Assembly (NCBI GenBank): GCA_020056225.1
Contig: JAGVIE010000030.1
Location: 42,492 to 106,491 of the forward strand
Direction of reading: 5' to 3'
Length of the DNA: 64,000 nucleotides
From: Bacteroidota bacterium
GTDB lineage: Bacteria; Bacteroidota; Ignavibacteria; UBA10030; SZUA-254
Shown here: piece after piece, positions 1-64,000 of the stretch
How positions within the stretch are numbered: position 1 is the first letter of the stretch
Layout: every line of letters starts with the position of its first letter
Translations under genes and position numbers: made by a program
Notes under the pieces: model-generated
The model's input: the letters and a program-made list of their open reading frames with translations, nothing else
What the model was told of the DNA's origin: nothing
The model's database searches: none

Positions 1-303
1 GATAAATCCACTGTTCTTCATCATCTGCGCTTTCATTTTAGTTACTTCATCATCGTAGATGGAAACTAATACAAAAGGAATTTCTTTCCCCCCTAAGATT
101 CCGCGTGCTTGATTACAAAAATCAAAACCGTCCATAATCTTCATGGCATGATCTGCAATAACCAAATCAATTTTTTCTGTTCTAACAGCTCGCATTCCTT
201 CCCTGACATCATTAGCAAGCAACACTGTAAAACCTTCATCTGAAAGATACTTCCTGACAAGTAAACGATAAGAAGAATCTTCCGTAACGAGAAGAATATT
301 CAT
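1..303 (-). CDS. Response regulator receiver (CheY-like) protein, 3' end outside the window
   Basis: Not in the ORF track. Manual translation from ATG 303 gives MNILLVTEDSSYRLLVRKYLSDEGFTVLLANDVREG...IDLVIADHAMKIMDGFDFC, a receiver-domain pattern with the phosphoacceptor Asp (IADH). Confidence 0.85.
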   Translation of the reverse strand, partial: MNILLVTEDSSYRLLVRKYLSDEGFTVLLANDVREGMRAVRTEKIDLVIADHAMKIMDGFDFCNQARGILGGKEIPFVLVSIYDDEVTKMKAQMMKNSGFI

Positions 304-578
304 TAAAGACCTAGTATTGTGATTTATATTAAGTTCAGCTAAATTTACAACCCATGAAGTTAATCAGATAATAGGAAATTGTCAAGTTCATTTTCTTCGC
401 CCAAATAATACGGGTAAGATGTCAATAATTCGAATATGAAGGGCATAATCTAATTATCAGTAAGAAAGCTTCGGCTAAGTTCAAATTGAGATGGTTTCTT
501 TACCGGCAGAATATTCTCAGCCATTTCCTCTGCACGCCCCCGCCCCAGCGGCGGGCGGGAATACTTTTTACCGTGACA

Positions 579-3482
579 TTATTTGAGAAGCAATACTTTT
601 TTAACTTGTGTGAACACTTTGCTTGGATCGGCAATGTTGATCGCCTCCAATTTGATAAAGTAAATGCCGCTCGTTGAACCTGAGGCATTCCATGTAACAG
701 ATTTGAACCCGGCTTCCTGGACTTCTTCTGCTAAAATTTCCGCAACTTGCCCGATGACATTATACACCTTCAATGTGACTCTACTGTCTACAGGCAATTG
801 GTAATTTATAACAGTTGATGGATTGAATGGATTAGGGAATGCATTTTCAAGACTGTATTTCGCCGGAATTTCTTTCGCATTGGTATTAATAAATGGAGGA
901 GGAGGAGGGAACTCGGATGTTGATTTAATTTTTACCTGTGATGAAGCCGATCCTGTTGAATTCAGCGATAAAATGAGTGAGCCGGATTGACTGACTTTTA
1001 CCCAGTAACCCAAGCCCGGATGGATGGAGTCGGCAACCCCGTAGCTGGATGAATATCCGAAAAATGCGCTCGTTATAATATCCGGAGGATCGCTCGTAAC
1101 ATTAGAAACTGGAATTGGTTCTGAGATTGAACCGATTAAATTCCATCCCTCCGCAACCCGGAATATTGCACTGAAGTTCGGGATGCCCTTCCATTGCACT
1201 TCAGTAGGCGAATTAAATTTTAACCAATAGCCTGCAAACTTTCGGAGAGTATCTAACGGAATATAAGAACTGCCTGAATAAGCATACGCTGATGATATCG
1301 AGGTCGGAAAGATACTGTCTTTATCTACACTCTCGGTATCAATTGGCACGGAAACCAGGTTCCACTGATCATTGAGTGTTATTGATAGTGTCCTCTGTGT
1401 CGTATCTATATAATTGACGAAGAGTCGGATATCATCGATATAGAATCCATCACGAGTAACATATCCATCGCTTCTAAGACGGAATCTTATCTTAAAATTC
1501 GATGAAGCATATTGAGATACATCCATCTCATCTTCTACCCATCCGCTTTTTATACCATCGTATCCAAATGTTCCTGTAACCTGTACACCGATTCCACTTG
1601 CAGGTCTTGTGTATTGACCGGAAACAGTTGACCAGTTCGCTCCACCATCTGAGGAAGCTTCTACGGTTGCAAAGTCCCAATCTGATTCAATATCCCATCT
1701 ACACCAAAATTTCAGATAAGCTTTATCAACATGATTAAGATTGATCGGGTAGATCGTTGTCATGCTGTTATCAACTAAATCGGGATAATTATCGTCGGGG
1801 CTATCGGTGAATGAATTAACCGGTGAGTGCGATATTGCTGACAAGCCCCATCCGGCATCAGTAGTCCAGGCAGTCATTCCGTTTTCAGCGCTGTCAGAAA
1901 ATGCCAGATGTAATTTTCCGATAAATATTTTAATCGTATCATACATGAATCGACCGGGCTGTTCGGTGATTTTTGTATATAGGTATTGGTCCCCCGCGAT
2001 GGCGTGTGAGCCGACAGAGCATGGGAGAGAGATTTCGTAATTCGTTAGCGAAGCCAGGGGAGGGATCGAATATGTACTTGCTGGAATTCGTATCGCTGTG
2101 CCCGATGTCGATACATCAAGAGATAGATTTTGCGCAGTTTCTAAACCTTTATTGCGAATCGAAAGATGAACGGTAAACGGTTCATTGTTTTCCAAAAATC
2201 CGTCACCGCTGCTGTCCTCGACGGAATATTGAAAAAGTCTCTGATAACTGCCGGCTACATTAGCCAAATATAAATTTTGATGCAGATTCTCTTGAGCAAT
2301 TGGAAGAATTCTATCGGATGAGGGCCAAAAGCCATCGGCTGAATTGCCGACTTCGGGTAGAAACGAGAAAATTTTATCTTTTGCAATCTGCTCGCCGTAC
2401 ATCCAGTCTGTAGCGCCTCCGTTTACAATATATAAACTTTGACCGCTTGGACCCGAGAAATAATGATTGTACTTTGTCATATCCTGACCATACTCTGCAA
2501 ACTGGGCAGAATCCGGCGATTCATAAAATGAAGTATGATCCCACGGATAAAGCAATAAATTACCATACGAGTGATAATTAAACGCAGTTTTGAAATTGTG
2601 TTCCATACAAAATAGAGCAACATTAAAAATTTCCGGCTCGCTAAATTCCGATGTTCCGCGATAAGTTTCAGAAGTAGGATACGGGCTTGATCCTGCATCA
2701 TCCAACCCCCACGTGTAACCGTAATTCCGATTTAAATCAATGCCATAAGAATCGTTATCGGTAACAACATTCCGCATATTTTTTCTTCGCATACCTCCAC
2801 CCGTTGGAGAGATTCTACGGTTCGCTTCATAACCATCAGCATTGATCACAGGAACAAAGTACATATGTCGATTATCAATTAAATAAGTTGCTTCCGGATC
2901 GCTTCCATAATTTTGCAGCAGGTGCCACATGAAATAAATCAAATTCATCATTCCTTGCGGTTCGCGTGCATGAGTAAGCGCAGTGTATAAAACTTCAGGC
3001 TTCGTTGAGGAGACATCGGCATCTTTTGTAATTCGCACTGCCCAGATATCCCGTCCCTGAAATGTATTTCCAATACTGAATTTTTCTGTAATTAAATTCG
3101 GGAATAAACTTCTCATCGAATCGAGCAAATGCACAACCTCATCAAAAGTATAATTCCCGCCCATACTGCCGTCTCCAAATCCGAGTGCATTATAAGGTCC
3201 CCTAATTAAACGTCGCGAAAAATATTTCGTCATGTCTTCAACTAATATCTGAGTTTGAAAACCGAGATTCTTAATATTGTCCAATTCTTCATTTGATATA
3301 GTTACTTCTACCCATCCGCCTATCTTACCGACCGCTCCTTCCATATCGATCCCGGTCGACAACAATTTCCTAAATAACAATTCATCGGGAATAAATACTT
3401 TAACCTTTTTATACAATTCAGTTGATAGCGTATTGGATATAATTATTATCAACATTGTTAAAAGTATTAGCGCTTTTTTCAT
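579..3482 (-). CDS. Secreted M14 zinc carboxypeptidase (carboxypeptidase T-like) with accessory beta domains and a T9SS-type C-terminal domain
   Basis: Motifs HAREP, DLNRNY, HSY and PEV. C-terminal NAFPNPFNPST...YFIKL...KKVLLLK. Signal-peptide start MKKALILL at 3482 (the ORF track extends to 3545). Confidence 0.9.
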   Translation of the reverse strand: MKKALILLTMLIIIISNTLSTELYKKVKVFIPDELLFRKLLSTGIDMEGAVGKIGGWVEVTISNEELDNIKNLGFQTQILVEDMTKYFSRRLIRGPYNALGFGDGSMGGNYTFDEVVHLLDSMRSLFPNLITEKFSIGNTFQGRDIWAVRITKDADVSSTKPEVLYTALTHAREPQGMMNLIYFMWHLLQNYGSDPEATYLIDNRHMYFVPVINADGYEANRRISPTGGGMRRKNMRNVVTDNDSYGIDLNRNYGYTWGLDDAGSSPYPTSETYRGTSEFSEPEIFNVALFCMEHNFKTAFNYHSYGNLLLYPWDHTSFYESPDSAQFAEYGQDMTKYNHYFSGPSGQSLYIVNGGATDWMYGEQIAKDKIFSFLPEVGNSADGFWPSSDRILPIAQENLHQNLYLANVAGSYQRLFQYSVEDSSGDGFLENNEPFTVHLSIRNKGLETAQNLSLDVSTSGTAIRIPASTYSIPPLASLTNYEISLPCSVGSHAIAGDQYLYTKITEQPGRFMYDTIKIFIGKLHLAFSDSAENGMTAWTTDAGWGLSAISHSPVNSFTDSPDDNYPDLVDNSMTTIYPINLNHVDKAYLKFWCRWDIESDWDFATVEASSDGGANWSTVSGQYTRPASGIGVQVTGTFGYDGIKSGWVEDEMDVSQYASSNFKIRFRLRSDGYVTRDGFYIDDIRLFVNYIDTTQRTLSITLNDQWNLVSVPIDTESVDKDSIFPTSISSAYAYSGSSYIPLDTLRKFAGYWLKFNSPTEVQWKGIPNFSAIFRVAEGWNLIGSISEPIPVSNVTSDPPDIITSAFFGYSSSYGVADSIHPGLGYWVKVSQSGSLILSLNSTGSASSQVKIKSTSEFPPPPPFINTNAKEIPAKYSLENAFPNPFNPSTVINYQLPVDSRVTLKVYNVIGQVAEILAEEVQEAGFKSVTWNASGSTSGIYFIKLEAINIADPSKVFTQVKKVLLLK

Positions 3483-3579
3483 CTTGATCTCTTTATGTTG
3501 GATTCTTAGAAAGACGATGGATTCTGAATTCATTGAATTTACCAAGAGATTCTATGAATGTCAAACTATACGAAAATCT

Positions 3580-3608
3580 TTGGATAAGCCCTAAAAAAAT
3601 GTTAATAT
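3580..3608 (+). promoter_or_regulatory. Putative sigma70 promoter of the catabolic operon
   Basis: TTGGAT (3580-3585), 17-nt spacer, TAATAT (3603-3608), with an extended -10 TG at 3600-3601. Confidence 0.5.
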
Positions 3609-3628
3609 TAAGTAGCTTTGATTGATTT

Positions 3629-3700
3629 ATCACCCTCATTCTTGATTTGATGGTGATTGGATTCAACAAACAATTATCATCAAATAGTCTGTTTCTCTTT
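3629..3700 (+). promoter_or_regulatory. Leader with two overlapping, mutually exclusive stem-loops (candidate attenuator or operator)
   Basis: ATCACCCTCA (3629-3638) pairs with TGATGGTGAT (3648-3657) at 9 of 10 positions. Alternatively 3645-3659 pairs with 3671-3685 (15 bp, 2 G-U), followed by a T-rich tract. Confidence 0.4.
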
Positions 3701-3750
3701 TAAAAGAATATCCTAATAAAGAAATAATATCATTAACAAAGAGGTTTCTT

Positions 3751-4497
3751 ATGTCAATAGATTTGGAAAAAATCTTACGCCCTGTAGATATGGTATTGCC
3801 AGAGTTTCCCGCAAAATATATGACGCTTTCAAACGGCCAGGAAATGGTGGTACGGCAGGTCAACCGCGATGAGATTCCAGATATCCTTCCCCATGTGGAA
3901 AAGCTTATGCACGTCGAGCGGGATTATTATCACATAGTTGCGGCAAGAGTATATGCCGAATTGCTTGCTTACTACACGTACAGGGTACAAGATGAATATG
4001 TTCTCGCGGCGCAAGTCAACGGTGAAATTGTCGCCGTTGTAAACGGCAGAATAGTTAATCCGGATATCGGCATGTCGTTTCATACTTTATCAATGCGGCG
4101 TGGACTGCGAGTCGGCGCGCACGCGTTTGCCGCTAAAATGGAATATCACATCGATATACTAAAACAAAAAGAAGTTCTGATAGTTGCTGAATCACCAATC
4201 GGTTTTAGAAGATGGATGATTGAATACAAACTTGAAAAGCGTTTTCATATTCCACATGAATTAGGAGGATGCCCTTCATGGTCGTTAACAAAAGAATTGT
4301 TCGATAAAGCGCGAAACACTTTAGTTGTTGGACGTCGTCCTGTTCCAGAAAAGTTGCTTGCCAAAGCACACGCAGCAATTTTGCCCCCAACCGATCCGCC
4401 GAAAGCACCTGAAGATTTATTAGCCGCAACCCGATCGATGCTCGATAACACCGGCACTTCTCTCATCGATATGAGAAGAAAATTAGGAGGAATATAA
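3751..4497 (+). CDS. GNAT-fold protein of unknown function (first gene of the operon)
   Basis: 248 aa. Pattern VVRQV...YVLAAQVNGEIVAVVNG...HTLSMRRGLRVG resembles the GNAT beta2-beta4 strands and acyl-CoA-binding motif A. RBS AGAGG. Confidence 0.55.
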   Translation: MSIDLEKILRPVDMVLPEFPAKYMTLSNGQEMVVRQVNRDEIPDILPHVEKLMHVERDYYHIVAARVYAELLAYYTYRVQDEYVLAAQVNGEIVAVVNGRIVNPDIGMSFHTLSMRRGLRVGAHAFAAKMEYHIDILKQKEVLIVAESPIGFRRWMIEYKLEKRFHIPHELGGCPSWSLTKELFDKARNTLVVGRRPVPEKLLAKAHAAILPPTDPPKAPEDLLAATRSMLDNTGTSLIDMRRKLGGI

Positions 4498-4498
4498 T

Positions 4499-5674
4499 AT
4501 GAGAGAAGTTTATGTTGCTGGAATTGGCATTACAAGTTTCACGCGGCTTGAATATCCGCTCGTTGAAATTGCCGCATATCCGGGATTGATGGCTTTGCGT
4601 GATAGCGGACTTAAAAAAATCGATCAGCTTTACGTTGCCAATATGGGAAGCGGCAGAGTGAATACACAAACCGGTTTGGCAAGTGCGGTTGTTGATCATT
4701 TAAGTCTTACACCCGCGGGTGCAGTAACAATCGAAAACGGTCCTGCCTCTGGCGCCTCGGCAATCAAAGAAGGATTTATGGCTGTTGCATCGGGCATGCA
4801 CGATGTAGTCATGGTGATCGGTGCTGAGCGAATGAGAGAAGTCAATCAGTTGGAAGCAACAGATTTTGTAGCAACGCTCACTCATCCACTTGCAGAATAT
4901 ATTTACGGCGTAACACTTCCCTCTCTTGCTGGAATGTTCGCACGCTTGTACATGGAAAAGTATGGTGTTACTTCGCGGCATCTTGCAATGGTTGCGGTTA
5001 AAAATCATCACAACGCAATGGATAATTTCTATGCGCATCTACACGAAGAAATTACACTCGAAGGCATTCTTGATTCTCCCGAAGCATCTACCAATAATCC
5101 GTATGTTGCGGATCCGCTAAGATTCTACGATATGTGTCCTGTTTCAGACGGCGGCGCCTGTTTGATTCTTGCCAGCGCGGAGGTGATGAAGAAAATCAAC
5201 AAACCGATGATTCGACTTGCAGGTATCGGACAAGCAACTGATACGCATGCCGTACATGAGCGAAAAGATCCGACTGATCTTCTTGCGGTTCGTGAAGCAG
5301 CACGGCAATCTTTCGAAATGGCGAAAGTTAAACCACAAGATGTTAATGTAGCGGAACTACATGATGCTTTTACAATTCTTGAAATTGCGGAGAGCGAAGA
5401 AGTCGGTTTCTTTAAAAAAGGTGAAGGACATATCGCACTTGAAAAAGGTGAAACTAAAATCGGCGGTAAAATTCCGATTAATCCATCCGGCGGACTTAAA
5501 GCAAAAGGGCATCCCGTTGGCGCCACAGGCGTCGGTCAGGCGCATGAGATTGTTCTTCAGTTGCGCGGCGAAGCTAAGAAGCGGCAAGTGAAAAATGCGA
5601 AGATCGGATTCACATGCAACTTCGGCGGCTTTGGGAATAATGTTGTCTGTCTTACTTTTATAAAGGAGAACTGA
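4499..5674 (+). CDS. SCP-x/archaeal-type thiolase-fold protein lacking the nucleophilic Cys
   Basis: CPVSDGG, ELHDAFT and NPSGGLKAKGHPVGATG are present. ENGPASG replaces the canonical ExACASG. Confidence 0.9.
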   Translation: MREVYVAGIGITSFTRLEYPLVEIAAYPGLMALRDSGLKKIDQLYVANMGSGRVNTQTGLASAVVDHLSLTPAGAVTIENGPASGASAIKEGFMAVASGMHDVVMVIGAERMREVNQLEATDFVATLTHPLAEYIYGVTLPSLAGMFARLYMEKYGVTSRHLAMVAVKNHHNAMDNFYAHLHEEITLEGILDSPEASTNNPYVADPLRFYDMCPVSDGGACLILASAEVMKKINKPMIRLAGIGQATDTHAVHERKDPTDLLAVREAARQSFEMAKVKPQDVNVAELHDAFTILEIAESEEVGFFKKGEGHIALEKGETKIGGKIPINPSGGLKAKGHPVGATGVGQAHEIVLQLRGEAKKRQVKNAKIGFTCNFGGFGNNVVCLTFIKEN

Positions 5675-5676
5675 AA

Positions 5677-6024
5677 ATGGAATTAAATATATATGCATAC
5701 AAATGCAAACGCTGCGGTGAAATTCATTATCCTTATAAAACAATCTGCAAAAAATGCGGAGAGAACGATCATAACGAATTCGATATCGTGCCGCTTCCTA
5801 AAAAAGGAAAGCTATTAACCTTTACCATACTTCATAATCCTCCCTCTGATTATGAAGTTGTTACCTTATCGCTCGGCATTGTTGAATTAGAAGGTGGACA
5901 ACGAATCACCGGGCAATTGAACATCAAGAATCCGAAAATCGGGATGAATGTAGAAGGAAAAATAGAAATAGTCCGCAAAGAGGCATACAACAAACATTTA
6001 GGAATGGTGTTCTATCAGGCATGA
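5677..6024 (+). CDS. DUF35 Zn-ribbon/OB-fold protein (thiolase partner)
   Basis: CKRCG...YPYKTICKKCG followed by GKLLTFT...GIVELEGG. Lies immediately after the thiolase gene. Confidence 0.9.
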   Translation: MELNIYAYKCKRCGEIHYPYKTICKKCGENDHNEFDIVPLPKKGKLLTFTILHNPPSDYEVVTLSLGIVELEGGQRITGQLNIKNPKIGMNVEGKIEIVRKEAYNKHLGMVFYQA

Positions 6025-6845
6025 TAGAAATCGTCAGTCATGGAAATCAAATCCGCCGGGGTAAATATTATTTACATTCGAAATTTACTTCGGCGGTGAA
6101 TTTTTGTTCCGATGATTCTTTTGTTTTCGTTGTCAATAAAGAAGTCGGATCAGGACCGCTTAACATTGTAGTGCAAGGAGTTGCGGTAGATTCAGTCTCG
6201 TCTCTGGATGTCGGCAGTGATGGTTTCTATCTCAATGGAGATAAGTTTTGTATCGATGAGTTGAAGATATACGATTCTAAATTGCAGATATCCGACTTCA
6301 GCGAGAAAAAGTTTAAGCATAATCTAAGTTTCTTTGAATCAACTCTTATTGAATTCTCTCCACCGAAAAGTTTAGCGTTCCTTCTTGATGAAAGTAGAAA
6401 GAATGAATTCACATCATCGTTCGAGATTGAATACGTAAAGCGGTGTCAGAATGCCGTTCAATTATTTCTATCGGATGATTTTCTCAGTGGGATCAAGATG
6501 CTCAAGGGCTTAGGTCCCGGACTTACACCGAGCGGCGACGATTTTATTTCGGGAGTTCTGATTGCATTGAATCTACAAAGCATGATTAATTCGTTTGATA
6601 ATTCAAATATTATCAAACAGATATATGAAACGGTTGAAAGCAGAAATCATTTTACAACCGCATTTTTGAGATGCGCGGCAAATGGATTTCTGTTTGAAAA
6701 GTTTAAACAATTGATTGACTCCCTTATGCATGCTGGTGAAGATGAGATTATGCAGAACACGAGATCGTTATTTACAATAGGAGCAACATCCGGGGCAGAT
6801 CAAGCAGTCGGTTTTATCATTGGTATTAAAAGGTTTATACAATGA
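6021..6845 (+). CDS. DUF2877 family protein (YlbF/AllH/YahE-like)
   Basis: GLGPGLTPSGDDF and IGATSGAD motifs. Adjacent to fdrA. Confidence 0.85.
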   Translation: MIEIVSHGNQIRRGKYYLHSKFTSAVNFCSDDSFVFVVNKEVGSGPLNIVVQGVAVDSVSSLDVGSDGFYLNGDKFCIDELKIYDSKLQISDFSEKKFKHNLSFFESTLIEFSPPKSLAFLLDESRKNEFTSSFEIEYVKRCQNAVQLFLSDDFLSGIKMLKGLGPGLTPSGDDFISGVLIALNLQSMINSFDNSNIIKQIYETVESRNHFTTAFLRCAANGFLFEKFKQLIDSLMHAGEDEIMQNTRSLFTIGATSGADQAVGFIIGIKRFIQ

Positions 6846-8401
6846 ACATTATTGGAATAATTAAAAAGGGCGAGTACTACGACTCGATTTCCATCATGCT
6901 GATCGCAAAACATATTTCAGAAATGGAAGGTGTTGTCGATTCTGCCGTCGTGGTGGGAACAAAAGAAAACAAATCCATACTCACTTCTTCCGGTTTGATG
7001 ACACCCGATGTCCAACCGGCTGGAGAGATGGATCTCATCGTTGCACTCAAACTTAAAAATGGCATCGATTCAAAGAATGTTCTTTCAAAGATCGATGAGA
7101 TTTTTAAAGCGATGAAAAAATCGGATGACGGTGAGAATTTTACACCGCAAAGCATCAACGGCGCGTTAAATGTTTTACCGGATGCGAATATGGCAATGAT
7201 TTCCGTTGCAGGGCGATATGCCGGCGACGTTGCAATGAAATCGCTGCAACATGGATTGCATGTGATGCTCTTTTCCGATAATGTGCCGATTGAAAAAGAA
7301 ATCGAATTGAAAAAATTCGCTCGTGAGAAAAATCTGTTTGTCATGGGTCCCGATTGTGGAACAGCGATTATTAACGACATCCCGCTTGCGTTCGCAAATG
7401 TCGTTAACCGGGGGCATATCGGCATTGTTGCCGCTTCCGGGACAGGTTTGCAGGAAGTGAGCTGTTTAATCTCTAATGCGGGCTGTGGAATTTCTCAGGC
7501 AATCGGCACAGGCGGGCGAGATGTGAAAAAGGAAGTAGGCGGTATTATGTTCATCGAAGGAATGAAAGCTCTGGCAGCAGATCCTAACACGGATGTTATT
7601 CTCCTCGTTTCGAAGCCACCCGCAACGGAAATTGTGGAAAAGATAATTTCAGTCGCACGCGGAATTAAGAAACCAATTGTCGGTGTATTCCTCAGCGCAT
7701 CACCAAAACTTCTCGAGAGAAGCAACATCCGTCAGGCATTAACACTTGAAGAAGCGGCGATGCTTTCAGTTGCATACTCGAAAAAAGAAAATGCTTCTGC
7801 CGTTACTGATGTGTTGAAAAAACGCGAAGCCGAAATAATAAAGACAGCAAAAAAAGAAGCGGCGAAACTCTCTTCCGCTCAAAAATATCTCCGCGCACTG
7901 TACAGCGGCGGAACATTCTGCGACGAAGCGCAATTGCTTTGTCAAAACATTTTGGACGAAGTGTATTCCAATATTCCGTTTGGCAGCAGTAAAAAATTGA
8001 AGAACTCGTGGAAAAGCGAAAAGCATACGATTTTAGATCTGGGCGACGATGAATTTACAGTCGGGAAGCCACATCCGATGATTGACTACTCGACCCGCAA
8101 AAAGCGAATCCTTGCTGAAGCAAATAATCCCGAAACCGCTGTTATATTGCTGGATATTGTTCTTGGCTACGGTTCGAATATGAATCCGCTGGCGGAAATA
8201 ATTCCGGTAATAAAAGAGGTTAAGAAAATTACCGCTCAACAAAAACGATATGTACCGATCGTCTGCTCTGTAACCGGCACCGATAAGGACCCGCAGAACC
8301 GAGCCGCAGTTGTCACTGCACTCGAAGCGGAAGGCGTGAAGGTAATGGAATCGAACGCGGCGGCAAGCAGGTTGGCGATGTCAATCATATTCAATCATTA
8401 A
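6842..8401 (+). CDS. fdrA: FdrA/AllF acyl-CoA synthetase-like protein
   Basis: YYDSISIM, FSDNV, MGPDCGT, AASGTGLQE, GTGGRD, SGGTFCDEA and DLGDDEFTVGKPHPMID. Confidence 0.92.
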   Translation: MNIIGIIKKGEYYDSISIMLIAKHISEMEGVVDSAVVVGTKENKSILTSSGLMTPDVQPAGEMDLIVALKLKNGIDSKNVLSKIDEIFKAMKKSDDGENFTPQSINGALNVLPDANMAMISVAGRYAGDVAMKSLQHGLHVMLFSDNVPIEKEIELKKFAREKNLFVMGPDCGTAIINDIPLAFANVVNRGHIGIVAASGTGLQEVSCLISNAGCGISQAIGTGGRDVKKEVGGIMFIEGMKALAADPNTDVILLVSKPPATEIVEKIISVARGIKKPIVGVFLSASPKLLERSNIRQALTLEEAAMLSVAYSKKENASAVTDVLKKREAEIIKTAKKEAAKLSSAQKYLRALYSGGTFCDEAQLLCQNILDEVYSNIPFGSSKKLKNSWKSEKHTILDLGDDEFTVGKPHPMIDYSTRKKRILAEANNPETAVILLDIVLGYGSNMNPLAEIIPVIKEVKKITAQQKRYVPIVCSVTGTDKDPQNRAAVVTALEAEGVKVMESNAAASRLAMSIIFNH

Positions 8402-8420
8402 TCAATTGAAAGGAAGAAAC

Positions 8421-9176
8421 ATGTTTAATCAAAAGAAATATTTTGAAGTAAATCGAGAAGAAAGACATTTCGGATTTATACTGCTTTCCGAGGTGCTCAA
8501 CAACGACGAGTTTCGAAATCGATTGTTTAGTATTATTAATGAAAAGCTCTTTTGCAACTTAAATCCAAATGATTTCGAAATTTATTCCGAGGTAGCTGCA
8601 CTGCGGGATTATTTCTTCGATCTTGGTGATAGCATCATCTATACAAAATCAACCCATCAAAAAAGATTCGAACTTTTATCTAAAATCTTATCTTCAGTTG
8701 GATATCCCGAACTCGATATCAATTCGCACGATGTTTTCTGGACAACAAAAAATCTTGAAACCAGAAAACTTTGGTCTCCTAGTAATTGGAATATAGAAGA
8801 GATCAAAAAACTTGAGAAACGAGAAAATGATTTAGTATCAATACGATGGTGTTTTAATGCAAAACCTGATTTCATGATAGACTGCCATAATCACGTAGTC
8901 TTTCTAGAATTGAAGGTAGAATCAGGCGAAGGAGCTAATGAATTTGGATATAGTCAGTTTGAAATTCAAAAGAAAATATCTGATTTTATGAAATTGCTAA
9001 TACCAGAGTACCAAAACTCTACTTTCTTTCACACAACATTGCAACTCAAATCAGAACATGGCAACTTGAGTTGGAAGGAAGTTGTCGATCTCTTAGATTT
9101 ATGCCGTCGTGATAGTATTGCATACAAGAATGTTCAGAACTCATTAAAACAACTCTTACGCTATTACAACAAATGA
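8421..9176 (+). CDS. Hypothetical protein, putative PD-(D/E)XK nuclease
   Basis: KPDFMI...FLELKVESGE motif. Visibly AT-richer than its neighbours. ATG 8421 follows AGGAAG (the track starts at TTG 8406). Confidence 0.6.
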   Translation: MFNQKKYFEVNREERHFGFILLSEVLNNDEFRNRLFSIINEKLFCNLNPNDFEIYSEVAALRDYFFDLGDSIIYTKSTHQKRFELLSKILSSVGYPELDINSHDVFWTTKNLETRKLWSPSNWNIEEIKKLEKRENDLVSIRWCFNAKPDFMIDCHNHVVFLELKVESGEGANEFGYSQFEIQKKISDFMKLLIPEYQNSTFFHTTLQLKSEHGNLSWKEVVDLLDLCRRDSIAYKNVQNSLKQLLRYYNK

Positions 9177-10579
9177 CCCATCTATTTCAAACCGAACTCA
9201 AAGTTGTCAACATCGGACTCAAGTCGTTCAAAGAAACACTCGACCAACAAAATGTGAAATCGGTCCACGTCGATTGGCGACCGCCACTCTTCACCGACGA
9301 TAAAGCGATGTCGATAATCAAATCGAATGCCGGTAAAATTGAAGCGGCGAACAAACAAGCGCTTCAAAAAATCCTCAACAGCAAACCGTTCATTGTCGGA
9401 ATGGGAAAAGCACTCGACGTTGTTCCCGGGATGAAGAAAAACCTTCTTCTTCACGCAGGTCCGCCGGTTACGTGGGACAAAATGTGTGGTCCGATGCGTG
9501 GCGCCGTCATAGGCGCACTGATCTACGAAGGTATTGCCGGCACTCCCGAAAAAGCTGAGCAGGTTGCCGCCTCGGGTCAAATCGAATTTTCTTCGTGTCA
9601 TGAGCATTCGGCAGTCGGACCGATGGCGGGAATCGTCTCGCCATCGATGCCGGTATTCATTCTACAGAACGAAGAATACGGCAACAAAGCGTACTGCACC
9701 ATGAACGAAGGTCTCGGCAAGGTTCTCAGGTATGGCGCATTTTCTCCGGATGTTATTGAGCGATTGAAATGGATGGAGCAGGTTCTTTATCCATCTCTCA
9801 AGCGGGCGATAGAAAAAATCGGCAAGATTGATTTGAAAAATATCATTGCGCAAGCGCTACAGATGGGAGATGAAGTTCACAATCGGAACAGAGCCGCAAC
9901 ATCTCTCCTATATCGAACGCTTGCCCCTGCCGTCATCCAAACGACGGACGATAAAGAAATTGCGGCAAGCGTACTCGAATTCATCAACCGAAACGATCAT
10001 TTCTTCCTCAATCTTTCGATGGGCGCATCGAAAATTTCATTGGATGCCGCTAGGAACATCACCCACTCAAGTATTGTTGTAGTAATGGCAAGGAATGGAA
10101 CTGAGTTCGGCGTACAACTTTCGGGAACGGGAGATCAGTGGTTTACAGGTCCATCACCAGTTCCGGATGCGCTCTTCTTCACGGGCTTCACAAAAGAAGA
10201 CGCGAATCCCGATATTGGCGACAGCTCAATAACCGAAACAAATGGTTTGGGCGGCTTCGCAATCGCGGCTTCACCTGCAATCGTACAGTTTGTCGGTGGC
10301 TCAACGAAAGATGCGATCAATTATACATTAAAAATGTACGAGATAACCGCCGCAGAAAATAACATCTACAAAATCCCGTACCTCAATTTCCGCGGTACAC
10401 CAACAGGTATTGATCTTCTAAAAGTTGTGGAAAAGAATATTCTTCCGTTTATTGATACAGGTGTCGCGCATAAAAATGCCGGCATCGGACAAATTGGTGC
10501 AGGTGTGTTAAGCGCACCTGTTGAACCATTTGTAAAAGCGATTGTTGGATTAGCAAATCAAATTAAGTCGAAGAAATAA
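9173..10579 (+). CDS. DUF1116 family protein (YlbE/AllG/YahG-like) with an N-terminal FdrA-tail-like segment
   Basis: LLHAGPP, CHEHSAVGPMAG, NEGLGKVLRYGA, MGDEVHNRN, MARNG and DIGDSSITET. Confidence 0.9.
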   Translation: MTHLFQTELKVVNIGLKSFKETLDQQNVKSVHVDWRPPLFTDDKAMSIIKSNAGKIEAANKQALQKILNSKPFIVGMGKALDVVPGMKKNLLLHAGPPVTWDKMCGPMRGAVIGALIYEGIAGTPEKAEQVAASGQIEFSSCHEHSAVGPMAGIVSPSMPVFILQNEEYGNKAYCTMNEGLGKVLRYGAFSPDVIERLKWMEQVLYPSLKRAIEKIGKIDLKNIIAQALQMGDEVHNRNRAATSLLYRTLAPAVIQTTDDKEIAASVLEFINRNDHFFLNLSMGASKISLDAARNITHSSIVVVMARNGTEFGVQLSGTGDQWFTGPSPVPDALFFTGFTKEDANPDIGDSSITETNGLGGFAIAASPAIVQFVGGSTKDAINYTLKMYEITAAENNIYKIPYLNFRGTPTGIDLLKVVEKNILPFIDTGVAHKNAGIGQIGAGVLSAPVEPFVKAIVGLANQIKSKK

Positions 10580-10693
10580 TAGCCCCGACATTCATGTCGG
10601 GGACAAGATTATGCATTGAAAATCGCGATAGATAGCCCCGATCTTTAGATCGGGGAATAATTGGTAAGAAGATTGATTGGTTTCAACCAAAAT
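10579..10693. repeat. REP-like palindromes left of the Y1 transposase
   Basis: ATAG-CCCCGACAT-TC-ATGTCGGGG (10579-10602), ATAG-CCCCGATCT-TT-AGATCGGGG (10632-10655) and a companion hairpin TTGGTTTCAACCAA near 10677-10690. Confidence 0.85.
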
Positions 10694-10707
10694 ATAAAGG
10701 AGGATAA

Positions 10708-11142
10708 ATGTCATATATCAAGATTATGGTGCATTTAATCTGGTCGACAAAAAACAGAGAAGCGGTAATCCGGAACGAATTAAAAGATGCGTTGTTAGAT
10801 CATATAAAAGAAAACAGCATACAAAAAGGAATATTTATCGACACATTTAATTGTGTAGCTGACCATATACACATGCTGGTTTCATTAGGATCCGAACAAA
10901 CCGTCAGTAAAATTGTGCAATTAATAAAAGGTGAATCTTCCCACTGGTTAAATGAACAGCATATACTGAAGGGTAGATTCGAATGGCAAGACGATTATTT
11001 TGCCACTTCTGTGAGTGAATCGATGATCGATAAAGTAAGAGAATATATTAGCAATCAAGAAGAGCATCACAGAATAAAATCGTTTGCTGAAGAGTACGAT
11101 GAGTTTATGAATAAATATGGATTCAAAACGATTGCTGAGTAA
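10708..11142 (+). mobile_element. tnpA: IS200/IS605-family Y1 transposase, REP-associated (RAYT-like)
   Basis: HLIWSTKNRE, HUH motif DHIH, KGESS, FEWQDDY and catalytic Tyr in EYISNQEEHH. Flanked by REP-like palindromes. No tnpB. Confidence 0.92.
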
Positions 11143-11143
11143 G

Positions 11144-11386
11144 TTTTGACTAAAGTCAAATACCTTTTATATTCTATACCCCGACCTAAAGGTCGGGGCT
11201 AATAAAGGGTATTCAACCCCAGAGCAAGCTCTGGACTCTTTTTCCGTAGCAAGCTACGGGGTATTGAGCCCAGAAAAGAATAAATGTCGGGGATAAATAA
11301 AAAGAGAAATAGATAAAATGTTCAAACTAATAGCCCCGATCTTCAGATCGGGGTACAATGAAAAGTTAGAAATTGGCTTTAGCCAC
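11144..11386. repeat. REP-like palindromes right of the Y1 transposase
   Basis: TTTGACTAAAGTCAAA (~11145-11160); inverted REP CCCCGACCT-AA-AGGTCGGGG-CTAA (11179-11202); half REP ATGTCGGGG (11284-11292); ATAG-CCCCGATCT-TC-AGATCGGGG (11330-11353); TGGCTTTAGCCA (11374-11385). Confidence 0.85.
11207..11284. repeat. Second type of short palindromic element nested in the REP cluster (IS200/IS605-end or MITE-like)
   Basis: Hairpins CCAGAGC-AA-GCTCTGG (11219-11234) and CCGTAGC-AA-GCTACGG (11244-11259), framed by GGGTATTCAACCC and GGGTATTGAGCCC. Confidence 0.6.
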
Positions 11387-11452
11387 AACTTCCAAATATT
11401 ATCGGAAATGAAATTTTAGATTTGTCCATCAATCAAATAAAGGATCAATAAA

Positions 11453-12280
11453 ATGAAAACACAAGAATTTTTAAATTTCATGGACAGACTCAAAGTCTAC
11501 GATCTCACTCAGCGACTTAGCATTCACACACCACCGTGGCCCAGTTATATGCCGTTCGGTATTCAATATTTCAAACGGATAGCCGGTGCACACATGGGGC
11601 AAGGAGCAAACGGACAAATCATCACGACGAGTAATCATGTCGGCACACATATGGATGGCGAGATTCATTTTCATGCTTCCGGTCGGTCGATCGGAAATGT
11701 TCCGATGAACGAATGGATCGGCCAGGGTGTTGTAGTTGATATATCGAAAGAAGTCGGCGACTACGATTTATACACACCTGAGATGCTGATGAAAAAAGTC
11801 GAGATAAAAAAAGGTGACATACTCATCATCAACACCGGCTACAACCGTTACGCGTGGGATCAGAAAGGTTCTGATGAGATTCGATATTTCGTAAAGCACC
11901 CCGGACCGGGACCCGGTTTCCACAAGTGGGCGCTTGAGATGAAAATTAAATGGATTGGCGTCGATTGCGGAAGCGCAGATCATCCGATGAACACCATTAT
12001 TCGTCAATGGCATCCCGCCCGATTTACTGAAGCCGAAGCGAAACTGAAGCGAAAGTACGGCGTGGGGTCGTGGGACGAAATGTTTCCGCAGGATGAATAT
12101 TATCAGGTTATGCACCTGAAACTGTTCCCGAAAAAATTGGTGCATGCTGAAAACCTTGGTGGCGATATTAACAAGCTGAGCAACAAACGCTGTTGGATAG
12201 GATGCTTCCCGTTGAGAGGCATCGAGTTAGAATCAGCGATGTGCCGTATTGTTGCATTTTTACCACCGAATGGAAAATAA
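11453..12280 (+). CDS. Cyclase family metal-dependent amidohydrolase (kynurenine formamidase/isatin hydrolase-like)
   Basis: HVGTHMDGEIHF (HxGTHxD), GDILIINTG, WIGVD and HAENL. Confidence 0.88.
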   Translation: MKTQEFLNFMDRLKVYDLTQRLSIHTPPWPSYMPFGIQYFKRIAGAHMGQGANGQIITTSNHVGTHMDGEIHFHASGRSIGNVPMNEWIGQGVVVDISKEVGDYDLYTPEMLMKKVEIKKGDILIINTGYNRYAWDQKGSDEIRYFVKHPGPGPGFHKWALEMKIKWIGVDCGSADHPMNTIIRQWHPARFTEAEAKLKRKYGVGSWDEMFPQDEYYQVMHLKLFPKKLVHAENLGGDINKLSNKRCWIGCFPLRGIELESAMCRIVAFLPPNGK

Positions 12281-12298
12281 TTTTTTGGAGAATTCAAA

Positions 12299-13186
12299 GT
12301 GCCAATAATTCATAAATTCGATTATCTAAAACCAAAAAGCTTAAGCGAGGCATTAACGGTTCTTGCACAATCAAAGAACGCGGCAATACTTGCAGGCGGC
12401 ACCGATCTCGTTGATATGATAAAAGAAAATGTTGCTCAGCCCGACTTGGTAGTAGATATCAAAGGACTTGACGAGCTCAATCAGATTAAGTTTGAGAATG
12501 ATACACTTTTCATCGGGGCAGGTGCCACGTTTTCAGATTTGATCGAATCGAAAATCATTAAAGAAAAATATCCCGTAATCTTTGAGGTAGCCAAAACAGT
12601 TGCGTCAGTCGGAATTCGAAACAGAGCAACGGTTGTCGGCAACATATGCTCGGCAGTACCGTGCATGGATAGTGGCCCGTTACTTATAGCATATGATGCA
12701 ACCGTGCAATTGGCAGGACAAAAAGGTGAAAGAAAGATTCCCGCTGCTGAATGGTTCATTGCACCAAGAAAAACAGCGCTTCAAAAAGGTGAAATTGTTA
12801 CAGGTGTTTCGTTACCGTATCCGAAAGTGAAACATGCCGGATGCTGGGTAAAGCTTGGTCGTTATACCGGTGAAGACCTTGCACAGGTGAACTTGCTTAT
12901 ACTCGCGTTGAGTGATGGTACATTCAGGATTTCGTTCGGGGCGGTTGTACCTATTCCGGTACGCGCGAAAAAGATTGAGAAACTTTTAAACGGACAAACA
13001 ATTACTCCTTCCTTGATTGAGAAAGCAAAGCAGTTGATTGAGGAAGAAATCAAACCGATAACCGATGTACGCGCGACAAAAGAGTACCGGATACACATGG
13101 CAAAGGTGATGTTCGAGAGAGGATTGGATGCCGCGATTAGGAGATTAAACGGCAACGGTCAGGCGTATGGAACGAGTATGATATAA
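12299..13186 (+). CDS. Xanthine dehydrogenase-family FAD-binding subunit (CoxM-like)
   Basis: AGGTDL, IRNRATVVGN and PITDVRATKEYR. Confidence 0.93.
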   Translation: MPIIHKFDYLKPKSLSEALTVLAQSKNAAILAGGTDLVDMIKENVAQPDLVVDIKGLDELNQIKFENDTLFIGAGATFSDLIESKIIKEKYPVIFEVAKTVASVGIRNRATVVGNICSAVPCMDSGPLLIAYDATVQLAGQKGERKIPAAEWFIAPRKTALQKGEIVTGVSLPYPKVKHAGCWVKLGRYTGEDLAQVNLLILALSDGTFRISFGAVVPIPVRAKKIEKLLNGQTITPSLIEKAKQLIEEEIKPITDVRATKEYRIHMAKVMFERGLDAAIRRLNGNGQAYGTSMI

Positions 13187-13190
13187 GGAA

Positions 13191-13652
13191 ATGACAATGA
13201 GACAAGAAATTAAATTCAAATTAAGCGGTGAAGCGATTGCGCTCGAGGTCAATCCGAACGAAGTTCTACTCGAAGTATTGCGTGATCGTCTCGGGGCAAA
13301 AAGTCCGAAGTGCGGCTGCGATAAAGGTGATTGCGGCACATGCACGGTGATGATCAACGGAAAAACGGTCCGCAGTTGTCTTGTGCTTGCCATTGAAGTT
13401 GATGGACAGGAAGTTGTTACACTTGAAGGACTTATGGACAGCGGTTTAACGCCACTCCAGAAATCGTTCATCGAACATAATTCGTTTCAATGCGGCTTCT
13501 GCGCACCGGGGATGATTCTTTCCGCGACAGAGCTTCTCGCGAAGAATCAAAAACCGAACAAGCACGAAATTCAGGAAGCGCTATCCGGCAATTTATGCAG
13601 GTGCACGGGTTATACTCCCATCATCGATGCTATTGAGGCGATTACAAAATGA
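13191..13652 (+). CDS. Xanthine dehydrogenase-family 2x[2Fe-2S] subunit (CoxS-like)
   Basis: GCDKGDCGTCT, SCL, QCGFC and GNLCRCTGY. Confidence 0.95.
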   Translation: MTMRQEIKFKLSGEAIALEVNPNEVLLEVLRDRLGAKSPKCGCDKGDCGTCTVMINGKTVRSCLVLAIEVDGQEVVTLEGLMDSGLTPLQKSFIEHNSFQCGFCAPGMILSATELLAKNQKPNKHEIQEALSGNLCRCTGYTPIIDAIEAITK

Positions 13653-13658
13653 CATTGA

Positions 13659-13732
13659 TGTCATTCCGATCCCGCCGAGGGCGGGAGAGGAATCTGACAA
13701 TAAAAGATGCTTCACTTTCGTTCAGCATGACA
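13659..13732. repeat. Intergenic palindromic element with TGTCAT...ATGACA termini
   Basis: TGTCATTCCGATCCCGCCGAGGGCGGGAGAGGAATCT...AGATGCTTCACTTTCGTTCAGCATGACA, with internal hairpin TCCCGCC-GAG-GGCGGGA. Confidence 0.65.
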
Positions 13733-13758
13733 AAGAGATATTATAGGATTAAAGGTTT

Positions 13759-16095
13759 ATGGAAGAAAATAAATACATTGGCAAGTCAACAGTCAGGATA
13801 GACGGAAAAGCAAAAGTATCCGGCGCGGCAGAATTCATAGACGATCTTGATTTCGGTCCCGATCTCCTCTACGCCGCAATAGTCGAGAGTAAATTCGCGC
13901 ACGCCATCATCAACAAAATCGATACAAGCGAAGCGGAGAATATACCCGGCGTTGTAAAGATTGTTACAGGAAAAGATTTCCCGTTCCGGTTCGGACTTTA
14001 CATGCACGATCGATTCATCTTTGCTCAGGATAGAGTAAGATTTGTCGGAGAACAGATCGGCGCTGTGATAGCGAGAGATGCGGCAACTGCATTGAAAGCG
14101 GCAAAGTTAGTGAGAGTAGATTACACAGAACTTCCGGCAATTCTCAACGTCGAGCAGGCACTCGCGAAAGATGCGAACCTCATTCACCCTGAACTTCGAC
14201 ATTACAAACACGTTCCGTGGTTCTTCCCCAAAAGCGACACGAATATTGCCCATCTTAGAAAAGTTAGAAAAGGTGATGTCGAGAAAGCTTTTAAGGAATC
14301 CGATTTTATTTTTGAAGATACATACACTGTTCCCCGTTATGCGCACTGTGCAATCGAAGTCCACGGCGCGGTTGGTTTGTACGATAATTCAGACCGACTG
14401 ACAGTTTGGACGGCATCTCAATCTCCATATACACAAAGAAACCTGTTTGCGGAAGCGCTTGCACCTCTCGGATTGTCACATAAAGATATTCGGGTTATAA
14501 CGCCGTTCATCGGCGGTGGTTTTGGCGGTAAAGCCGGTGTCTCGATGGAAATATTAGGCGCCGCTCTCGCAACAGCAGTAAAAGGCCGCCCAGTCAAAGT
14601 TCTCTGGTCGCGCGCGCAGGAATTTTACAACACATACCAACGGCAAGGTCTGACTGCCCGCATCAAAGTCGGCTTGAAAAAAGACGGTACCATCATCGCG
14701 ATGGATAATATTTTAAATTGGGACGCAGGCGCGTACGTCGAGTATGGCGCGAACGTCGTCAATGCCGCGGGACTCTCTGCTTCAGGTCCATACAATATTC
14801 CAAACGTCAGCATAGATTCAGTTTGTGTCTATACCAATCTGCCACCGGGCGGGCCATACCGTGGATTCGGGTATTCCGAATTTTTATTCGGACTTGAATC
14901 TCATTTAAATGAGATTGCAAAGAAAATGAAGATCGATCCGATCCAACTTCGTCGTAAGAATGCAATTCGTGAAGGAGATATTTTAAATTACGGCGGCAAG
15001 ATGAACGCCAACGGTCTGATTGAGGCGATTGATAAAGTTGAGAAAGAAATCGAATGGGGAAAGAAGGAAACATCGAGCGATCCGAACAAGGCAATCGGTA
15101 AAGGAATTGCATTATTCTGGAAAGCGCCCGCTATGCCGCCGAACGCTTCATCCTCTGCGTTTTTAAAATTCAATGAAGACGGAAGCATAAACATTCTTAT
15201 CTCCGGAATGGAGATAGGTCAAGGACTATTGACAGTCATGGCACAAATCGCGGCTGAAGTACTAACTGTTCCTCCAGAAAAAATACGTGTTGAAACACCG
15301 GACACTGATAGAAATCCTTATGAATGGCAAACGGTCGGCTCGCATGTTACGTGGGGATGCGGCAGAGCGGTCGAGAGCGCGGCTATAGATGCTCGTGAGC
15401 AGATTTTTGATATTGTCGAGCGGGCACTCGGCAAAGACAGAAAATCACTTTATCTTGAAAACGAATCCGTGAAATCGAAAACAGATAATAATTTCTCGTT
15501 AAAGCTGTGCGATTTTATTATTGCTGGGATTCAGAAACCAGATGGCTCATATCGTGGAGGACCGATACTCGGACGCGGAATGTTCATGCCGGAATTCACA
15601 TCAGCATTGAGCGACCCTGAAACAAGTCAGGGTGGGCATCCAAATGTTCATTACACAGTCGGCGCAAGCGCAGTTAAGATTGAAGTCGATAAGCAGACAG
15701 GCAAAGTGAAAATTCCCAAAGTGGTTCTTGCTGTCGATGTCGGAAAAGCGCTCAACCCCGATTTAATCAACGGACAAATTACAGGTGGATTGCTACAAGG
15801 AATCGCTACTGTCCTTTATGAGGATATGCGGTTCAACAACAAAGGTAAACTCATCAATCCAAACTTTACAGATTATAAAATTCCGACATCGATGGATATC
15901 CCCGATGAGATAGTTCCGATTATCATAGAAGTACCTCAACCCGATGGACCTTCCGGCGCACGCGGAGTTGGCGAACACACGATGATACCATGCGCACCGA
16001 TGATTGCTAACGCTGTTGATGATGCGCTTGGAATCAGGATCAAATCGATGCCGATAACGGCGGAGAAGATTGCGCTCAGCGTAAAACACTCATAA
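13759..16095 (+). CDS. Xanthine dehydrogenase-family molybdopterin-binding subunit (not a CO dehydrogenase)
   Basis: GGGFGGK, YRGFG, EIGQG and GARGVGE (catalytic Glu). No AYxCSFR CoxL loop. Confidence 0.93.
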   Translation: MEENKYIGKSTVRIDGKAKVSGAAEFIDDLDFGPDLLYAAIVESKFAHAIINKIDTSEAENIPGVVKIVTGKDFPFRFGLYMHDRFIFAQDRVRFVGEQIGAVIARDAATALKAAKLVRVDYTELPAILNVEQALAKDANLIHPELRHYKHVPWFFPKSDTNIAHLRKVRKGDVEKAFKESDFIFEDTYTVPRYAHCAIEVHGAVGLYDNSDRLTVWTASQSPYTQRNLFAEALAPLGLSHKDIRVITPFIGGGFGGKAGVSMEILGAALATAVKGRPVKVLWSRAQEFYNTYQRQGLTARIKVGLKKDGTIIAMDNILNWDAGAYVEYGANVVNAAGLSASGPYNIPNVSIDSVCVYTNLPPGGPYRGFGYSEFLFGLESHLNEIAKKMKIDPIQLRRKNAIREGDILNYGGKMNANGLIEAIDKVEKEIEWGKKETSSDPNKAIGKGIALFWKAPAMPPNASSSAFLKFNEDGSINILISGMEIGQGLLTVMAQIAAEVLTVPPEKIRVETPDTDRNPYEWQTVGSHVTWGCGRAVESAAIDAREQIFDIVERALGKDRKSLYLENESVKSKTDNNFSLKLCDFIIAGIQKPDGSYRGGPILGRGMFMPEFTSALSDPETSQGGHPNVHYTVGASAVKIEVDKQTGKVKIPKVVLAVDVGKALNPDLINGQITGGLLQGIATVLYEDMRFNNKGKLINPNFTDYKIPTSMDIPDEIVPIIIEVPQPDGPSGARGVGEHTMIPCAPMIANAVDDALGIRIKSMPITAEKIALSVKHS

Positions 16096-16127
16096 GAATT
16101 AGAAGTGATCACGCAAGGCAATTGCTG

Positions 16128-16607
16128 ATGTCAGAAGATAATCGAGCACGGATGATAAAGCTTGCAGAAGAGTTTTTCAACATGAAAAACGATCCGACAC
16201 AGCTTTCTGTCGATGAGAATACCATGAAACGCCTCTTAGAAATTCATCCAGCCACACTCACAGAGTGAACCGATGAGAATGGACCAATCGCCTGGATGTT
16301 AATCATTCCAACAACAAAAGAAGTGATGGATGATTTCCTCTTAAAGAAAATCACTGAAAAGGAAATCTTAGACCGCACACCGCATGGTGTAAAATACGAT
16401 TCAATCTATTTGTGCTCAGCGCTTGTATTGCCCGAATATCGTGGTAAGGGATTGGCAAAACAAATGGTGACAGATGCAATTCAATCAATCATGAATCAGC
16501 ATTCCATCAAATCTCTATTTGTGTGGTCTTTCAGCATAGAAGGAAAAAAATTGGCTAATGCAGTTGCCAAAGAATTCAACCTGCCGTTATTCGAAAAACC
16601 AGTTTAA
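16128..16607 (+). pseudogene. GNAT acetyltransferase interrupted by an in-frame TGA at 16266-16268
   Basis: ATG 16128 is in frame with the 16296-16607 ORF: MSEDNRARMIKLAEEFF...HPATLTE*TDENGPIAWMLIIPTT...VLPEYRGKGLAK. Confidence 0.7.
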
Positions 16608-16608
16608 T

Positions 16609-17334
16609 TTACTTCAACGCGCGAATCCGAACCTCAATATTCCGGTTTTTTGCCAACAGTGCTTTCAATTTCGAGACATCGCTATCACCATAATGATATG
16701 GGTATAAGATTTTCGGCTTAATCTTTTTCGAGGCATTTGCAACCTGTTCAGGAAGCATTGTATAGGGTTGGTTCATCGGCAAAAAAGCAATGTCGATGTT
16801 TTGTAATGATGCCATCCCAGGAATATTTTCTGTATCGCCTGCTATATAAATTCTCTTCTTGCCAATTGTAAGGATGTATCCGTTGTCTCTGCCTTTGGGA
16901 TGAAATTTATCCCGCCCCTCAGTTGTATTGTATGCAGGCACAGCTTCGATTTCAACTTCATCAAAAATCTTTTTGTCTCCGTTTTTCATCACAGTACCTT
17001 TCTTCAGCATATCAAGGGCGGTGCTTGTAAGAATAATTTGAGTACTGTCCTTGGAAAGCAGCTCAACAGCATTAGTGTCAAGATGATCGGGATGATGATG
17101 GGTGATAAGTATGATGTCAGCCTTTGGTAGCTTCGTATAATCAGCCAACTTATTCCACGGATCGACGTGAATAGTTGTACCTTTATGCTCGAGCATCAGC
17201 GTTCCATGACCGATAAAAGTAATTGTTAATATTCCCTCTGGCGTTTTGAAAGTATCTCTTTCAAATTTGCTGAGTCCGGCAGACTGTAAAACTGTTGCAA
17301 AAACAGCGTAAAGAATAACGATTAGATTATTCAC
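16609..17334 (-). CDS. Exported metallo-beta-lactamase-fold hydrolase
   Basis: FIGHG, VDPW, THHHPDH, IYIAGDT and PYHY motifs. N-terminal signal peptide. Confidence 0.88.
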   Translation of the reverse strand: MNNLIVILYAVFATVLQSAGLSKFERDTFKTPEGILTITFIGHGTLMLEHKGTTIHVDPWNKLADYTKLPKADIILITHHHPDHLDTNAVELLSKDSTQIILTSTALDMLKKGTVMKNGDKKIFDEVEIEAVPAYNTTEGRDKFHPKGRDNGYILTIGKKRIYIAGDTENIPGMASLQNIDIAFLPMNQPYTMLPEQVANASKKIKPKILYPYHYGDSDVSKLKALLAKNRNIEVRIRALK

Positions 17335-17434
17335 GATGAAATTCTCCTGAATATAATTCTTGTTTGAATGAATTAACGAGATGATGGAAAATGATCAAGT
17401 CAAAATATTATTCAAAGTCTAAGCGAAATATGAG

Positions 17435-17459
17435 ACCCCGGCTGTCACTAAACCGGGGT
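17435..17459 (-). terminator. Hairpin downstream of the M3 peptidase gene
   Basis: ACCCCGG-N11-CCGGGGT, 32 nt past the stop codon. The U-tract is weak. Confidence 0.5.
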
Positions 17460-17491
17460 TATTCAAATCTAAACTTACACAAAAAAGATGT

Positions 17492-19600
17492 TTAATTTAG
17501 TCCTTTTCTTTTCAAAAGTGCATCAACCTTAGGTTCCGCACCTCTGAATTTTTTATAGAGAACCATAACGTCCTCACTCCCGCCTCTTTCAAGAACGTTT
17601 TTTCTGAAAGAAGCCGCGGTCGCCTGATCGAACAATCCTTTTTCCTTAAACGCTTCAAATGCATCTGCATCAAGAACCTCCGCCCAAATATAGCTGTAAT
17701 ATCCGGCAGGGTATCCGCCGGAAAAAATATGGGCAAAATTCGTGCTTTGATACCGGGATTCGATTTGCGAAATCAGTCCGATGTTTGAGAGCGAATTTTT
17801 TTCAAATGAAGGTACATCTTTTTCGGTTGTGTCAGTCAGAGTGTGCCAATCCATATCGAGAACTGATGCGGCAAGATACTCGATTGTCGCAAAACCTTGA
17901 TTGAAAAGCTGAGAGTTGCGTATCTTATCTATCAATTCCTGCGGCATCGGTTCGCTGGTTTTGTAATGTTTCGCGTACATGTTAAGAACTTCAGGTTCTA
18001 ACGCCCAGTTTTCCATGATTTGGGAAGGAAGTTCTACGAAATCTCTTGGCACCGATTGCGAACTTAAATAAACAGTGTTTGATAATAAACTGTGAAGCCC
18101 GTGACCAAGTTCGTGATAGAGAGTCGAAACTTCGTCCACGCTCATGAGTGAAGGCTTGTCAGCCGTTGGTTTGGAGAAATTACCGACGTTAAATACCAGA
18201 GGGGCGATATATTTATCTTCCATGTTCGATTGATTCCTGAAATTGCCCGACCAAGCCCCGCTTCGTTTACTATCACGCGGATAATAGTCCGAATAAAATA
18301 TACCGATATGTTTACCATCGGCTTCTTTCACTTCATATACTTTTACATCGGGGTGGTAGACTTGTATATCGTTTCTTTCAATAAATTTTATTCCATACAG
18401 TTTAGATGCGACATCAAACGCGCCCTGGCGTACATTTTCCATCTTAAAATACGGGCGCAGCATTTCTTCATCGAGAGCGTATTTCTCTTTCTTTACTTTT
18501 TCAGCGTAGCACAACCAATCCCATGCTTCTAACTTAAAACTCACCCCTTCCTTGTTAATGATGTTTTGCATATCATTAACTTCAGTGTTTGCGCTTTTAA
18601 TAGCCGGCTTCCACAAATCATTTATGAACTTGTATACGTTTTCCGGTTTCTTTGCCATGTTTCTTTCAAGAACAAAATCCGCATAGGTCTTGTACCCTAA
18701 TAAATTTGCCCGTTGAACTCGTAAGGCGGCAATCTTAGATAAAATTTTCTTATTGTTATTATCGTTGTCATTATTTCCGCGGTTAATGTATGCTTTGAAT
18801 ACTTTCTCGCGCAATTCCCGTCTTTCTGAATATTGAAGGAATGGAATGAAGCTCGGTTTCTGAAGTGTGAATACCCATTTACTCTCCTGTTTTTTTGATT
18901 TTGCCATCTCTGCCGCTGAATTTATTACGTCTTCCGGCAAACCTGCAAGATCATTTTTATTATCGACGACTAATCCTATGGCATTTGTTTCCTTCAGAAG
19001 GTTTTCTCCGAACTTCACGGTGATAACGCTCAGCTCTTCGTTAATCTTTCGGAATATTTCCTTCTGCTCGTCGGTTAAATTCGCGCCGCCTCGTACAAAA
19101 CCCTTGTAATAATTTTCGAGAACTGTATTTTGCTCTACTGTCAGTTTGAGATTATCCCTATGATCGTACAATTCTTTCACCTTCGCAAAGAGCTTTGGAT
19201 TGAGATTGATGTCGTCATTATGTTTTGAAAGCATCGGAGCGGTTGTGGTGGCAATCTTTTGCATTTCATCATTCGTATTCGCGTCAATAAGACTCGAAAA
19301 TACGTAGTCAATTTTTGTTAAAAGTTCGCCGCTTTTCTCTAACGCTTCGATTGTGTTTATGAATGTTGGCTTCTCGGTGTTGTTGATAATTGCGTCGATC
19401 TCTGCCTTATGTTGTTTCATGCCCTCTTCATATGCAGGTAAAAAATGTTCGACTTTAATATCATTGAAGGGCGGTGTCGCGAACGGGGTTTTCCATTCTG
19501 TAAAAAAAGGATTTCCCGTATCATTCTGCTCAGAAAGATAATTTAATCCAAACGATAATGTTATTGGAAAAAATAAAGTTAGAAGCATTAAATATTTCAT
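17492..19600 (-). CDS. dcp: M3 family peptidyl-dipeptidase Dcp
   Basis: NPFF...PPF, KRSGAW, HELGH, DFVELPSQIMENW and AGYYSYIWAEVLDADAF. Signal peptide present. Confidence 0.92.
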   Translation of the reverse strand: MKYLMLLTLFFPITLSFGLNYLSEQNDTGNPFFTEWKTPFATPPFNDIKVEHFLPAYEEGMKQHKAEIDAIINNTEKPTFINTIEALEKSGELLTKIDYVFSSLIDANTNDEMQKIATTTAPMLSKHNDDINLNPKLFAKVKELYDHRDNLKLTVEQNTVLENYYKGFVRGGANLTDEQKEIFRKINEELSVITVKFGENLLKETNAIGLVVDNKNDLAGLPEDVINSAAEMAKSKKQESKWVFTLQKPSFIPFLQYSERRELREKVFKAYINRGNNDNDNNNKKILSKIAALRVQRANLLGYKTYADFVLERNMAKKPENVYKFINDLWKPAIKSANTEVNDMQNIINKEGVSFKLEAWDWLCYAEKVKKEKYALDEEMLRPYFKMENVRQGAFDVASKLYGIKFIERNDIQVYHPDVKVYEVKEADGKHIGIFYSDYYPRDSKRSGAWSGNFRNQSNMEDKYIAPLVFNVGNFSKPTADKPSLMSVDEVSTLYHELGHGLHSLLSNTVYLSSQSVPRDFVELPSQIMENWALEPEVLNMYAKHYKTSEPMPQELIDKIRNSQLFNQGFATIEYLAASVLDMDWHTLTDTTEKDVPSFEKNSLSNIGLISQIESRYQSTNFAHIFSGGYPAGYYSYIWAEVLDADAFEAFKEKGLFDQATAASFRKNVLERGGSEDVMVLYKKFRGAEPKVDALLKRKGLN

Positions 19601-19890
19601 TGATGTTTCCTTACGATGTTGTTTGAAATAATGGTTTTAGTATTATTATTGGCATTGAGCGCTGTAAAAGGATACAGTAGAATATTAAGATTAAGAACGA
19701 AGATGAATGTGTTGCCCTGCCTGTATTAATCGAGCAGTCTGAAGTATAGACAGACTATAAATTAAATATCGGCAACGGACGATGATTTAGAAAAGTACAA
19801 AGGAATTACAAGATTATCAAATTAACTCAAGATAGAAATGAGGAATGCCTTGTTACAAAAAATAGATGATACAAATATATTGGTCAATCT

Positions 19891-19919
19891 TTGGATAACA
19901 GTGGAAAAATTCGTAAATT
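19891..19919 (+). promoter_or_regulatory. Putative sigma70 promoter of tRNA-Leu
   Basis: TTGGAT, 17-nt spacer, TAAATT, ending 17 nt before the tRNA. Confidence 0.5.
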
Positions 19920-19936
19920 TCCAATGAAAAAGGCAA

Positions 19937-20020
19937 GCCCGGATGGCGGAATTGGCAGACGCGCTAGCTTCAGGAGCTAGTGGCCGCAAGGTCGTACAGG
20001 TTCAAGTCCTGCTCCGGGCA
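19937..20020 (+). tRNA. tRNA-Leu(CAG)
   Basis: Acceptor stem GCCCGGA/TCCGGGC+A; anticodon arm CTAGC-TTCAGGA-GCTAG; long variable arm; T loop GGTTCAAGTCC. CCA is not encoded. Confidence 0.95.
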
Positions 20021-20174
20021 CATGGAAATATTGTGATGTTAGTAATGTTTAGTTTGATGCTGGCGTAGCTCATGCGCGGATATAATTTTTTTAATAGGTA
20101 ACATTACTTTTCACCAACCAACTCATACCTCAGGTTGATAGTTATTTTATTCAGTAATAAAAAATAGATAAGAC

Positions 20175-21260
20175 ATGCAGATTGGAATTGTAGGGTTACC
20201 GTATTCGGGTAAATCGACTTTATTTCAGACGATAACTAAAACACATATCGATACATCGGCGTTAGGAAAGAACGAAACTCACCAGGCGGTTATCAAGGTT
20301 CCCGACAAGAAGTTAGATAAACTTATAGAAATCTTTTCGCCAAAGAAAACGAATAGCGCAATAATTGATCTCGTAGATGTTATCGGATTGAAGAAAGGTG
20401 ATTCGGGGTCTACACAGTTCACGAGCAATTTTCTTTCGACTGTAAAAACAAACGACGCTCTCGTTCAGGTAGTTCGTCTGTTTGCGGACGATGCCGTTCC
20501 GCACCCCGATGGTTCCGTCGATATGATAAGAGACATCGCGTCTTTTGAAACCGAATTTATCTTGTCCGATCTCTCGATTCTTGAGAGCCGTATCGAGCGA
20601 ATTAAAAAAACATATCAGAAATCCGGCGGGGATCTTCTACTGCGTGAACTGCCGATATTGGAAAAATCTTATGAAATACTCCACGCTGAAAAACCGTTAC
20701 GTGAAGCCGAACTTAGCGATAATGAACTATTCATATTGAAAACATACTCATTGCTCACGCTGAAACCGATGCTGATAGTATTGAATCTCGATGAGAGCCA
20801 GCGTAACGATACGGAAAAATATTTGGAATCCGCCCGCAAGTTGAAAGCAGGCAGGAACACAAAAATGATGTCGTTATTCGGAAAGATAGAATTAGAAATG
20901 TCGGAGCTTTCCGATGAGGATGCCGCGCTTTTCATGAGTGAGTACGGAATAAAGGAATCCGCTCTTCACATGCTGATACGCGAAGCATACGACTTACTTG
21001 GATTGCAATCGTTCTATACTGTCGGTGAAGATGAGTGCCGTGCGTGGACTATCAAAAAAGGAATGACAGCGCAGGAAGCGGCAGGCGTTATTCACAGTGA
21101 TTTTTTCAATAAGTTTATACGCGCGGAAGTCGTTGGTTACGATGACTTTATCAAAAATGGCGGCACATTTGCAAAATCAAAAGAGCAGGGCGTTTGGCGG
21201 TTAGAGGGTAAAGAGTACGTAGTCAATGAAGGAGATATAATTTCGATCAGGCATAGCTGA
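20175..21260 (+). CDS. ychF: Redox-regulated ATPase YchF
   Basis: GIVGLPYSGKSTLF, FYTVGEDECRAWT, AAGVIHSDF, FIRAEV and RLEGKEYVVNEGD. Confidence 0.95.
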   Translation: MQIGIVGLPYSGKSTLFQTITKTHIDTSALGKNETHQAVIKVPDKKLDKLIEIFSPKKTNSAIIDLVDVIGLKKGDSGSTQFTSNFLSTVKTNDALVQVVRLFADDAVPHPDGSVDMIRDIASFETEFILSDLSILESRIERIKKTYQKSGGDLLLRELPILEKSYEILHAEKPLREAELSDNELFILKTYSLLTLKPMLIVLNLDESQRNDTEKYLESARKLKAGRNTKMMSLFGKIELEMSELSDEDAALFMSEYGIKESALHMLIREAYDLLGLQSFYTVGEDECRAWTIKKGMTAQEAAGVIHSDFFNKFIRAEVVGYDDFIKNGGTFAKSKEQGVWRLEGKEYVVNEGDIISIRHS

Positions 21261-21321
21261 AAGTATCCTAATCAAATTTGTCCGTCTCATCCAATGAGAG
21301 TCAATAGGCTTTTTGATACAT

Positions 21322-22308
21322 TTATTTTTTAGAATAATCCGCGTCTATAACTTCATTCTTCCCATCAGTATAAAGCGAATACTGCAGTCCCTTCCCGTAA
21401 CTGCAAGCGCCAACCTCACCGGCTTTGTTCAGTGCTATAAATCCGGCAAGGAAACCGTTATCGTTTTTGTACTTCGGATTTTTATGAATCAAGCGTTCGA
21501 TGGCGAGCCGGCACGCTTCCTGTGGCGATTTGCCGTTCCGCATAAACTCTACAACTAAAAAACTCCCCGCAATTTTAATTACTGTTTCACCAACACCCGT
21601 TGCTGTTGCAGCGCCGACTTCATTATCTACATATAATCCTGCGCCGATAAGCGGTGAGTCTCCAACCCGTCCGTGGATTTTCCATGCCATACCGCTGGTT
21701 GAACATCCTCCGGCAATGTCTCCGTCTTTATTCATAACAAGAAGACCGATTGTGTCATGGTTCTTTTCGCCAATAGGCGGAATGTATTTGCTTTCTTGCA
21801 GCCAATCCCTATATGCCTTTTTTGAATTTTCTGTCAGCAAATCTTCTTTTTTGAATCCCTGCTCAACTGCAAATTGTAATGCACCGTCACCGGCTAATAC
21901 GACATGAGGAGTTCTTTCCATAACCGCTCTCGCAACAGAAATCGGGTGCATTATGTTTTCCAGAAAAACAACAGACCCGGCATTTCCCTTTTCGTCCATT
22001 AAGCACGCGTCGAGTGTGAGGTGACCATCCCGATCGGGATAACCGCCGCGACCGACACTTGTGATCGAAGGGTCTGCCTCGACTAAATTGATTGCTTTCT
22101 CAACCGCATCAAGCACGCTTCCTCCGTCGCGGAGCGTTTGGATCGCAGTTTCATTCACAGGTATCTTGAAATCCCAGGTCGAAATGGCAATCGGTCGGGT
22201 GAGCGTGTTTGATTGTGAGATATTACTAAAAGCGATCGAAGTTTTTGACAAAAGAATTGCAGATGTCCCGGCTAATGCCGTCTGTTTAATGAATGTTCTC
22301 CGTTTCAT
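21322..22308 (-). CDS. N(4)-(beta-N-acetylglucosaminyl)-L-asparaginase (glycosylasparaginase) with Tat signal
   Basis: Start MKRRTFIKQ after AGGAGA. ISTW, SVGRGGYPDRDG, NHDTIG autoproteolysis site and GRVGDSP. Confidence 0.92.
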   Translation of the reverse strand: MKRRTFIKQTALAGTSAILLSKTSIAFSNISQSNTLTRPIAISTWDFKIPVNETAIQTLRDGGSVLDAVEKAINLVEADPSITSVGRGGYPDRDGHLTLDACLMDEKGNAGSVVFLENIMHPISVARAVMERTPHVVLAGDGALQFAVEQGFKKEDLLTENSKKAYRDWLQESKYIPPIGEKNHDTIGLLVMNKDGDIAGGCSTSGMAWKIHGRVGDSPLIGAGLYVDNEVGAATATGVGETVIKIAGSFLVVEFMRNGKSPQEACRLAIERLIHKNPKYKNDNGFLAGFIALNKAGEVGACSYGKGLQYSLYTDGKNEVIDADYSKK

Positions 22309-22345
22309 AAAATGTCTCCTTATCGTGTCGCGCTGAATTAGTGTT

Positions 22346-23944
22346 TTATTTTTGTGCTCTAAAATTGTAACCGCGATATGTGAATCGTTTGTAATGTTCA
22401 TTGAGCCGTTTGCTGAAATCCTCAAAGTTTTTCTGTTTCTTTACCGACCACACGACTTCACTCATAGCAAGCAAACGCGGAAGAACCATATACTCGACGT
22501 GGTTTGTGTTCGGCATGTATTCCGTCCAAACATTTCCCTGCGCGCCTAAGATGTGCTTGGCTTGTTTTGGTTTCAACTCTGCCGGAACAGGTTCAAACGA
22601 ATAGACTTTTTCGATAGACAGGAATCCACCGATTGCTTTCGGTTCACTGTCGGGTTTTGACTGGTAATAATCGAAGTAACAGTGCGAGGTAGGCGTCATA
22701 ACAACATCGTGCTTCGCTTTTGCGGCGGCGATTCCGCCTTCGGTTCCGCGCCACGACATAACGGTGGCACCGGGCGCAAGTCCGCCTTCAAGTATTTCAT
22801 CCCATCCTACAAGCCGCTTTCCTTTTGAGCGAAGAAATCTTTCGATGCGCTGGACGAAGTAACTTTGCAACCTGTGTTCATTGCCGAGCTTGTTTTTTTT
22901 GATTCGTGCCTGGCACTTCGGACAATTTTTCCAGCGTTCTTTCGGACATTCATCACCGCCGATGTGGAAAAATTTTCCGGGGAACAATGGAATTACTTCA
23001 CTCAATACATCTTTGAGAAACTCAAATGTTTTCTCATTGCCCGCGCAGTAAACATCTTCAAAGACGCCCCATGTTGTTCCGACTTCAAATGGTCCGCCGG
23101 TGCAGGAGAATTCAGGATATGCCGTAAGCGCGGCAAGCGCGTGTCCCGGCATTTCAATTTCGGGAACGATGGTGATGAAACGCTCTTTCGCATAATTCAC
23201 GACTTCTTTGATTTCCTCCTGAGTGTAGAAGCCGCCGTACGGAGTGCTGTCGCCCATTGTTTCTTTCCGTTTCGAGCCAATCTCTGTGAGCTTCGGATAT
23301 TTTTTGATTTCGATTCTCCAGCCCTGATCTTCAGTAAGATGCCAATGGAACGTGTTCATCTTGTATGATGATAGGAGGTCGATGTATTTTTTTACGAACT
23401 TCACAGGTGCAAAGTGCCTGCCCACATCAAGGTGCATCCCGCGCCATGTAAAGCGCGGCTTGTCCTCGATTGTTACGCAAGGGATAGACCACTTCACGCC
23501 TGTAACTTGTTCATTCTTTTCTACTTCCGGCGGTAGCAACTGATACAGCGAATGAACTCCGTAAAAAATCCCGGCTGGTGAAGACGATTTAATTGTTACA
23601 GATTTCTCCGTAACGCGTAGTTGATAACCCTCTTTACCAACGCGTTTTAGTTTTTCATCAATCATCAGAATAATGGAATTTTCTTTTTTCTTTGAAGATG
23701 TTCCCAATTCTAACGGGTATCCTGTAACAGTTCGCAGACGTGAGGCAACATGTTCTGCGATTGGTTTGAGTTGATGAGGATTATTCGCGATTATGATTTT
23801 TGTGCTATCGTTCAGCGTAAATGAACCTTCACCCTGTTTGATACTTAATGGTTTGGGTATGATGGAGATGGTGTTTTCCATACTTATAAGATTTGAAAAG
23901 ATTAAGAAGATTGAAAGAATTAGAAGAATTATTTTGAATTTCAT
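22346..23944 (-). CDS. GH20 beta-N-acetylhexosaminidase
   Basis: DKPRFTWRGMHLDVGRHF, HWHLTEDQGWR, PEIEMPGH and HIGGDE. Confidence 0.95.
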   Translation of the reverse strand: MKFKIILLILSIFLIFSNLISMENTISIIPKPLSIKQGEGSFTLNDSTKIIIANNPHQLKPIAEHVASRLRTVTGYPLELGTSSKKKENSIILMIDEKLKRVGKEGYQLRVTEKSVTIKSSSPAGIFYGVHSLYQLLPPEVEKNEQVTGVKWSIPCVTIEDKPRFTWRGMHLDVGRHFAPVKFVKKYIDLLSSYKMNTFHWHLTEDQGWRIEIKKYPKLTEIGSKRKETMGDSTPYGGFYTQEEIKEVVNYAKERFITIVPEIEMPGHALAALTAYPEFSCTGGPFEVGTTWGVFEDVYCAGNEKTFEFLKDVLSEVIPLFPGKFFHIGGDECPKERWKNCPKCQARIKKNKLGNEHRLQSYFVQRIERFLRSKGKRLVGWDEILEGGLAPGATVMSWRGTEGGIAAAKAKHDVVMTPTSHCYFDYYQSKPDSEPKAIGGFLSIEKVYSFEPVPAELKPKQAKHILGAQGNVWTEYMPNTNHVEYMVLPRLLAMSEVVWSVKKQKNFEDFSKRLNEHYKRFTYRGYNFRAQK

Positions 23945-23996
23945 AAGTGGTAGTGATATTAAGTTTAAGATTTACAAGTGTAAATATATGATTAAT

Positions 23997-24818
23997 CTAT
24001 GTGCTAAACCAAAGAAATTTATGTTGAAGACTCCCTAATTCATTTGATGGTTTCCATGTTTTCTTTGTATGAGTAAACATTACCATATCATAAACAAAAC
24101 CAAGACCAATATTCAAGTTTCGATCAAAGAATCTGTCTCTTACTGGAAAAGGCATATCAAGAACTTGCAAAGGGTCAAAGTGAGAATATGACGATAACGT
24201 TTCTAAATTTTTTAAATACGGTGCACTTTTTATATTCATATGTTGTTGAACAAAATCCGCAGAAAGTTCACAACGTTTTTTCCAACGGACTTCATTCTCA
24301 GAAAGAAATCCTTTCTCATGGCGCCAAGACTTACCAAATTTAATACTGCCTACTTTTAAGGGGGATTCCTCAACTGTTCCATTTTCTGTGAACAGATGCT
24401 TGATATCACGTAAGAAATGATCTTTATCAATGATGCTACGAAGTGTAAGAGCCATTTGTATATTTTTGAAATCTGCAAACATGAAAAAATTTCTGATGAG
24501 TCTTTCTCCTTTAACTTTTTCACTTTCGAGGATACTTTCAACCCAGAAATAATCTACTGTTGTTTCAACCAGATTTCTCAAAATATTTCCACTTTCAGAC
24601 AAATAAGCAGGTAACAGTTCAACCATCGCCTTGAGATTGCTTGTTCCAACTGATATACAAGCACCTGAAAATTTATCTACAAGGTTTCCTTTATTTAAAT
24701 CATGAATGAAATCTTGAGATAAGCTCCAAAGCAATTGAATCACTTCACAAAGTTGTTCACGGGTTGGTCTTGGAATTGATTCCCTTGTTGGCTTGGAAAT
24801 ATCAATCAATTTTGACAT
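23997..24818 (-). CDS. Hypothetical AT-rich protein (DUF5677/HEPN-like pattern)
   Basis: 273 aa helical ORF with LRNLVE and YxxxxxxLSSYSH motifs. Family assignment is tentative. Confidence 0.5.
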   Translation of the reverse strand: MSKLIDISKPTRESIPRPTREQLCEVIQLLWSLSQDFIHDLNKGNLVDKFSGACISVGTSNLKAMVELLPAYLSESGNILRNLVETTVDYFWVESILESEKVKGERLIRNFFMFADFKNIQMALTLRSIIDKDHFLRDIKHLFTENGTVEESPLKVGSIKFGKSWRHEKGFLSENEVRWKKRCELSADFVQQHMNIKSAPYLKNLETLSSYSHFDPLQVLDMPFPVRDRFFDRNLNIGLGFVYDMVMFTHTKKTWKPSNELGSLQHKFLWFST

Positions 24819-24884
24819 AACATTTTTCTAATGAAATTGAATTAACATACTTCTCTGAGGTTATTTACCAGCATATCCAAACCC

Positions 24885-26891
24885 CTAATGCTTCTTCACC
24901 ACTTTCAGCAGCACTACTCCATGATATGGCACCTCAGTTTCAAATTGATTCTCGAAAACTCCGATGTCTTTCTGCCGCCAAACATCTCTCACTTTAAACT
25001 TACCGCTGATGCCGATGTCGGTTCCTTTTAATATTGTCTTTGCAGATTTCTTTTCGCCCCAACTGAAGTAACTTGCGGGTTCTTTTTTATCACTTAAATC
25101 GGGATAGAAAAGTCCGACAGCTTTCGAGCCATCTTCCATTTCCTTCATCCAGATTTGCTTGCCGTCTTCGTTAAAGATTCTGCGAGCTTGAATACCGAGC
25201 GGGTCTTGATTGATCTCAATAACTTCATCATTGGTGAGAAGGTTCAAAGTGAAATCATCAAGCCGACTCATATCGGCGCCGATCAGAAGCGGCGAGCAAA
25301 GAAGCGACCACAAGCTGATGTGTGTGTATTGCTCGTCTGGTGTGAGATTGGATGGATGCAACTGAGGTCCCCAGCCAACTAATCCTACTACAAGCATATC
25401 AGGATCATTCCAGTGTCCGGGTCCGGCAAACTTCTCATGTCCCGATTGATTGAAACCGATACCGGACATGCTTGACCAGGTATCTGTAATATCGCCGGTT
25501 GTTCGCCAGCAGTTTCCACCAACTTCTTCGCCCCACTCCCACACATTTCCCATTCCATACTGGCATAGACTGTAGACGATATCACGAGGAACTTTGCTGA
25601 GAGCATCTCGCATAACCTGGTAGGGCTTCTTGAGTTCCGGCAAACTTCTGTCTTTTGCAATCTTGCTGTAAGAGCACCAATCGTATTTTAGATAATCGAT
25701 TCCCCAATCAGCGTATCGTTGAGCATCCTGCAATTCATACTGGTAACTTGCCGTAAAACCTGCGCATGTAAGTGGGCCGGGACCCGAATAGATTCCAATT
25801 TTCAAACCCTTACTGTGGACAATATCAGCCAGCGCTTTCATATCAGGGAATTTTTTATTTGTGTTGATCATTCCGTTCTTATCGCGCAGTTCACCTTGCA
25901 ATTCCGGTTCTTTAGCGTCGGGTTTTATTTCCCAGCAGTCGTCTATATTGATGTATGTCCAACCATGATTGATAAGTCCGGAAGAAACCATTGCATCAGC
26001 AGAAGCACGGACTTTCGCGTCATCAACCGAGCAAGCCCAGCAGTTCCAGCTATTCCATCCCATCGGCGGTGTGAGTGAGATTTGACTTCCTACCTTGATG
26101 CGAAGCTCTCGCCTCGCGTTACCAAATACGTTCTTCGCGCTGAGCGTAACTTTGTATTCACCTTCTTTAATAATTTTTCCTGTAATAATTCCCGTTGCTC
26201 CATCAAGAGATAATCCATCGGGTAGATTTTCTGCCGAGAAGGTCATCGGTCGTTTTCCCGTTGCTGCTATTGTATAGAGAAATGGATTTCCCGGTCGAAC
26301 ACCAAAAACATTCGCTCCGTTTATTTTAGGCAAGTCAGATGGTTTGGGTGTAAGGATGTATGGTTCAACTTTAGTTTTTACGACAATATCAGCCAAAGGA
26401 ATATTTTCCGTTAATTCAATTTTCGCATCGCACCAATCGGCGTGATCATAATCGATCCAATCGCCTGCATCGGTTACCAAAAGTCCAAGTAATTTAACTC
26501 CGCTTATATCGACATCAACTTTTTTCGCCGCATCCGGTTTTTTCATTACGCCGCTTTCCCACAAAACTTTCTTATCGCCGACAACGTAAAACTGAATACT
26601 TGCCTTTTCAGGTACAACTTCATCATCAACACCCACAAAGGCGGTAAATCGTTTTCCTTTGCCGTCAAGATTCAGTAAAAATGTGCTGACGGCATGTGTC
26701 CCAACACCGTGCTCAAATTTTTGTCCTGCTATGATGAGCGGATTTCCTTCGACAGATTTGTTTGCTTCCGGCGTACCCCAGCCGCATTCCATCGCTGAGA
26801 GATCAAGCTCGTCGAGATATATGGACTGGGCAACAGATTGTTGCACAAAAATTACCGCAACTATCAGGATAATGAAACTAAAGTATTTCAT
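24885..26891 (-). CDS. GH27 alpha-galactosidase with NPCBM and Ig-like domains
   Basis: N-terminal GVGTHA...DHADW (NPCBM); TPPMGWNSWN, NIDDCW, DYLKYDWC, WRTTGDI and WNDPDML. Confidence 0.93.
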   Translation of the reverse strand: MKYFSFIILIVAVIFVQQSVAQSIYLDELDLSAMECGWGTPEANKSVEGNPLIIAGQKFEHGVGTHAVSTFLLNLDGKGKRFTAFVGVDDEVVPEKASIQFYVVGDKKVLWESGVMKKPDAAKKVDVDISGVKLLGLLVTDAGDWIDYDHADWCDAKIELTENIPLADIVVKTKVEPYILTPKPSDLPKINGANVFGVRPGNPFLYTIAATGKRPMTFSAENLPDGLSLDGATGIITGKIIKEGEYKVTLSAKNVFGNARRELRIKVGSQISLTPPMGWNSWNCWACSVDDAKVRASADAMVSSGLINHGWTYINIDDCWEIKPDAKEPELQGELRDKNGMINTNKKFPDMKALADIVHSKGLKIGIYSGPGPLTCAGFTASYQYELQDAQRYADWGIDYLKYDWCSYSKIAKDRSLPELKKPYQVMRDALSKVPRDIVYSLCQYGMGNVWEWGEEVGGNCWRTTGDITDTWSSMSGIGFNQSGHEKFAGPGHWNDPDMLVVGLVGWGPQLHPSNLTPDEQYTHISLWSLLCSPLLIGADMSRLDDFTLNLLTNDEVIEINQDPLGIQARRIFNEDGKQIWMKEMEDGSKAVGLFYPDLSDKKEPASYFSWGEKKSAKTILKGTDIGISGKFKVRDVWRQKDIGVFENQFETEVPYHGVVLLKVVKKH

Positions 26892-26919
26892 ATTTACTCC
26901 ATATTCACAAACATAACAA

Positions 26920-27789
26920 TTAAAGATTAGGGAATTCTTTTTCTAAATATTCTTTTACTTGATTTATGTCGGACTGATGCGTCAAATCGATAACGTGTTC
27001 CGATAGAGGGATAGTCATCATGCATTTCGGACATTTCTCGACCATTGTTTTCACTGCGAGCGGTAACTCTTTTTCATCTCGCATTGGGTGAAGGGGAATT
27101 GCATTGAGATAGGGGAAAATCATATCGTATGAGAGTTTGAAAATATTCATACTCACGCCGATTCGCCCCACATCATCCTTAATCTGAGTAATATCGGCGG
27201 CATTAGGCTTCTCAATAAGATCGAGCAAGAATCCTTTTTGGTCCTTTTGAAGAACCGCAAATGCTTCGATGCGCGAGTGATCGAATTGCAGTCCCGATCT
27301 ATCGTAATCGATCATTGAATTTTTATTTGTATCTATAAGAAGCAATTTTAGAGCTTTAACCGAATAGAGATTATCGCTATTGCATACCGTAAATGATTTC
27401 CCTCTCCAACCCGGCTTTGATTGCAGCACTGTGAGCAGTGCATCGGCGGTACCGAGCGGTTTCGTTCTACCATCGGGAATTATTTGTGTCACGTAATCGA
27501 TATTTAATTCACTGAATTGTTTTGCCCCGCCATGCAAGTTGTAATAATCTCTGATAGAAGTATCTTTATCTCCGACGACAATAACCACATTCTTGTATCC
27601 GGCTTCCCGTATGTTATAGAGGATGTAATCCATAAAAGGACGAGTTCCTCTTCCAACACTTAACATTGATTTAGATTTTTGTAGTGTTTCTTTAAGCAAG
27701 ATCGGATCGAGTCCGGCAGATGCTGAAGGAATATTTCTCATGCGGGAAGAAACCCCGCCGGCTAGGATAACAATATTGGGATCATTCAT
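26920..27789 (-). CDS. Sugar-phosphate nucleotidyltransferase
   Basis: ILAGGVSSRM, KPLGTADA, CNSDNLY and IEKP. Confidence 0.85.
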   Translation of the reverse strand: MNDPNIVILAGGVSSRMRNIPSASAGLDPILLKETLQKSKSMLSVGRGTRPFMDYILYNIREAGYKNVVIVVGDKDTSIRDYYNLHGGAKQFSELNIDYVTQIIPDGRTKPLGTADALLTVLQSKPGWRGKSFTVCNSDNLYSVKALKLLLIDTNKNSMIDYDRSGLQFDHSRIEAFAVLQKDQKGFLLDLIEKPNAADITQIKDDVGRIGVSMNIFKLSYDMIFPYLNAIPLHPMRDEKELPLAVKTMVEKCPKCMMTIPLSEHVIDLTHQSDINQVKEYLEKEFPNL

Positions 27790-28888
27790 GCGTTCTCTCC
27801 GAATTTTCTATTCGTGTACCGCTATCTATGTAAACGATGTGCGCTTTTCCACCGGCTCGATTTATGGCTTCAGCGACAGATTCCGAATTATCCGGTGAAT
27901 AAGCAAACATGCAGCCGCCGCCTCCGGAGCCGTTGATTTTTCCGCCGTAAGCGCCGGCATTCATAGCGGCATCGAGCATTCGGTTTATTTTCGGAGTGGA
28001 GATTTTCAGAATGTCACGGAGGATCGATTGATGCTGGTTTAATAATTCACCGATTTTATGGTCGTCAAATTTAGGATGTACGAACAACTTGATTGCTTCG
28101 CCGGTGATATCGCGATTATGGATTGTGCCTAAAAGTAAGTCGCGCTGTTCATTATCTAAGTTCCTGAGATACCAATCGATGTTAGCAAGAGAAATTGTAT
28201 GCAGGGAAAATCCCCGGTGATTGCGGGTGATCTGCTTAACGATATCCAGCACCCGGTTCTTCACATGTGAAAGAACGAGTTTAGTATTTTTCTGTTCTAA
28301 AGAATTTCCAAGCACGAATGATTTCAGTTGAGACGGAAGCCGCTGGATCGCATGCTTAGGAAAAAATTCAACAAAGAGCGCCCCGCCCAAAGAAGTGGAA
28401 TATTGATCCATCATTCCGCCCGGCTCACCGAATTCCAATACTTCGGCTTGATGGGCGAGGCGGGCAATTTCTTCTGGTGATAATTCTTTATTTTGATCAC
28501 TCATTCTTGCGAGAAAATTTATCCAGCCGACAACAAGCGCAGAAGAGCTTGAAGTTCCGGAATTAAGAGGAATTGTTCCTTGAATTATGCAATCGAATCC
28601 TAGTGAGAACGTGAATCCGGCGCGGCGCATAATATTCATTGCGCTTCTGAGATAATCACGTTCAGTACGATAGGCAAGTGAACCGTCAAGAGAAAATTCG
28701 TCGCTGGTGCCTATATCCGGTAATTCAATATGTACGATCGAATCTTTCCTGTGGCTACCACTCACTGTGATTCGAAGCGAGATAGCGCATGAGATTACCG
28801 GGAGATTCAGATAATCCTGATGCTCTCCAAACAGACAAATCCTGCCTGGGGTAGAAATTTTTATTCCATTTATGATTGAGCTTTTCAA
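27782..28888 (-). CDS. GHMP sugar kinase (galactokinase-like)
   Basis: PGRICLFGEHQDY, IPLNSGTSSSSA, GGMMDQ and GGKINGSGGGGC. Confidence 0.88.
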   Translation of the reverse strand: MKSSIINGIKISTPGRICLFGEHQDYLNLPVISCAISLRITVSGSHRKDSIVHIELPDIGTSDEFSLDGSLAYRTERDYLRSAMNIMRRAGFTFSLGFDCIIQGTIPLNSGTSSSSALVVGWINFLARMSDQNKELSPEEIARLAHQAEVLEFGEPGGMMDQYSTSLGGALFVEFFPKHAIQRLPSQLKSFVLGNSLEQKNTKLVLSHVKNRVLDIVKQITRNHRGFSLHTISLANIDWYLRNLDNEQRDLLLGTIHNRDITGEAIKLFVHPKFDDHKIGELLNQHQSILRDILKISTPKINRMLDAAMNAGAYGGKINGSGGGGCMFAYSPDNSESVAEAINRAGGKAHIVYIDSGTRIENSERTHE

Positions 28889-29196
28889 CTTCGTATTAAT
28901 TCGTTACAATCCATTCATGATGCCAAGCAAGATGACACCGGAAACAATCGATTACATCTGAACGAACTGCGTAAAAATTTATTGACGTTGTCTTGGTTCT
29001 AAATATAACTTATAATAATGAATCTCACCAATTGTTTTTTTGATGAAACGATACTTCAAAATTATGCAGGAAAGCCTGTTTTTCAGCTAAAACGGTATTT
29101 TTTGATCCATTTGTTAAAAGAGAAATTAATTATTCAGATATTATTCAGGCATTCAGAAAAAATACCCGCGAAGATTTTAGACGAAAGGAATTTATT

Positions 29197-30654
29197 GTGA
29201 GACCTGCTATCAGATTTCTTGGAGATGAATTGATCGAGAGAATTGTTTCCGAGGGAAGACATATAATGTGCAAACTTGGTATTGAGATCCACAACGATAC
29301 CATGCTGTCGTTGCTTGTAGATCATGGGGTAGCAATCGATAAAAATACTAACCGCGTTTTCTTCAATCAATCGATTATTGACAAAGCTCTCGTTTCCGCG
29401 CCGCGCTCTTTTAAACTTTATGATGTTTTAGAAAAGCAGGCTGTCGATCTATCGGGATTCAACGTAAACTATACGCCCGGCTCCGCCGCTATATATATAC
29501 TAGACGGTAAAACGAATAACATCAGAAGACCATTGGCGAACGATTACACACAGTATGTTAAGCTTATGTGTAAAATGAACAACATCGCATCACAATCCAC
29601 CGCGATGGTACCAGCCGATGTTCACGAAAAGATATCCGACAGTTATAGATTATATCTCAGTCTTCTATTCTGTGAGAAACCTGTCGTGACCGGAGCTTTC
29701 ACGATTGAAGCGTTTGAGGTGATGAAAAATTTACAGGTTGCCATTCGCGGTTCTATCGAAAACCTGGCTGCCAAACCGCTCACAATTTTCTCATGTTGTC
29801 CAACTTCGCCGCTTAAATGGAGTGATGTTACATCCCAAAACCTGATCGACTGTGCAAAATATTCAATACCCGTCGAATATATTTCAATGCCGCTTTCCGG
29901 TTTCATGTCGCCGGTGACCCTTGTTGGCACACTCATTCAGCATACGGCGGAAACACTCAGCGGGTTAGTGATGAGCCAGATCGTTAACCCCGGAACACCG
30001 ATTCTATACGGCGGATCACCTGCTTTTTTCGATGTCAGATATGAAACGACACCAATGGGTTCCATCTCGACCATGATGATCGATTGTGCATACAACGAAA
30101 TTGGGAAATACCTCGGATTACCCACTCAAGCCTACATCGGTCTAAGCGATGCTAAACACCTCGACGCACAGGCTGGTCTTGAATCATCGATGGGCGCAAC
30201 ACTCGCGGCGCTTGCCGGCATCAATAACATCTCCGGTCCCGGCATGCTCGACTTTGAAAGCTGTTTCAGTCTAGAAAAGTTGGTGGTGGACAATGAAATA
30301 TGCGGCATGACCCTCCAAATGATTAAGGGAATTGAACCTAAAGAAGATTTTCCGTCGCAACCGATTTTCGAAGAACTGTTAAAGGAAAAACACCTGCTGA
30401 TATCGGACCACACTTTAAAATATCTCAAGGGCGAAGAATATTATCCTGGAAAAGTTCTAAGCAGGGCGAACAGGTCTAGATGGGAAGAGGAGGGAAGTAC
30501 AACAATTAGTGAGCGGGCGGCTAATGAAATAGACAAGATGATTAAGCAATGGCACCCGACACTTCTTGGAGATGATATTAAAAAGGAATTAACCCAATTG
30601 ATGGAAAAGGAAGCTCAGAAATACGGGATGTCGAAATTACCGCAGATAAATTGA
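29197..30654 (+). CDS. Non-pyrrolysine MttB-superfamily methylamine:corrinoid methyltransferase
   Basis: SPLKW, MSPVTLVGTLIQHTAETLSG, PGTPILYG and SDAKHLDAQAGLE. No in-frame amber codon; Leu precedes SDAK. Confidence 0.9.
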   Translation: MRPAIRFLGDELIERIVSEGRHIMCKLGIEIHNDTMLSLLVDHGVAIDKNTNRVFFNQSIIDKALVSAPRSFKLYDVLEKQAVDLSGFNVNYTPGSAAIYILDGKTNNIRRPLANDYTQYVKLMCKMNNIASQSTAMVPADVHEKISDSYRLYLSLLFCEKPVVTGAFTIEAFEVMKNLQVAIRGSIENLAAKPLTIFSCCPTSPLKWSDVTSQNLIDCAKYSIPVEYISMPLSGFMSPVTLVGTLIQHTAETLSGLVMSQIVNPGTPILYGGSPAFFDVRYETTPMGSISTMMIDCAYNEIGKYLGLPTQAYIGLSDAKHLDAQAGLESSMGATLAALAGINNISGPGMLDFESCFSLEKLVVDNEICGMTLQMIKGIEPKEDFPSQPIFEELLKEKHLLISDHTLKYLKGEEYYPGKVLSRANRSRWEEEGSTTISERAANEIDKMIKQWHPTLLGDDIKKELTQLMEKEAQKYGMSKLPQIN

Positions 30655-31367
30655 TGCGAAAGATTTTCAATATTTCCGTTGATGAAGTTATCCCGCCGAT
30701 CGGATCAGTTTTAGCGGCTCAGGGTATTCCACTGCATTTAAAACCGGATGAGCGCACATTGCATCTTGCCGAAGAAGCGATCTTGCTCTTTCGACGATAC
30801 GCACAGCCGACAGGAATTGTTATGGAAATTTCCAGAGACGATTTCGACGTTATCTACGTCGGTGATGGTAAAAATGCGACAGATTCTCCAGTCGAACCTA
30901 TTTATAAATTATCCGATGATCTTGCCCTCTTTGCAATAACCATTGATGAGAGTATTTGCGCCGAGATTTCTAAACTGTTCGAGAGAAATGACTTCGCTCT
31001 CGGTTCCATGTTAGATGCGGCGGCATCGGAAGGCGCAGAGTTAACGGCTCAATGGATTGAAAATTTCTACGGGAAGCATTTGGTGAAAATCGGCCGTTTT
31101 AATAATAAAAATGATATTTTACGTTTCAGCCCGGGGTACTGTGGATGGCATATGAGCGCTCAAAAAAAAATATTTAAGACACTTCGCCCTGAAGATATCG
31201 ATATTGAACTGAACTCGAGTTTTCTTATGAAACCTTTAAAATCTATCAGCGGTATTATCATCTCCGGTCAAAAAGAAATTTTTGAATTCGATGACACATT
31301 TTCATTCTGCAAAGATTGTACAACTCATACGTGTAGAGATAGAATTAAGGCGGCGATAGATAGATAA
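30651..31367 (+). CDS. Stand-alone methionine synthase reactivation (AdoMet-binding) domain protein
   Basis: LFAITI, MLDAAASEGAE, RFSPGYCGW, LMKPLKSISG and C-terminal CKDCTTHTC. Confidence 0.85.
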   Translation: MMRKIFNISVDEVIPPIGSVLAAQGIPLHLKPDERTLHLAEEAILLFRRYAQPTGIVMEISRDDFDVIYVGDGKNATDSPVEPIYKLSDDLALFAITIDESICAEISKLFERNDFALGSMLDAAASEGAELTAQWIENFYGKHLVKIGRFNNKNDILRFSPGYCGWHMSAQKKIFKTLRPEDIDIELNSSFLMKPLKSISGIIISGQKEIFEFDDTFSFCKDCTTHTCRDRIKAAIDR

Positions 31368-31433
31368 TTTAAGATTTAGAATTCATGCAACACGAAACAT
31401 AATACTTGAAACGGTAAAGACTTTGGAGTCAAT

Positions 31434-32072
31434 ATGACTGTTATACAAGAACTTTCTGAACAACTTCAGCAAGGCAACCCGAAGAATGTTGCCGAACTCA
31501 CCCGGCAAGCAATCAATGAAAACATTGATATTAAAACGATACTCGATAAGGGCCTCATTGCCGGCATGTCAGTTATCGGAGAAAAATTCAAGGCGCATGA
31601 AATTTTCCTGCCCCATGTTCTTCTTGCGGCAAAAGCAATGTATGCGGGAATGGATTTGCTGAAACCGCTGCTTCTTAAAGAAGGAATTCCGACAAGAGGA
31701 AAAGTTATAATTGGATCCGTTCAGGGCGATCTGCATGACATTGGAAAAAATCTTGTCGCAATTATGCTCAAAGGCGCAGGCTTCGAGGTTATTGATTTGG
31801 GCAATGATGTTTCTCCGGAAAAGTTTCTCGACACAGCAGAAAAAGAAAATGCGGGTGTTGTTGGAATGTCAGCTCTCCTTACCACGACAATGCCGGTGAT
31901 GAAGAAAGTGATTGATCTTGCGCGCGCGCGCGGACTATACGGCAAAAAAAGATTTATTGTCGGAGGTGCACCGCTCTCATCGGAGTATGCAAAAGAAATC
32001 GGTGCCGACGCGTATTGTTTCGATGGTGTCAGCGCAGTCGAAACGGTTAAACGTTTTGCGGGAATATTCTGA
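31434..32072 (+). CDS. Corrinoid (B12-binding) protein
   Basis: Cap domain GLIAGMSVIGEKF...IFLP; GDLHDIGKN, MSALLTTT and VGGAP. Confidence 0.93.
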   Translation: MTVIQELSEQLQQGNPKNVAELTRQAINENIDIKTILDKGLIAGMSVIGEKFKAHEIFLPHVLLAAKAMYAGMDLLKPLLLKEGIPTRGKVIIGSVQGDLHDIGKNLVAIMLKGAGFEVIDLGNDVSPEKFLDTAEKENAGVVGMSALLTTTMPVMKKVIDLARARGLYGKKRFIVGGAPLSSEYAKEIGADAYCFDGVSAVETVKRFAGIF

Positions 32073-32971
32073 TGCAGTCATTAGCCGAACGTTTGACACA
32101 ACCCGGAGTACTCATTGCCGATGGTGCAATAGGCACAATGCTTTTCAAGTGTGGATTGATCGCGGGCGAATGTCCTGAAAAAATAAATCTCGATCGATCA
32201 GAAATCCTGGAAGAAATTGCCCTGCTTTACTTTCATGCGGGAGCCGAGATTGTTCAGACGAACACCTTTGGCGGCTCGCCGCTCAAGCTAGCCATGTACT
32301 CACTTGACAATAAGACGGAAGAAATAAATGCCAGGGCAGTGCAAGCAGTAAGGAAAATCGTTAGAGATGAAGCTTATATCTCGGCTTCATGTGGTCCTAC
32401 GGGAAAATTATTGGAACCGTTCGGAGATACGAAACCCGAACAAATTTTTGAAACATATCGACGGCAAATGAAAACGCTTCTCGCGGAAGGTGTTGATATG
32501 ATTTGCATAGAGACAATGACCGACATCGCGGAAGCTGTACTAGCAGTCAAGGCGGCGCGATCCATTTCATCAATGATACCTGTTTGCGCTACAATGACGT
32601 TCGATCCTACACCGAGAGGATTTTATACTATCATGGGTTCAACAATCGAACAGGCAGCAAGTGAACTTAATAATGCCGGCGCTGACATTATCGGTTCTAA
32701 TTGTGGTAACGGTATTATGAATATGGTTACTATAGCGAAAGAATTTAAAAAACACACAACACTTCCCATAATCATTCAATCAAATGCGGGGATACCGATT
32801 TTGAAGGATGGCGTCTCGATATATCCCGAAACTCCCGAGTATATGACGGAACAAAGTCGTGAACTAATTGACATCGATATTAAAATTCTTGGGGGGTGTT
32901 GCGGAACAACTCCGGCTCACATCGAAGCATTCAAAAAAATTCTCAGAGAGAATTCTGCAAAAACTTACTGA
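32072..32971 (+). CDS. Homocysteine S-methyltransferase domain protein (MetH N-terminal domain, stand-alone)
   Basis: DGAIGTML, TNTFG, IETM, GSNCG, SNAGIP and GGCCGTTPAHI (Zn ligands). Confidence 0.92.
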   Translation: MQSLAERLTQPGVLIADGAIGTMLFKCGLIAGECPEKINLDRSEILEEIALLYFHAGAEIVQTNTFGGSPLKLAMYSLDNKTEEINARAVQAVRKIVRDEAYISASCGPTGKLLEPFGDTKPEQIFETYRRQMKTLLAEGVDMICIETMTDIAEAVLAVKAARSISSMIPVCATMTFDPTPRGFYTIMGSTIEQAASELNNAGADIIGSNCGNGIMNMVTIAKEFKKHTTLPIIIQSNAGIPILKDGVSIYPETPEYMTEQSRELIDIDIKILGGCCGTTPAHIEAFKKILRENSAKTY

Positions 32972-33249
32972 TAAACCTTTCTTTCACCTACATCTTTTTT
33001 CTCTTCGGTCAGAAATGTCCATGATTTTTGATAAAGCTACACCCGTTTGATATAATTTTGAATGAAGCAGATAAATCGTTTACACTATCAAACCTACTAT
33101 GGGTGGAGAAATCTGTAAAAAATCAAGGAAAGAACGCCACACGCCATCAAATCATACCCTATAAAAACAGTGAATATTGAAGAAATTTAAGGTTTCTCTG
33201 TTGAAAAAATTTCCCCACCGATAAATCCTTGATTATTTTGTGAATTAAC

Positions 33250-33311
33250 TTGACTTTCAATGAAAAATCCCTAAATTTAAACTTCACGTGGGGAAAAGTG
33301 GGGAATATTGG
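33250..33311 (+). promoter_or_regulatory. dcw promoter with MraZ-binding GTGG repeats
   Basis: TTGACT (33250) ... TAAATT (33272). GTGGGGAAAA-GTGGGGAATA-TTGG repeats at 10-nt spacing (33288-33311). Confidence 0.7.
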
Positions 33312-33346
33312 AATCAAGTTTTTAAGGTTTTTTGAAAGAATTTAAA

Positions 33347-33787
33347 ATGTCATCTTTTAAGGGTTCATACACATATTCAGTCGACGATAAAGGCAGGGTA
33401 AGTCTTCCTGCAAAGATGCGCAAGTGTGTCTCTCCTGAAGCTAATGTTACATTCATCATTACGCGCGGTTTTGAAAAATGTTTATTCGTTTATCCAAATG
33501 ATGAGTGGGGTAAGATAGAGGCAAATCTACGCAGTTTATCTTCGTACGACCCGGAACATAGAAGATTTGTTCGCACGTTTCTAGAACCTGCGGTTGAATC
33601 ACAGTTTGATGTGCAATTTCGTCTTTCAATTCCCCAGGAACTTCGAGAGTATGCCAACATTCAAGGAGAAGTAAGGATTATTGGGGCACTTGAAAGAATT
33701 GAACTGTGGAATCCCCAAATGTATGAAGAGTACAAGAGCAATCAATCGGAGTCGTATGAAACGATTGCAGCAAAAGTAATGCGATGA
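33347..33787 (+). CDS. mraZ: Transcriptional regulator MraZ
   Basis: FKGSY...VDDKGRVSLP, RGFEKCL and IELW. First gene of the dcw cluster. Confidence 0.95.
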   Translation: MSSFKGSYTYSVDDKGRVSLPAKMRKCVSPEANVTFIITRGFEKCLFVYPNDEWGKIEANLRSLSSYDPEHRRFVRTFLEPAVESQFDVQFRLSIPQELREYANIQGEVRIIGALERIELWNPQMYEEYKSNQSESYETIAAKVMR

Positions 33788-33833
33788 CTCGACGATTACT
33801 AATTGTTCTTTGCGGTTAAAAGATGTTGTCCGG

Positions 33834-34763
33834 ATGGACATTTTTTATCATACCCCGGTCCTTGTTGATGCAGTCACGCGCTATCTTTCAGTTAATCCAG
33901 ACGGTATCTATGTTGACGGTACGCTTGGCGGCGGTGGACATGCAGAGTCGATTCTGACAAATATTTCCCCAAAGGGGAAACTTATCGGGTTCGACATGGA
34001 CATTGAAGCGATAACATTTTCAAAAACCCGACTGGGAAAATATAAAGATAAAATTCTATTTATCCATGGTAACTTTTCGAACATCAAACAACATTTAAAT
34101 AACCTTGGAGTTGATAGCATCGATGGGTTATTATTGGATTTAGGATTATCATCTCATCAGATTGACGATGCACTACGTGGCTTTAGCTTTAGAGAAGGTA
34201 ATCGAATTGATATGAGAATGGATCGGGAACAACAAATCGATGGATGGAAAGTGATTAACACATACGATCAAAACCGGTTAACCGACATATTTTGGAAATT
34301 CGGCGAAGAAAGAAATTCCCGCCGGATTGCGAAACATATAATCGAAAGGCGAGATAAAAGACAGATCGAAAGCACTGAAGATCTGGCAGAAATAATATCT
34401 TCATCGACTGGAAAACAATATTTAAATAAAACCTTGGCTCGAATATTCCAGGCGGTTCGAATTGAAGTGAACAATGAGCTTGAAAACCTCCGCAAGGCGT
34501 TAAAGGATTCGATAGAATTGTTGCGAACGGGAGGAAAAATAGCAGTTATTTCATACCACAGTCTGGAAGACAGGATTGTGAAGGATTTTTTTAAAGAAGA
34601 ATCAAGGTCAGTTATCAGTTCAGGAAATAAATATATTCCGGATATACAAAGAAATGCATTATTAAAAGTACTAACTAAGAAACCGATAATCCCTTCCGAG
34701 GAAGAGATCGTCGTTAATCCGCGTGCAAGAAGCGCAAAATTGAGAGTCGCTGAACGGCTATAG
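33834..34763 (+). CDS. rsmH: 16S rRNA m4C1402 methyltransferase RsmH
   Basis: HTPVL, DGTLGGGGH, DLGLSSHQ, ISYHSLEDR and NPRARSAKLR. Confidence 0.96.
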   Translation: MDIFYHTPVLVDAVTRYLSVNPDGIYVDGTLGGGGHAESILTNISPKGKLIGFDMDIEAITFSKTRLGKYKDKILFIHGNFSNIKQHLNNLGVDSIDGLLLDLGLSSHQIDDALRGFSFREGNRIDMRMDREQQIDGWKVINTYDQNRLTDIFWKFGEERNSRRIAKHIIERRDKRQIESTEDLAEIISSSTGKQYLNKTLARIFQAVRIEVNNELENLRKALKDSIELLRTGGKIAVISYHSLEDRIVKDFFKEESRSVISSGNKYIPDIQRNALLKVLTKKPIIPSEEEIVVNPRARSAKLRVAERL

Positions 34764-34765
34764 TC

Positions 34766-35197
34766 ATGGCTAAATTAATATCTCCCAAAATAGAAGATAC
34801 CCCAAGTCCAGAACTTACGGAAAAGAGATATGTCTATAATGGTGAAGCTTCTGATGGAAAAGTAGAAGTTACCCAGAAGGGAAATCGTCCGGTAAGGTCG
34901 AGAAAACGTTCACCGTTTTATATAATCGGAACTCTATTTTTGGCGTCCGTTTTGATTGTGTTTTACATCTGGAATAAAATATGCGTGAACCGTCTCGTTG
35001 TTGAAGTGAATGATTTCCGCAACCAGCATGAAAAGATCTTGAATGCAAATGAATTTTTGAATGCTGAAATAAATAAGAAATCGAGCTTGGAACGTATCGT
35101 TAAAATTTCGACGGAACAGTTGGGACTTATCGCCCCCAAAGAACAGCCCGTTTGGTTCGATGTGGACTTAAGCCGCGCAGAGATTATTGGAGAATAA
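34766..35197 (+). CDS. ftsL: Cell division protein FtsL
   Basis: Single TM segment followed by a coiled coil and LERI...LGL. Lies between rsmH and ftsI. Confidence 0.8.
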   Translation: MAKLISPKIEDTPSPELTEKRYVYNGEASDGKVEVTQKGNRPVRSRKRSPFYIIGTLFLASVLIVFYIWNKICVNRLVVEVNDFRNQHEKILNANEFLNAEINKKSSLERIVKISTEQLGLIAPKEQPVWFDVDLSRAEIIGE

Positions 35198-35209
35198 GAA
35201 GAACAGCCC

Positions 35210-37222
35210 GTGAAGCAAAATCAACAACATAAATCATCTCAGGTCAACCCGGCGCCGATTTCAGGCAACCGAAGCAGACTGCGTTTTTTCCAAATCGTAA
35301 TAGTCATTTTGTTTTTTGTTGTTGGCGGGCGACTCGCACAGATTCAAATCGTAGAGTCTCAGAAGTATCGTAAGATTGCGCAAAGGCAATATCAGTCGAA
35401 AATAATTTTACCGGCTGAGCGCGGGTTACTGTATGATTGCAATGGCGGCGTCATTGCTTCTAACTCGATCCTTATCTCATTTGCGGCAGACCCGCAAATC
35501 GCGGCTGAAGATGCGAGAGCGATAGCGAATAAATTCTCAAAATATTTTGGAAAGCCAAAAAACTATTATCTGGAAAAACTTCAATCCGATTTGCGATTTG
35601 TGTGGCTTGAGCGACAGGTCGACGCAAAATACTTACAGAAGATAAATCCTAAAAAAGATACAGGCGTCGTCGTTCGCTACGAACCCAAACGCCTTTACTT
35701 CCATGATCATATCGCAGGGCAGTTGATCGGAACGACCAACATAGACAATCAGGGGTTGGCGGGTATTGAACAGGAATTTGATAATCAACTGCAAGGTGCA
35801 GATGGATACGTAATATTTCAGCGGGACGGTTTGGGCCGCGCAAGACCATCGGTCGATTATCCGAGGGTAGAGCCTGTGCATGGACACAATATCTATCTGA
35901 CTATAGATATGAAGATACAATCATTTGCCGAAAAAGAGTTGAAGAAGGGTGTCGAACAAAATAAAGCAGAGCGTGGTTTGGTGGTTATACTTCACCCAAA
36001 AACCGGCGAAGTGCTGGCATTAGCTCAATACCCGAATATTGACCCTAATAATTTTGGGAAATATCAGTTACAGGATCAGAGATTGCGCGCAGTAACAGAT
36101 TTGTTTGAACCAGGCTCGATATTTAAAATTGTTACAGCTTCGGCTGCGCTGGAAAGCGGGCTTGTATCTCCTGAAAAACAATTTTATGCTGAGAATGGAA
36201 CCTATGTCGTACATGTAACTCCGACTAAAACACGTAAGATCATCGATACCCATAAAGATAAGTGGCTTACCTTCAAAGAGTCGATGGAGAAATCGAGCAA
36301 TATAGTAATGGCAAAGGTTAGCGATCTGATTGGAAGCGAACGATTTTACAAAACAGCCCGGGATTTCGGTTTCGGTATTCCGACAAACATCGATTATCCG
36401 GGTGAAGTGAAGGGTGTTCTTAAGAAACCAATGGAATGGTCGGCAACGACATTGAACACTATGGCATTTGGTTATGAAGTCGGCGCAAGTCCAATCCAGA
36501 TTGCCGCGGCGTATGCCGCTATTGCTAATGACGGAATATTAATGAGACCGTATATCTTTAAAAAAGAGACAGATGCATCCGGGCAGATAGTCAGAGAATC
36601 TCAGCCGCAACAAATTCGGCGCGTTGTTTCGTCGAAAACTGTACGAACACTTATCGATTTTTTTGAAGGTGTGGTTGAGCAGGGCACGGGAACACCGGCG
36701 AAAATTCCCGGAGTAAGGATTGCTGGTAAAACCGGGACATCTAAAAAGTTTGTAGAAGGCCATTATGAAGGCGGAAATTATATTGCATCATTCATTGGCT
36801 TTTTCCCGTCCGATAATCCGAAAATAGTTTGTCTTGTAATGCTCGATAATCCGCGAGGAAGCAGTTATTACGGCGGCACAACTAGCGCGCCTGTATTTCG
36901 TGCTATTGCTGAGCAAATAATCAACACGACGGAATTTGCAGCGCCTCAGCGGAAGTTTGTTGCTGATACTATGAAAATAAATGAACCTGTAAAAGAAAAT
37001 GCCGCTGTGATTTTATCTCCGGCTGGAGTTATTCCTGACGTTCGTGGTCGAAGTGTCAGGCAGGCGGTTTCAATTCTAAAGGACAGGAAATTACAAGCGG
37101 TTGTCAACGGTTCGGGTATTGTAAGAAATCAAATGCCTGAGCCGGGATTGCCCTTAAAGCGAGGCATGAAAATAACTTTGACATGTCAGCCGAAGCTATC
37201 TGCCGCTTTAAATCTAAATTAG
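35210..37222 (+). CDS. ftsI: Penicillin-binding protein FtsI (PBP3) with PASTA domain
   Basis: EPGSIFK (SxxK), SSN, GKTGT and C-terminal IPDVRG (PASTA). Confidence 0.93.
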   Translation: MKQNQQHKSSQVNPAPISGNRSRLRFFQIVIVILFFVVGGRLAQIQIVESQKYRKIAQRQYQSKIILPAERGLLYDCNGGVIASNSILISFAADPQIAAEDARAIANKFSKYFGKPKNYYLEKLQSDLRFVWLERQVDAKYLQKINPKKDTGVVVRYEPKRLYFHDHIAGQLIGTTNIDNQGLAGIEQEFDNQLQGADGYVIFQRDGLGRARPSVDYPRVEPVHGHNIYLTIDMKIQSFAEKELKKGVEQNKAERGLVVILHPKTGEVLALAQYPNIDPNNFGKYQLQDQRLRAVTDLFEPGSIFKIVTASAALESGLVSPEKQFYAENGTYVVHVTPTKTRKIIDTHKDKWLTFKESMEKSSNIVMAKVSDLIGSERFYKTARDFGFGIPTNIDYPGEVKGVLKKPMEWSATTLNTMAFGYEVGASPIQIAAAYAAIANDGILMRPYIFKKETDASGQIVRESQPQQIRRVVSSKTVRTLIDFFEGVVEQGTGTPAKIPGVRIAGKTGTSKKFVEGHYEGGNYIASFIGFFPSDNPKIVCLVMLDNPRGSSYYGGTTSAPVFRAIAEQIINTTEFAAPQRKFVADTMKINEPVKENAAVILSPAGVIPDVRGRSVRQAVSILKDRKLQAVVNGSGIVRNQMPEPGLPLKRGMKITLTCQPKLSAALNLN

Positions 37223-37237
37223 ATTATTGATAAAGAG

Positions 37238-38746
37238 ATGACATTATCAAAATTACTGGAAGGTGTTGCGGTAACAAAAATGTTCCAAACACTTTATGGA
37301 CAACATGCAGTGACACAGGAAATCCAGATTGATCACTTGCATTATGACTCGCGCAAAATTTGCCGCAACGACGTTTTCGTAGCGATCTCAGGCAATTCAT
37401 TTGATGGACATAAATTCATCGATAGCGCTGTAGCTAACGGCGCAAAAGTCGTAGTAGTGGAACATGACACTGCGGTTCCGGATTCGTTTTTTATGCATGC
37501 AGGAGTAGTAAAAATTGTAGTTTCCAATAGCCGCTTAGCTTTGGCCCGTATGTCGGCGAATTATTATAATCGTCCTTCAGAAAAATTATCAATGATAGGT
37601 GTGACCGGAACAAATGGAAAAACAACAACTGCATATCTAATAAAATCCATTCTTGAATATTGCGGAATAAAATCCGGATTGCTTGGAACGATCGAATATA
37701 AAATTGGTGATATCGTTATCCCCGCCACACATACGACACCGGAATCGCTCGAATTGAATGAGATACTCGATGCCATGATTCAAGGCGGATGTAAATCGGC
37801 AGTCATGGAAGTATCATCGCATGCGCTTCACCAGCACCGTGTTCACGGCATTGATTTTAAGGCAGCTGTGTTCACGAATTTAACGCAGGACCATCTCGAT
37901 TATCATTTATCGATGGATGAATATTTTAAAGCAAAGAATATGCTTTTCGAAAATCTTACAGCCGGTTCTTGTGCAATCGTAAATACGGATGACAATTACG
38001 GCAAAATCATCCTTGAAAAAACCCCGGCACGAACGATTTCATACGGAATAAACATTCCTGCCGACGTGTCGGCAAAAAATATTTCTCTCTCGATGAACGG
38101 CATGACATTTACTATCGTTCATCAAGGAGAAGAAACGGCTATTGAATCGCAGCTAACCGGCAGATTCAATGTCAGTAATATACTTGCCGCATTCGGTACG
38201 GGAATAGCGCTCTGCATAAATAAAAAAATGATGCAAGAAGCAATACGAGAAACAAATGCAGTTCGCGGCAGGTTCGAACAAATAACTTCATCGGGCGGTT
38301 GGACGGCAATCATCGATTATGCCCATACACCCGATGCGCTTGAAAAGACCCTGATGGCAATAAAAGATATTTTTGATTCGAGCAGGAATGGAAAAATTAT
38401 CACTGTTTTTGGCTGCGGCGGTAACCGAGACCACTCGAAAAGATCCAAAATGGGTCTGATCGCATCGAGTCTTAGCGATGTAACAGTCATTACATCGGAT
38501 AATCCGAGATTCGAAAATCCCGAATCAATAATCGATGAAGTAATGCGGGAAATTAAAAAAGGTTCAACGGTATTTAGGGATTCAGATCGAAAGGAAGCGA
38601 TTAACAAAGCTCTTGGTTTAGCAAAGAAGGGCGATGTCATCCTCGTAGCTGGTAAGGGCCACGAAGATTATCAGGTAATTGAAGATCGGAAAATTCATTT
38701 TAGTGACCGCGAAACAATTGAAGAGTATCTTCGAGCGCATCCATGA
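37238..38746 (+). CDS. murE: UDP-MurNAc-tripeptide synthetase MurE (DAP-type)
   Basis: GVTGTNGKTT, MEVSSH, DYAHTPD and DNPR. Confidence 0.96.
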   Translation: MTLSKLLEGVAVTKMFQTLYGQHAVTQEIQIDHLHYDSRKICRNDVFVAISGNSFDGHKFIDSAVANGAKVVVVEHDTAVPDSFFMHAGVVKIVVSNSRLALARMSANYYNRPSEKLSMIGVTGTNGKTTTAYLIKSILEYCGIKSGLLGTIEYKIGDIVIPATHTTPESLELNEILDAMIQGGCKSAVMEVSSHALHQHRVHGIDFKAAVFTNLTQDHLDYHLSMDEYFKAKNMLFENLTAGSCAIVNTDDNYGKIILEKTPARTISYGINIPADVSAKNISLSMNGMTFTIVHQGEETAIESQLTGRFNVSNILAAFGTGIALCINKKMMQEAIRETNAVRGRFEQITSSGGWTAIIDYAHTPDALEKTLMAIKDIFDSSRNGKIITVFGCGGNRDHSKRSKMGLIASSLSDVTVITSDNPRFENPESIIDEVMREIKKGSTVFRDSDRKEAINKALGLAKKGDVILVAGKGHEDYQVIEDRKIHFSDRETIEEYLRAHP

Positions 38747-40131
38747 AAATCACACTCGAGGATTTGAAAAGTGTTCCGCATATCGCCTTGCACAAAATTG
38801 AATCGTTAAAAATTAAAAAGTTTTCAGGAATCTCAACAGATTCACGCTCGGTGAAGCCGGGCGAATTGTTCTTTGCGATACGAGGTGAAAAATTTAACGG
38901 ACACGAATTCGTGCAGCGTGCTTTTGCAAAAGGTGCCGCATGTGCCGTAGTTGAAGAAACTGCCGGTAGACAATTGTGGCTGGATTTTCCTCTATTCATA
39001 GTCGAAAACAGCGTTCGTACGCTTGGCGAATTAGCAAAAGTACACAGACAGAAATTCAAAATTCCCATTATTGCAATCGCCGGAAGCAATGGTAAAACAA
39101 CGACCAAGGAAATGATTGCCGCAGTACTAAACACGCAGTACTCGGTACTCAGCACAGCAGGAAATCTGAATAACCATATCGGTGTTCCGCAGACTTTGTT
39201 CAGACTGACTAAACGGCATCAGATTGCAGTAATTGAAATCGGAACAAACCATTTTGGAGAGTTGAAATATCTTTGTGAAATTTTGAATCCGACTCATGGA
39301 TTGATTACGAACATCGGACACGAGCATTTGGAGTATTTTAAAAACATAGAAGGTGTGTCAAAAGGCGAAGGCGAACTTTATCGAGCTATAAGTAAAAGAG
39401 GTCAAGGTTTCGTGAATACAGACGACAAATATATAGTCGGCGAGGCAAAAGTTTTAAAAAATAAAATTACTTATGGTTTTTCAAAGAAAAGAAATCGGAT
39501 ACAGGGACAATTGACAAATATTGACTATAAAGGATGTCCGGAATTTTCGGTTAAGGCTAACAACAAAAAAGAATTTACTATTAAGCTCAATACTCCCGGT
39601 GTTCATGCTATGTCGAACGGATTAGCCGCGGCGGCAGTTGGAATTAAATTTGGCATTAAAGCCAATAATATCAGTCGATCGCTGAAAAGATTTTCCGGGA
39701 TTGGAAAACGTATGGAAATAATAAAAATTGGTCCCATCACAATCATCAACGATACATACAATGCTAATAGCGACTCTGTAAGGTCGGCATTAGAGACATT
39801 ACGGTTAATGAACTGCAATGGGAACAAAATAGTAATACTTGCAGATATGCTGGAACTTGGCGATGCGGCTATGGGAGAACATCGCGCGATCGGAAAAATT
39901 ATCGGTGAAATGGGATTTGAATATTTACTCACTTATGGTGAAACGGCTAAGCACATATACGATTCCGCCGATGTAAAAATGAAAATCCATTATGATCAAA
40001 AAAACATTTTATCGGAATATGCCGCCGAACTTGTTTCGGATGGCGATATAGTTTTAGTAAAAGGTTCGAGAGGGATGAAAATGGAAGACGTAGTAACATT
40101 CCTCACAGAACGTCTCGGAAAAAGGAAATAG
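38743..40131 (+). CDS. murF: UDP-MurNAc-pentapeptide synthetase MurF
   Basis: GSNGKTTTK, NNHIGVP, DTYNAN and KGSRG. Confidence 0.96.
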   Translation: MKITLEDLKSVPHIALHKIESLKIKKFSGISTDSRSVKPGELFFAIRGEKFNGHEFVQRAFAKGAACAVVEETAGRQLWLDFPLFIVENSVRTLGELAKVHRQKFKIPIIAIAGSNGKTTTKEMIAAVLNTQYSVLSTAGNLNNHIGVPQTLFRLTKRHQIAVIEIGTNHFGELKYLCEILNPTHGLITNIGHEHLEYFKNIEGVSKGEGELYRAISKRGQGFVNTDDKYIVGEAKVLKNKITYGFSKKRNRIQGQLTNIDYKGCPEFSVKANNKKEFTIKLNTPGVHAMSNGLAAAAVGIKFGIKANNISRSLKRFSGIGKRMEIIKIGPITIINDTYNANSDSVRSALETLRLMNCNGNKIVILADMLELGDAAMGEHRAIGKIIGEMGFEYLLTYGETAKHIYDSADVKMKIHYDQKNILSEYAAELVSDGDIVLVKGSRGMKMEDVVTFLTERLGKRK

Positions 40132-40140
40132 CTAAACATA

Positions 40141-41265
40141 ATGCTTTATTATCTTTTGGAATATATTAACCGTACTCTTCATCCGCCGGGATTTGGTTTG
40201 TTCCGTTATCTTTCGTTTCGTGCCGGAGCGGCGGCAATAACGGCGCTCATAATAGCATTCTGGCTTGGACCGAAAGTGATACGTCTTCTGAAAAAACATC
40301 AGATAGGAGAAGCAGCGAAAGTTGAAGCACCTAAAACCCACTTGAGTAAAGCGGGAACCCCTACTATGGGTGGATTGATTATTCTTGGCGCGATTCTCAT
40401 CCCCGCGCTACTCTGGGCTGATTTGAAAAATGGATACATCCTTCTGATGATATTCGTGACCGCGGCTCTCGGTATGGTCGGATTCCTCGATGATTATCTA
40501 AAAGTCGTTAAGAAAAAACCTAAAGGTTTGATTGAAGAATACAAACTAATCGGTCAGTTGCTTGTTGGTTTAATCGTAGGCGGTGTGATTTACTTCTTCC
40601 CTCAGTTCATCGATCCCGATCTTTGGAAATTTAAATCAAGCACAACTATGCCGTTCTTCAAGAGCATGGAATTCGATTTCGGGATCCTGTACATTCCGAT
40701 GGTAGTTTTCATAATTGCGGCAACGAGCAACGCCGTCAATCTCACAGACGGTCTTGATGGATTAGCGGCGGGATTAGTAAGCATCGTAGGTTTAACTTTG
40801 GCAGTGATCAGTTATGTATCCGGAAGAGCCGACCTCAGTCAATACCTCACCATTCCGTTCTTGCGAGGTAACGGTGAATTGAGTATTTATTGCGCGGCGA
40901 TGGTTGGCGCATCACTTGGATTCCTATGGTTTAATGCATACCCGGCGCAAATTTTCATGGGCGATACCGGATCGCTCGCCCTGGGTGGCGCAATTGGTGC
41001 GTTGTGTGTTTTGATAAAGAAGGAACTCCTACTACCCACACTCGGTGGTGTCTTCTTAATGGAGACTGTTTCAGTGATTATCCAACGCTTTTACTTCAAA
41101 TACACAAAACGTAAGTACGGAGAAGGCAAAAGGATATTCAAAATGGCGCCGCTGCATCATCACTTCGAGATGCTCGGTTGGCCCGAGCCGAAAATCGTCA
41201 CACGATTTTATATTGTTGCGATTTTATTGATGATTCTAAGTTTAGCAACATTCAAAGTACGTTAG
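40141..41265 (+). CDS. mraY: Phospho-N-acetylmuramoyl-pentapeptide transferase MraY
   Basis: KAGTPTMGG, NAVNLTDGLDGL, FMGDTGS and MAPLHHHFE. Confidence 0.97.
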   Translation: MLYYLLEYINRTLHPPGFGLFRYLSFRAGAAAITALIIAFWLGPKVIRLLKKHQIGEAAKVEAPKTHLSKAGTPTMGGLIILGAILIPALLWADLKNGYILLMIFVTAALGMVGFLDDYLKVVKKKPKGLIEEYKLIGQLLVGLIVGGVIYFFPQFIDPDLWKFKSSTTMPFFKSMEFDFGILYIPMVVFIIAATSNAVNLTDGLDGLAAGLVSIVGLTLAVISYVSGRADLSQYLTIPFLRGNGELSIYCAAMVGASLGFLWFNAYPAQIFMGDTGSLALGGAIGALCVLIKKELLLPTLGGVFLMETVSVIIQRFYFKYTKRKYGEGKRIFKMAPLHHHFEMLGWPEPKIVTRFYIVAILLMILSLATFKVR

Positions 41266-41273
41266 ATTAAACG

Positions 41274-42647
41274 ATGGTATCTGTTTCAGATAAAATAATA
41301 TCAGGAAAAAAAATCACAGTGCTTGGCGCTGCCAAAAGCGGAATTGCCGTGGCATCGCTCCTGAAAAAAGGGGGAGCGTTAGTCTTTGTCAGCGACAGCG
41401 CGCCAGCGGATAAGCTCCAACCTCAGATGCAGGTTCTGCAATCACTCGGAATTGAGTTTGAGATTAACGGACACACTGAACGAGCTATTGATGCGGATTA
41501 TATCGTAGTAAGTCCCGGAGTTCCTTCAAATATTCAGATTGTAAAAGATGCCGAAGAGAAGAACATCAAAGTTGTATCCGAACTGGAGATTGCAAGCCGG
41601 ATCTGTGAGTCGCCGATAATTGCTGTAACCGGCACGAACGGCAAAACAACTACAACGACATTAATCGGCAAGATTATGGAAAGCGCAAAAGCCAAACACA
41701 TCGTTGCAGGTAATATTGGAACGGCGTTTTCATCTTGTATCGATGCTCTCGATTCGCAAACAGTGGCTGTCTTGGAAGTGAGCAGTTTTCAACTTGATCA
41801 TTGTGAGACATTCCATCCCAAAGTTTCAGTCATATTGAATATTACACCCGATCATCTCGATCGTTACGACCATAATTTCGATAAGTATATTGCCTCGAAG
41901 TGTAGAATTTTCGTGAATCAAACAAAAACCGATTATCTCATCTATAATTATGATGATGAAGAAACGCGAGAACAGGTACGCCGGTTAGCCAGCTTGCATG
42001 TACAAACACTTGCTTTCGGCATCGACCGTAGATTTGATGAAGGTGCGTTCGTTGAAAATGGAAAACTTGTCACTATCGTTGGCAGCAAGCGGACGGAAGT
42101 CATTGATATACCGAATCTCGGAATACGCGGAATCCATAATATTTATAATTCTATGGCTGCGACACTTGCTACACAGGTGATCGGCATCGATCTTCTTTCG
42201 GTTGGTCGGGCATTGAAAGAATTCAAAGGGGTTGAGCATCGTCTGGAGTTTGTGCGCGAGTTTAACGGCGTGAAGTATATCAACGATTCCAAAGCTACAA
42301 ACGTTGATTCCGTCTGGTATGCGCTTCAGGCATACGAAGAGCCACTTGTTGTATTAATCGGCGGCAGGGATAAAGGGAATGATTATCCCAAACTTTATGA
42401 TTTGGTAAAGAAACATGTGAAAGCTATCATTGCGATAGGTGAATCGGCAGAAAAAGTATATCAGGAATTTCACTCGATTAAGAAATGCATCAAAGCGGAT
42501 TCGATGGAACGTGCTGTTGACGCGGCAAGACAACTTGCGGTGCCGGGGGATATCGTCCTTCTTTCGCCTGCATGCGCATCATTCGATTGGTTCCAAAATT
42601 ATGAACATCGCGGCAAAGTATTCAAACAATTAGTGAATGCATTATAA
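41274..42647 (+). CDS. murD: UDP-MurNAc-L-Ala-D-Glu ligase MurD
   Basis: SPGVP, TGTNGKTTT, EVSSFQL, NDSKATN and SPACASFD. Confidence 0.96.
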   Translation: MVSVSDKIISGKKITVLGAAKSGIAVASLLKKGGALVFVSDSAPADKLQPQMQVLQSLGIEFEINGHTERAIDADYIVVSPGVPSNIQIVKDAEEKNIKVVSELEIASRICESPIIAVTGTNGKTTTTTLIGKIMESAKAKHIVAGNIGTAFSSCIDALDSQTVAVLEVSSFQLDHCETFHPKVSVILNITPDHLDRYDHNFDKYIASKCRIFVNQTKTDYLIYNYDDEETREQVRRLASLHVQTLAFGIDRRFDEGAFVENGKLVTIVGSKRTEVIDIPNLGIRGIHNIYNSMAATLATQVIGIDLLSVGRALKEFKGVEHRLEFVREFNGVKYINDSKATNVDSVWYALQAYEEPLVVLIGGRDKGNDYPKLYDLVKKHVKAIIAIGESAEKVYQEFHSIKKCIKADSMERAVDAARQLAVPGDIVLLSPACASFDWFQNYEHRGKVFKQLVNAL

Positions 42648-43821
42648 TATGTCACTCGGAGAACGCAACCATATTGACCTTGTAATACTGATCGCTGTGC
42701 TGACGCTGATGCTGTTCAGTCTCGGTATCGTATACAGTGCGTCGGCAAGTTATGCTCAGATGAAGTATGGCGAAAGCGAACATATGCTTACAAACCACGC
42801 GATCAAGGTTCTTCTGGGAATAATAGGTTTGTTCATTGGTATGCGAATTGATTACCACTCGCTGAAGCGCTTTACAAAAGCGGCAGTGATAGTCTCGGTT
42901 GGATTTCTTTTGGTCACATTTGTTCTTGGCGGTGAAGCGAAAGGCGCCACACGCTGGCTTCGGTACAGCAGTATCGGTTTTCAACCCTCGGAGTTTGCGA
43001 AGTACGCTCTTCTATTTCACTTATGCACGCTTATATCGACAAAAGGTGAATTGATCAGAGATCTAAAAAAAGGTTTCATCCCGATGATTGTATGGATCGG
43101 ACTTGTCACGGCGCTTGTCATGGCGCAACCCAATTTTAGCATGGGTGCGTTGATATTTTTGCTCAGCATGGCGATGCTTTACATCGGTAATGTGAAATTG
43201 AAACATCTCGCTCTTACTTTCGCAATTCTGTTGCCGCTGATCATTGTTTATATGCTTAGCGCAAAATACCGTCTCCAGCGCATAATGGGATATATTAATG
43301 GAGGAAACGGGATTCAGACAAAAACCGATTACCAGCCATGGCAATCTATCATTGGTTTTGGTAATGGAGGAATTTTTGGCGTTGGACCGGGTGAAAGTAA
43401 GCAACGCGATTTCTTTCTTCCTGAATCGTTCGGAGATTTTGTTTTTTCAATCGTAGGCGAAGAATACGGATTTGTCGGAACCATACTTTTTATGATTTTA
43501 TTTCTGGCAATAATGCTAAGGGGTTTTAAGATAGCTAAATTCGCTCCGGACCCATTCGGACGTTATCTGGCAATTGCTGTTACATCGGCGATAACTTTGT
43601 ATGCGCTTATCAATGCGGGCGTAACTCTGAGCCTGTTACCTACAACGGGACTGCCGATGCCATTTGTAAGCTATGGCGGATCGTCGATGGTATTCTCGGC
43701 ATGCGCAGTAGGCGTGTTATTGAACATCTCATCGCAAACCGATTTGCATCCGAGAGCCAGAGAAATTCCGATCGTCGGTTCAGTGAACGCCGATGAGCTG
43801 TCAACGAGGAAAGTGTATTAA
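42637..43821 (+). CDS. ftsW: SEDS peptidoglycan polymerase FtsW
   Basis: GATRW, FQPSEFAK, LPE...DF and PFVSYGGSS. Confidence 0.95.
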   Translation: MHYNMSLGERNHIDLVILIAVLTLMLFSLGIVYSASASYAQMKYGESEHMLTNHAIKVLLGIIGLFIGMRIDYHSLKRFTKAAVIVSVGFLLVTFVLGGEAKGATRWLRYSSIGFQPSEFAKYALLFHLCTLISTKGELIRDLKKGFIPMIVWIGLVTALVMAQPNFSMGALIFLLSMAMLYIGNVKLKHLALTFAILLPLIIVYMLSAKYRLQRIMGYINGGNGIQTKTDYQPWQSIIGFGNGGIFGVGPGESKQRDFFLPESFGDFVFSIVGEEYGFVGTILFMILFLAIMLRGFKIAKFAPDPFGRYLAIAVTSAITLYALINAGVTLSLLPTTGLPMPFVSYGGSSMVFSACAVGVLLNISSQTDLHPRAREIPIVGSVNADELSTRKVY

Positions 43822-43822
43822 T

Positions 43823-44938
43823 GTGCCGCACCTTCGAGTCATATTTGCAGGCGGTGGAACCGGCGGGCATCTTTTTCCGGCTATCGCAATCGCTGATGAA
43901 ATCCGGAATCTGCATCCGGATGCGGAAATTGCATTCATCGGCACTAAATCAAAAATCGAAGCGCGAGTGGTTCCACAAAATGGATTTCAGTTCTATCCGA
44001 TATGGATCAGCGGCTATCATCGGAATTTTCGGATTAGTAATGTTTTGTTTCCAGTTAAGGTGATTGTTTCGTTTATGCAGGCAGTATCAATCATAAAAAA
44101 ATTTAATCCCGATGTTGTCGTTGGAACCGGAGGATATATATCCGGTCCGGTGCTTCGTGCGGCTACATTCTTAAAAATTCCGACGCTAATACAGGAACAA
44201 AACAATTATCCCGGTGTAACTACTCGCATGCTTGCAAAAAAAGTCGATGAAATTCATCTGACATTCGAAGATTCGAGAAAATATTTTACCGGTTTACAGA
44301 ATGTTTATGTTACCGGAAATCCAACGCGGCGCAGTCTTGAAAACGTTAGCCGGCATGACGCGCTTCATTATTTCGGATTCGATGATTCTGAAACAGTCAA
44401 AACAATCTTGGTGTTTGGCGGAAGCCTCGGCGCGCACACCTTGAATAATGCCGTGCTGATGAATATCGATTCACTTTTGAAAAACAATATCAGGCTTATA
44501 TGGCAGACAGGCAAAGAAGAAATACGGCATGCGGAAACGATCGTAAAAAAATATTCATCTAAAAATATTTGGGTGAGCGATTTCATAGATCGTATGGATT
44601 ATGCTTACGCCGCCAGCGATCTTGTGATCTGCCGGGCTGGAGCGACCACCATTGCCGAGCTGACCAATATAGGTAAACCTGCTATTCTCGTTCCATATCC
44701 TCATGCCGCAGCGAACCATCAGGTTGAGAACGCGAAATCGCTGGTCAAATCAGGCGCCGTAGAAATCGTCTATGACCATGAAGTTGGCGGCAAATTATTA
44801 ACATCCGTATTTAATCTTCTTGAAGATTCAAATCTGCGTTCGATGAGTGAGAGAAGTAAAAAACATGGGAAACCAGATGCGTCAAATGAAATAGCGAAAC
44901 GAGTTGAACAATTATCAAAGTGCCATGAAAGAGCATAA
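43823..44938 (+). CDS. murG: Glycosyltransferase MurG
   Basis: GGGTGGHLFP, GTGGY, EQN, GGSLGA, RAGA and HQVENA. Likely GTG start at 43823. Confidence 0.95.
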   Translation: MPHLRVIFAGGGTGGHLFPAIAIADEIRNLHPDAEIAFIGTKSKIEARVVPQNGFQFYPIWISGYHRNFRISNVLFPVKVIVSFMQAVSIIKKFNPDVVVGTGGYISGPVLRAATFLKIPTLIQEQNNYPGVTTRMLAKKVDEIHLTFEDSRKYFTGLQNVYVTGNPTRRSLENVSRHDALHYFGFDDSETVKTILVFGGSLGAHTLNNAVLMNIDSLLKNNIRLIWQTGKEEIRHAETIVKKYSSKNIWVSDFIDRMDYAYAASDLVICRAGATTIAELTNIGKPAILVPYPHAAANHQVENAKSLVKSGAVEIVYDHEVGGKLLTSVFNLLEDSNLRSMSERSKKHGKPDASNEIAKRVEQLSKCHERA

Positions 44939-45431
44939 AACACCGCCAGCAGGAAAAATATTTAAGTATAAGCTCGACTTCTATTACCAGCAGTCACTTC
45001 TCTATCTGATAACGCTGATAGTATACGCTGGAATTAGAGGAACGTTCGACTTCGATAGATTGCCTTTGCTAGAAGTTGATCCTCTGTTATATATCATTAT
45101 CCTGTTTGTATTGATTTCGTTTGTTGTTCTAATGTTAAACAAAGCCCGCGACAGGAAGCTGATTATTGCAGCAGATAAAATAATATTTCACAACAAATAT
45201 CGTGAACAAGAAATAGCGCTCGTTGATATCGAGTGGCTTCATATTGGCCGCGAAAGAAGGGTGCAAACCGCCGGCGCAATTCAGGTAGTTGTGTTCAAAT
45301 CAAAAAGCAGACGGCGTTTATACCGTATTCGAATAGGTAGATACGAACGGGACAGAGATCTTCTTCTGGAAATGCAGCGTATATCGCAGATTGTTCCAAA
45401 AGGTAAAAGACCTGTTTTCGGTATTCGCTAA
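44925..45431 (+). CDS. Hypothetical membrane protein (2 TM plus a possible PH-like soluble part) within the dcw cluster
   Basis: ORF overlaps the murG stop and has two hydrophobic segments. Confidence 0.7.
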   Translation: MKEHKTPPAGKIFKYKLDFYYQQSLLYLITLIVYAGIRGTFDFDRLPLLEVDPLLYIIILFVLISFVVLMLNKARDRKLIIAADKIIFHNKYREQEIALVDIEWLHIGRERRVQTAGAIQVVVFKSKSRRRLYRIRIGRYERDRDLLLEMQRISQIVPKGKRPVFGIR

Positions 45432-45450
45432 AAAAAGTAAAGGTAAAGTT

Positions 45451-45813
45451 ATGACTGAGATAATACAATATATAATATTAGGACTTTTTGGCGGCGTGAT
45501 GAGCGGTCTTCTCGGAATAGGCGGTGCGATTATAATTGTTCCTGCGCTTGTTTACATTTTTGGGTTCGATCAGAAAATGGCTCAAGGAACAACACTTGCT
45601 ATGCTCATTCCGCCTGTGGGTCTGTTGGGCGTATGGCAGTATTATAATGCCGGTAATGTCAATTTTAAAGTTGCGGGTATCATGTGCATCGGGTTGTTCG
45701 TTGGCGCATACTTCGGTGGCTATTTTGCAAATCAGGTCTCGAACGACACGCTTCGGAAAATTTTCGGAGTTTTGCTTTTTTTAATTTCAATAAAAATGAT
45801 TTTTGGAAAGTAA
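45451..45813 (+). CDS. Half-size TauE/SafE (TSUP) family membrane protein
   Basis: SGLLGIGGAIIIVPAL, AQGTTL and LRKIFG. About 120 aa. Confidence 0.85.
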   Translation: MTEIIQYIILGLFGGVMSGLLGIGGAIIIVPALVYIFGFDQKMAQGTTLAMLIPPVGLLGVWQYYNAGNVNFKVAGIMCIGLFVGAYFGGYFANQVSNDTLRKIFGVLLFLISIKMIFGK

Positions 45814-45822
45814 CAGTCGAAT

Positions 45823-47208
45823 ATGTTTAGTTCTATTAAAAAAATTCATTTTGTTGGCCTCGGCGGAATCGGAATGAGCGGTATCGCCGAAATATTACTC
45901 GACCAGAATTTTAAAGTAAGCGGTTCCGATAGATCGCTAAGTGAAATTACAGACCGATTGCAGCAGCTTGGCGCAATAGTCTTTGAAGGTCACCTGGCTG
46001 AGCATGTTGCCGCGGACGTTGACGCGCTTGTCTACTCATCGGCAGTACCGCTGGATAACGCGGAAGTTGTTGAAGCACAGCGCCGTAAAATTCCCGTTAT
46101 CCGCCGGGCTGAGATGCTTGCAGAAGTAATGAGGTTGAAGTACGGCATCGGTATTGCCGGAACACATGGGAAGACGACAACTACTTCTATGGTGAGCCTT
46201 GTACTTATGGAGGGCGGATTCGATCCGACGGTGATTGTTGGCGGTAGATTGTCAGGGCTTGGCGGGTCGAATGCGCGTCTCGGTCACGGGGATTTTATCG
46301 TTGTCGAAGCGGATGAATACGACCGTTCGTTTCTATCAATCACGCCGACGATAGCAGTATTGACGACACTCGAAACCGATCATCTTGATTGTTATCGTGA
46401 CCTCGAAGACATAAAAGGCGCTTTCGTCCAATTTGCGAGCAAAGTTCCGTTCTACGGATTTGTCGTTCTTTGTCTTGATGAACCGGCGCTTCAAGACATT
46501 ATGCCGCAGCTTGGTCAAAAAAAGGTAATCGGTTATGGCTTTAACCCGCAGGCGGATGTTCAGGCTATAGACATCCAGCATAAAAATAATACAACGACAT
46601 TCATGGTACTGCGTGATGGTTGTGAACTGGGTCCCATTACATTACAAATTCCCGGTAAGCATAATGTTCAGAATGCGTTGGGAGCCATCACTGTCGGGCT
46701 TGAACTCGGAATTCCATTCATTAAAGTGAAATCCGGCATCGAAAAGTTTACCGGTGTTAACCGGCGATGGGAAATGAAAGGTGAAGTGAACACGATAAGT
46801 GTGTACGATGATTATGCTCATCATCCGACAGAATGCAAAGCCGCACTAGCAGGAGCAAAAGCTGGTTGGCGACGGCGTACAGTTTGCGTTTTTCAACCGC
46901 ATCTATACTCACGGACACGAGATTTCTATGAGGAATTTGCCAAAGCATTTTTGTTGGCAGATGTTCTTCTCGTCACCGATATATATCCCGCACGAGAAGA
47001 ACCGATCCAGGGAATCACGGGCGAATTGATAGTCAACGCGGCAAAGTTATATGGACATAAAAATGTTCATTATGTTCCAGATAAAAAAAATATTCCCGAT
47101 TATATTCTTAAGCTCGTCAACAACAACGACATAATCATAATGATGGGCGCCGGAGATATCTGGAAGCAGAGCGGGGAAATATTGAAGAAATTAGAATTGA
47201 ATAAATAG
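45823..47208 (+). CDS. murC: UDP-MurNAc-L-Ala ligase MurC
   Basis: GLGGIGMSG, GTHGKTTT, EADE, DDYAHHPTE and FQPH. Confidence 0.97.
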   Translation: MFSSIKKIHFVGLGGIGMSGIAEILLDQNFKVSGSDRSLSEITDRLQQLGAIVFEGHLAEHVAADVDALVYSSAVPLDNAEVVEAQRRKIPVIRRAEMLAEVMRLKYGIGIAGTHGKTTTTSMVSLVLMEGGFDPTVIVGGRLSGLGGSNARLGHGDFIVVEADEYDRSFLSITPTIAVLTTLETDHLDCYRDLEDIKGAFVQFASKVPFYGFVVLCLDEPALQDIMPQLGQKKVIGYGFNPQADVQAIDIQHKNNTTTFMVLRDGCELGPITLQIPGKHNVQNALGAITVGLELGIPFIKVKSGIEKFTGVNRRWEMKGEVNTISVYDDYAHHPTECKAALAGAKAGWRRRTVCVFQPHLYSRTRDFYEEFAKAFLLADVLLVTDIYPAREEPIQGITGELIVNAAKLYGHKNVHYVPDKKNIPDYILKLVNNNDIIIMMGAGDIWKQSGEILKKLELNK

Positions 47209-47222
47209 AAAAGAAAATTTGC

Positions 47223-48143
47223 TTGATCAGTATAGACGATATAAAGAAGTTTTTTCACGGTAAGATTCTGCTCAGCGAGCCGCTGAAGAAATATACATCA
47301 CTGCGAATAGGCGGTCCAGCAGATTATTTTTTTGAGCCGATGGATAAGGAAGATGGCGTAAATATTATCAGCTATCTGCAGAAGCAAGATGTGTCATTTG
47401 TCGCAATCGGCAGGGGAAGCAATCTATTGGTAAGCGATAACGGATTTCGCGGTGCTGTTGTTAATATGGAAGGCGCTCTGAAATCAATTTACATTGAAGG
47501 ATCGAATGTTATCGCCGAAGCGGGAGCGTCGCTGACTCGGTTTGTTGATTTTTGCATACAGCGCAATTATAAAGGTGTTGAAATGCTCGCCGGAATTCCG
47601 GGTACTATCGGCGGCGCTGTGATCATGAACGCCGGAGCGTATGGCGGTGAAATCTCAAACTATATGATCGATGCGGAAATTATTCGCGATGGAACTATCG
47701 TCGTTCTTAAAAAAGAAGAGATAGCTTTCAGTTATCGGTATGCATCGCTTCAGACTGATGATGTTGTGCTGAGTGCGAGCTTTCGGTTGCCCAATGGAAA
47801 CCGGGAAGAGTTGATGAAAATTCGAAACGATTTTATTTTACAAAGAAACCGTAAACACCCGGTCGAGTTGCCTAATTGCGGCAGTGTCTTCAAAAACCCG
47901 CCGGGTTCGCCTGCGGCAAAATTTATTGAGGATGCCGGATTGAAAGGTGTTATAATCGGCAATGCACAGATCTCCGAAAAACATGCGAACTTCATCGTCA
48001 ATTTGGGTGAAGCATCCGCAAGTGACGTGATAGATTTGATTGCCCGTGCGCGCAAAGCGGTATGTGAAAAATTTGGCGTTACTCTTGAACCGGAGGTTAA
48101 GCTTCTCGGTTTTTCTAAAGAGTTGTTAAAGGAAATAATATAG
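47223..48143 (+). CDS. murB: UDP-N-acetylenolpyruvoylglucosamine reductase MurB
   Basis: IGGPA, GRGSNLL, GIPGTIGGA...MNAGAYG, GSVFKNP and KHANF. Confidence 0.96.
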   Translation: MISIDDIKKFFHGKILLSEPLKKYTSLRIGGPADYFFEPMDKEDGVNIISYLQKQDVSFVAIGRGSNLLVSDNGFRGAVVNMEGALKSIYIEGSNVIAEAGASLTRFVDFCIQRNYKGVEMLAGIPGTIGGAVIMNAGAYGGEISNYMIDAEIIRDGTIVVLKKEEIAFSYRYASLQTDDVVLSASFRLPNGNREELMKIRNDFILQRNRKHPVELPNCGSVFKNPPGSPAAKFIEDAGLKGVIIGNAQISEKHANFIVNLGEASASDVIDLIARARKAVCEKFGVTLEPEVKLLGFSKELLKEII

Positions 48144-48949
48144 TGATGGAATTCGAACAAATAGATTTTAAAAAGCCGCAGCGAAAATTGGTTAAAAGAT
48201 GGGGAATCTATCTGATGATTCCTTTGCTAATAGGTGTTGTTGTCATTACGGTATTATCATGGAAATGGCGCGATACTCTAAGTGTCCAAAGAGTCGTAAT
48301 TGATGGTAATAGGATTCTGCCGGTACAGCACGTTCTCGGATTGTCAAATGTATCCCTGAAGTCTCATATGTATGGAGTTGATATTTATGATGTCCGGCAA
48401 AGAGTTTTGCAACAGCCGTTCATTAAGTCGGTATGCATTAATCGAAATTTCCCGAATGCAATTCATATCCAGATTGTTGAAAGAGATCCTATTGCAACGG
48501 TAAATACCGGGCAGCTTCGCTATGTTGACAGGGAAGAATTTCTGTTACCGCAGATCGAATCGGCGGTTGGACTCGATCTTCCGATTATCAGCGGCATCGG
48601 CGGACTTCAACAAGCGCAGATCGGCGATACAGTTGTGAACACCGAATTATCTGAAGCAATAAATCTTCTGGAGACAGCACAGACTATTGACACAGCGATT
48701 TATCATTCGATCTCTGAGGTTAACATGAATGGTGGAAAAGATATTCTCCTCTTCTCAACTGATATCGGCGTCCCGATTTTTATCGGGCGAGGAAAGTATG
48801 GTAAAAAACTCATTCTCTTCCATACTTTCTGGAGCAATTTTGTAAAATCTCAAAACGCCGATAAATTACAATATATAGATTTGCGATTCAACGAGCAGGT
48901 AGTAGTGAAATGGAAACAGGATTCCCAACAACCGAAAACTGCTCTGTAA
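48143..48949 (+). CDS. ftsQ: Cell division protein FtsQ
   Basis: TM segment, POTRA domain, ERDP and IDLRFNEQVV. Lies before ftsA. Confidence 0.88.
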   Translation: MMEFEQIDFKKPQRKLVKRWGIYLMIPLLIGVVVITVLSWKWRDTLSVQRVVIDGNRILPVQHVLGLSNVSLKSHMYGVDIYDVRQRVLQQPFIKSVCINRNFPNAIHIQIVERDPIATVNTGQLRYVDREEFLLPQIESAVGLDLPIISGIGGLQQAQIGDTVVNTELSEAINLLETAQTIDTAIYHSISEVNMNGGKDILLFSTDIGVPIFIGRGKYGKKLILFHTFWSNFVKSQNADKLQYIDLRFNEQVVVKWKQDSQQPKTAL

Positions 48950-48976
48950 GGATTTATTTTTGAAAGGTTACTTATA

Positions 48977-50215
48977 ATGGAACCAGAAATAATCGTTGGT
49001 TTGGATATCGGAACGACAAAAGTATGTGCGGTTGTCGCCTCGACGGATGAGACGGGAAAATTCAACATTCTCGGCGTGGGCAGAAGCCCATCCGACGGTT
49101 TGACGCGCGGGGTTGTGACTAATATTGAAAAAACTGTCAGATCGATTCAAAGCGCAATTGCCGAGGCTGAATCACGCTCAGGCATAAAGATTCAATCTGT
49201 CATCGTCGGTATTGCAGGCGACCATATACAAAGTTTTCAAAGCCGCGGCGTTATCGCTATCAGCGGACCTGAAAGTGAGATTTCACAGGCAGATGTAAAT
49301 CGTCTTATAGAAGATACAAAACGTGTGGCTTTACCTTCTGACAGGAGGATCATCCATGTCATCCCTCAGGAATTTATTATCGATGGACAAGATGGCGTCT
49401 CAGATCCGGTCGGTATGTCAGGCGTGCGGCTCGAAGCAAATGTACATATTATTACTGGATTGGTAACTGCCGCGCAGAATATTTATAAATGTGTACAGCG
49501 GTCGGGTCTTCAAATTGGCGACATGGTTCTCGAACCGCTTGCGTCAAGTTATTCGGTTCTTGATGAGGAAGAAAAAGAAGTCGGTATTGCCTTGCTTGAT
49601 GTCGGAGGCGGAACAACAGACCTTGCCGTATTTGAAGATAGAACGATCCGTTATACTGCTGTTATCCCGATTGCCGGTAATCAAGTTACGAATGATATAC
49701 GAAAAGGATTGGGCGTTCTGACGGAACAGGCTGAAAAATTAAAATGCCAGCACGGATTCGCGTACCTGCCGAGCGTTCTCGATGATGAACCGATAACAAT
49801 CCCCGGTATTGGCGGAAGACCTCCCCTGGAAATAGATAAAAAACTGCTTGCTCAAATAATCCAGCCGAGGATGGAAGAAATTTTTGAGATTGCGGCGATG
49901 GAAATAAAGCGTTCGGGATATTCCCGGCACCTCTCGGCAGGTGTTGTCTTAACAGGCGGCGGATCGTTGATCAAGGGAGCTTCTGAGCTGGCGCGTGAAG
50001 TACTCGGCTTACCGGCGAAAATCGGCATCCCGGGCGGATTCAGCGCGGGATTGGTACGGGAAATTGAAAACCCGATTTATGCCACTGCGGTCGGTTTGGT
50101 ACTGCATGGTCTTCGCCATAAAGATAAAACGACGCTCAACTTCACCAACGGAAAGGGCAGAGTGTCGGTGAAAAAAGTTTTCGGAAAAATGAAAAGCTGG
50201 TTCGATGAATTATAG
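48977..50215 (+). CDS. ftsA: Cell division protein FtsA
   Basis: GLDIGTTK, DVGGGTT, VVLTGGGS and C-terminal amphipathic helix (KSWFDEL). Confidence 0.97.
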   Translation: MEPEIIVGLDIGTTKVCAVVASTDETGKFNILGVGRSPSDGLTRGVVTNIEKTVRSIQSAIAEAESRSGIKIQSVIVGIAGDHIQSFQSRGVIAISGPESEISQADVNRLIEDTKRVALPSDRRIIHVIPQEFIIDGQDGVSDPVGMSGVRLEANVHIITGLVTAAQNIYKCVQRSGLQIGDMVLEPLASSYSVLDEEEKEVGIALLDVGGGTTDLAVFEDRTIRYTAVIPIAGNQVTNDIRKGLGVLTEQAEKLKCQHGFAYLPSVLDDEPITIPGIGGRPPLEIDKKLLAQIIQPRMEEIFEIAAMEIKRSGYSRHLSAGVVLTGGGSLIKGASELAREVLGLPAKIGIPGGFSAGLVREIENPIYATAVGLVLHGLRHKDKTTLNFTNGKGRVSVKKVFGKMKSWFDEL

Positions 50216-50306
50216 ATAACTGAAAAAATCAAAATTTAATTCGAATAAAATTTTTATATAAAAACTATTAACCAATATACTATTAACTATATAAGGAGAT
50301 ACGATA

Positions 50307-51482
50307 GTGATAGAATTAGATAACTTCTTCGACCACGGGGCTAAGATTCGCGTGGTTGGTGTTGGCGGCGGCGGCGGCAATGCCGTTAACAGCATGATCG
50401 ATAAACGGATGCAAGGAGTAGATTTCTTTGCAATTAATTGCGATATGCAAGCATTAGAGCGCAGTAAAGCGTCGAATAAAATACAAATTGGAAAAAACCT
50501 CACACGCGGTTTAGGTGCGGGAGCCGATCCCTCAATCGGCCAGCGGGCTGTTGAAGAAGATCGCGATGAGCTTTCGCGAGCTCTTGCCGGCAGCGATATG
50601 GTTTTCATAACTGCAGGCATGGGGGGCGGCACCGGTACCGGCGGTGGTCCTGTTGTTGCAAATATTGCCAAGAGTGTTGGAGCGTTGGTTGTTGGCATTG
50701 TTACCAAGCCCTTCACGTGCGAGGGTAAGAAGAGAATGGCTCAGGCAGAAGCTGGTATCGAAGAGATGAAAAAACAAGTCGATACATTGATCATGATTCC
50801 AAACCAGAAACTGCTTTCGATTGTCGAGCGTAACACGCCGCTTCAGGAAGCGTTCGATAAAGCCAACGATGTACTATACAACGCAACCCGTGGAATCTCC
50901 GAGCTGATAACAACGCCAGGCCTTATTAATGTGGACTTCGCCGATGTTCGTACGATAATGCGTGAAATGGGTGATGCTCTTATGGGTTCCGGTGTTGCGT
51001 CGGGTGAAAACCGATCGATCGAAGCTGCGCATGCCGCAATTTCGAGTCCGCTCCTTGAAGGAGTTTCTATCTCTGGCGCACTCGGTGTACTGGTGAATGT
51101 TACTGGTGGTCCGACAATGTCGCTCGTCGAAGTCGATGAGGCGGTCAGTGTTATCCACGAAGCAGCTGGTGAAGAAGCGAACGTCATCATGGGCGCTGTT
51201 GTAGATGAAAATCTTGGCGATGAAATGATGGTTACGGTAATAGCGACAGGTTTCAACAAGCGTGGCGTTGGCACGGTGCGCGTGGCAAAACCTGCTGCGA
51301 AAGTAATCGATCGGATTCCCGCCGGTCTTCATGATTTGCAGAAACTTGATGAGCCTGCTTACATGCGCCGTGGTATAGATATTCCGTTGAATACATCAAA
51401 AGTGGAAGATCAGAATTCGTCCCGATCGGTTGATACTATTGATGTAGAGAAGCCTGCGTTCTTACGTAAAATTATGGATTGA
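50307..51482 (+). CDS. ftsZ: Cell division protein FtsZ
   Basis: [26 protein letters not shown] and C-terminal PAFLR. Confidence 0.98.
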
Positions 51483-51512
51483 TGGCGGCTCTGCACGGTC
51501 GGAATATACACT

Positions 51513-51645
51513 GAGCTGTTAATATGTAAAAACAGCTCGACAAATAGAAACATTAAAGTAAACATGTTTCGGATTTTATCTGAAACATAATTAACTATCG
51601 TACACTCCTTGAGGAGAGCGTGCTTAACAGACACGCTCTCCCTCA
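51513..51645 (+). terminator. Two hairpins downstream of ftsZ (probable terminator or stabiliser)
   Basis: GAGCTGTT-N10-AACAGCTC (51513-51538) and GGAGAGCGTG-N9-CACGCTCTCC (51613-51641). No strong U-tract. Confidence 0.5.
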
Positions 51646-51775
51646 TTGATTCAACACTGAACATATTAAAAGAAATTCTTGAGAGAATAGAAATCAATGT
51701 GCGGTTATTTCTATCATCTCAATGTCGAGAACTGTTGCTTGCATCTTCTTCTCCCATTTCATACCTTTTAGATGT

Positions 51776-52447
51776 ATGAAAATCTTTTTGCCTCTAATTC
51801 TTTTCGGAATTCTGCTGCAACTCGAAGTATATCCGCAGACAGTAAAAGTGAGCAGTTCGTTCAGAATTGCACGGTTAAAATACAACGGTGGCGGCGATTG
51901 GTACAACGATCCTACTGAAGAAGTCAATCTTCTGAAGTTCGTTCAACAAAATACACAGATAGATGTCTCGCCGGGTTATGAATTTGTCGAAATTCCGGAT
52001 GATAAGTTCTTCACTTATCCTTTCATCTTTATGACCGGGCATGGTAATATTATTTTTTCTGACCCAGAAGTAAAACGACTCAGGTTATACCTCGAGAATG
52101 GCGGATTTCTCTTTGCCGATGACGATTATGGAATGGACAAATCTTTCAGGCGTGAAATCAAAAAAATATTCCCGGAACAGGAGTTGATTGAACTGCCCTA
52201 TTCATTCGGTTTATATCATTGCCAGTATGAATTTTCAAAAGGACCGCCGAAAACACACGAGCACGACGGAAAATCACCACAGGGCTTCGGGATTTTTCAC
52301 AACGGCAGACTTGTTCTCTATTATACTTATGAATCTAATCCCAGCGATGGCTGGAACGATATAGAAGTGCATGGCGATACACCGGCAAAACATGATGAAG
52401 CGCTCCGTTTTGGAACAAACATAGTTGTGTGGGCGTTAACACATTAG
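51776..52447 (+). CDS. DUF4159 domain protein (exported)
   Basis: LKYNGGGDWY, MTGHGNI, GGFLFADDDYG and GTNIVVWAL. Signal-like start MKIFL. Confidence 0.85.
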   Translation: MKIFLPLILFGILLQLEVYPQTVKVSSSFRIARLKYNGGGDWYNDPTEEVNLLKFVQQNTQIDVSPGYEFVEIPDDKFFTYPFIFMTGHGNIIFSDPEVKRLRLYLENGGFLFADDDYGMDKSFRREIKKIFPEQELIELPYSFGLYHCQYEFSKGPPKTHEHDGKSPQGFGIFHNGRLVLYYTYESNPSDGWNDIEVHGDTPAKHDEALRFGTNIVVWALTH

Positions 52448-52505
52448 AGGAATTGTGATTATGCCGGATTATAGGTCTTCATTATATTTATTTTATTATT
52501 AGTAC

Positions 52506-55500
52506 TTGAATAACAATACTTCAAAATTTTATTCGGAGATTCTTGAACGACTGGACGGAGTTCGTAGAAAAGAGCATCGTCTAACGTTGCTTCACGGTGC
52601 GATAACAACTTTTCTTATTGCGATACTTCTTTTATTGATGGCAATTGTCGTGGAGGGAATCTTCGCGTTCGGAATATCGGGCAGAATAATTCTGTTTGTG
52701 TTTACTGCGATTGGGCTACTTGTATCGATCTCGATTTTTATCGTTCGACCGGTACTTTTTATGATCGAAGTGTTAAGATCTCCGGATAATTATCTGATCG
52801 CCGCTAAAGTAGGCAGTAAATTTCCTTCTATCCGCGATAGATTGCTCGATGCTCTTCAAATGTATGAGTCGAGAGAACAATTACACAGTATATATTCTCC
52901 TGAGCTGATCGATGCATCGTTCATCGATCTCTACCAACAAATTCAACCGATAGATTTTACCGATGCGGTCAGTAATTCCGGAATTCGCCAGGCTAAGAAA
53001 TTCGTGGCTTACGCATTCAGTATTTTATTTTTTGCGTTCGTGCTCTTTCCTTCCGGATTTTTTGGTTCATTGTATCGGATTGTGAATTTTAACCAATCTT
53101 TCGCAGCGTCTCTGTCGATTCAGTTTTTTATCGAACCCGGCAATATTGAGACGATCCGCGGAGCCGATGTTCCCATTGCAATTCATACAATTGGTAAGCC
53201 GGTAAAAATTCTTTCATTGCAGACACGCATGCACGGACAGCTTGAATTCGACAATCAGAATCTTCATAGGGATGATGAAGGAATTTTCAGGACAACAATT
53301 ACCAACATTAAAACATCAACCGATTATTTTGTTACGATTGATGATACCAGGAGCGAAAAATATACAATCAAAGTTCTTGATAGACCGATGATACGATCTC
53401 TTCAGATAAAAATAATCTCACCGAAATATACGCGTATCCCAATTAAAACACTTGATGAAAATTACGGCGACATCAATGCGTACCACGGATCAACAGTAGA
53501 ATTACATATCCTCGCGAGTAAAGATCTCTCCTCCGCTTCATTGGTATTCAATGACAGCAACATGACCGCGTTGTCTGTAACAAATACCGAAGCCCACGGA
53601 TCGTTGACGGTAAATAAAAACCAAACGTATCATATTTCTCTTAAAGATAATAATAGATTGTCGAATATCGATCCGGTTGAATATTCCATTAAAACCATAA
53701 TCGATGAATATCCGACCGTTGAAATCATCGCGCCCGGGAAAAATGTTGATCTATCAGGAGATATGAAGCTCGATCTTCTGACCCGCATAAAGGACGATTT
53801 CGGATTTTCAAATCTGCGGCTCGCTTACCGGCTTGCACAGTCGAGGTATGAGCGCCCTGCGGATGAATTTACCTTCATTGATATTCCGCTTGCCGATAGA
53901 AATCAAAACAAGATTGATTCGTGGTTTCATTGGGATTTGACATCTATGAATCTCGTGCCGGAAGATATCCTCTCGTACTACGTTGAAGTATTCGATAATG
54001 ATAACGTAAGCGGTCCTAAATCCGCGAGAAGTCAGACATTCATCGTCAGGCTTTCCTCGCTTGAGGAAGTATTTTCCGATATATCTCAAACACATGAGCA
54101 ATCGATGGAATCGATGCAAAACGTTGCAAAAGAAGCTGAACAATTGAAGAAAGATATTGAAGAAATGAATCGCGAAATGAAAAAGAGCGGTGATAAAACA
54201 GATTGGCAACGGCAAAAAAAAGCTGAAGAAATGTTACAACGTTACGATGCTCTCAAGAAAAAAATTGATGAGACGATGCAGAAGATGGACGAAATGATTA
54301 AAAAAATGGATGAGAACAAATTACTCTCACCTCAAACGATGGAAAAATATCAAGAACTTCAGAAACTGATGGAGAAACTGAATTCGCCGGAGCTTCGCGA
54401 TGCGCTAAAAAAATTTCAAGAATCCATGAAGCAGATTTCTCCCGAGCAGATGAAACAATCGATGGAGCAAATGAAAATGACGGAAGAGCAGTTTCGTCAG
54501 AACTTAGAAAGAACGATTGAACTTCTGAAGCGAATTCACATCGAACAAAAATTGGACGAGCTAATCAAACGAGCGGAAGAATTAACCAAGCAGCAGGAAG
54601 CGCTCAAACAAGAAGCATCGAAAACAAATTCATCCGACAAACAAAAACGAGAAGAACTCTCCAGGCGGCAAGAAGATTTGCAGAAGCAATTGGAGTCGCT
54701 GGAAAAGGAAACATCATCGCTCAAGAAGAAGATGGAGGAATTCCCCAAAGAAATGCCGTTAGATGAAATGAGCCGGGCGGAACAGAAATTACAGAATAGC
54801 GAAACCGGTAAAAAGATGCAGCAATCGATGATGCAGATGCAATCAGGAAATATGCAGGCGGCTCAGCAGACTCAGGAAGAAACAAAAAATGATTTGGATG
54901 AATTCAAACAGCAACTCGAGAAAGCCCAGCAGGCGTTACGCGACAACCAGATGAAACAAATTGTCAACGAAATACGCAGGCAACTTGAAAATGTACTGGA
55001 GCTGTCGGAACGGCAAGAATCGTTGAAAGATGAAATGAAAAAGACCGATCCGAATTCGCAACGCTTCAGAGAAAACGCCCAAAAGCAAAAAGAAGTTATG
55101 AACGATCTTGGCAATATTACAAATGCGCTCAGCGAGATCGGAAAGAAATCGTTTGCAATAAGCCCTGAGATGGGAAAAGAAATTGGCAATGCGATGCGTC
55201 AGATGAACGATGCAATGCAGCAGATGGAGTATAGAAATCCATCAACATCATCACAGAAGCAAAGCGAGGCGATGGGCTCGCTTAATCGTACTGCGATGTT
55301 AATGCAAGGTGCGATGAACGCGATGATGCAGGGTGGGAAGAGTGGAATGGGTATGGCTGGATTAATGTCGCAGTTACAGCAGATGGCAGGCACACAGGGC
55401 GCGATCAACCAGGGAACACAACAGGCAATGTCAATGGCGCAGGGACAAGGCGAAATGATGAGCGCACAACAGCAAGCCGAGTACCAGCGTATTGCAGGTC

Positions 55501-55922
55501 AACAAGGGGCGGCGCAGAAATCACTGGAACAATTGGCAAAGGAAGCGAAAAACTCCGGTGAGTACAGCAGGTTGCTTGGCGATCTCGACAGGATTGCGCA
55601 GGAGATGCAGGAAGTTCAAACCGATCTTCAACAAGGAAATGTTAATCCCAATACTCTCCAGAAACAGGATAAAATTCTTTCAAGATTGCTGGAGTCTACC
55701 CGCTCGATGCGCGAACGTGATTATGAAAAACGAAGACGTGCTGAAACAGGAAAGGATATCTCTCGTCCAAGCCCTGCCGAGATAGATCTTTCTACAAAGG
55801 AAGGCAAGAACAAACTTCACGAAGAGCTTCTAAAAGTGCTTGAAAGTAAATATACTAAGGATTACGAAGACCTGATCAAAAAATACTTTGAGCAGTTGGA
55901 GACGGAAGAGATAAAGCAATAA
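52506..55922 (+). CDS. DUF4175-like large membrane-anchored coiled-coil protein
   Basis: Three TM segments, a beta-rich region (DEYP, DDFG, DNDNVSGPK) and a long Q/E/M-rich coiled coil ending YF. Confidence 0.75.
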   Translation: MNNNTSKFYSEILERLDGVRRKEHRLTLLHGAITTFLIAILLLLMAIVVEGIFAFGISGRIILFVFTAIGLLVSISIFIVRPVLFMIEVLRSPDNYLIAAKVGSKFPSIRDRLLDALQMYESREQLHSIYSPELIDASFIDLYQQIQPIDFTDAVSNSGIRQAKKFVAYAFSILFFAFVLFPSGFFGSLYRIVNFNQSFAASLSIQFFIEPGNIETIRGADVPIAIHTIGKPVKILSLQTRMHGQLEFDNQNLHRDDEGIFRTTITNIKTSTDYFVTIDDTRSEKYTIKVLDRPMIRSLQIKIISPKYTRIPIKTLDENYGDINAYHGSTVELHILASKDLSSASLVFNDSNMTALSVTNTEAHGSLTVNKNQTYHISLKDNNRLSNIDPVEYSIKTIIDEYPTVEIIAPGKNVDLSGDMKLDLLTRIKDDFGFSNLRLAYRLAQSRYERPADEFTFIDIPLADRNQNKIDSWFHWDLTSMNLVPEDILSYYVEVFDNDNVSGPKSARSQTFIVRLSSLEEVFSDISQTHEQSMESMQNVAKEAEQLKKDIEEMNREMKKSGDKTDWQRQKKAEEMLQRYDALKKKIDETMQKMDEMIKKMDENKLLSPQTMEKYQELQKLMEKLNSPELRDALKKFQESMKQISPEQMKQSMEQMKMTEEQFRQNLERTIELLKRIHIEQKLDELIKRAEELTKQQEALKQEASKTNSSDKQKREELSRRQEDLQKQLESLEKETSSLKKKMEEFPKEMPLDEMSRAEQKLQNSETGKKMQQSMMQMQSGNMQAAQQTQEETKNDLDEFKQQLEKAQQALRDNQMKQIVNEIRRQLENVLELSERQESLKDEMKKTDPNSQRFRENAQKQKEVMNDLGNITNALSEIGKKSFAISPEMGKEIGNAMRQMNDAMQQMEYRNPSTSSQKQSEAMGSLNRTAMLMQGAMNAMMQGGKSGMGMAGLMSQLQQMAGTQGAINQGTQQAMSMAQGQGEMMSAQQQAEYQRIAGQQGAAQKSLEQLAKEAKNSGEYSRLLGDLDRIAQEMQEVQTDLQQGNVNPNTLQKQDKILSRLLESTRSMRERDYEKRRRAETGKDISRPSPAEIDLSTKEGKNKLHEELLKVLESKYTKDYEDLIKKYFEQLETEEIKQ

Positions 55923-55976
55923 CACAACACATTTCGTTTCTATTAATTTGCCTATTTTATATCACAAGGAGTTCTG

Positions 55977-57476
55977 ATGAATCATAAAATCATCGCCATA
56001 TATTTTCTTGCTTTGACTGTTTCGGTAAGCGGTCAAACAGTTGATTCCGATATTCATGAAGTTCCCGGTCTTTCGGAAATCTCCATAAATAATTTGATGA
56101 AAACCGTCGAAGTGCTTGCTTCGAGAGAATATGCAGGAAGATTATCTGGAAGCGAGGGTTACAATAAAGCCGCAAAGTACATGGCATCAGGATTCGGAAA
56201 AATCGGTTTGAAGCCACTCGGTGATGAATCGTATTTTCAAAATCTGAAAGTTGAATATAACGAGATCTTCTCGCCTGTTAAGCTTAATTTAATTGAAGAT
56301 GGACGATTGAAAACCGAATACAAGCTTGGGAAAGATTTTGTGTGTCGCGATTTAACCGGCTCCGGACATTTTACCGCGCAGGTTGTTTTTTGCGGGTACG
56401 GTTTATCACAACCAGAAATAGGATACGATGATTATGCCGGTGTTGACGTGAAAGGAAAAATTGTTCTCGTGTTCAAACCTAATCCGAAGTGGAGAATGAA
56501 CGATTCAAGCAATTGGGTAAGCCCGTATCCACGCGAAAAAGCCAGGACCGCGGCTCGGCACGGAGCTATTGGACTTTTAATTGTATCTCTACCGAACGAT
56601 CCCAATCCACAAAAGACAATTCTAAGCGTACTAGATGGAAGCGGAGAACAAGACGCAAATTTTCCGCAGATGCACATCGATATTCCTGTCGCAAATGATT
56701 TTCTTCTTGGAAGTGAATACAGTTTGAAAGATTTGCAAACAAAGATTGATTCTATTAAGAAACCTGTTTCATTCAAGTTAAATTCGAACGCGGAGATTGC
56801 TGTCAATGCCCATTATACCAAACAACAACCGACAATGAATATAGTCGGATTACTTGAAGGAACCGATCCTGTATTGAAGAACGAATATCTCGTTGTCGGC
56901 GCGCATCTCGATCATGTCGGAAGTCAAGCTGGTGAAATATTCGCACCCGGCGCAAACGATAACGCTTCCGGTTCCGCGGCTGTTCTAGAAATAGCAAATG
57001 TATTTCTTGAAGGAAAGGTAAAGCCGAAGCGATCTATAATTTTTGTTCTATTCGCAAGTGAAGAATTGGGTCTAATCGGCGCTTTACATTTTGTCAATCA
57101 TCCGCCGGTTGCGCTTGAGAAAATAATTGGAATGATAAACCTGGATTGCGTAGGTTCGGGGGATAGCATTCAGGTAGGGAATGGTAAAAGCTCGCCGAAA
57201 CTCTGGAATATCGCCCGGCAAAAAGATTCATCATATACGAAGATGATGGTAGAAACAACATGGAATGGCGGCGGCGCAGACGCGGGACCGTTCCATGATA
57301 AGAAAATACCCGCAATATATTTTGTTACAACAAACGGCTATGCCCATCTTCATGATATTACGGATACACCTGAAACATTGAACAAACCGTTGTTCGAGAA
57401 GATAACAAAGCTTGCATATCTAACAGCGTTAGAGATTACAGACGGAAAATATGAAAGAGAGCAAGTTGTTAAATAA
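55977..57476 (+). CDS. M28 family aminopeptidase with PA domain
   Basis: GAHLDHVG, GANDNASG, SEELGLIG, NLD and HLHDITD. Confidence 0.9.
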   Translation: MNHKIIAIYFLALTVSVSGQTVDSDIHEVPGLSEISINNLMKTVEVLASREYAGRLSGSEGYNKAAKYMASGFGKIGLKPLGDESYFQNLKVEYNEIFSPVKLNLIEDGRLKTEYKLGKDFVCRDLTGSGHFTAQVVFCGYGLSQPEIGYDDYAGVDVKGKIVLVFKPNPKWRMNDSSNWVSPYPREKARTAARHGAIGLLIVSLPNDPNPQKTILSVLDGSGEQDANFPQMHIDIPVANDFLLGSEYSLKDLQTKIDSIKKPVSFKLNSNAEIAVNAHYTKQQPTMNIVGLLEGTDPVLKNEYLVVGAHLDHVGSQAGEIFAPGANDNASGSAAVLEIANVFLEGKVKPKRSIIFVLFASEELGLIGALHFVNHPPVALEKIIGMINLDCVGSGDSIQVGNGKSSPKLWNIARQKDSSYTKMMVETTWNGGGADAGPFHDKKIPAIYFVTTNGYAHLHDITDTPETLNKPLFEKITKLAYLTALEITDGKYEREQVVK

Positions 57477-57583
57477 ATTTACTTTTCGAAAAAAAATCTG
57501 CTAAGAACGCTTGATAATTTCATGCAACTTTCGTAATGTTTAGAAATCGTTGGTAAGTCAATATTATTGTACTGGAGAAATAG

Positions 57584-58915
57584 ATGGCAAAAAGTATGAA
57601 CCTGCTACAGATTACACCGCAAGAATTTATCGCATTTCTTAAGAATGAAAATATAACCAGATTTTATTTTGTGTACGATGCGAAAAATAAAATTGTCAGG
57701 AGTTCTCATAAGCAATTGCAGCAAATTGCCGAGTTCATTCAATCGGATAAACGTGATTTCATGACACATGAAGGAATATTCATTCAGGTCAGCCGCAAAT
57801 ACGATATTCTTCAAGGAGCATTCATTCATCGAACTAAACGCGGACAAGCGGCGGGTGGAGTCCGATATTGGAATTATAATACTGTCGAAGATTATCTTCG
57901 CGATGGTTTACGGCTTGCGGTCGGTATGACAATGAAGAACGCGCTTGCAGGTCTCTGGTGGGGCGGAGGCAAAGGAGTAATGGCGCATAATCCTACTGTA
58001 GATAAGAATAATCCAATCATCAGAGCGTCGATTTATCAGGAGTTCGGCGAGTTAATGACCTCTATTCACGGTTGTTACGTGACCGCAGAAGATGTTGGAA
58101 CAGATGTAACCGACATGGTTAATGTATTTGCCAAAACGAGGTTTACCACATGCATACCTCTGCGGCTCGGCGGTAGCGGCAATCCCTCGGTACCTACTGC
58201 ACGCGGAATAATCTCCGGCATGGAAGCCGCGATTGAATTTTTAGAGATGGGAACTCTTGCAGGAAAAACAATCGCCGTTCAGGGAATGGGACACGTTGCG
58301 TCTCCGTTGATAAAATATTTATTTGAAAAAGAAGTAAAAAAAGTAATCGCCTGTGAGATTAATCCATATATTATCAAGGAAGTAAAGGAGATTGTAATCG
58401 GCTGTAATTTAGAGGCAAAAATAGTTTCTTTGGATGATCTGAGCATCTTTCAGAGTGAATGTGATATATTTGCTCCGTGTGCGACAGGCGCGATATTAAA
58501 TCCGACCACCATACCGATGATCAAAGCTAAAATTATTTGTGGGGCTGCCAACAATCAGTTGGAAGATAGTCAAAGAGACGACAAAATGTTGTACGAAAGA
58601 GGCATCGTTTATGTGCCCGATTTTTTAACAAACCGTATGGGAATAGTAAATTGCGCGAATGAACAATATGGTTATGTTCGCAACGATCCTTTCATAGAAC
58701 AGCACCTAACAAAAGAATGGGAATATTCGATCTACCAGATAGCGTTGAAGGTACTTAAAGAATCCAGAAACACACATACACCGCCCGGTGAGGTTGCATT
58801 GCGTCTCGCGAATGAATTATCGCTCCAGAATCATCCAATATTCGGTCATCGCGGACAATCGGTTGTCGATTCGCTAGTTGCCAGCCAATGGCATAAACGA
58901 ACCACCGCTGATTAG
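57584..58915 (+). CDS. Glu/Leu/Phe/Val dehydrogenase family protein
   Basis: GGVR, GMTMKN, GGGKG, TAEDVG, QGMGHV, PCA and GAANNQL. Confidence 0.9.
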   Translation: MAKSMNLLQITPQEFIAFLKNENITRFYFVYDAKNKIVRSSHKQLQQIAEFIQSDKRDFMTHEGIFIQVSRKYDILQGAFIHRTKRGQAAGGVRYWNYNTVEDYLRDGLRLAVGMTMKNALAGLWWGGGKGVMAHNPTVDKNNPIIRASIYQEFGELMTSIHGCYVTAEDVGTDVTDMVNVFAKTRFTTCIPLRLGGSGNPSVPTARGIISGMEAAIEFLEMGTLAGKTIAVQGMGHVASPLIKYLFEKEVKKVIACEINPYIIKEVKEIVIGCNLEAKIVSLDDLSIFQSECDIFAPCATGAILNPTTIPMIKAKIICGAANNQLEDSQRDDKMLYERGIVYVPDFLTNRMGIVNCANEQYGYVRNDPFIEQHLTKEWEYSIYQIALKVLKESRNTHTPPGEVALRLANELSLQNHPIFGHRGQSVVDSLVASQWHKRTTAD

Positions 58916-58972
58916 GCAATTCATAATAATCGTTGATAATACGTAAACAATCTAAGTTATAGACTTCATTTC

Positions 58973-59001
58973 TTGACACTTCCATAAATTCTCCCTACAT
59001 T
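58973..59001 (+). promoter_or_regulatory. Putative sigma70 promoter of the kinase gene
   Basis: TTGACA, 17-nt spacer, TACATT. Confidence 0.55.
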
Positions 59002-59024
59002 CTACGGTCATAGATAGGGAATAT

Positions 59025-61643
59025 ATGATCGGCAAAGCCATATCACACTACAAGATTTTAGAGAAACTCGGTGAAGGTGGAATGGGTGTAGTTTATAAAG
59101 CCCACGACACCAAGCTTGACCGGGATGTGGCACTTAAATTCCTCCCACGCGATATCTCTCAATCAGACGATGAGCGCAATCGCTTTACCCATGAAGCAAA
59201 AGCTGCCTCTGCGCTCGACCATCCAAATATCTGTACGATACACGAAGTTGATGAAACTGCAGATGGACAGCAGTTCATCGTTATGGGCTACTATGAAGGG
59301 ATATCTATAAGTAAAAAAATAGAGAAAGGACGCCTCGATGTAACTGAAGCCGTGTGGATTGCTATTCAGATTGCAGAAGGATTGCAGGTGGCGCACGAAA
59401 AAGGCATTGTGCATCGGGATATAAAGAGCAGTAACATCATTGTGTCAGACAAGGGACAGGTAAAAATCCTCGACTTCGGTTTAGCACGAAAGAAGGGATT
59501 AAGCAAGCTTACAAAAACGGGAACCACAGTTGGCACTGCTTCGTACATGTCGCCTGAACAGGCACGCGGAAATACAATTGATCACCGAACTGACCTCTGG
59601 TCGTTGGGTGTGGTGTTGTATGAGATGGTTACAGGAAGATTACCATTTCGTGGAGAACACGAAGCAGCGATATTATATTCAGTTGTAAACGTTGAGCCGG
59701 AACCAATACAAACATCCGTACCGGACGCATCGCCAGAGTTGGTGCATATTATCCGGAGGGCTTTAGAGAAGGATCCTGCCGAACGATATAAGACCGCTGA
59801 GGATATGCTAATTGATCTGAGGAGACTGAAGAAGGATACATCGGGGACGGGATTTCCCCCGATATCTGGTGAAAAGAAGAAGCTGTCTTCGCGCCGAAAC
59901 AAAATAATTGTTGCTGCAGGTATATTAATTCTATTCTGTGTTTTAGGTTATCTATTCTTATTTAAAAAAGGAGTGGAAATTAATCCCAATTTTACTTCAC
60001 GCTGGCTCCAAGTTCCTTTTAATACTCTCTCATTTCCGGCACTCTCTCCGGATGGAAAGTTGATAGTATTCGGAGCTAGAGATAAAAATAAAAAGTGGGA
60101 CTTATATGTTATAAACGTAACGGGTGGTGAGACTCGACAACTTACTCAAGACTCAACTGAAGTAATATTTACACCAAACGTTTCGTCTGATGGTGAAAAA
60201 ATAGTATATGGCAGAAAATCAGGTGCTACTTACGAAATATGTATCATACCGTTTATAGGCGGAATGAGTAAGAGTATTGGTATAGGCAATACGCCTAAAT
60301 GGTCCCCAGATGGTAAAAGAATTGGATATATGCTCGATAATGGTCCTTTCGCAAACAGCAAAAGTGGTAATGGTGAATTCTGGACAATGTATCCCGACGG
60401 CACAGATTCACGACTGGAATTCATTGACACTATTGCCGCTGGTCCAATATTCTCTTTCGCTTGGTCGCCCGATGGGGGCTCAGTTGCTTGGGTACGGCAA
60501 CTTGAACAACGACACTGTGAAATAATAATTCACAATCTAGCGACCGATATTGAATATCCTGTCATTTCTGACAAAACCACTAAAAATGAGCTCTATTGGA
60601 CATCCAATGGCCACCTTATTTATTCGTCCTCAGTGGGTGATGAGATGAATATCTGGATGATCTCTACATCCGGCGGAATCCCAAAGCCAATCACTAAAGG
60701 AATGGGTAGTGTGGACTTTCCAACAGTTTCAAAGGATGGCAAAACACTGCTCTTTCAACAAATCAGAATCACGGGTCACCTGTGGCTGACAAAAATGGAT
60801 GGATCGATGGGGCGTGAAGAGGTATTTTCGACGGATCAACGTTTTGATTACCCGGATATCTCTCCTGACGGGAAGTATATCGCAATGGGAATGAGAATGA
60901 CAGGCACACTCATGGATGTAGCAGGTACAATTACGAGTCATTTATTTATAATGAATCGGGACGGTACAAATCTGCGGCAAATAACTTCAGGAGAAATTAC
61001 ATGTAATAAGCCGAGATGGTCTCCTGATGGGAAAATGATCTCTTATTATGCGAAGGGCAGATATGAACCAATTGATTCATTCAAGGTCTATGTCGTGAAT
61101 CCGCACAAACTTGATGTGCCACGGGTCGTTAGGTATGGTGGTAATCAATCGTGGGTAGATTCAGTTACTCTCGAGATCGAATTAGGAAGTAAATCCTACA
61201 TTGGGAGGTCGGAAGGCGGGGTATGGCGTTCGTATCTTGACGGCAGAAAGACAGAACGTTTTTCTCAGGATTCGATACATGCACGTACAATTTGTAACGG
61301 AGAGTATGTGTGCTGGACGGATCGACGTCAGCGCGCCCAGATTGCACTCGCTTCAACCAAGGTGTGTCGTGCAGAAGATTGGGATGGCGTCGGCCCGCCA
61401 GGTTTGGTCGACTTGGGGGTACCGTATATTTATTCAAATTATGATGCCCTTTATTATCGTCGAGGGATGGATGTGTACCGTTTTTCCTTCCACGACTGGA
61501 AAATGGAAAAACTAAATGTCAATATTCAAGGTATCGATTCGCTCAGTTTTTTCATCCGCACAACCGCGGACGGGAAGGATATGATCTACAAAACAACCGA
61601 ATCTATAAACAAACTAGGTGTGATTGAGAATTTGTTTAAGTAG
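59025..61643 (+). CDS. Hanks-type Ser/Thr kinase with a TM segment and extracytoplasmic TolB-like (PD40) beta-propeller
   Basis: LGEGGMG, VALK, HRDIK, DFG, YMSPEQ and DLWSLG; TM segment; repeated WSPDG. Confidence 0.93.
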   Translation: MIGKAISHYKILEKLGEGGMGVVYKAHDTKLDRDVALKFLPRDISQSDDERNRFTHEAKAASALDHPNICTIHEVDETADGQQFIVMGYYEGISISKKIEKGRLDVTEAVWIAIQIAEGLQVAHEKGIVHRDIKSSNIIVSDKGQVKILDFGLARKKGLSKLTKTGTTVGTASYMSPEQARGNTIDHRTDLWSLGVVLYEMVTGRLPFRGEHEAAILYSVVNVEPEPIQTSVPDASPELVHIIRRALEKDPAERYKTAEDMLIDLRRLKKDTSGTGFPPISGEKKKLSSRRNKIIVAAGILILFCVLGYLFLFKKGVEINPNFTSRWLQVPFNTLSFPALSPDGKLIVFGARDKNKKWDLYVINVTGGETRQLTQDSTEVIFTPNVSSDGEKIVYGRKSGATYEICIIPFIGGMSKSIGIGNTPKWSPDGKRIGYMLDNGPFANSKSGNGEFWTMYPDGTDSRLEFIDTIAAGPIFSFAWSPDGGSVAWVRQLEQRHCEIIIHNLATDIEYPVISDKTTKNELYWTSNGHLIYSSSVGDEMNIWMISTSGGIPKPITKGMGSVDFPTVSKDGKTLLFQQIRITGHLWLTKMDGSMGREEVFSTDQRFDYPDISPDGKYIAMGMRMTGTLMDVAGTITSHLFIMNRDGTNLRQITSGEITCNKPRWSPDGKMISYYAKGRYEPIDSFKVYVVNPHKLDVPRVVRYGGNQSWVDSVTLEIELGSKSYIGRSEGGVWRSYLDGRKTERFSQDSIHARTICNGEYVCWTDRRQRAQIALASTKVCRAEDWDGVGPPGLVDLGVPYIYSNYDALYYRRGMDVYRFSFHDWKMEKLNVNIQGIDSLSFFIRTTADGKDMIYKTTESINKLGVIENLFK

Positions 61644-61646
61644 GAT

Positions 61647-62285
61647 ATGATCGGTCAAACAATATCGCATATTATTGTTAAATCTGAAAATCCAATAATC
61701 AAAAAGAGAAAACCTCTCCGATTGAAGGAATATGACTATTTATTAGACGGTTCATATTTTGTAACGATTTGTACAAAGGGTCGCGAGAATTTGTTTGGAA
61801 TAATAATCGATAGTACGATGAGTGAGAACGAATTTGGGGTGATAGTACGATCATGCTGGAATGATTTACCCGGACATTACAAAAATATATCATTGGATGA
61901 ATTTGTCGTGATGCCGAACCATGTGCATGGTATTATTATCATTGATAATCCCGTAGGGGTGATTCATGAATCACCCCTACAGATGAATAAATTGGCACGG
62001 CGGCAGATGTTGCTGCCGAAAATAGTTGGTAGGTTTAAACAAAACACCGCAAAACAGATCAACATCATGCGGGGGACATACGGGGAAACTGTCTGGCAAC
62101 GTAATTACTATGAGCACATTATCCGTAATGAAAGATCATTGTATAAAATCCGTGAATACATAAGAACGAATCCGGTACGATGGACATGGGATAAAGAAAA
62201 TACGTTGTATCAAGACACAGATGAATTTGATCGTTGGTTGAACGAAAAAGGTAAACAAAAGATTAAATCTCGAAAGATTCTATAG
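61647..62285 (+). mobile_element. REP-associated tyrosine transposase (RayT-type Y1 transposase)
   Basis: RKPLRLKEYDY, YFVTICT, MPNHVH (HUH), WQRNYYEHIIR and EYIRTNP (Tyr). Confidence 0.9.
61953..61980. repeat. Perfect 28-bp GTAG-type REP palindrome inside the transposase ORF
   Basis: GTAGGGGTGATTCA|TGAATCACCCCTAC, translated in frame as VGVIHESPL. Confidence 0.9.
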
Positions 62286-62324
62286 ACATAGAACAAATTT
62301 CTTAACCCAACTGCAAACGGACTT

Positions 62325-62726
62325 ATGCGAAGGAACTTTAAACGTCAAATATCGTCATTATCGCAAATCTTCAGTTTTGTGAATGAGATATTAATAATGT
62401 ATGAAGTTAACGAAGCAAATTCATTTTCCATCAATTTAGCAATCGAGGAATTGTTTACCAACATCGTTAAGTACAACCGGAATTCGGATAGCGACATCAC
62501 CATCGAGATTGAAAAAGAGGGAAGGAATTTAAAAGTGAACCTCATAGATCACGGTGGCGATGAATTTGATGTAACTAAAACTCAAGAAGTCGATGTAACC
62601 CGGCGGTTGGAAGAGCGCAAAGTAGGCGGACTTGGACTTCACCTCGTGAAAAAGATGATTGATACCCTTGAGTACAAATACTCTAACGGAGAAAGCAGAA
62701 TAACATTTACAAAAAATCTGGAGTAA
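62325..62726 (+). CDS. Anti-sigma factor/serine kinase, RsbW-like (HATPase_c_2)
   Basis: LAIEELFTNIVKY, DHGGDEFD and GGLGLHLVKK. Confidence 0.9.
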   Translation: MRRNFKRQISSLSQIFSFVNEILIMYEVNEANSFSINLAIEELFTNIVKYNRNSDSDITIEIEKEGRNLKVNLIDHGGDEFDVTKTQEVDVTRRLEERKVGGLGLHLVKKMIDTLEYKYSNGESRITFTKNLE

Positions 62727-62730
62727 ATCA

Positions 62731-63015
62731 ATGTTTAATGCAAAAATTCTTGATACTGGTGAAATATTGTTTGCGGGTCGGCTTGATGCCTCGCAAGTAG
62801 ATATGGCTGAAAAACTACTTGAAGAAGTCACAACATCTCGCACATTAAATTTTAAAGAACTTGAATACATATCGAGCGCCGGCTTGGGAATTCTGCTGGC
62901 ACATCAGAAACGTTTAAAAGAAACCGGACACGCCATGCGGTTAGTTAATCTAAATAAACATGTTAAAGATATTTTCGTTCTAACAGGATTTGACCATATT
63001 TTTGAGATTGAGTAA
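62731..63015 (+). CDS. STAS anti-anti-sigma factor, RsbV-like
   Basis: GRLDA, LEYISSAGL (phosphorylatable Ser) and IFVLTGF. Confidence 0.92.
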   Translation: MFNAKILDTGEILFAGRLDASQVDMAEKLLEEVTTSRTLNFKELEYISSAGLGILLAHQKRLKETGHAMRLVNLNKHVKDIFVLTGFDHIFEIE

Positions 63016-63062
63016 ACGAAGCAACAAATTGCCACCAACTTTTTCATCTTTCACTTGTATTT

Positions 63063-63605
63063 ATGAATAGAGAAGATGATCATATACTTGTTCGACAATG
63101 TCTTCAAGGTAATCAAAAAGCTTTTGAAGAAATTGTAGAGAGATATCACAAGATCATATTCAATGTTGGTTTAAGAGTTTTGAACGATCCTGAGGATGCT
63201 GCAGATGTTACACAAACGGCTTTCCTCAAGGCGTATGAAAATCTTTGTAAATTTAATGAGCGATATAAATTTTTTAGCTGGCTTTATAAGATTGCCGTAA
63301 ACGAGTCGTTAAATGTACTTAAACAAAGGAAGCAAACACAAGGAATTGATTCGGGGATTGCTTCAGTGGGAAAGAATCCCGAGGAAACTTATAAGGATGT
63401 TGAATTAAGCGAGAAAATTCAGAATGCGATCATGAAGATTGGAATAGATTATAGAGTAGTGATAGTGCTCAGCCATTTTCAAGACCTTTCATACGGTGAG
63501 ATCAGTTATATTCTTGATCTTCCGGTAAAGACGGTAAAATCGAGATTGTTCACAGCGAGAAAACTGCTGAGAGATATTCTAAGGAAAGAAGGTGTTTATG
63601 ATTGA
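63063..63605 (+). CDS. ECF RNA polymerase sigma factor
   Basis: DAADVTQTAFLKAY, FFSWLYKIAVN and LSYGEIS...TVKSRL. Confidence 0.93.
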   Translation: MNREDDHILVRQCLQGNQKAFEEIVERYHKIIFNVGLRVLNDPEDAADVTQTAFLKAYENLCKFNERYKFFSWLYKIAVNESLNVLKQRKQTQGIDSGIASVGKNPEETYKDVELSEKIQNAIMKIGIDYRVVIVLSHFQDLSYGEISYILDLPVKTVKSRLFTARKLLRDILRKEGVYD

Positions 63606-64000
63606 GGAAAAATATTTGGAGTTAATCAATCGAGAAGTCGATCATATGATCTCGCCGAGACAAAGTAAAAAATTAAGAAAATACTTAAAGCACAACCCGG
63701 ATGCCCAAAGATATTATGCTGATCTTTTAGTTATTTCGAAAGAATTCTCACAAGTGAAGATTGTAGAGCCGCCCCAAAATCTGAAAAAGAACATTGTAAA
63801 TGCTCTTCCTGTTGGGAAATATAAAAAGTATGAGAGGCAGAATGTCTTTCAACGCTACTTTGAAACATTCCTCTTTGGGAATAAACCGCGGTATGCTTAT
63901 GTGTTTTCAGCAGGACTAATAACAGGAATTATTGTGATATCACTCTTGTTCATTATCCTTTATAAAAATAACTCTGTTAATATTCCCGATCTTTATGGAA
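63598..64000 (+). CDS. Putative membrane-anchored anti-sigma factor, truncated by the window end
   Basis: Not in the ORF track. ATG 63598 overlaps the sigma gene end: MIEEKYLELINREVDHMISPRQSKKLRKYLKHNPDAQRYY..., then a TM segment (YVFSAGLITGIIVISLLFII). Confidence 0.75.
   Translation, partial: MIEEKYLELINREVDHMISPRQSKKLRKYLKHNPDAQRYYADLLVISKEFSQVKIVEPPQNLKKNIVNALPVGKYKKYERQNVFQRYFETFLFGNKPRYAYVFSAGLITGIIVISLLFIILYKNNSVNIPDLYG

Follow-up and report, generated by a model that had tools for sequence, protein, structure and literature searches.

Ten genes in the window (the whole 64,000-nucleotide stretch of DNA analysed here) appear to form a single catabolic cassette that has spread horizontally and acts on a nucleobase-type N-heterocycle. 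Our preferred reading, to which we assign a probability of about 40%, is that the cassette encodes oxygen-independent oxidative catabolism of uracil or thymine with phosphorolytic ureide cleavage.

Organization and distribution of the cassette

The original prediction of a co-oriented ten-gene operon with two insertions was confirmed by ORF listing and Pfam/NCBIfam scans, which place ten abutting plus-strand genes at 3751-16095. They encode a GNAT-fold protein, a thiolase-like protein, a DUF35 protein, a DUF2877/FdrA/DUF1116 trio, a cyclase-family hydrolase and a three-subunit molybdenum hydroxylase of the XDH family. The Mo subunit gene starts 106 nt after its neighbor; apart from this and the two insertion sites, intergenic spacing is -4 to +18 nt.

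3751..4497, +, GNAT-fold protein, 248 aa, small orphan family, cassette gene 1 (AlphaFold2 + Foldseek/VIA)
4499..5674, +, thiolase-like protein, nucleophilic Cys replaced by Pro (Thiolase_N/C domains)
5677..6024, +, DUF35 protein, zinc ribbon and OB fold (PF01796, PF12172)
6021..6845, +, DUF2877 trio subunit, AllH/YahE-like (PF11392, E 1e-23)
6842..8401, +, FdrA-type trio subunit, AllF/YahF-like (NCBIfam FdrA subfamily)
8406..9176, +, inserted orphan ORF, 256 aa, outside cassette (no family in Pfam/NCBIfam)
9173..10579, +, DUF1116 trio subunit, AllG/YahG-like (PF06545, E 1.6e-100)
10583..11353, unstranded, IS200/IS605-type insertion, outside cassette (tnpA 10708-11142; PF01797 / NF033573)
11453..12280, +, cyclase-family metal-dependent amidohydrolase (PF04199, E 1e-33)
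12299..13186, +, FAD-binding subunit of XDH-family hydroxylase (PF00941, PF03450)
13191..13652, +, [2Fe-2S] subunit of hydroxylase (PF01799, PF00111)
13759..16095, +, molybdopterin subunit of hydroxylase (PF01315, PF02738, PF20256)

Cassette gene order recurs nearly intact among uncultured bacteria, in loci of at least ten phyla, a recurrence far exceeding what chance would give. We compared the best 80 of at least 545 cyclase relatives, many of them on incomplete contigs, taking the phylum of each locus from its sequence record. The cyclase gene is present in all 80, followed by FAD (73), AllG (67), FeS (66), FdrA (60), Mo (59), AllH (46), GNAT (39), thiolase-like (35) and DUF35 (35) genes. 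Several cassette proteins retain 77-99% identity across related loci; between phyla, the thiolase-like protein keeps 77-86% and the cyclase 79-86%. The seven core genes keep their order from phylum to phylum, and genomes G025 and G033 carry a rearranged second type (FAD-FeS-Mo-AllH-FdrA-AllG-cyclase). The cassette occurs patchily, in 10 of 41 relatives and in 3 of the 251 genomes sampled from the class. Neither a transporter nor a regulator accompanies it consistently in related loci, and a nucleobase transporter, cytosine deaminase and carbamate kinase are absent from all 88 bacterial loci examined. Co-conservation elsewhere, the test proposed with the original prediction, thus revealed one cassette in many phyla, and our literature searches returned neither a description of the cassette nor a characterised pathway matching it, in keeping with the claim of an undescribed pathway.

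The two insertions have a different distribution. The orphan ORF (8406-9176), with a locally lower G+C of 0.38, has matches in none of the best 80 related loci and none of seven relatives' loci, and the IS200 transposase (10708-11142) is matched in one of the 80. Two similar GC-rich hairpins (10583-10602 and 11334-11353) bound the IS200/IS605 element, which is missing from the cassette site in G001, G016, G011 and G012 and present in G023. In the sister genome G001, FdrA adjoins AllG and AllG adjoins the cyclase gene, without either insertion. Downstream of the cassette, a 103-aa GNAT fragment (16296-16607) is kept in just one of the best 80 related loci.

Molybdenum hydroxylase and cyclase

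Of the ten cassette genes, the cyclase is the best conserved (79-99% identity in the best 80 loci of at least 545 relatives), with an invariant metal motif, HVGTHMDGEIH, and kynurenine formamidase and isatin hydrolase as distant PDB relatives. Every NCBIfam equivalog for the FAD subunit falls under its cut-off, as do the best equivalogs for the Mo subunit (XdhA, 527 versus 780; 4-HBCR alpha, 511 versus 994); the 4-HBCR beta equivalog scores 122 against a cut-off of 404. The top PDB match of the Mo subunit, 1rm6_A (339.6 bits; next 255), identifies 4-hydroxybenzoyl-CoA reductase alpha as its best solved relative. The subunit retains the catalytic Glu (GVGEHT), but its GGGFGGK-A corresponds to GGSFGGK-D in the second, purine-type enzyme of this genome (Ala versus Asp). 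By sequence, the Mo subunit differs from classical xanthine dehydrogenases at the substrate site.

The DUF2877/FdrA/DUF1116 trio and carbamate kinase

The FdrA subunit exceeds the NCBIfam FdrA subfamily cut-off (503.8 versus 433 bits) and has a succinyl-CoA-synthetase-alpha-like fold with CoA_binding and CoA-ligase domains. It is 41% identical to YahF and 38% to AllF, and His411 of its GxxHPMID motif is conserved in all 18 sequences compared, both E. coli proteins among them. The DUF1116 subunit is 47% identical to YahG, 44% to AllG and 55% to its closest cultured homologue, from Peptoclostridium acidaminophilum, which adjoins a carbamate kinase in a locus that also carries two xanthine-permease-family genes. 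The DUF2877 subunit is poorly conserved (25-88% in related loci; 21% to E. coli AllH and 25%, partial, to YahE). Gene order and lengths are shared with the uncharacterised E. coli YahEFG; the predicted homology to AllFGH holds, but the trio is equally like both systems rather than nearer to AllFGH. The carbamoyl phosphate/oxamate to oxalurate reaction is carried out by purified E. coli AllFGH (PMC11326118).

Trios are followed by a carbamate kinase gene in three cultured-organism loci, two from E. coli and one from Peptoclostridium. The original prediction stated that carbamate kinase, allantoinase and related enzymes are missing nearby, which is correct within the window (Pfam/NCBIfam scans; 21-64 kb at E<=1e-40). 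The genome does carry an arcC-equivalog carbamate kinase gene at C52:31532-32470, flanked by the genes for ornithine and aspartate carbamoyltransferase. Its location on another contig means that its absence from the operon is no argument against carbamoyl-phosphate chemistry. Carbamate kinase scores above the cut-off in 10 of 10 cassette-bearing relatives versus 16 of 31 others. No urease alpha domain was detected in this 100%-complete genome, with the control positive in 5 of 14 genomes.

The GNAT/thiolase-like/DUF35 module

Proteins of the GNAT, thiolase-like and DUF35 kinds typically work on acyl-CoA, and DUF35 is the usual partner of thiolase-like proteins. The GNAT-fold protein (3751-4497) has no Pfam or NCBIfam match, yet the GNAT call for this 248-aa protein is borne out by its fold: the AlphaFold2 model (pLDDT 75.7) returned only GNATs as top Foldseek matches (prob 1.0), and VIA alignment to the PA3270 GNAT with CoA gave Z 13.8 and an rmsd of 2.9 Å over 166 residues. 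Its family is small (166 representatives at E<=1e-3 among 1.84 billion), with members in 39 of the best 80 loci at 37-98% identity, all but one at least 68%. The thiolase-like protein scores 415 bits against the PRK06064 cut-off of 420. In the alignment with its best PDB match, archaeal thiolase 7yvy (E 8e-79), its ENGPASG lies opposite EAACASG, which puts Pro at the position of the nucleophilic Cys. ENGPASG is found in 31 of 32 homologues (the 32nd is N-terminally truncated), HDAF in 32 of 32 and KGHPVGATG in 30 of 32, so the protein was correctly called a Cys-less thiolase; its identity across phyla is 77-99%. In the DUF35 protein, C10, C13, C24 and C27 are invariant in 12 sequences, and its gene, found in 35 of the best 80 loci, never occurs without the thiolase-like gene.

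The module is optional, being present in about half of related loci. Modeling of a GNAT-to-thiolase-like/DUF35 complex gave a score of 0.50 (best of three controls, 0.00), with at least 57% of contacts agreeing between runs and partner pLDDT of at least 77. Of 80 solved complexes, 58 attain that mark, as do 2 of 110 mismatched pairs; scores at the mark but no higher than 0.60 come from 7 of the 80 solved complexes and both mismatches. The predicted complex is thus weakly supported. The role in acyl-CoA cleavage or decarboxylation originally assigned to these genes is speculation.

Pyrimidine-related genomic context

In G011/L034 and in G033 the cassette has a dihydropyrimidinase equivalog as neighbor (TIGR02033; 647 and 594 bits against a cut-off of 393), and in a Bdellovibrionales locus a dihydropyrimidinase-like amidohydrolase; overall, such adjacency occurs in about 5 of ~88 loci. 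In G011/L034, the dihydropyrimidinase lies on one side of the cassette and PreT-PreA (PreA equivalog at 643 bits against a cut-off of 335) on the other. Of the 10 cassette-bearing relatives, 1 has canonical PreA (at least 558 bits), versus 17 of the 31 others, a contrast between kin that is therefore no statistical test; in those 17 cassette-less relatives it lies ~2 kb from a dihydropyrimidinase.

Haloarchaeal megaplasmids encode homologues 44-48% identical to the cassette cyclase. Among the seven loci inspected, the cyclase neighbors include XDH-family Mo/FeS/FAD genes (5), dihydropyrimidinase-like amidohydrolases (5) and NCS2/SLC23 nucleobase permeases (6), and in Halostagnicola larsenii the cyclase is directly followed by cytosine deaminase and cytosine permease. 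The haloarchaeal Mo subunits are 25-27% identical to that of the cassette, so only the cyclase is shared at the orthologue level; NCS2 permeases carry purines too. Three NCS2/SLC23 queries found no match in this genome at E<=1e-10. Accessory amidase-signature genes recur in L015, L016 and five Verrucomicrobiota loci, and an accessory family III CoA-transferase recurs in L016 and two haloarchaeal records. Described barbiturase (AtzD/TrzD) belongs to a different family, and the control in our barbiturase search of this genome matched nowhere. Overall, dihydropyrimidinase/PreTA adjacency, PreA complementarity and the haloarchaeal cytosine deaminase and permeases lend independent support from context to the pyrimidine hypothesis of the original prediction.

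Proposed route and alternatives

Family chemistry and gene context suggest the following route. The FAD/FeS/Mo hydroxylase would place a water-derived hydroxyl beside a ring nitrogen, converting uracil to barbiturate. A metal amidohydrolase, either the cassette cyclase or a dihydropyrimidinase-type enzyme encoded beside the cassette or elsewhere, would open the cyclic ureide to ureidomalonate. Modeled on E. coli AllFGH cleavage of oxalurate, the trio and phosphate would then cleave this N-acylurea to carbamoyl phosphate and malonamate, and the carbamate kinase on C52 would convert carbamoyl phosphate to ATP, NH3 and CO2, a route that suits a genome without detectable urease. In the weakest step, the C3 remainder would pass to the cyclase or an accessory amidase and the optional GNAT/Cys-less thiolase-like/DUF35 module, possibly for CoA-dependent decarboxylation or C-C cleavage to acetyl-CoA. 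We can only speculate here: the module has no worked-out place in a uracil route and counts against uracil. So do the lack of nucleobase transporter, cytosine deaminase and carbamate kinase genes in the 88 bacterial loci, the scarcity of dihydropyrimidinase neighbors, and 4-hydroxybenzoyl-CoA reductase as the best solved relative of the Mo subunit.

A purine-derived ureide is a serious rival to uracil, though we consider it rather unlikely. Here the cassette, beside or downstream of a reductive uric-acid cluster, would degrade a purine-derived or other cyclic ureide (xanthine/isoxanthine-, hydantoin- or parabanate-type): the Mo enzyme would oxidize the ring, the cyclase would then yield oxalurate or a related N-acylurea by ring opening, and the trio would be a true oxamate-type carbamoyltransferase. 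The cassette does co-occur with a cluster (Mo/FAD/FeS, YgfK-like fusion, SsnA-like amidohydrolase, PLP enzyme, M20 peptidase and OTC-like gene) resembling the reductive uric-acid pathway (compare PMC12507026). Six of the 10 cassette-bearing relatives carry an SsnA-like gene at 50% identity or above, versus 1 of the 31 others, and three of five distant cassette-bearing genomes carry one at 46-60%; a ~840-aa YgfK-like frame occurs in seven genomes, every one cassette-bearing. Given this co-occurrence, the dihydropyrimidinase could be the hydantoinase of that pathway. Furthermore, the sole trio characterised works on oxalurate, a purine product, and Peptoclostridium and haloarchaeal neighbors are annotated as xanthine or NCS2 permeases. 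However, the cassette Mo subunit lacks the acidic residue that follows GGxFGGK in the purine-type enzyme, our scans found no allantoin-pathway genes in the window, and the PreTA/dihydropyrimidinase embedding, PreA complementarity and Halostagnicola genes favor pyrimidines. Two co-occurring nucleobase pathways may also reflect merely a nucleobase-scavenging lifestyle.

That the cassette acts on an aromatic or heteroaromatic acid in the form of its CoA thioesters seems quite improbable. This reading would cast the Mo enzyme as 4-hydroxybenzoyl-CoA-reductase-like or furoyl-CoA-dehydrogenase-like, FdrA as an acyl-CoA synthetase-type component and the thiolase-like/DUF35/GNAT proteins as agents of beta-oxidation-like or aldol-type C-C cleavage. 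The 1rm6_A match, the CoA domains of FdrA, the common acyl-CoA handling by module families and an AMP-forming ligase upstream of the cassette in four Ignavibacteria loci are consistent with such a role, but both 4-HBCR equivalogs score far under cut-off, the trio's sole tested reaction is CoA-independent, and Mo, cyclase and trio persist in the roughly half of loci where the CoA-related module is absent. Enzymes of ureide and nucleobase metabolism, rather than of aromatic-CoA metabolism, recur as neighbors. Very unlikely, in our estimation, is a mosaic of independent modules co-travelling on a mobile segment without a common pathway: patchy distribution, selfish insertions and the optional module fit it, whereas the stable seven-gene core, seen also in the rearranged second type, the abutting or overlapping start and stop codons and the very high conservation argue against it.

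Overall, uracil or thymine oxidation is the reading we prefer. The cassette probably degrades a nucleobase, most likely uracil, without oxygen, by a route described in none of the papers that our searches returned, and it may recover energy from the urea-like fragment of the nucleobase.

A conserved operon with two selfish insertions

ORF listing, together with Pfam and NCBIfam searches, confirmed the layout given in the original prediction, a ten-gene operon carrying two insertions. Ten plus-strand genes with overlapping or abutting ends occupy positions 3751-16095 of the window, and nine of them could be named by Pfam and NCBIfam. We refer to this operon as the cassette, and to its DUF2877, FdrA and DUF1116 genes as the trio.

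Genes of the cassette and insertions within it (window coordinates)
3751-4497, +, protein of 248 aa with a predicted GNAT fold; without a sequence family, from an AlphaFold2 model
4499-5674, +, thiolase-domain (thiolase-like) protein; Pfam/NCBIfam
5677-6024, +, DUF35 protein; PF12172 and PF01796
6021-6845, +, DUF2877/AllH; PF11392
6842-8401, +, FdrA; PF00549/PF02629; NCBIfam FdrA subfamily at 503.8 bits vs a cut-off of 433
8406-9176, orphan ORF of 256 aa; selfish insertion in the operon
9173-10579, +, DUF1116/AllG; PF06545
10708-11142, tnpA of an IS200-type element; selfish insertion with similar hairpins at 10583-10602 and 11334-11353
11453-12280, +, cyclase-family protein; Pfam PF04199
12299-16095, +, FAD, 2Fe-2S (FeS) and Mo subunits of an XDH-family hydroxylase; Pfam/NCBIfam

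Both insertions are absent from the corresponding sites of the sister genome G001. Promoter and terminator scans gave counts close to shuffle expectation, and of their output only the two IS-flanking hairpins were used. In RNA data compared with positions 11453-16095, all 20 runs contained small shares (0.18 or less) of the sampled sequence words. The intergenic sites of the operon gather selfish genes in this lineage: the related genome G023 (L017/L020) carries different ORFs at the FdrA-AllG site, where the window has its orphan ORF, and the cyclase-FAD gap holds a Dam-like methyltransferase and a 242-aa ORF in two genomes (loci L017/L020 of G023, and L022). By eye, the orphan ORF resembles PD-(D/E)xK nucleases. 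A 103-aa GNAT fragment following the Mo gene (16296-16607) recurred in only 1 of 80 loci; it was rejected as a cassette member and is an unconserved remnant. A secreted M14 carboxypeptidase of large size, bearing a T9SS sorting tail, is encoded on the opposite flank (579-3545, minus strand); this neighbor is shared with G001 and another relative, G016, at 68-80% identity and kept in the genus group only. Farther along, the genes at positions 29197-32971 resemble a system for the demethylation of quaternary amines or glycine betaine, encoding an MttB-family (trimethylamine methyltransferase-like) protein, a methyltransferase of the homocysteine/tetrahydrofolate type and a corrinoid protein.

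Co-conservation across phyla

All ten genes occur in identical order in the relatives G001, G016 and G012. A scan with the cyclase alignment, using one genome per species, returned at least 545 relatives, of which the best 80 loci were analyzed. According to their record titles, these belong to Ignavibacteria, Bacteroidota, Verrucomicrobiota, Lentisphaerae, Kiritimatiellae, Elusimicrobiota, Oligoflexia, Bdellovibrionales, Acidobacteriota, Gemmatimonadota, Zixibacteria, KSB1, Thermodesulfobacteriota and other groups, such that cassette-bearing bacteria span at least ten phyla; the same titles indicate mostly sediment, groundwater and peat metagenomes, with hosts that appear to be uncultured bacteria. 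By tblastn, the 80 loci contained FAD (73), AllG (67), FeS (66), FdrA (60), Mo (59), AllH (46), GNAT (39), thiolase-like (35) and DUF35 (35) genes, in a set where many loci are cut off at contig edges. The order GNAT-thiolase-like-DUF35-AllH-FdrA-AllG-cyclase-FAD-FeS-Mo is nearly invariant. Cross-phylum identities are as high as 77-86% for the thiolase-like protein and 79-86% for the cyclase, and occurrence is patchy (10 of 41 relatives, and 3 of 251 genomes in a class-wide sample), which together point to a strongly constrained cassette that has spread horizontally.

A second, more divergent type, found in the related genomes G025 and G033, has the order FAD-FeS-Mo-AllH-FdrA-AllG-cyclase with an amidase last, and is devoid of the GNAT, thiolase-like and DUF35 genes. 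Clustering of all ORFs from the 80 loci revealed no conserved transporter or regulator. Overall, the cassette is one unit, and its co-conservation across genomes, the check that the original prediction had proposed, supports the general idea of an undescribed N-heterocycle pathway. We found no description of the cassette in the literature searched.

The molybdenum hydroxylase and the cyclase-family protein

Domain matches assign FAD, 2x[2Fe-2S] and Mo-pterin subunits to the hydroxylase, and the catalytic Glu of the Mo subunit (GVGEHT) is invariant in an alignment with E. coli XdhA. The residue following GGxFGGK, which we take to be the position of bovine Glu802 with its role in purine binding, is Ala in the window and in loci L015 and L041 (GGGFGGK-A), as opposed to K-D in the second Mo enzyme of the genome. 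Scores against the XdhA equivalogs (527 vs a cut-off of 780, and 505 vs 916) also fell short, and on these two grounds a canonical xanthine dehydrogenase was rejected. The best PDB match of the Mo subunit is 4-hydroxybenzoyl-CoA reductase, for which all three equivalogs remained below cut-off (alpha, 511.5 vs 994.55; beta, 122.5 vs 404.55; gamma, 151.9 vs 257.8 bits). Overall, the Mo subunit reaches no NCBIfam equivalog cut-off.

The cyclase retains the HxGTHxDxxxH metal site, with H62, H66, D68 and H72 invariant and the motif aligning to that of kynurenine formamidase (4cob). The relationship of the cyclase to kynurenine formamidase and isatin hydrolase is distant, and assignment as an arylformamidase was rejected from the equivalog score (53 vs 223 bits).

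The trio and carbamoyl phosphate

Compared with both E. coli sets, AllFGH and YahEFG, identity is 38-47% for the FdrA and DUF1116 proteins of the trio and 21-25% for DUF2877. The trio is no closer to AllFGH than to YahEFG, with FdrA 38% identical to AllF and 41% to YahF, and DUF1116 44% identical to AllG and 47% to YahG. The gene order DUF2877-FdrA-DUF1116 and the subunit lengths are those of YahE-YahF-YahG and not of AllF-AllG-AllH. As in AllFGH, the FdrA, DUF1116 and DUF2877 families are encoded together, and the FdrA protein has the His of a GxxHPMID motif, which is invariant in its homologues, including those of both E. coli sets. A feature distinguishing the cassette from AllFGH and YahEFG alike is the union of the trio with a Mo hydroxylase and a cyclase in one operon.

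PMC11326118 reports that the purified AllFGH enzyme of E. coli works between oxalurate plus phosphate on one side and oxamate plus carbamoyl phosphate on the other, the one characterized reaction of the AllFGH/YahEFG family, and that allFGH is co-transcribed with carbamate kinase. A carbamate-kinase-like gene also follows YahEFG in E. coli, and the literature searched yielded no function for YahEFG. The closest cultured trio homologue (55% identity) is from Peptoclostridium acidaminophilum, within an array of PucR, xanthine permease, isochorismatase-type hydrolase, xanthine permease, DUF2877, FdrA, DUF1116 and carbamate kinase genes. Together, the Peptoclostridium and E. coli neighbors connect the trio family with nucleobase-derived ureides and with carbamoyl phosphate. 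The Peptoclostridium operon is compact and plasmid-borne (L112:5748-16351), and a cultured anaerobe with a YahEFG-like trio would be a good system for finding the trio substrate. On a plasmid locus of Rhodococcus sp. JS3073, a DUF1116 homologue (40% identity) was the sole cassette gene detected by tblastn.

E. coli AllFGH is encoded in an operon with allK beside allECD, whereas the cassette operon contains neither carbamate kinase nor allantoin genes, and Pfam and NCBIfam scans found none of these in the window. The link to carbamate kinase, common to AllFGH and the cassette, is instead seen at the genome level: an arcC equivalog lies outside the operon on contig C52 of the same genome, and carbamate kinase exceeds its cut-off in 10 of 10 relatives that bear the cassette compared with 16 of 31 others. 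More distant cassette-bearing genomes gave above-cut-off matches in three of five and weaker matches in the other two. The C52 kinase gene has an ornithine carbamoyltransferase gene on one side and an aspartate carbamoyltransferase gene on the other (C52:29263-33387, L018), preceded by a 442-aa ORF without an NCBIfam match; the kinase may take part in carbamoyl-phosphate flow in both the anabolic and the catabolic direction. A urease alpha domain was not found in this 100%-complete genome, which fits the remark in PMC11326118 that urease-negative bacteria need an AllFGH-type route to recover ureido nitrogen.

A putative GNAT/thiolase-like/DUF35 module

The first cassette gene is assigned a GNAT fold from its AlphaFold2 model (pLDDT 75.7), with Foldseek probabilities of 1.0 to many GNATs and a VIA match to a CoA-bound GNAT (Z 13.8, rmsd 2.9 Å over 166 residues). 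The 248-aa sequence has no Pfam GNAT match, and belongs to a very small family: a search at E<=1e-3 gave 166 representatives out of 1.84 billion. Neither malonyl-CoA decarboxylase nor a CurA-type decarboxylating GNAT appears among the 50 VIA matches or the Foldseek matches listed for this protein.

The thiolase-like protein shares ~45% identity with archaeal thiolases (7yvy, E 8e-79). Pro replaces the nucleophilic Cys, and ENGPASG is retained in 31 of 32 homologues, the 32nd being truncated. A true Cys-dependent (Claisen-type) thiolase was therefore rejected, and the Pro rules out classical thiolysis; even without the Cys, the protein is strongly constrained. Its DUF35 companion consists of a zinc ribbon with four invariant cysteines (C10, C13, C24 and C27) and an OB fold. 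About half of the loci carry the GNAT, thiolase-like and DUF35 genes as a set, and four loci possess the GNAT without the other two. Structure prediction of the three-protein complex gave a score of 0.50 (best of three controls, 0.00). Of 80 solved complexes, 58 score at least this high, as do 2 of 110 mismatched pairs, but scores at 0.60 or under came from only seven of those solved complexes and from both mismatches. Agreement between runs is 57% of contacts or better, with a partner pLDDT of 77 or above. This prediction lends weak support to the GNAT as a third partner of the thiolase-like/DUF35 pair.

Scaffolded thiolase/DUF35 assemblies include the archaeal thiolase-HMGCS-DUF35 complex, BbsAB, PhlABC and the Cys-less aldolase Ltp2 with ChsH2-DUF35, and thiolase-fold aldolases or decarboxylases lacking the Cys exist. 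The cassette shares with these assemblies a thiolase-fold protein paired with a DUF35 zinc-ribbon/OB protein. In contrast, its candidate third partner is an orphan-family GNAT fold and not HMGCS or KAS III, and Pro stands where the classical thiolases of such assemblies use a nucleophilic Cys. By analogy with these systems, the module might carry out CoA-dependent decarboxylation or C-C cleavage of a C3 remainder, the least secure step of the proposed pathway.

Candidate pyrimidine or purine-derived substrates

Gene context favors a pyrimidine. A dihydropyrimidinase equivalog adjoins the cassette in G033 and in G011 (L034), where PreT-PreA lies on the other side, and a related amidohydrolase adjoins it in a Bdellovibrionales locus. 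A comparison of 41 relatives found canonical PreA (at least 558 bits) in 17 of the 31 that lack the cassette, usually ~2 kb from dihydropyrimidinase, and in only 1 of the 10 that carry it; these genomes are kin, making the contrast a lead and not a test, and the three positives among the 251 genomes of the class-wide sample are too few to extend it. Dihydropyrimidinase is kept in eight of the ten cassette-bearing relatives. This either/or pattern of PreA and cassette points to the cassette as a substitute for the reductive entry step of pyrimidine breakdown.

Cyclase homologues (44-48% identity) on megaplasmids of cultured haloarchaea neighbor XDH-family Mo/FeS/FAD genes at five of seven loci inspected, dihydropyrimidinase-like amidohydrolases at five and NCS2/SLC23 nucleobase permeases at six, with a family III CoA-transferase in two records. 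The Halostagnicola larsenii cyclase is directly followed by cytosine deaminase and cytosine permease. A CocE/NonD-family hydrolase, which has no counterpart in the bacterial cassette, is found with the cyclase at all seven loci (L107, L109, L110, L111, L114, L115 and L116). Two further matches were set aside: a Rhodococcus ruber cyclase (37%), judged a paralogue from its aromatic dioxygenase/nitrilase context, and match H8 of Haloarcula sp. GH36, in a different gene context.

The chief alternative, to which we give about a quarter of the weight, is that the cassette acts on a purine-derived ureide. In addition to the cassette, Ignavibacteria that bear it have a cluster of Mo/FAD/FeS, YgfK-like fusion, SsnA-like, PLP, M20 and OTC-like genes. 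This set corresponds in content to the reductive uric acid pathway, which PMC12507026 describes as XdhD-YgfM/YgfK/SsnA/HyuA/YgeW/YqeA/YgeY/YgeX. An SsnA-like gene of at least 50% identity is found in 6 of 10 cassette-bearing relatives compared with 1 of 31 others, and one of 46-60% identity in three of five distant cassette-bearing genomes. The dihydropyrimidinase could then be the hydantoinase of such a pathway, NCS2 permeases carry purines too, and the haloarchaeal Mo subunits are only 25-27% identical to that of the cassette. We read the co-occurrence instead as two nucleobase pathways in one scavenger. Relative to the reductive uric acid pathway, the proposed order of chemistry is alike (XDH-family enzyme, cyclic amidohydrolases, then phosphorolytic ureide cleavage and carbamate kinase), but the cassette has a cyclase in place of SsnA/HyuA for ring opening and the trio in place of OTC-fold YgeW for carbamoyl transfer, and lacks the YgfK-type reductase, PLP lyase and M20 peptidase.

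The uric-acid-type cluster, a second XDH-family cluster, lies at C10:68000-88000 in this genome (L102) and also at L104, L105 and L106. The copy on contig C10 may be decaying, given that a TAA stop splits its YgfK-like frame, T9SS-tail, DUF5677 and YhcG-nuclease genes interrupt it, and no close SsnA orthologue was found for it.

A proposed oxidative pyrimidine pathway

A pyrimidine is thus the best-supported substrate class; from gene context, what the original prediction had offered as a guess has gained ground, still short of proof. In Rhodococcus and related aerobes, oxidative pyrimidine breakdown proceeds through uracil/thymine dehydrogenase, barbiturase and ureidomalonase. The cassette would follow the same chemistry: a hydroxylation of the uracil-to-barbiturate type, opening of the cyclic ureide and splitting of an N-acylurea. 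Ring opening would fall to a cyclase-family or dihydropyrimidinase-type enzyme, whereas the barbiturase of the aerobes is of the AtzD/TrzD type, whose domain (PF09663) had no match in this genome, in a search whose control likewise gave no match in any of 14 genomes. The trio would then split the N-acylurea with phosphate to give carbamoyl phosphate, as opposed to hydrolysis with water to urea. On chemical grounds, ureidomalonate, or ring-opened barbiturate, is a homologue of oxalurate differing by one carbon, and is an N-acylurea like the AllFGH substrate. The accessory amidase-signature genes and CoA-transferase would suit malonamate and malonate, malonamidase being an amidase-signature enzyme. 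No gene for uracil/thymine dehydrogenase was found in the literature searched.

Taken together, these proposals amount to an undescribed, O2-independent oxidative pyrimidine fermentation, horizontally spread across phyla, a tentative joint reading to which we assign a probability of roughly 0.3. Its hydroxylase would identify the orphan uracil/thymine dehydrogenase at the gene level, and the place of barbiturase would be taken by an enzyme of the cyclase family or the dihydropyrimidinase type. The YahEFG/AllFGH-type trio would act as a 'malonamate carbamoyltransferase', passing the ureido group through carbamoyl phosphate to ATP, and a new complex of GNAT, Cys-less thiolase-like and DUF35 proteins would convert the C3 remainder to acetyl-CoA. 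Under the pyrimidine reading, the cassette combines oxidative pyrimidine chemistry with AllFGH-type ureide phosphorolysis, both of known kinds.

The cassette gives the Cys-less thiolase-like/DUF35 pair and the orphan GNAT family a testable function, and cultured haloarchaea with a cyclase/Mo-hydroxylase core beside cytosine and nucleobase transport genes offer a tractable experimental system. Strong conservation over at least ten phyla suggests a common, unrecognized use of nucleobases for nitrogen, carbon and possibly ATP.
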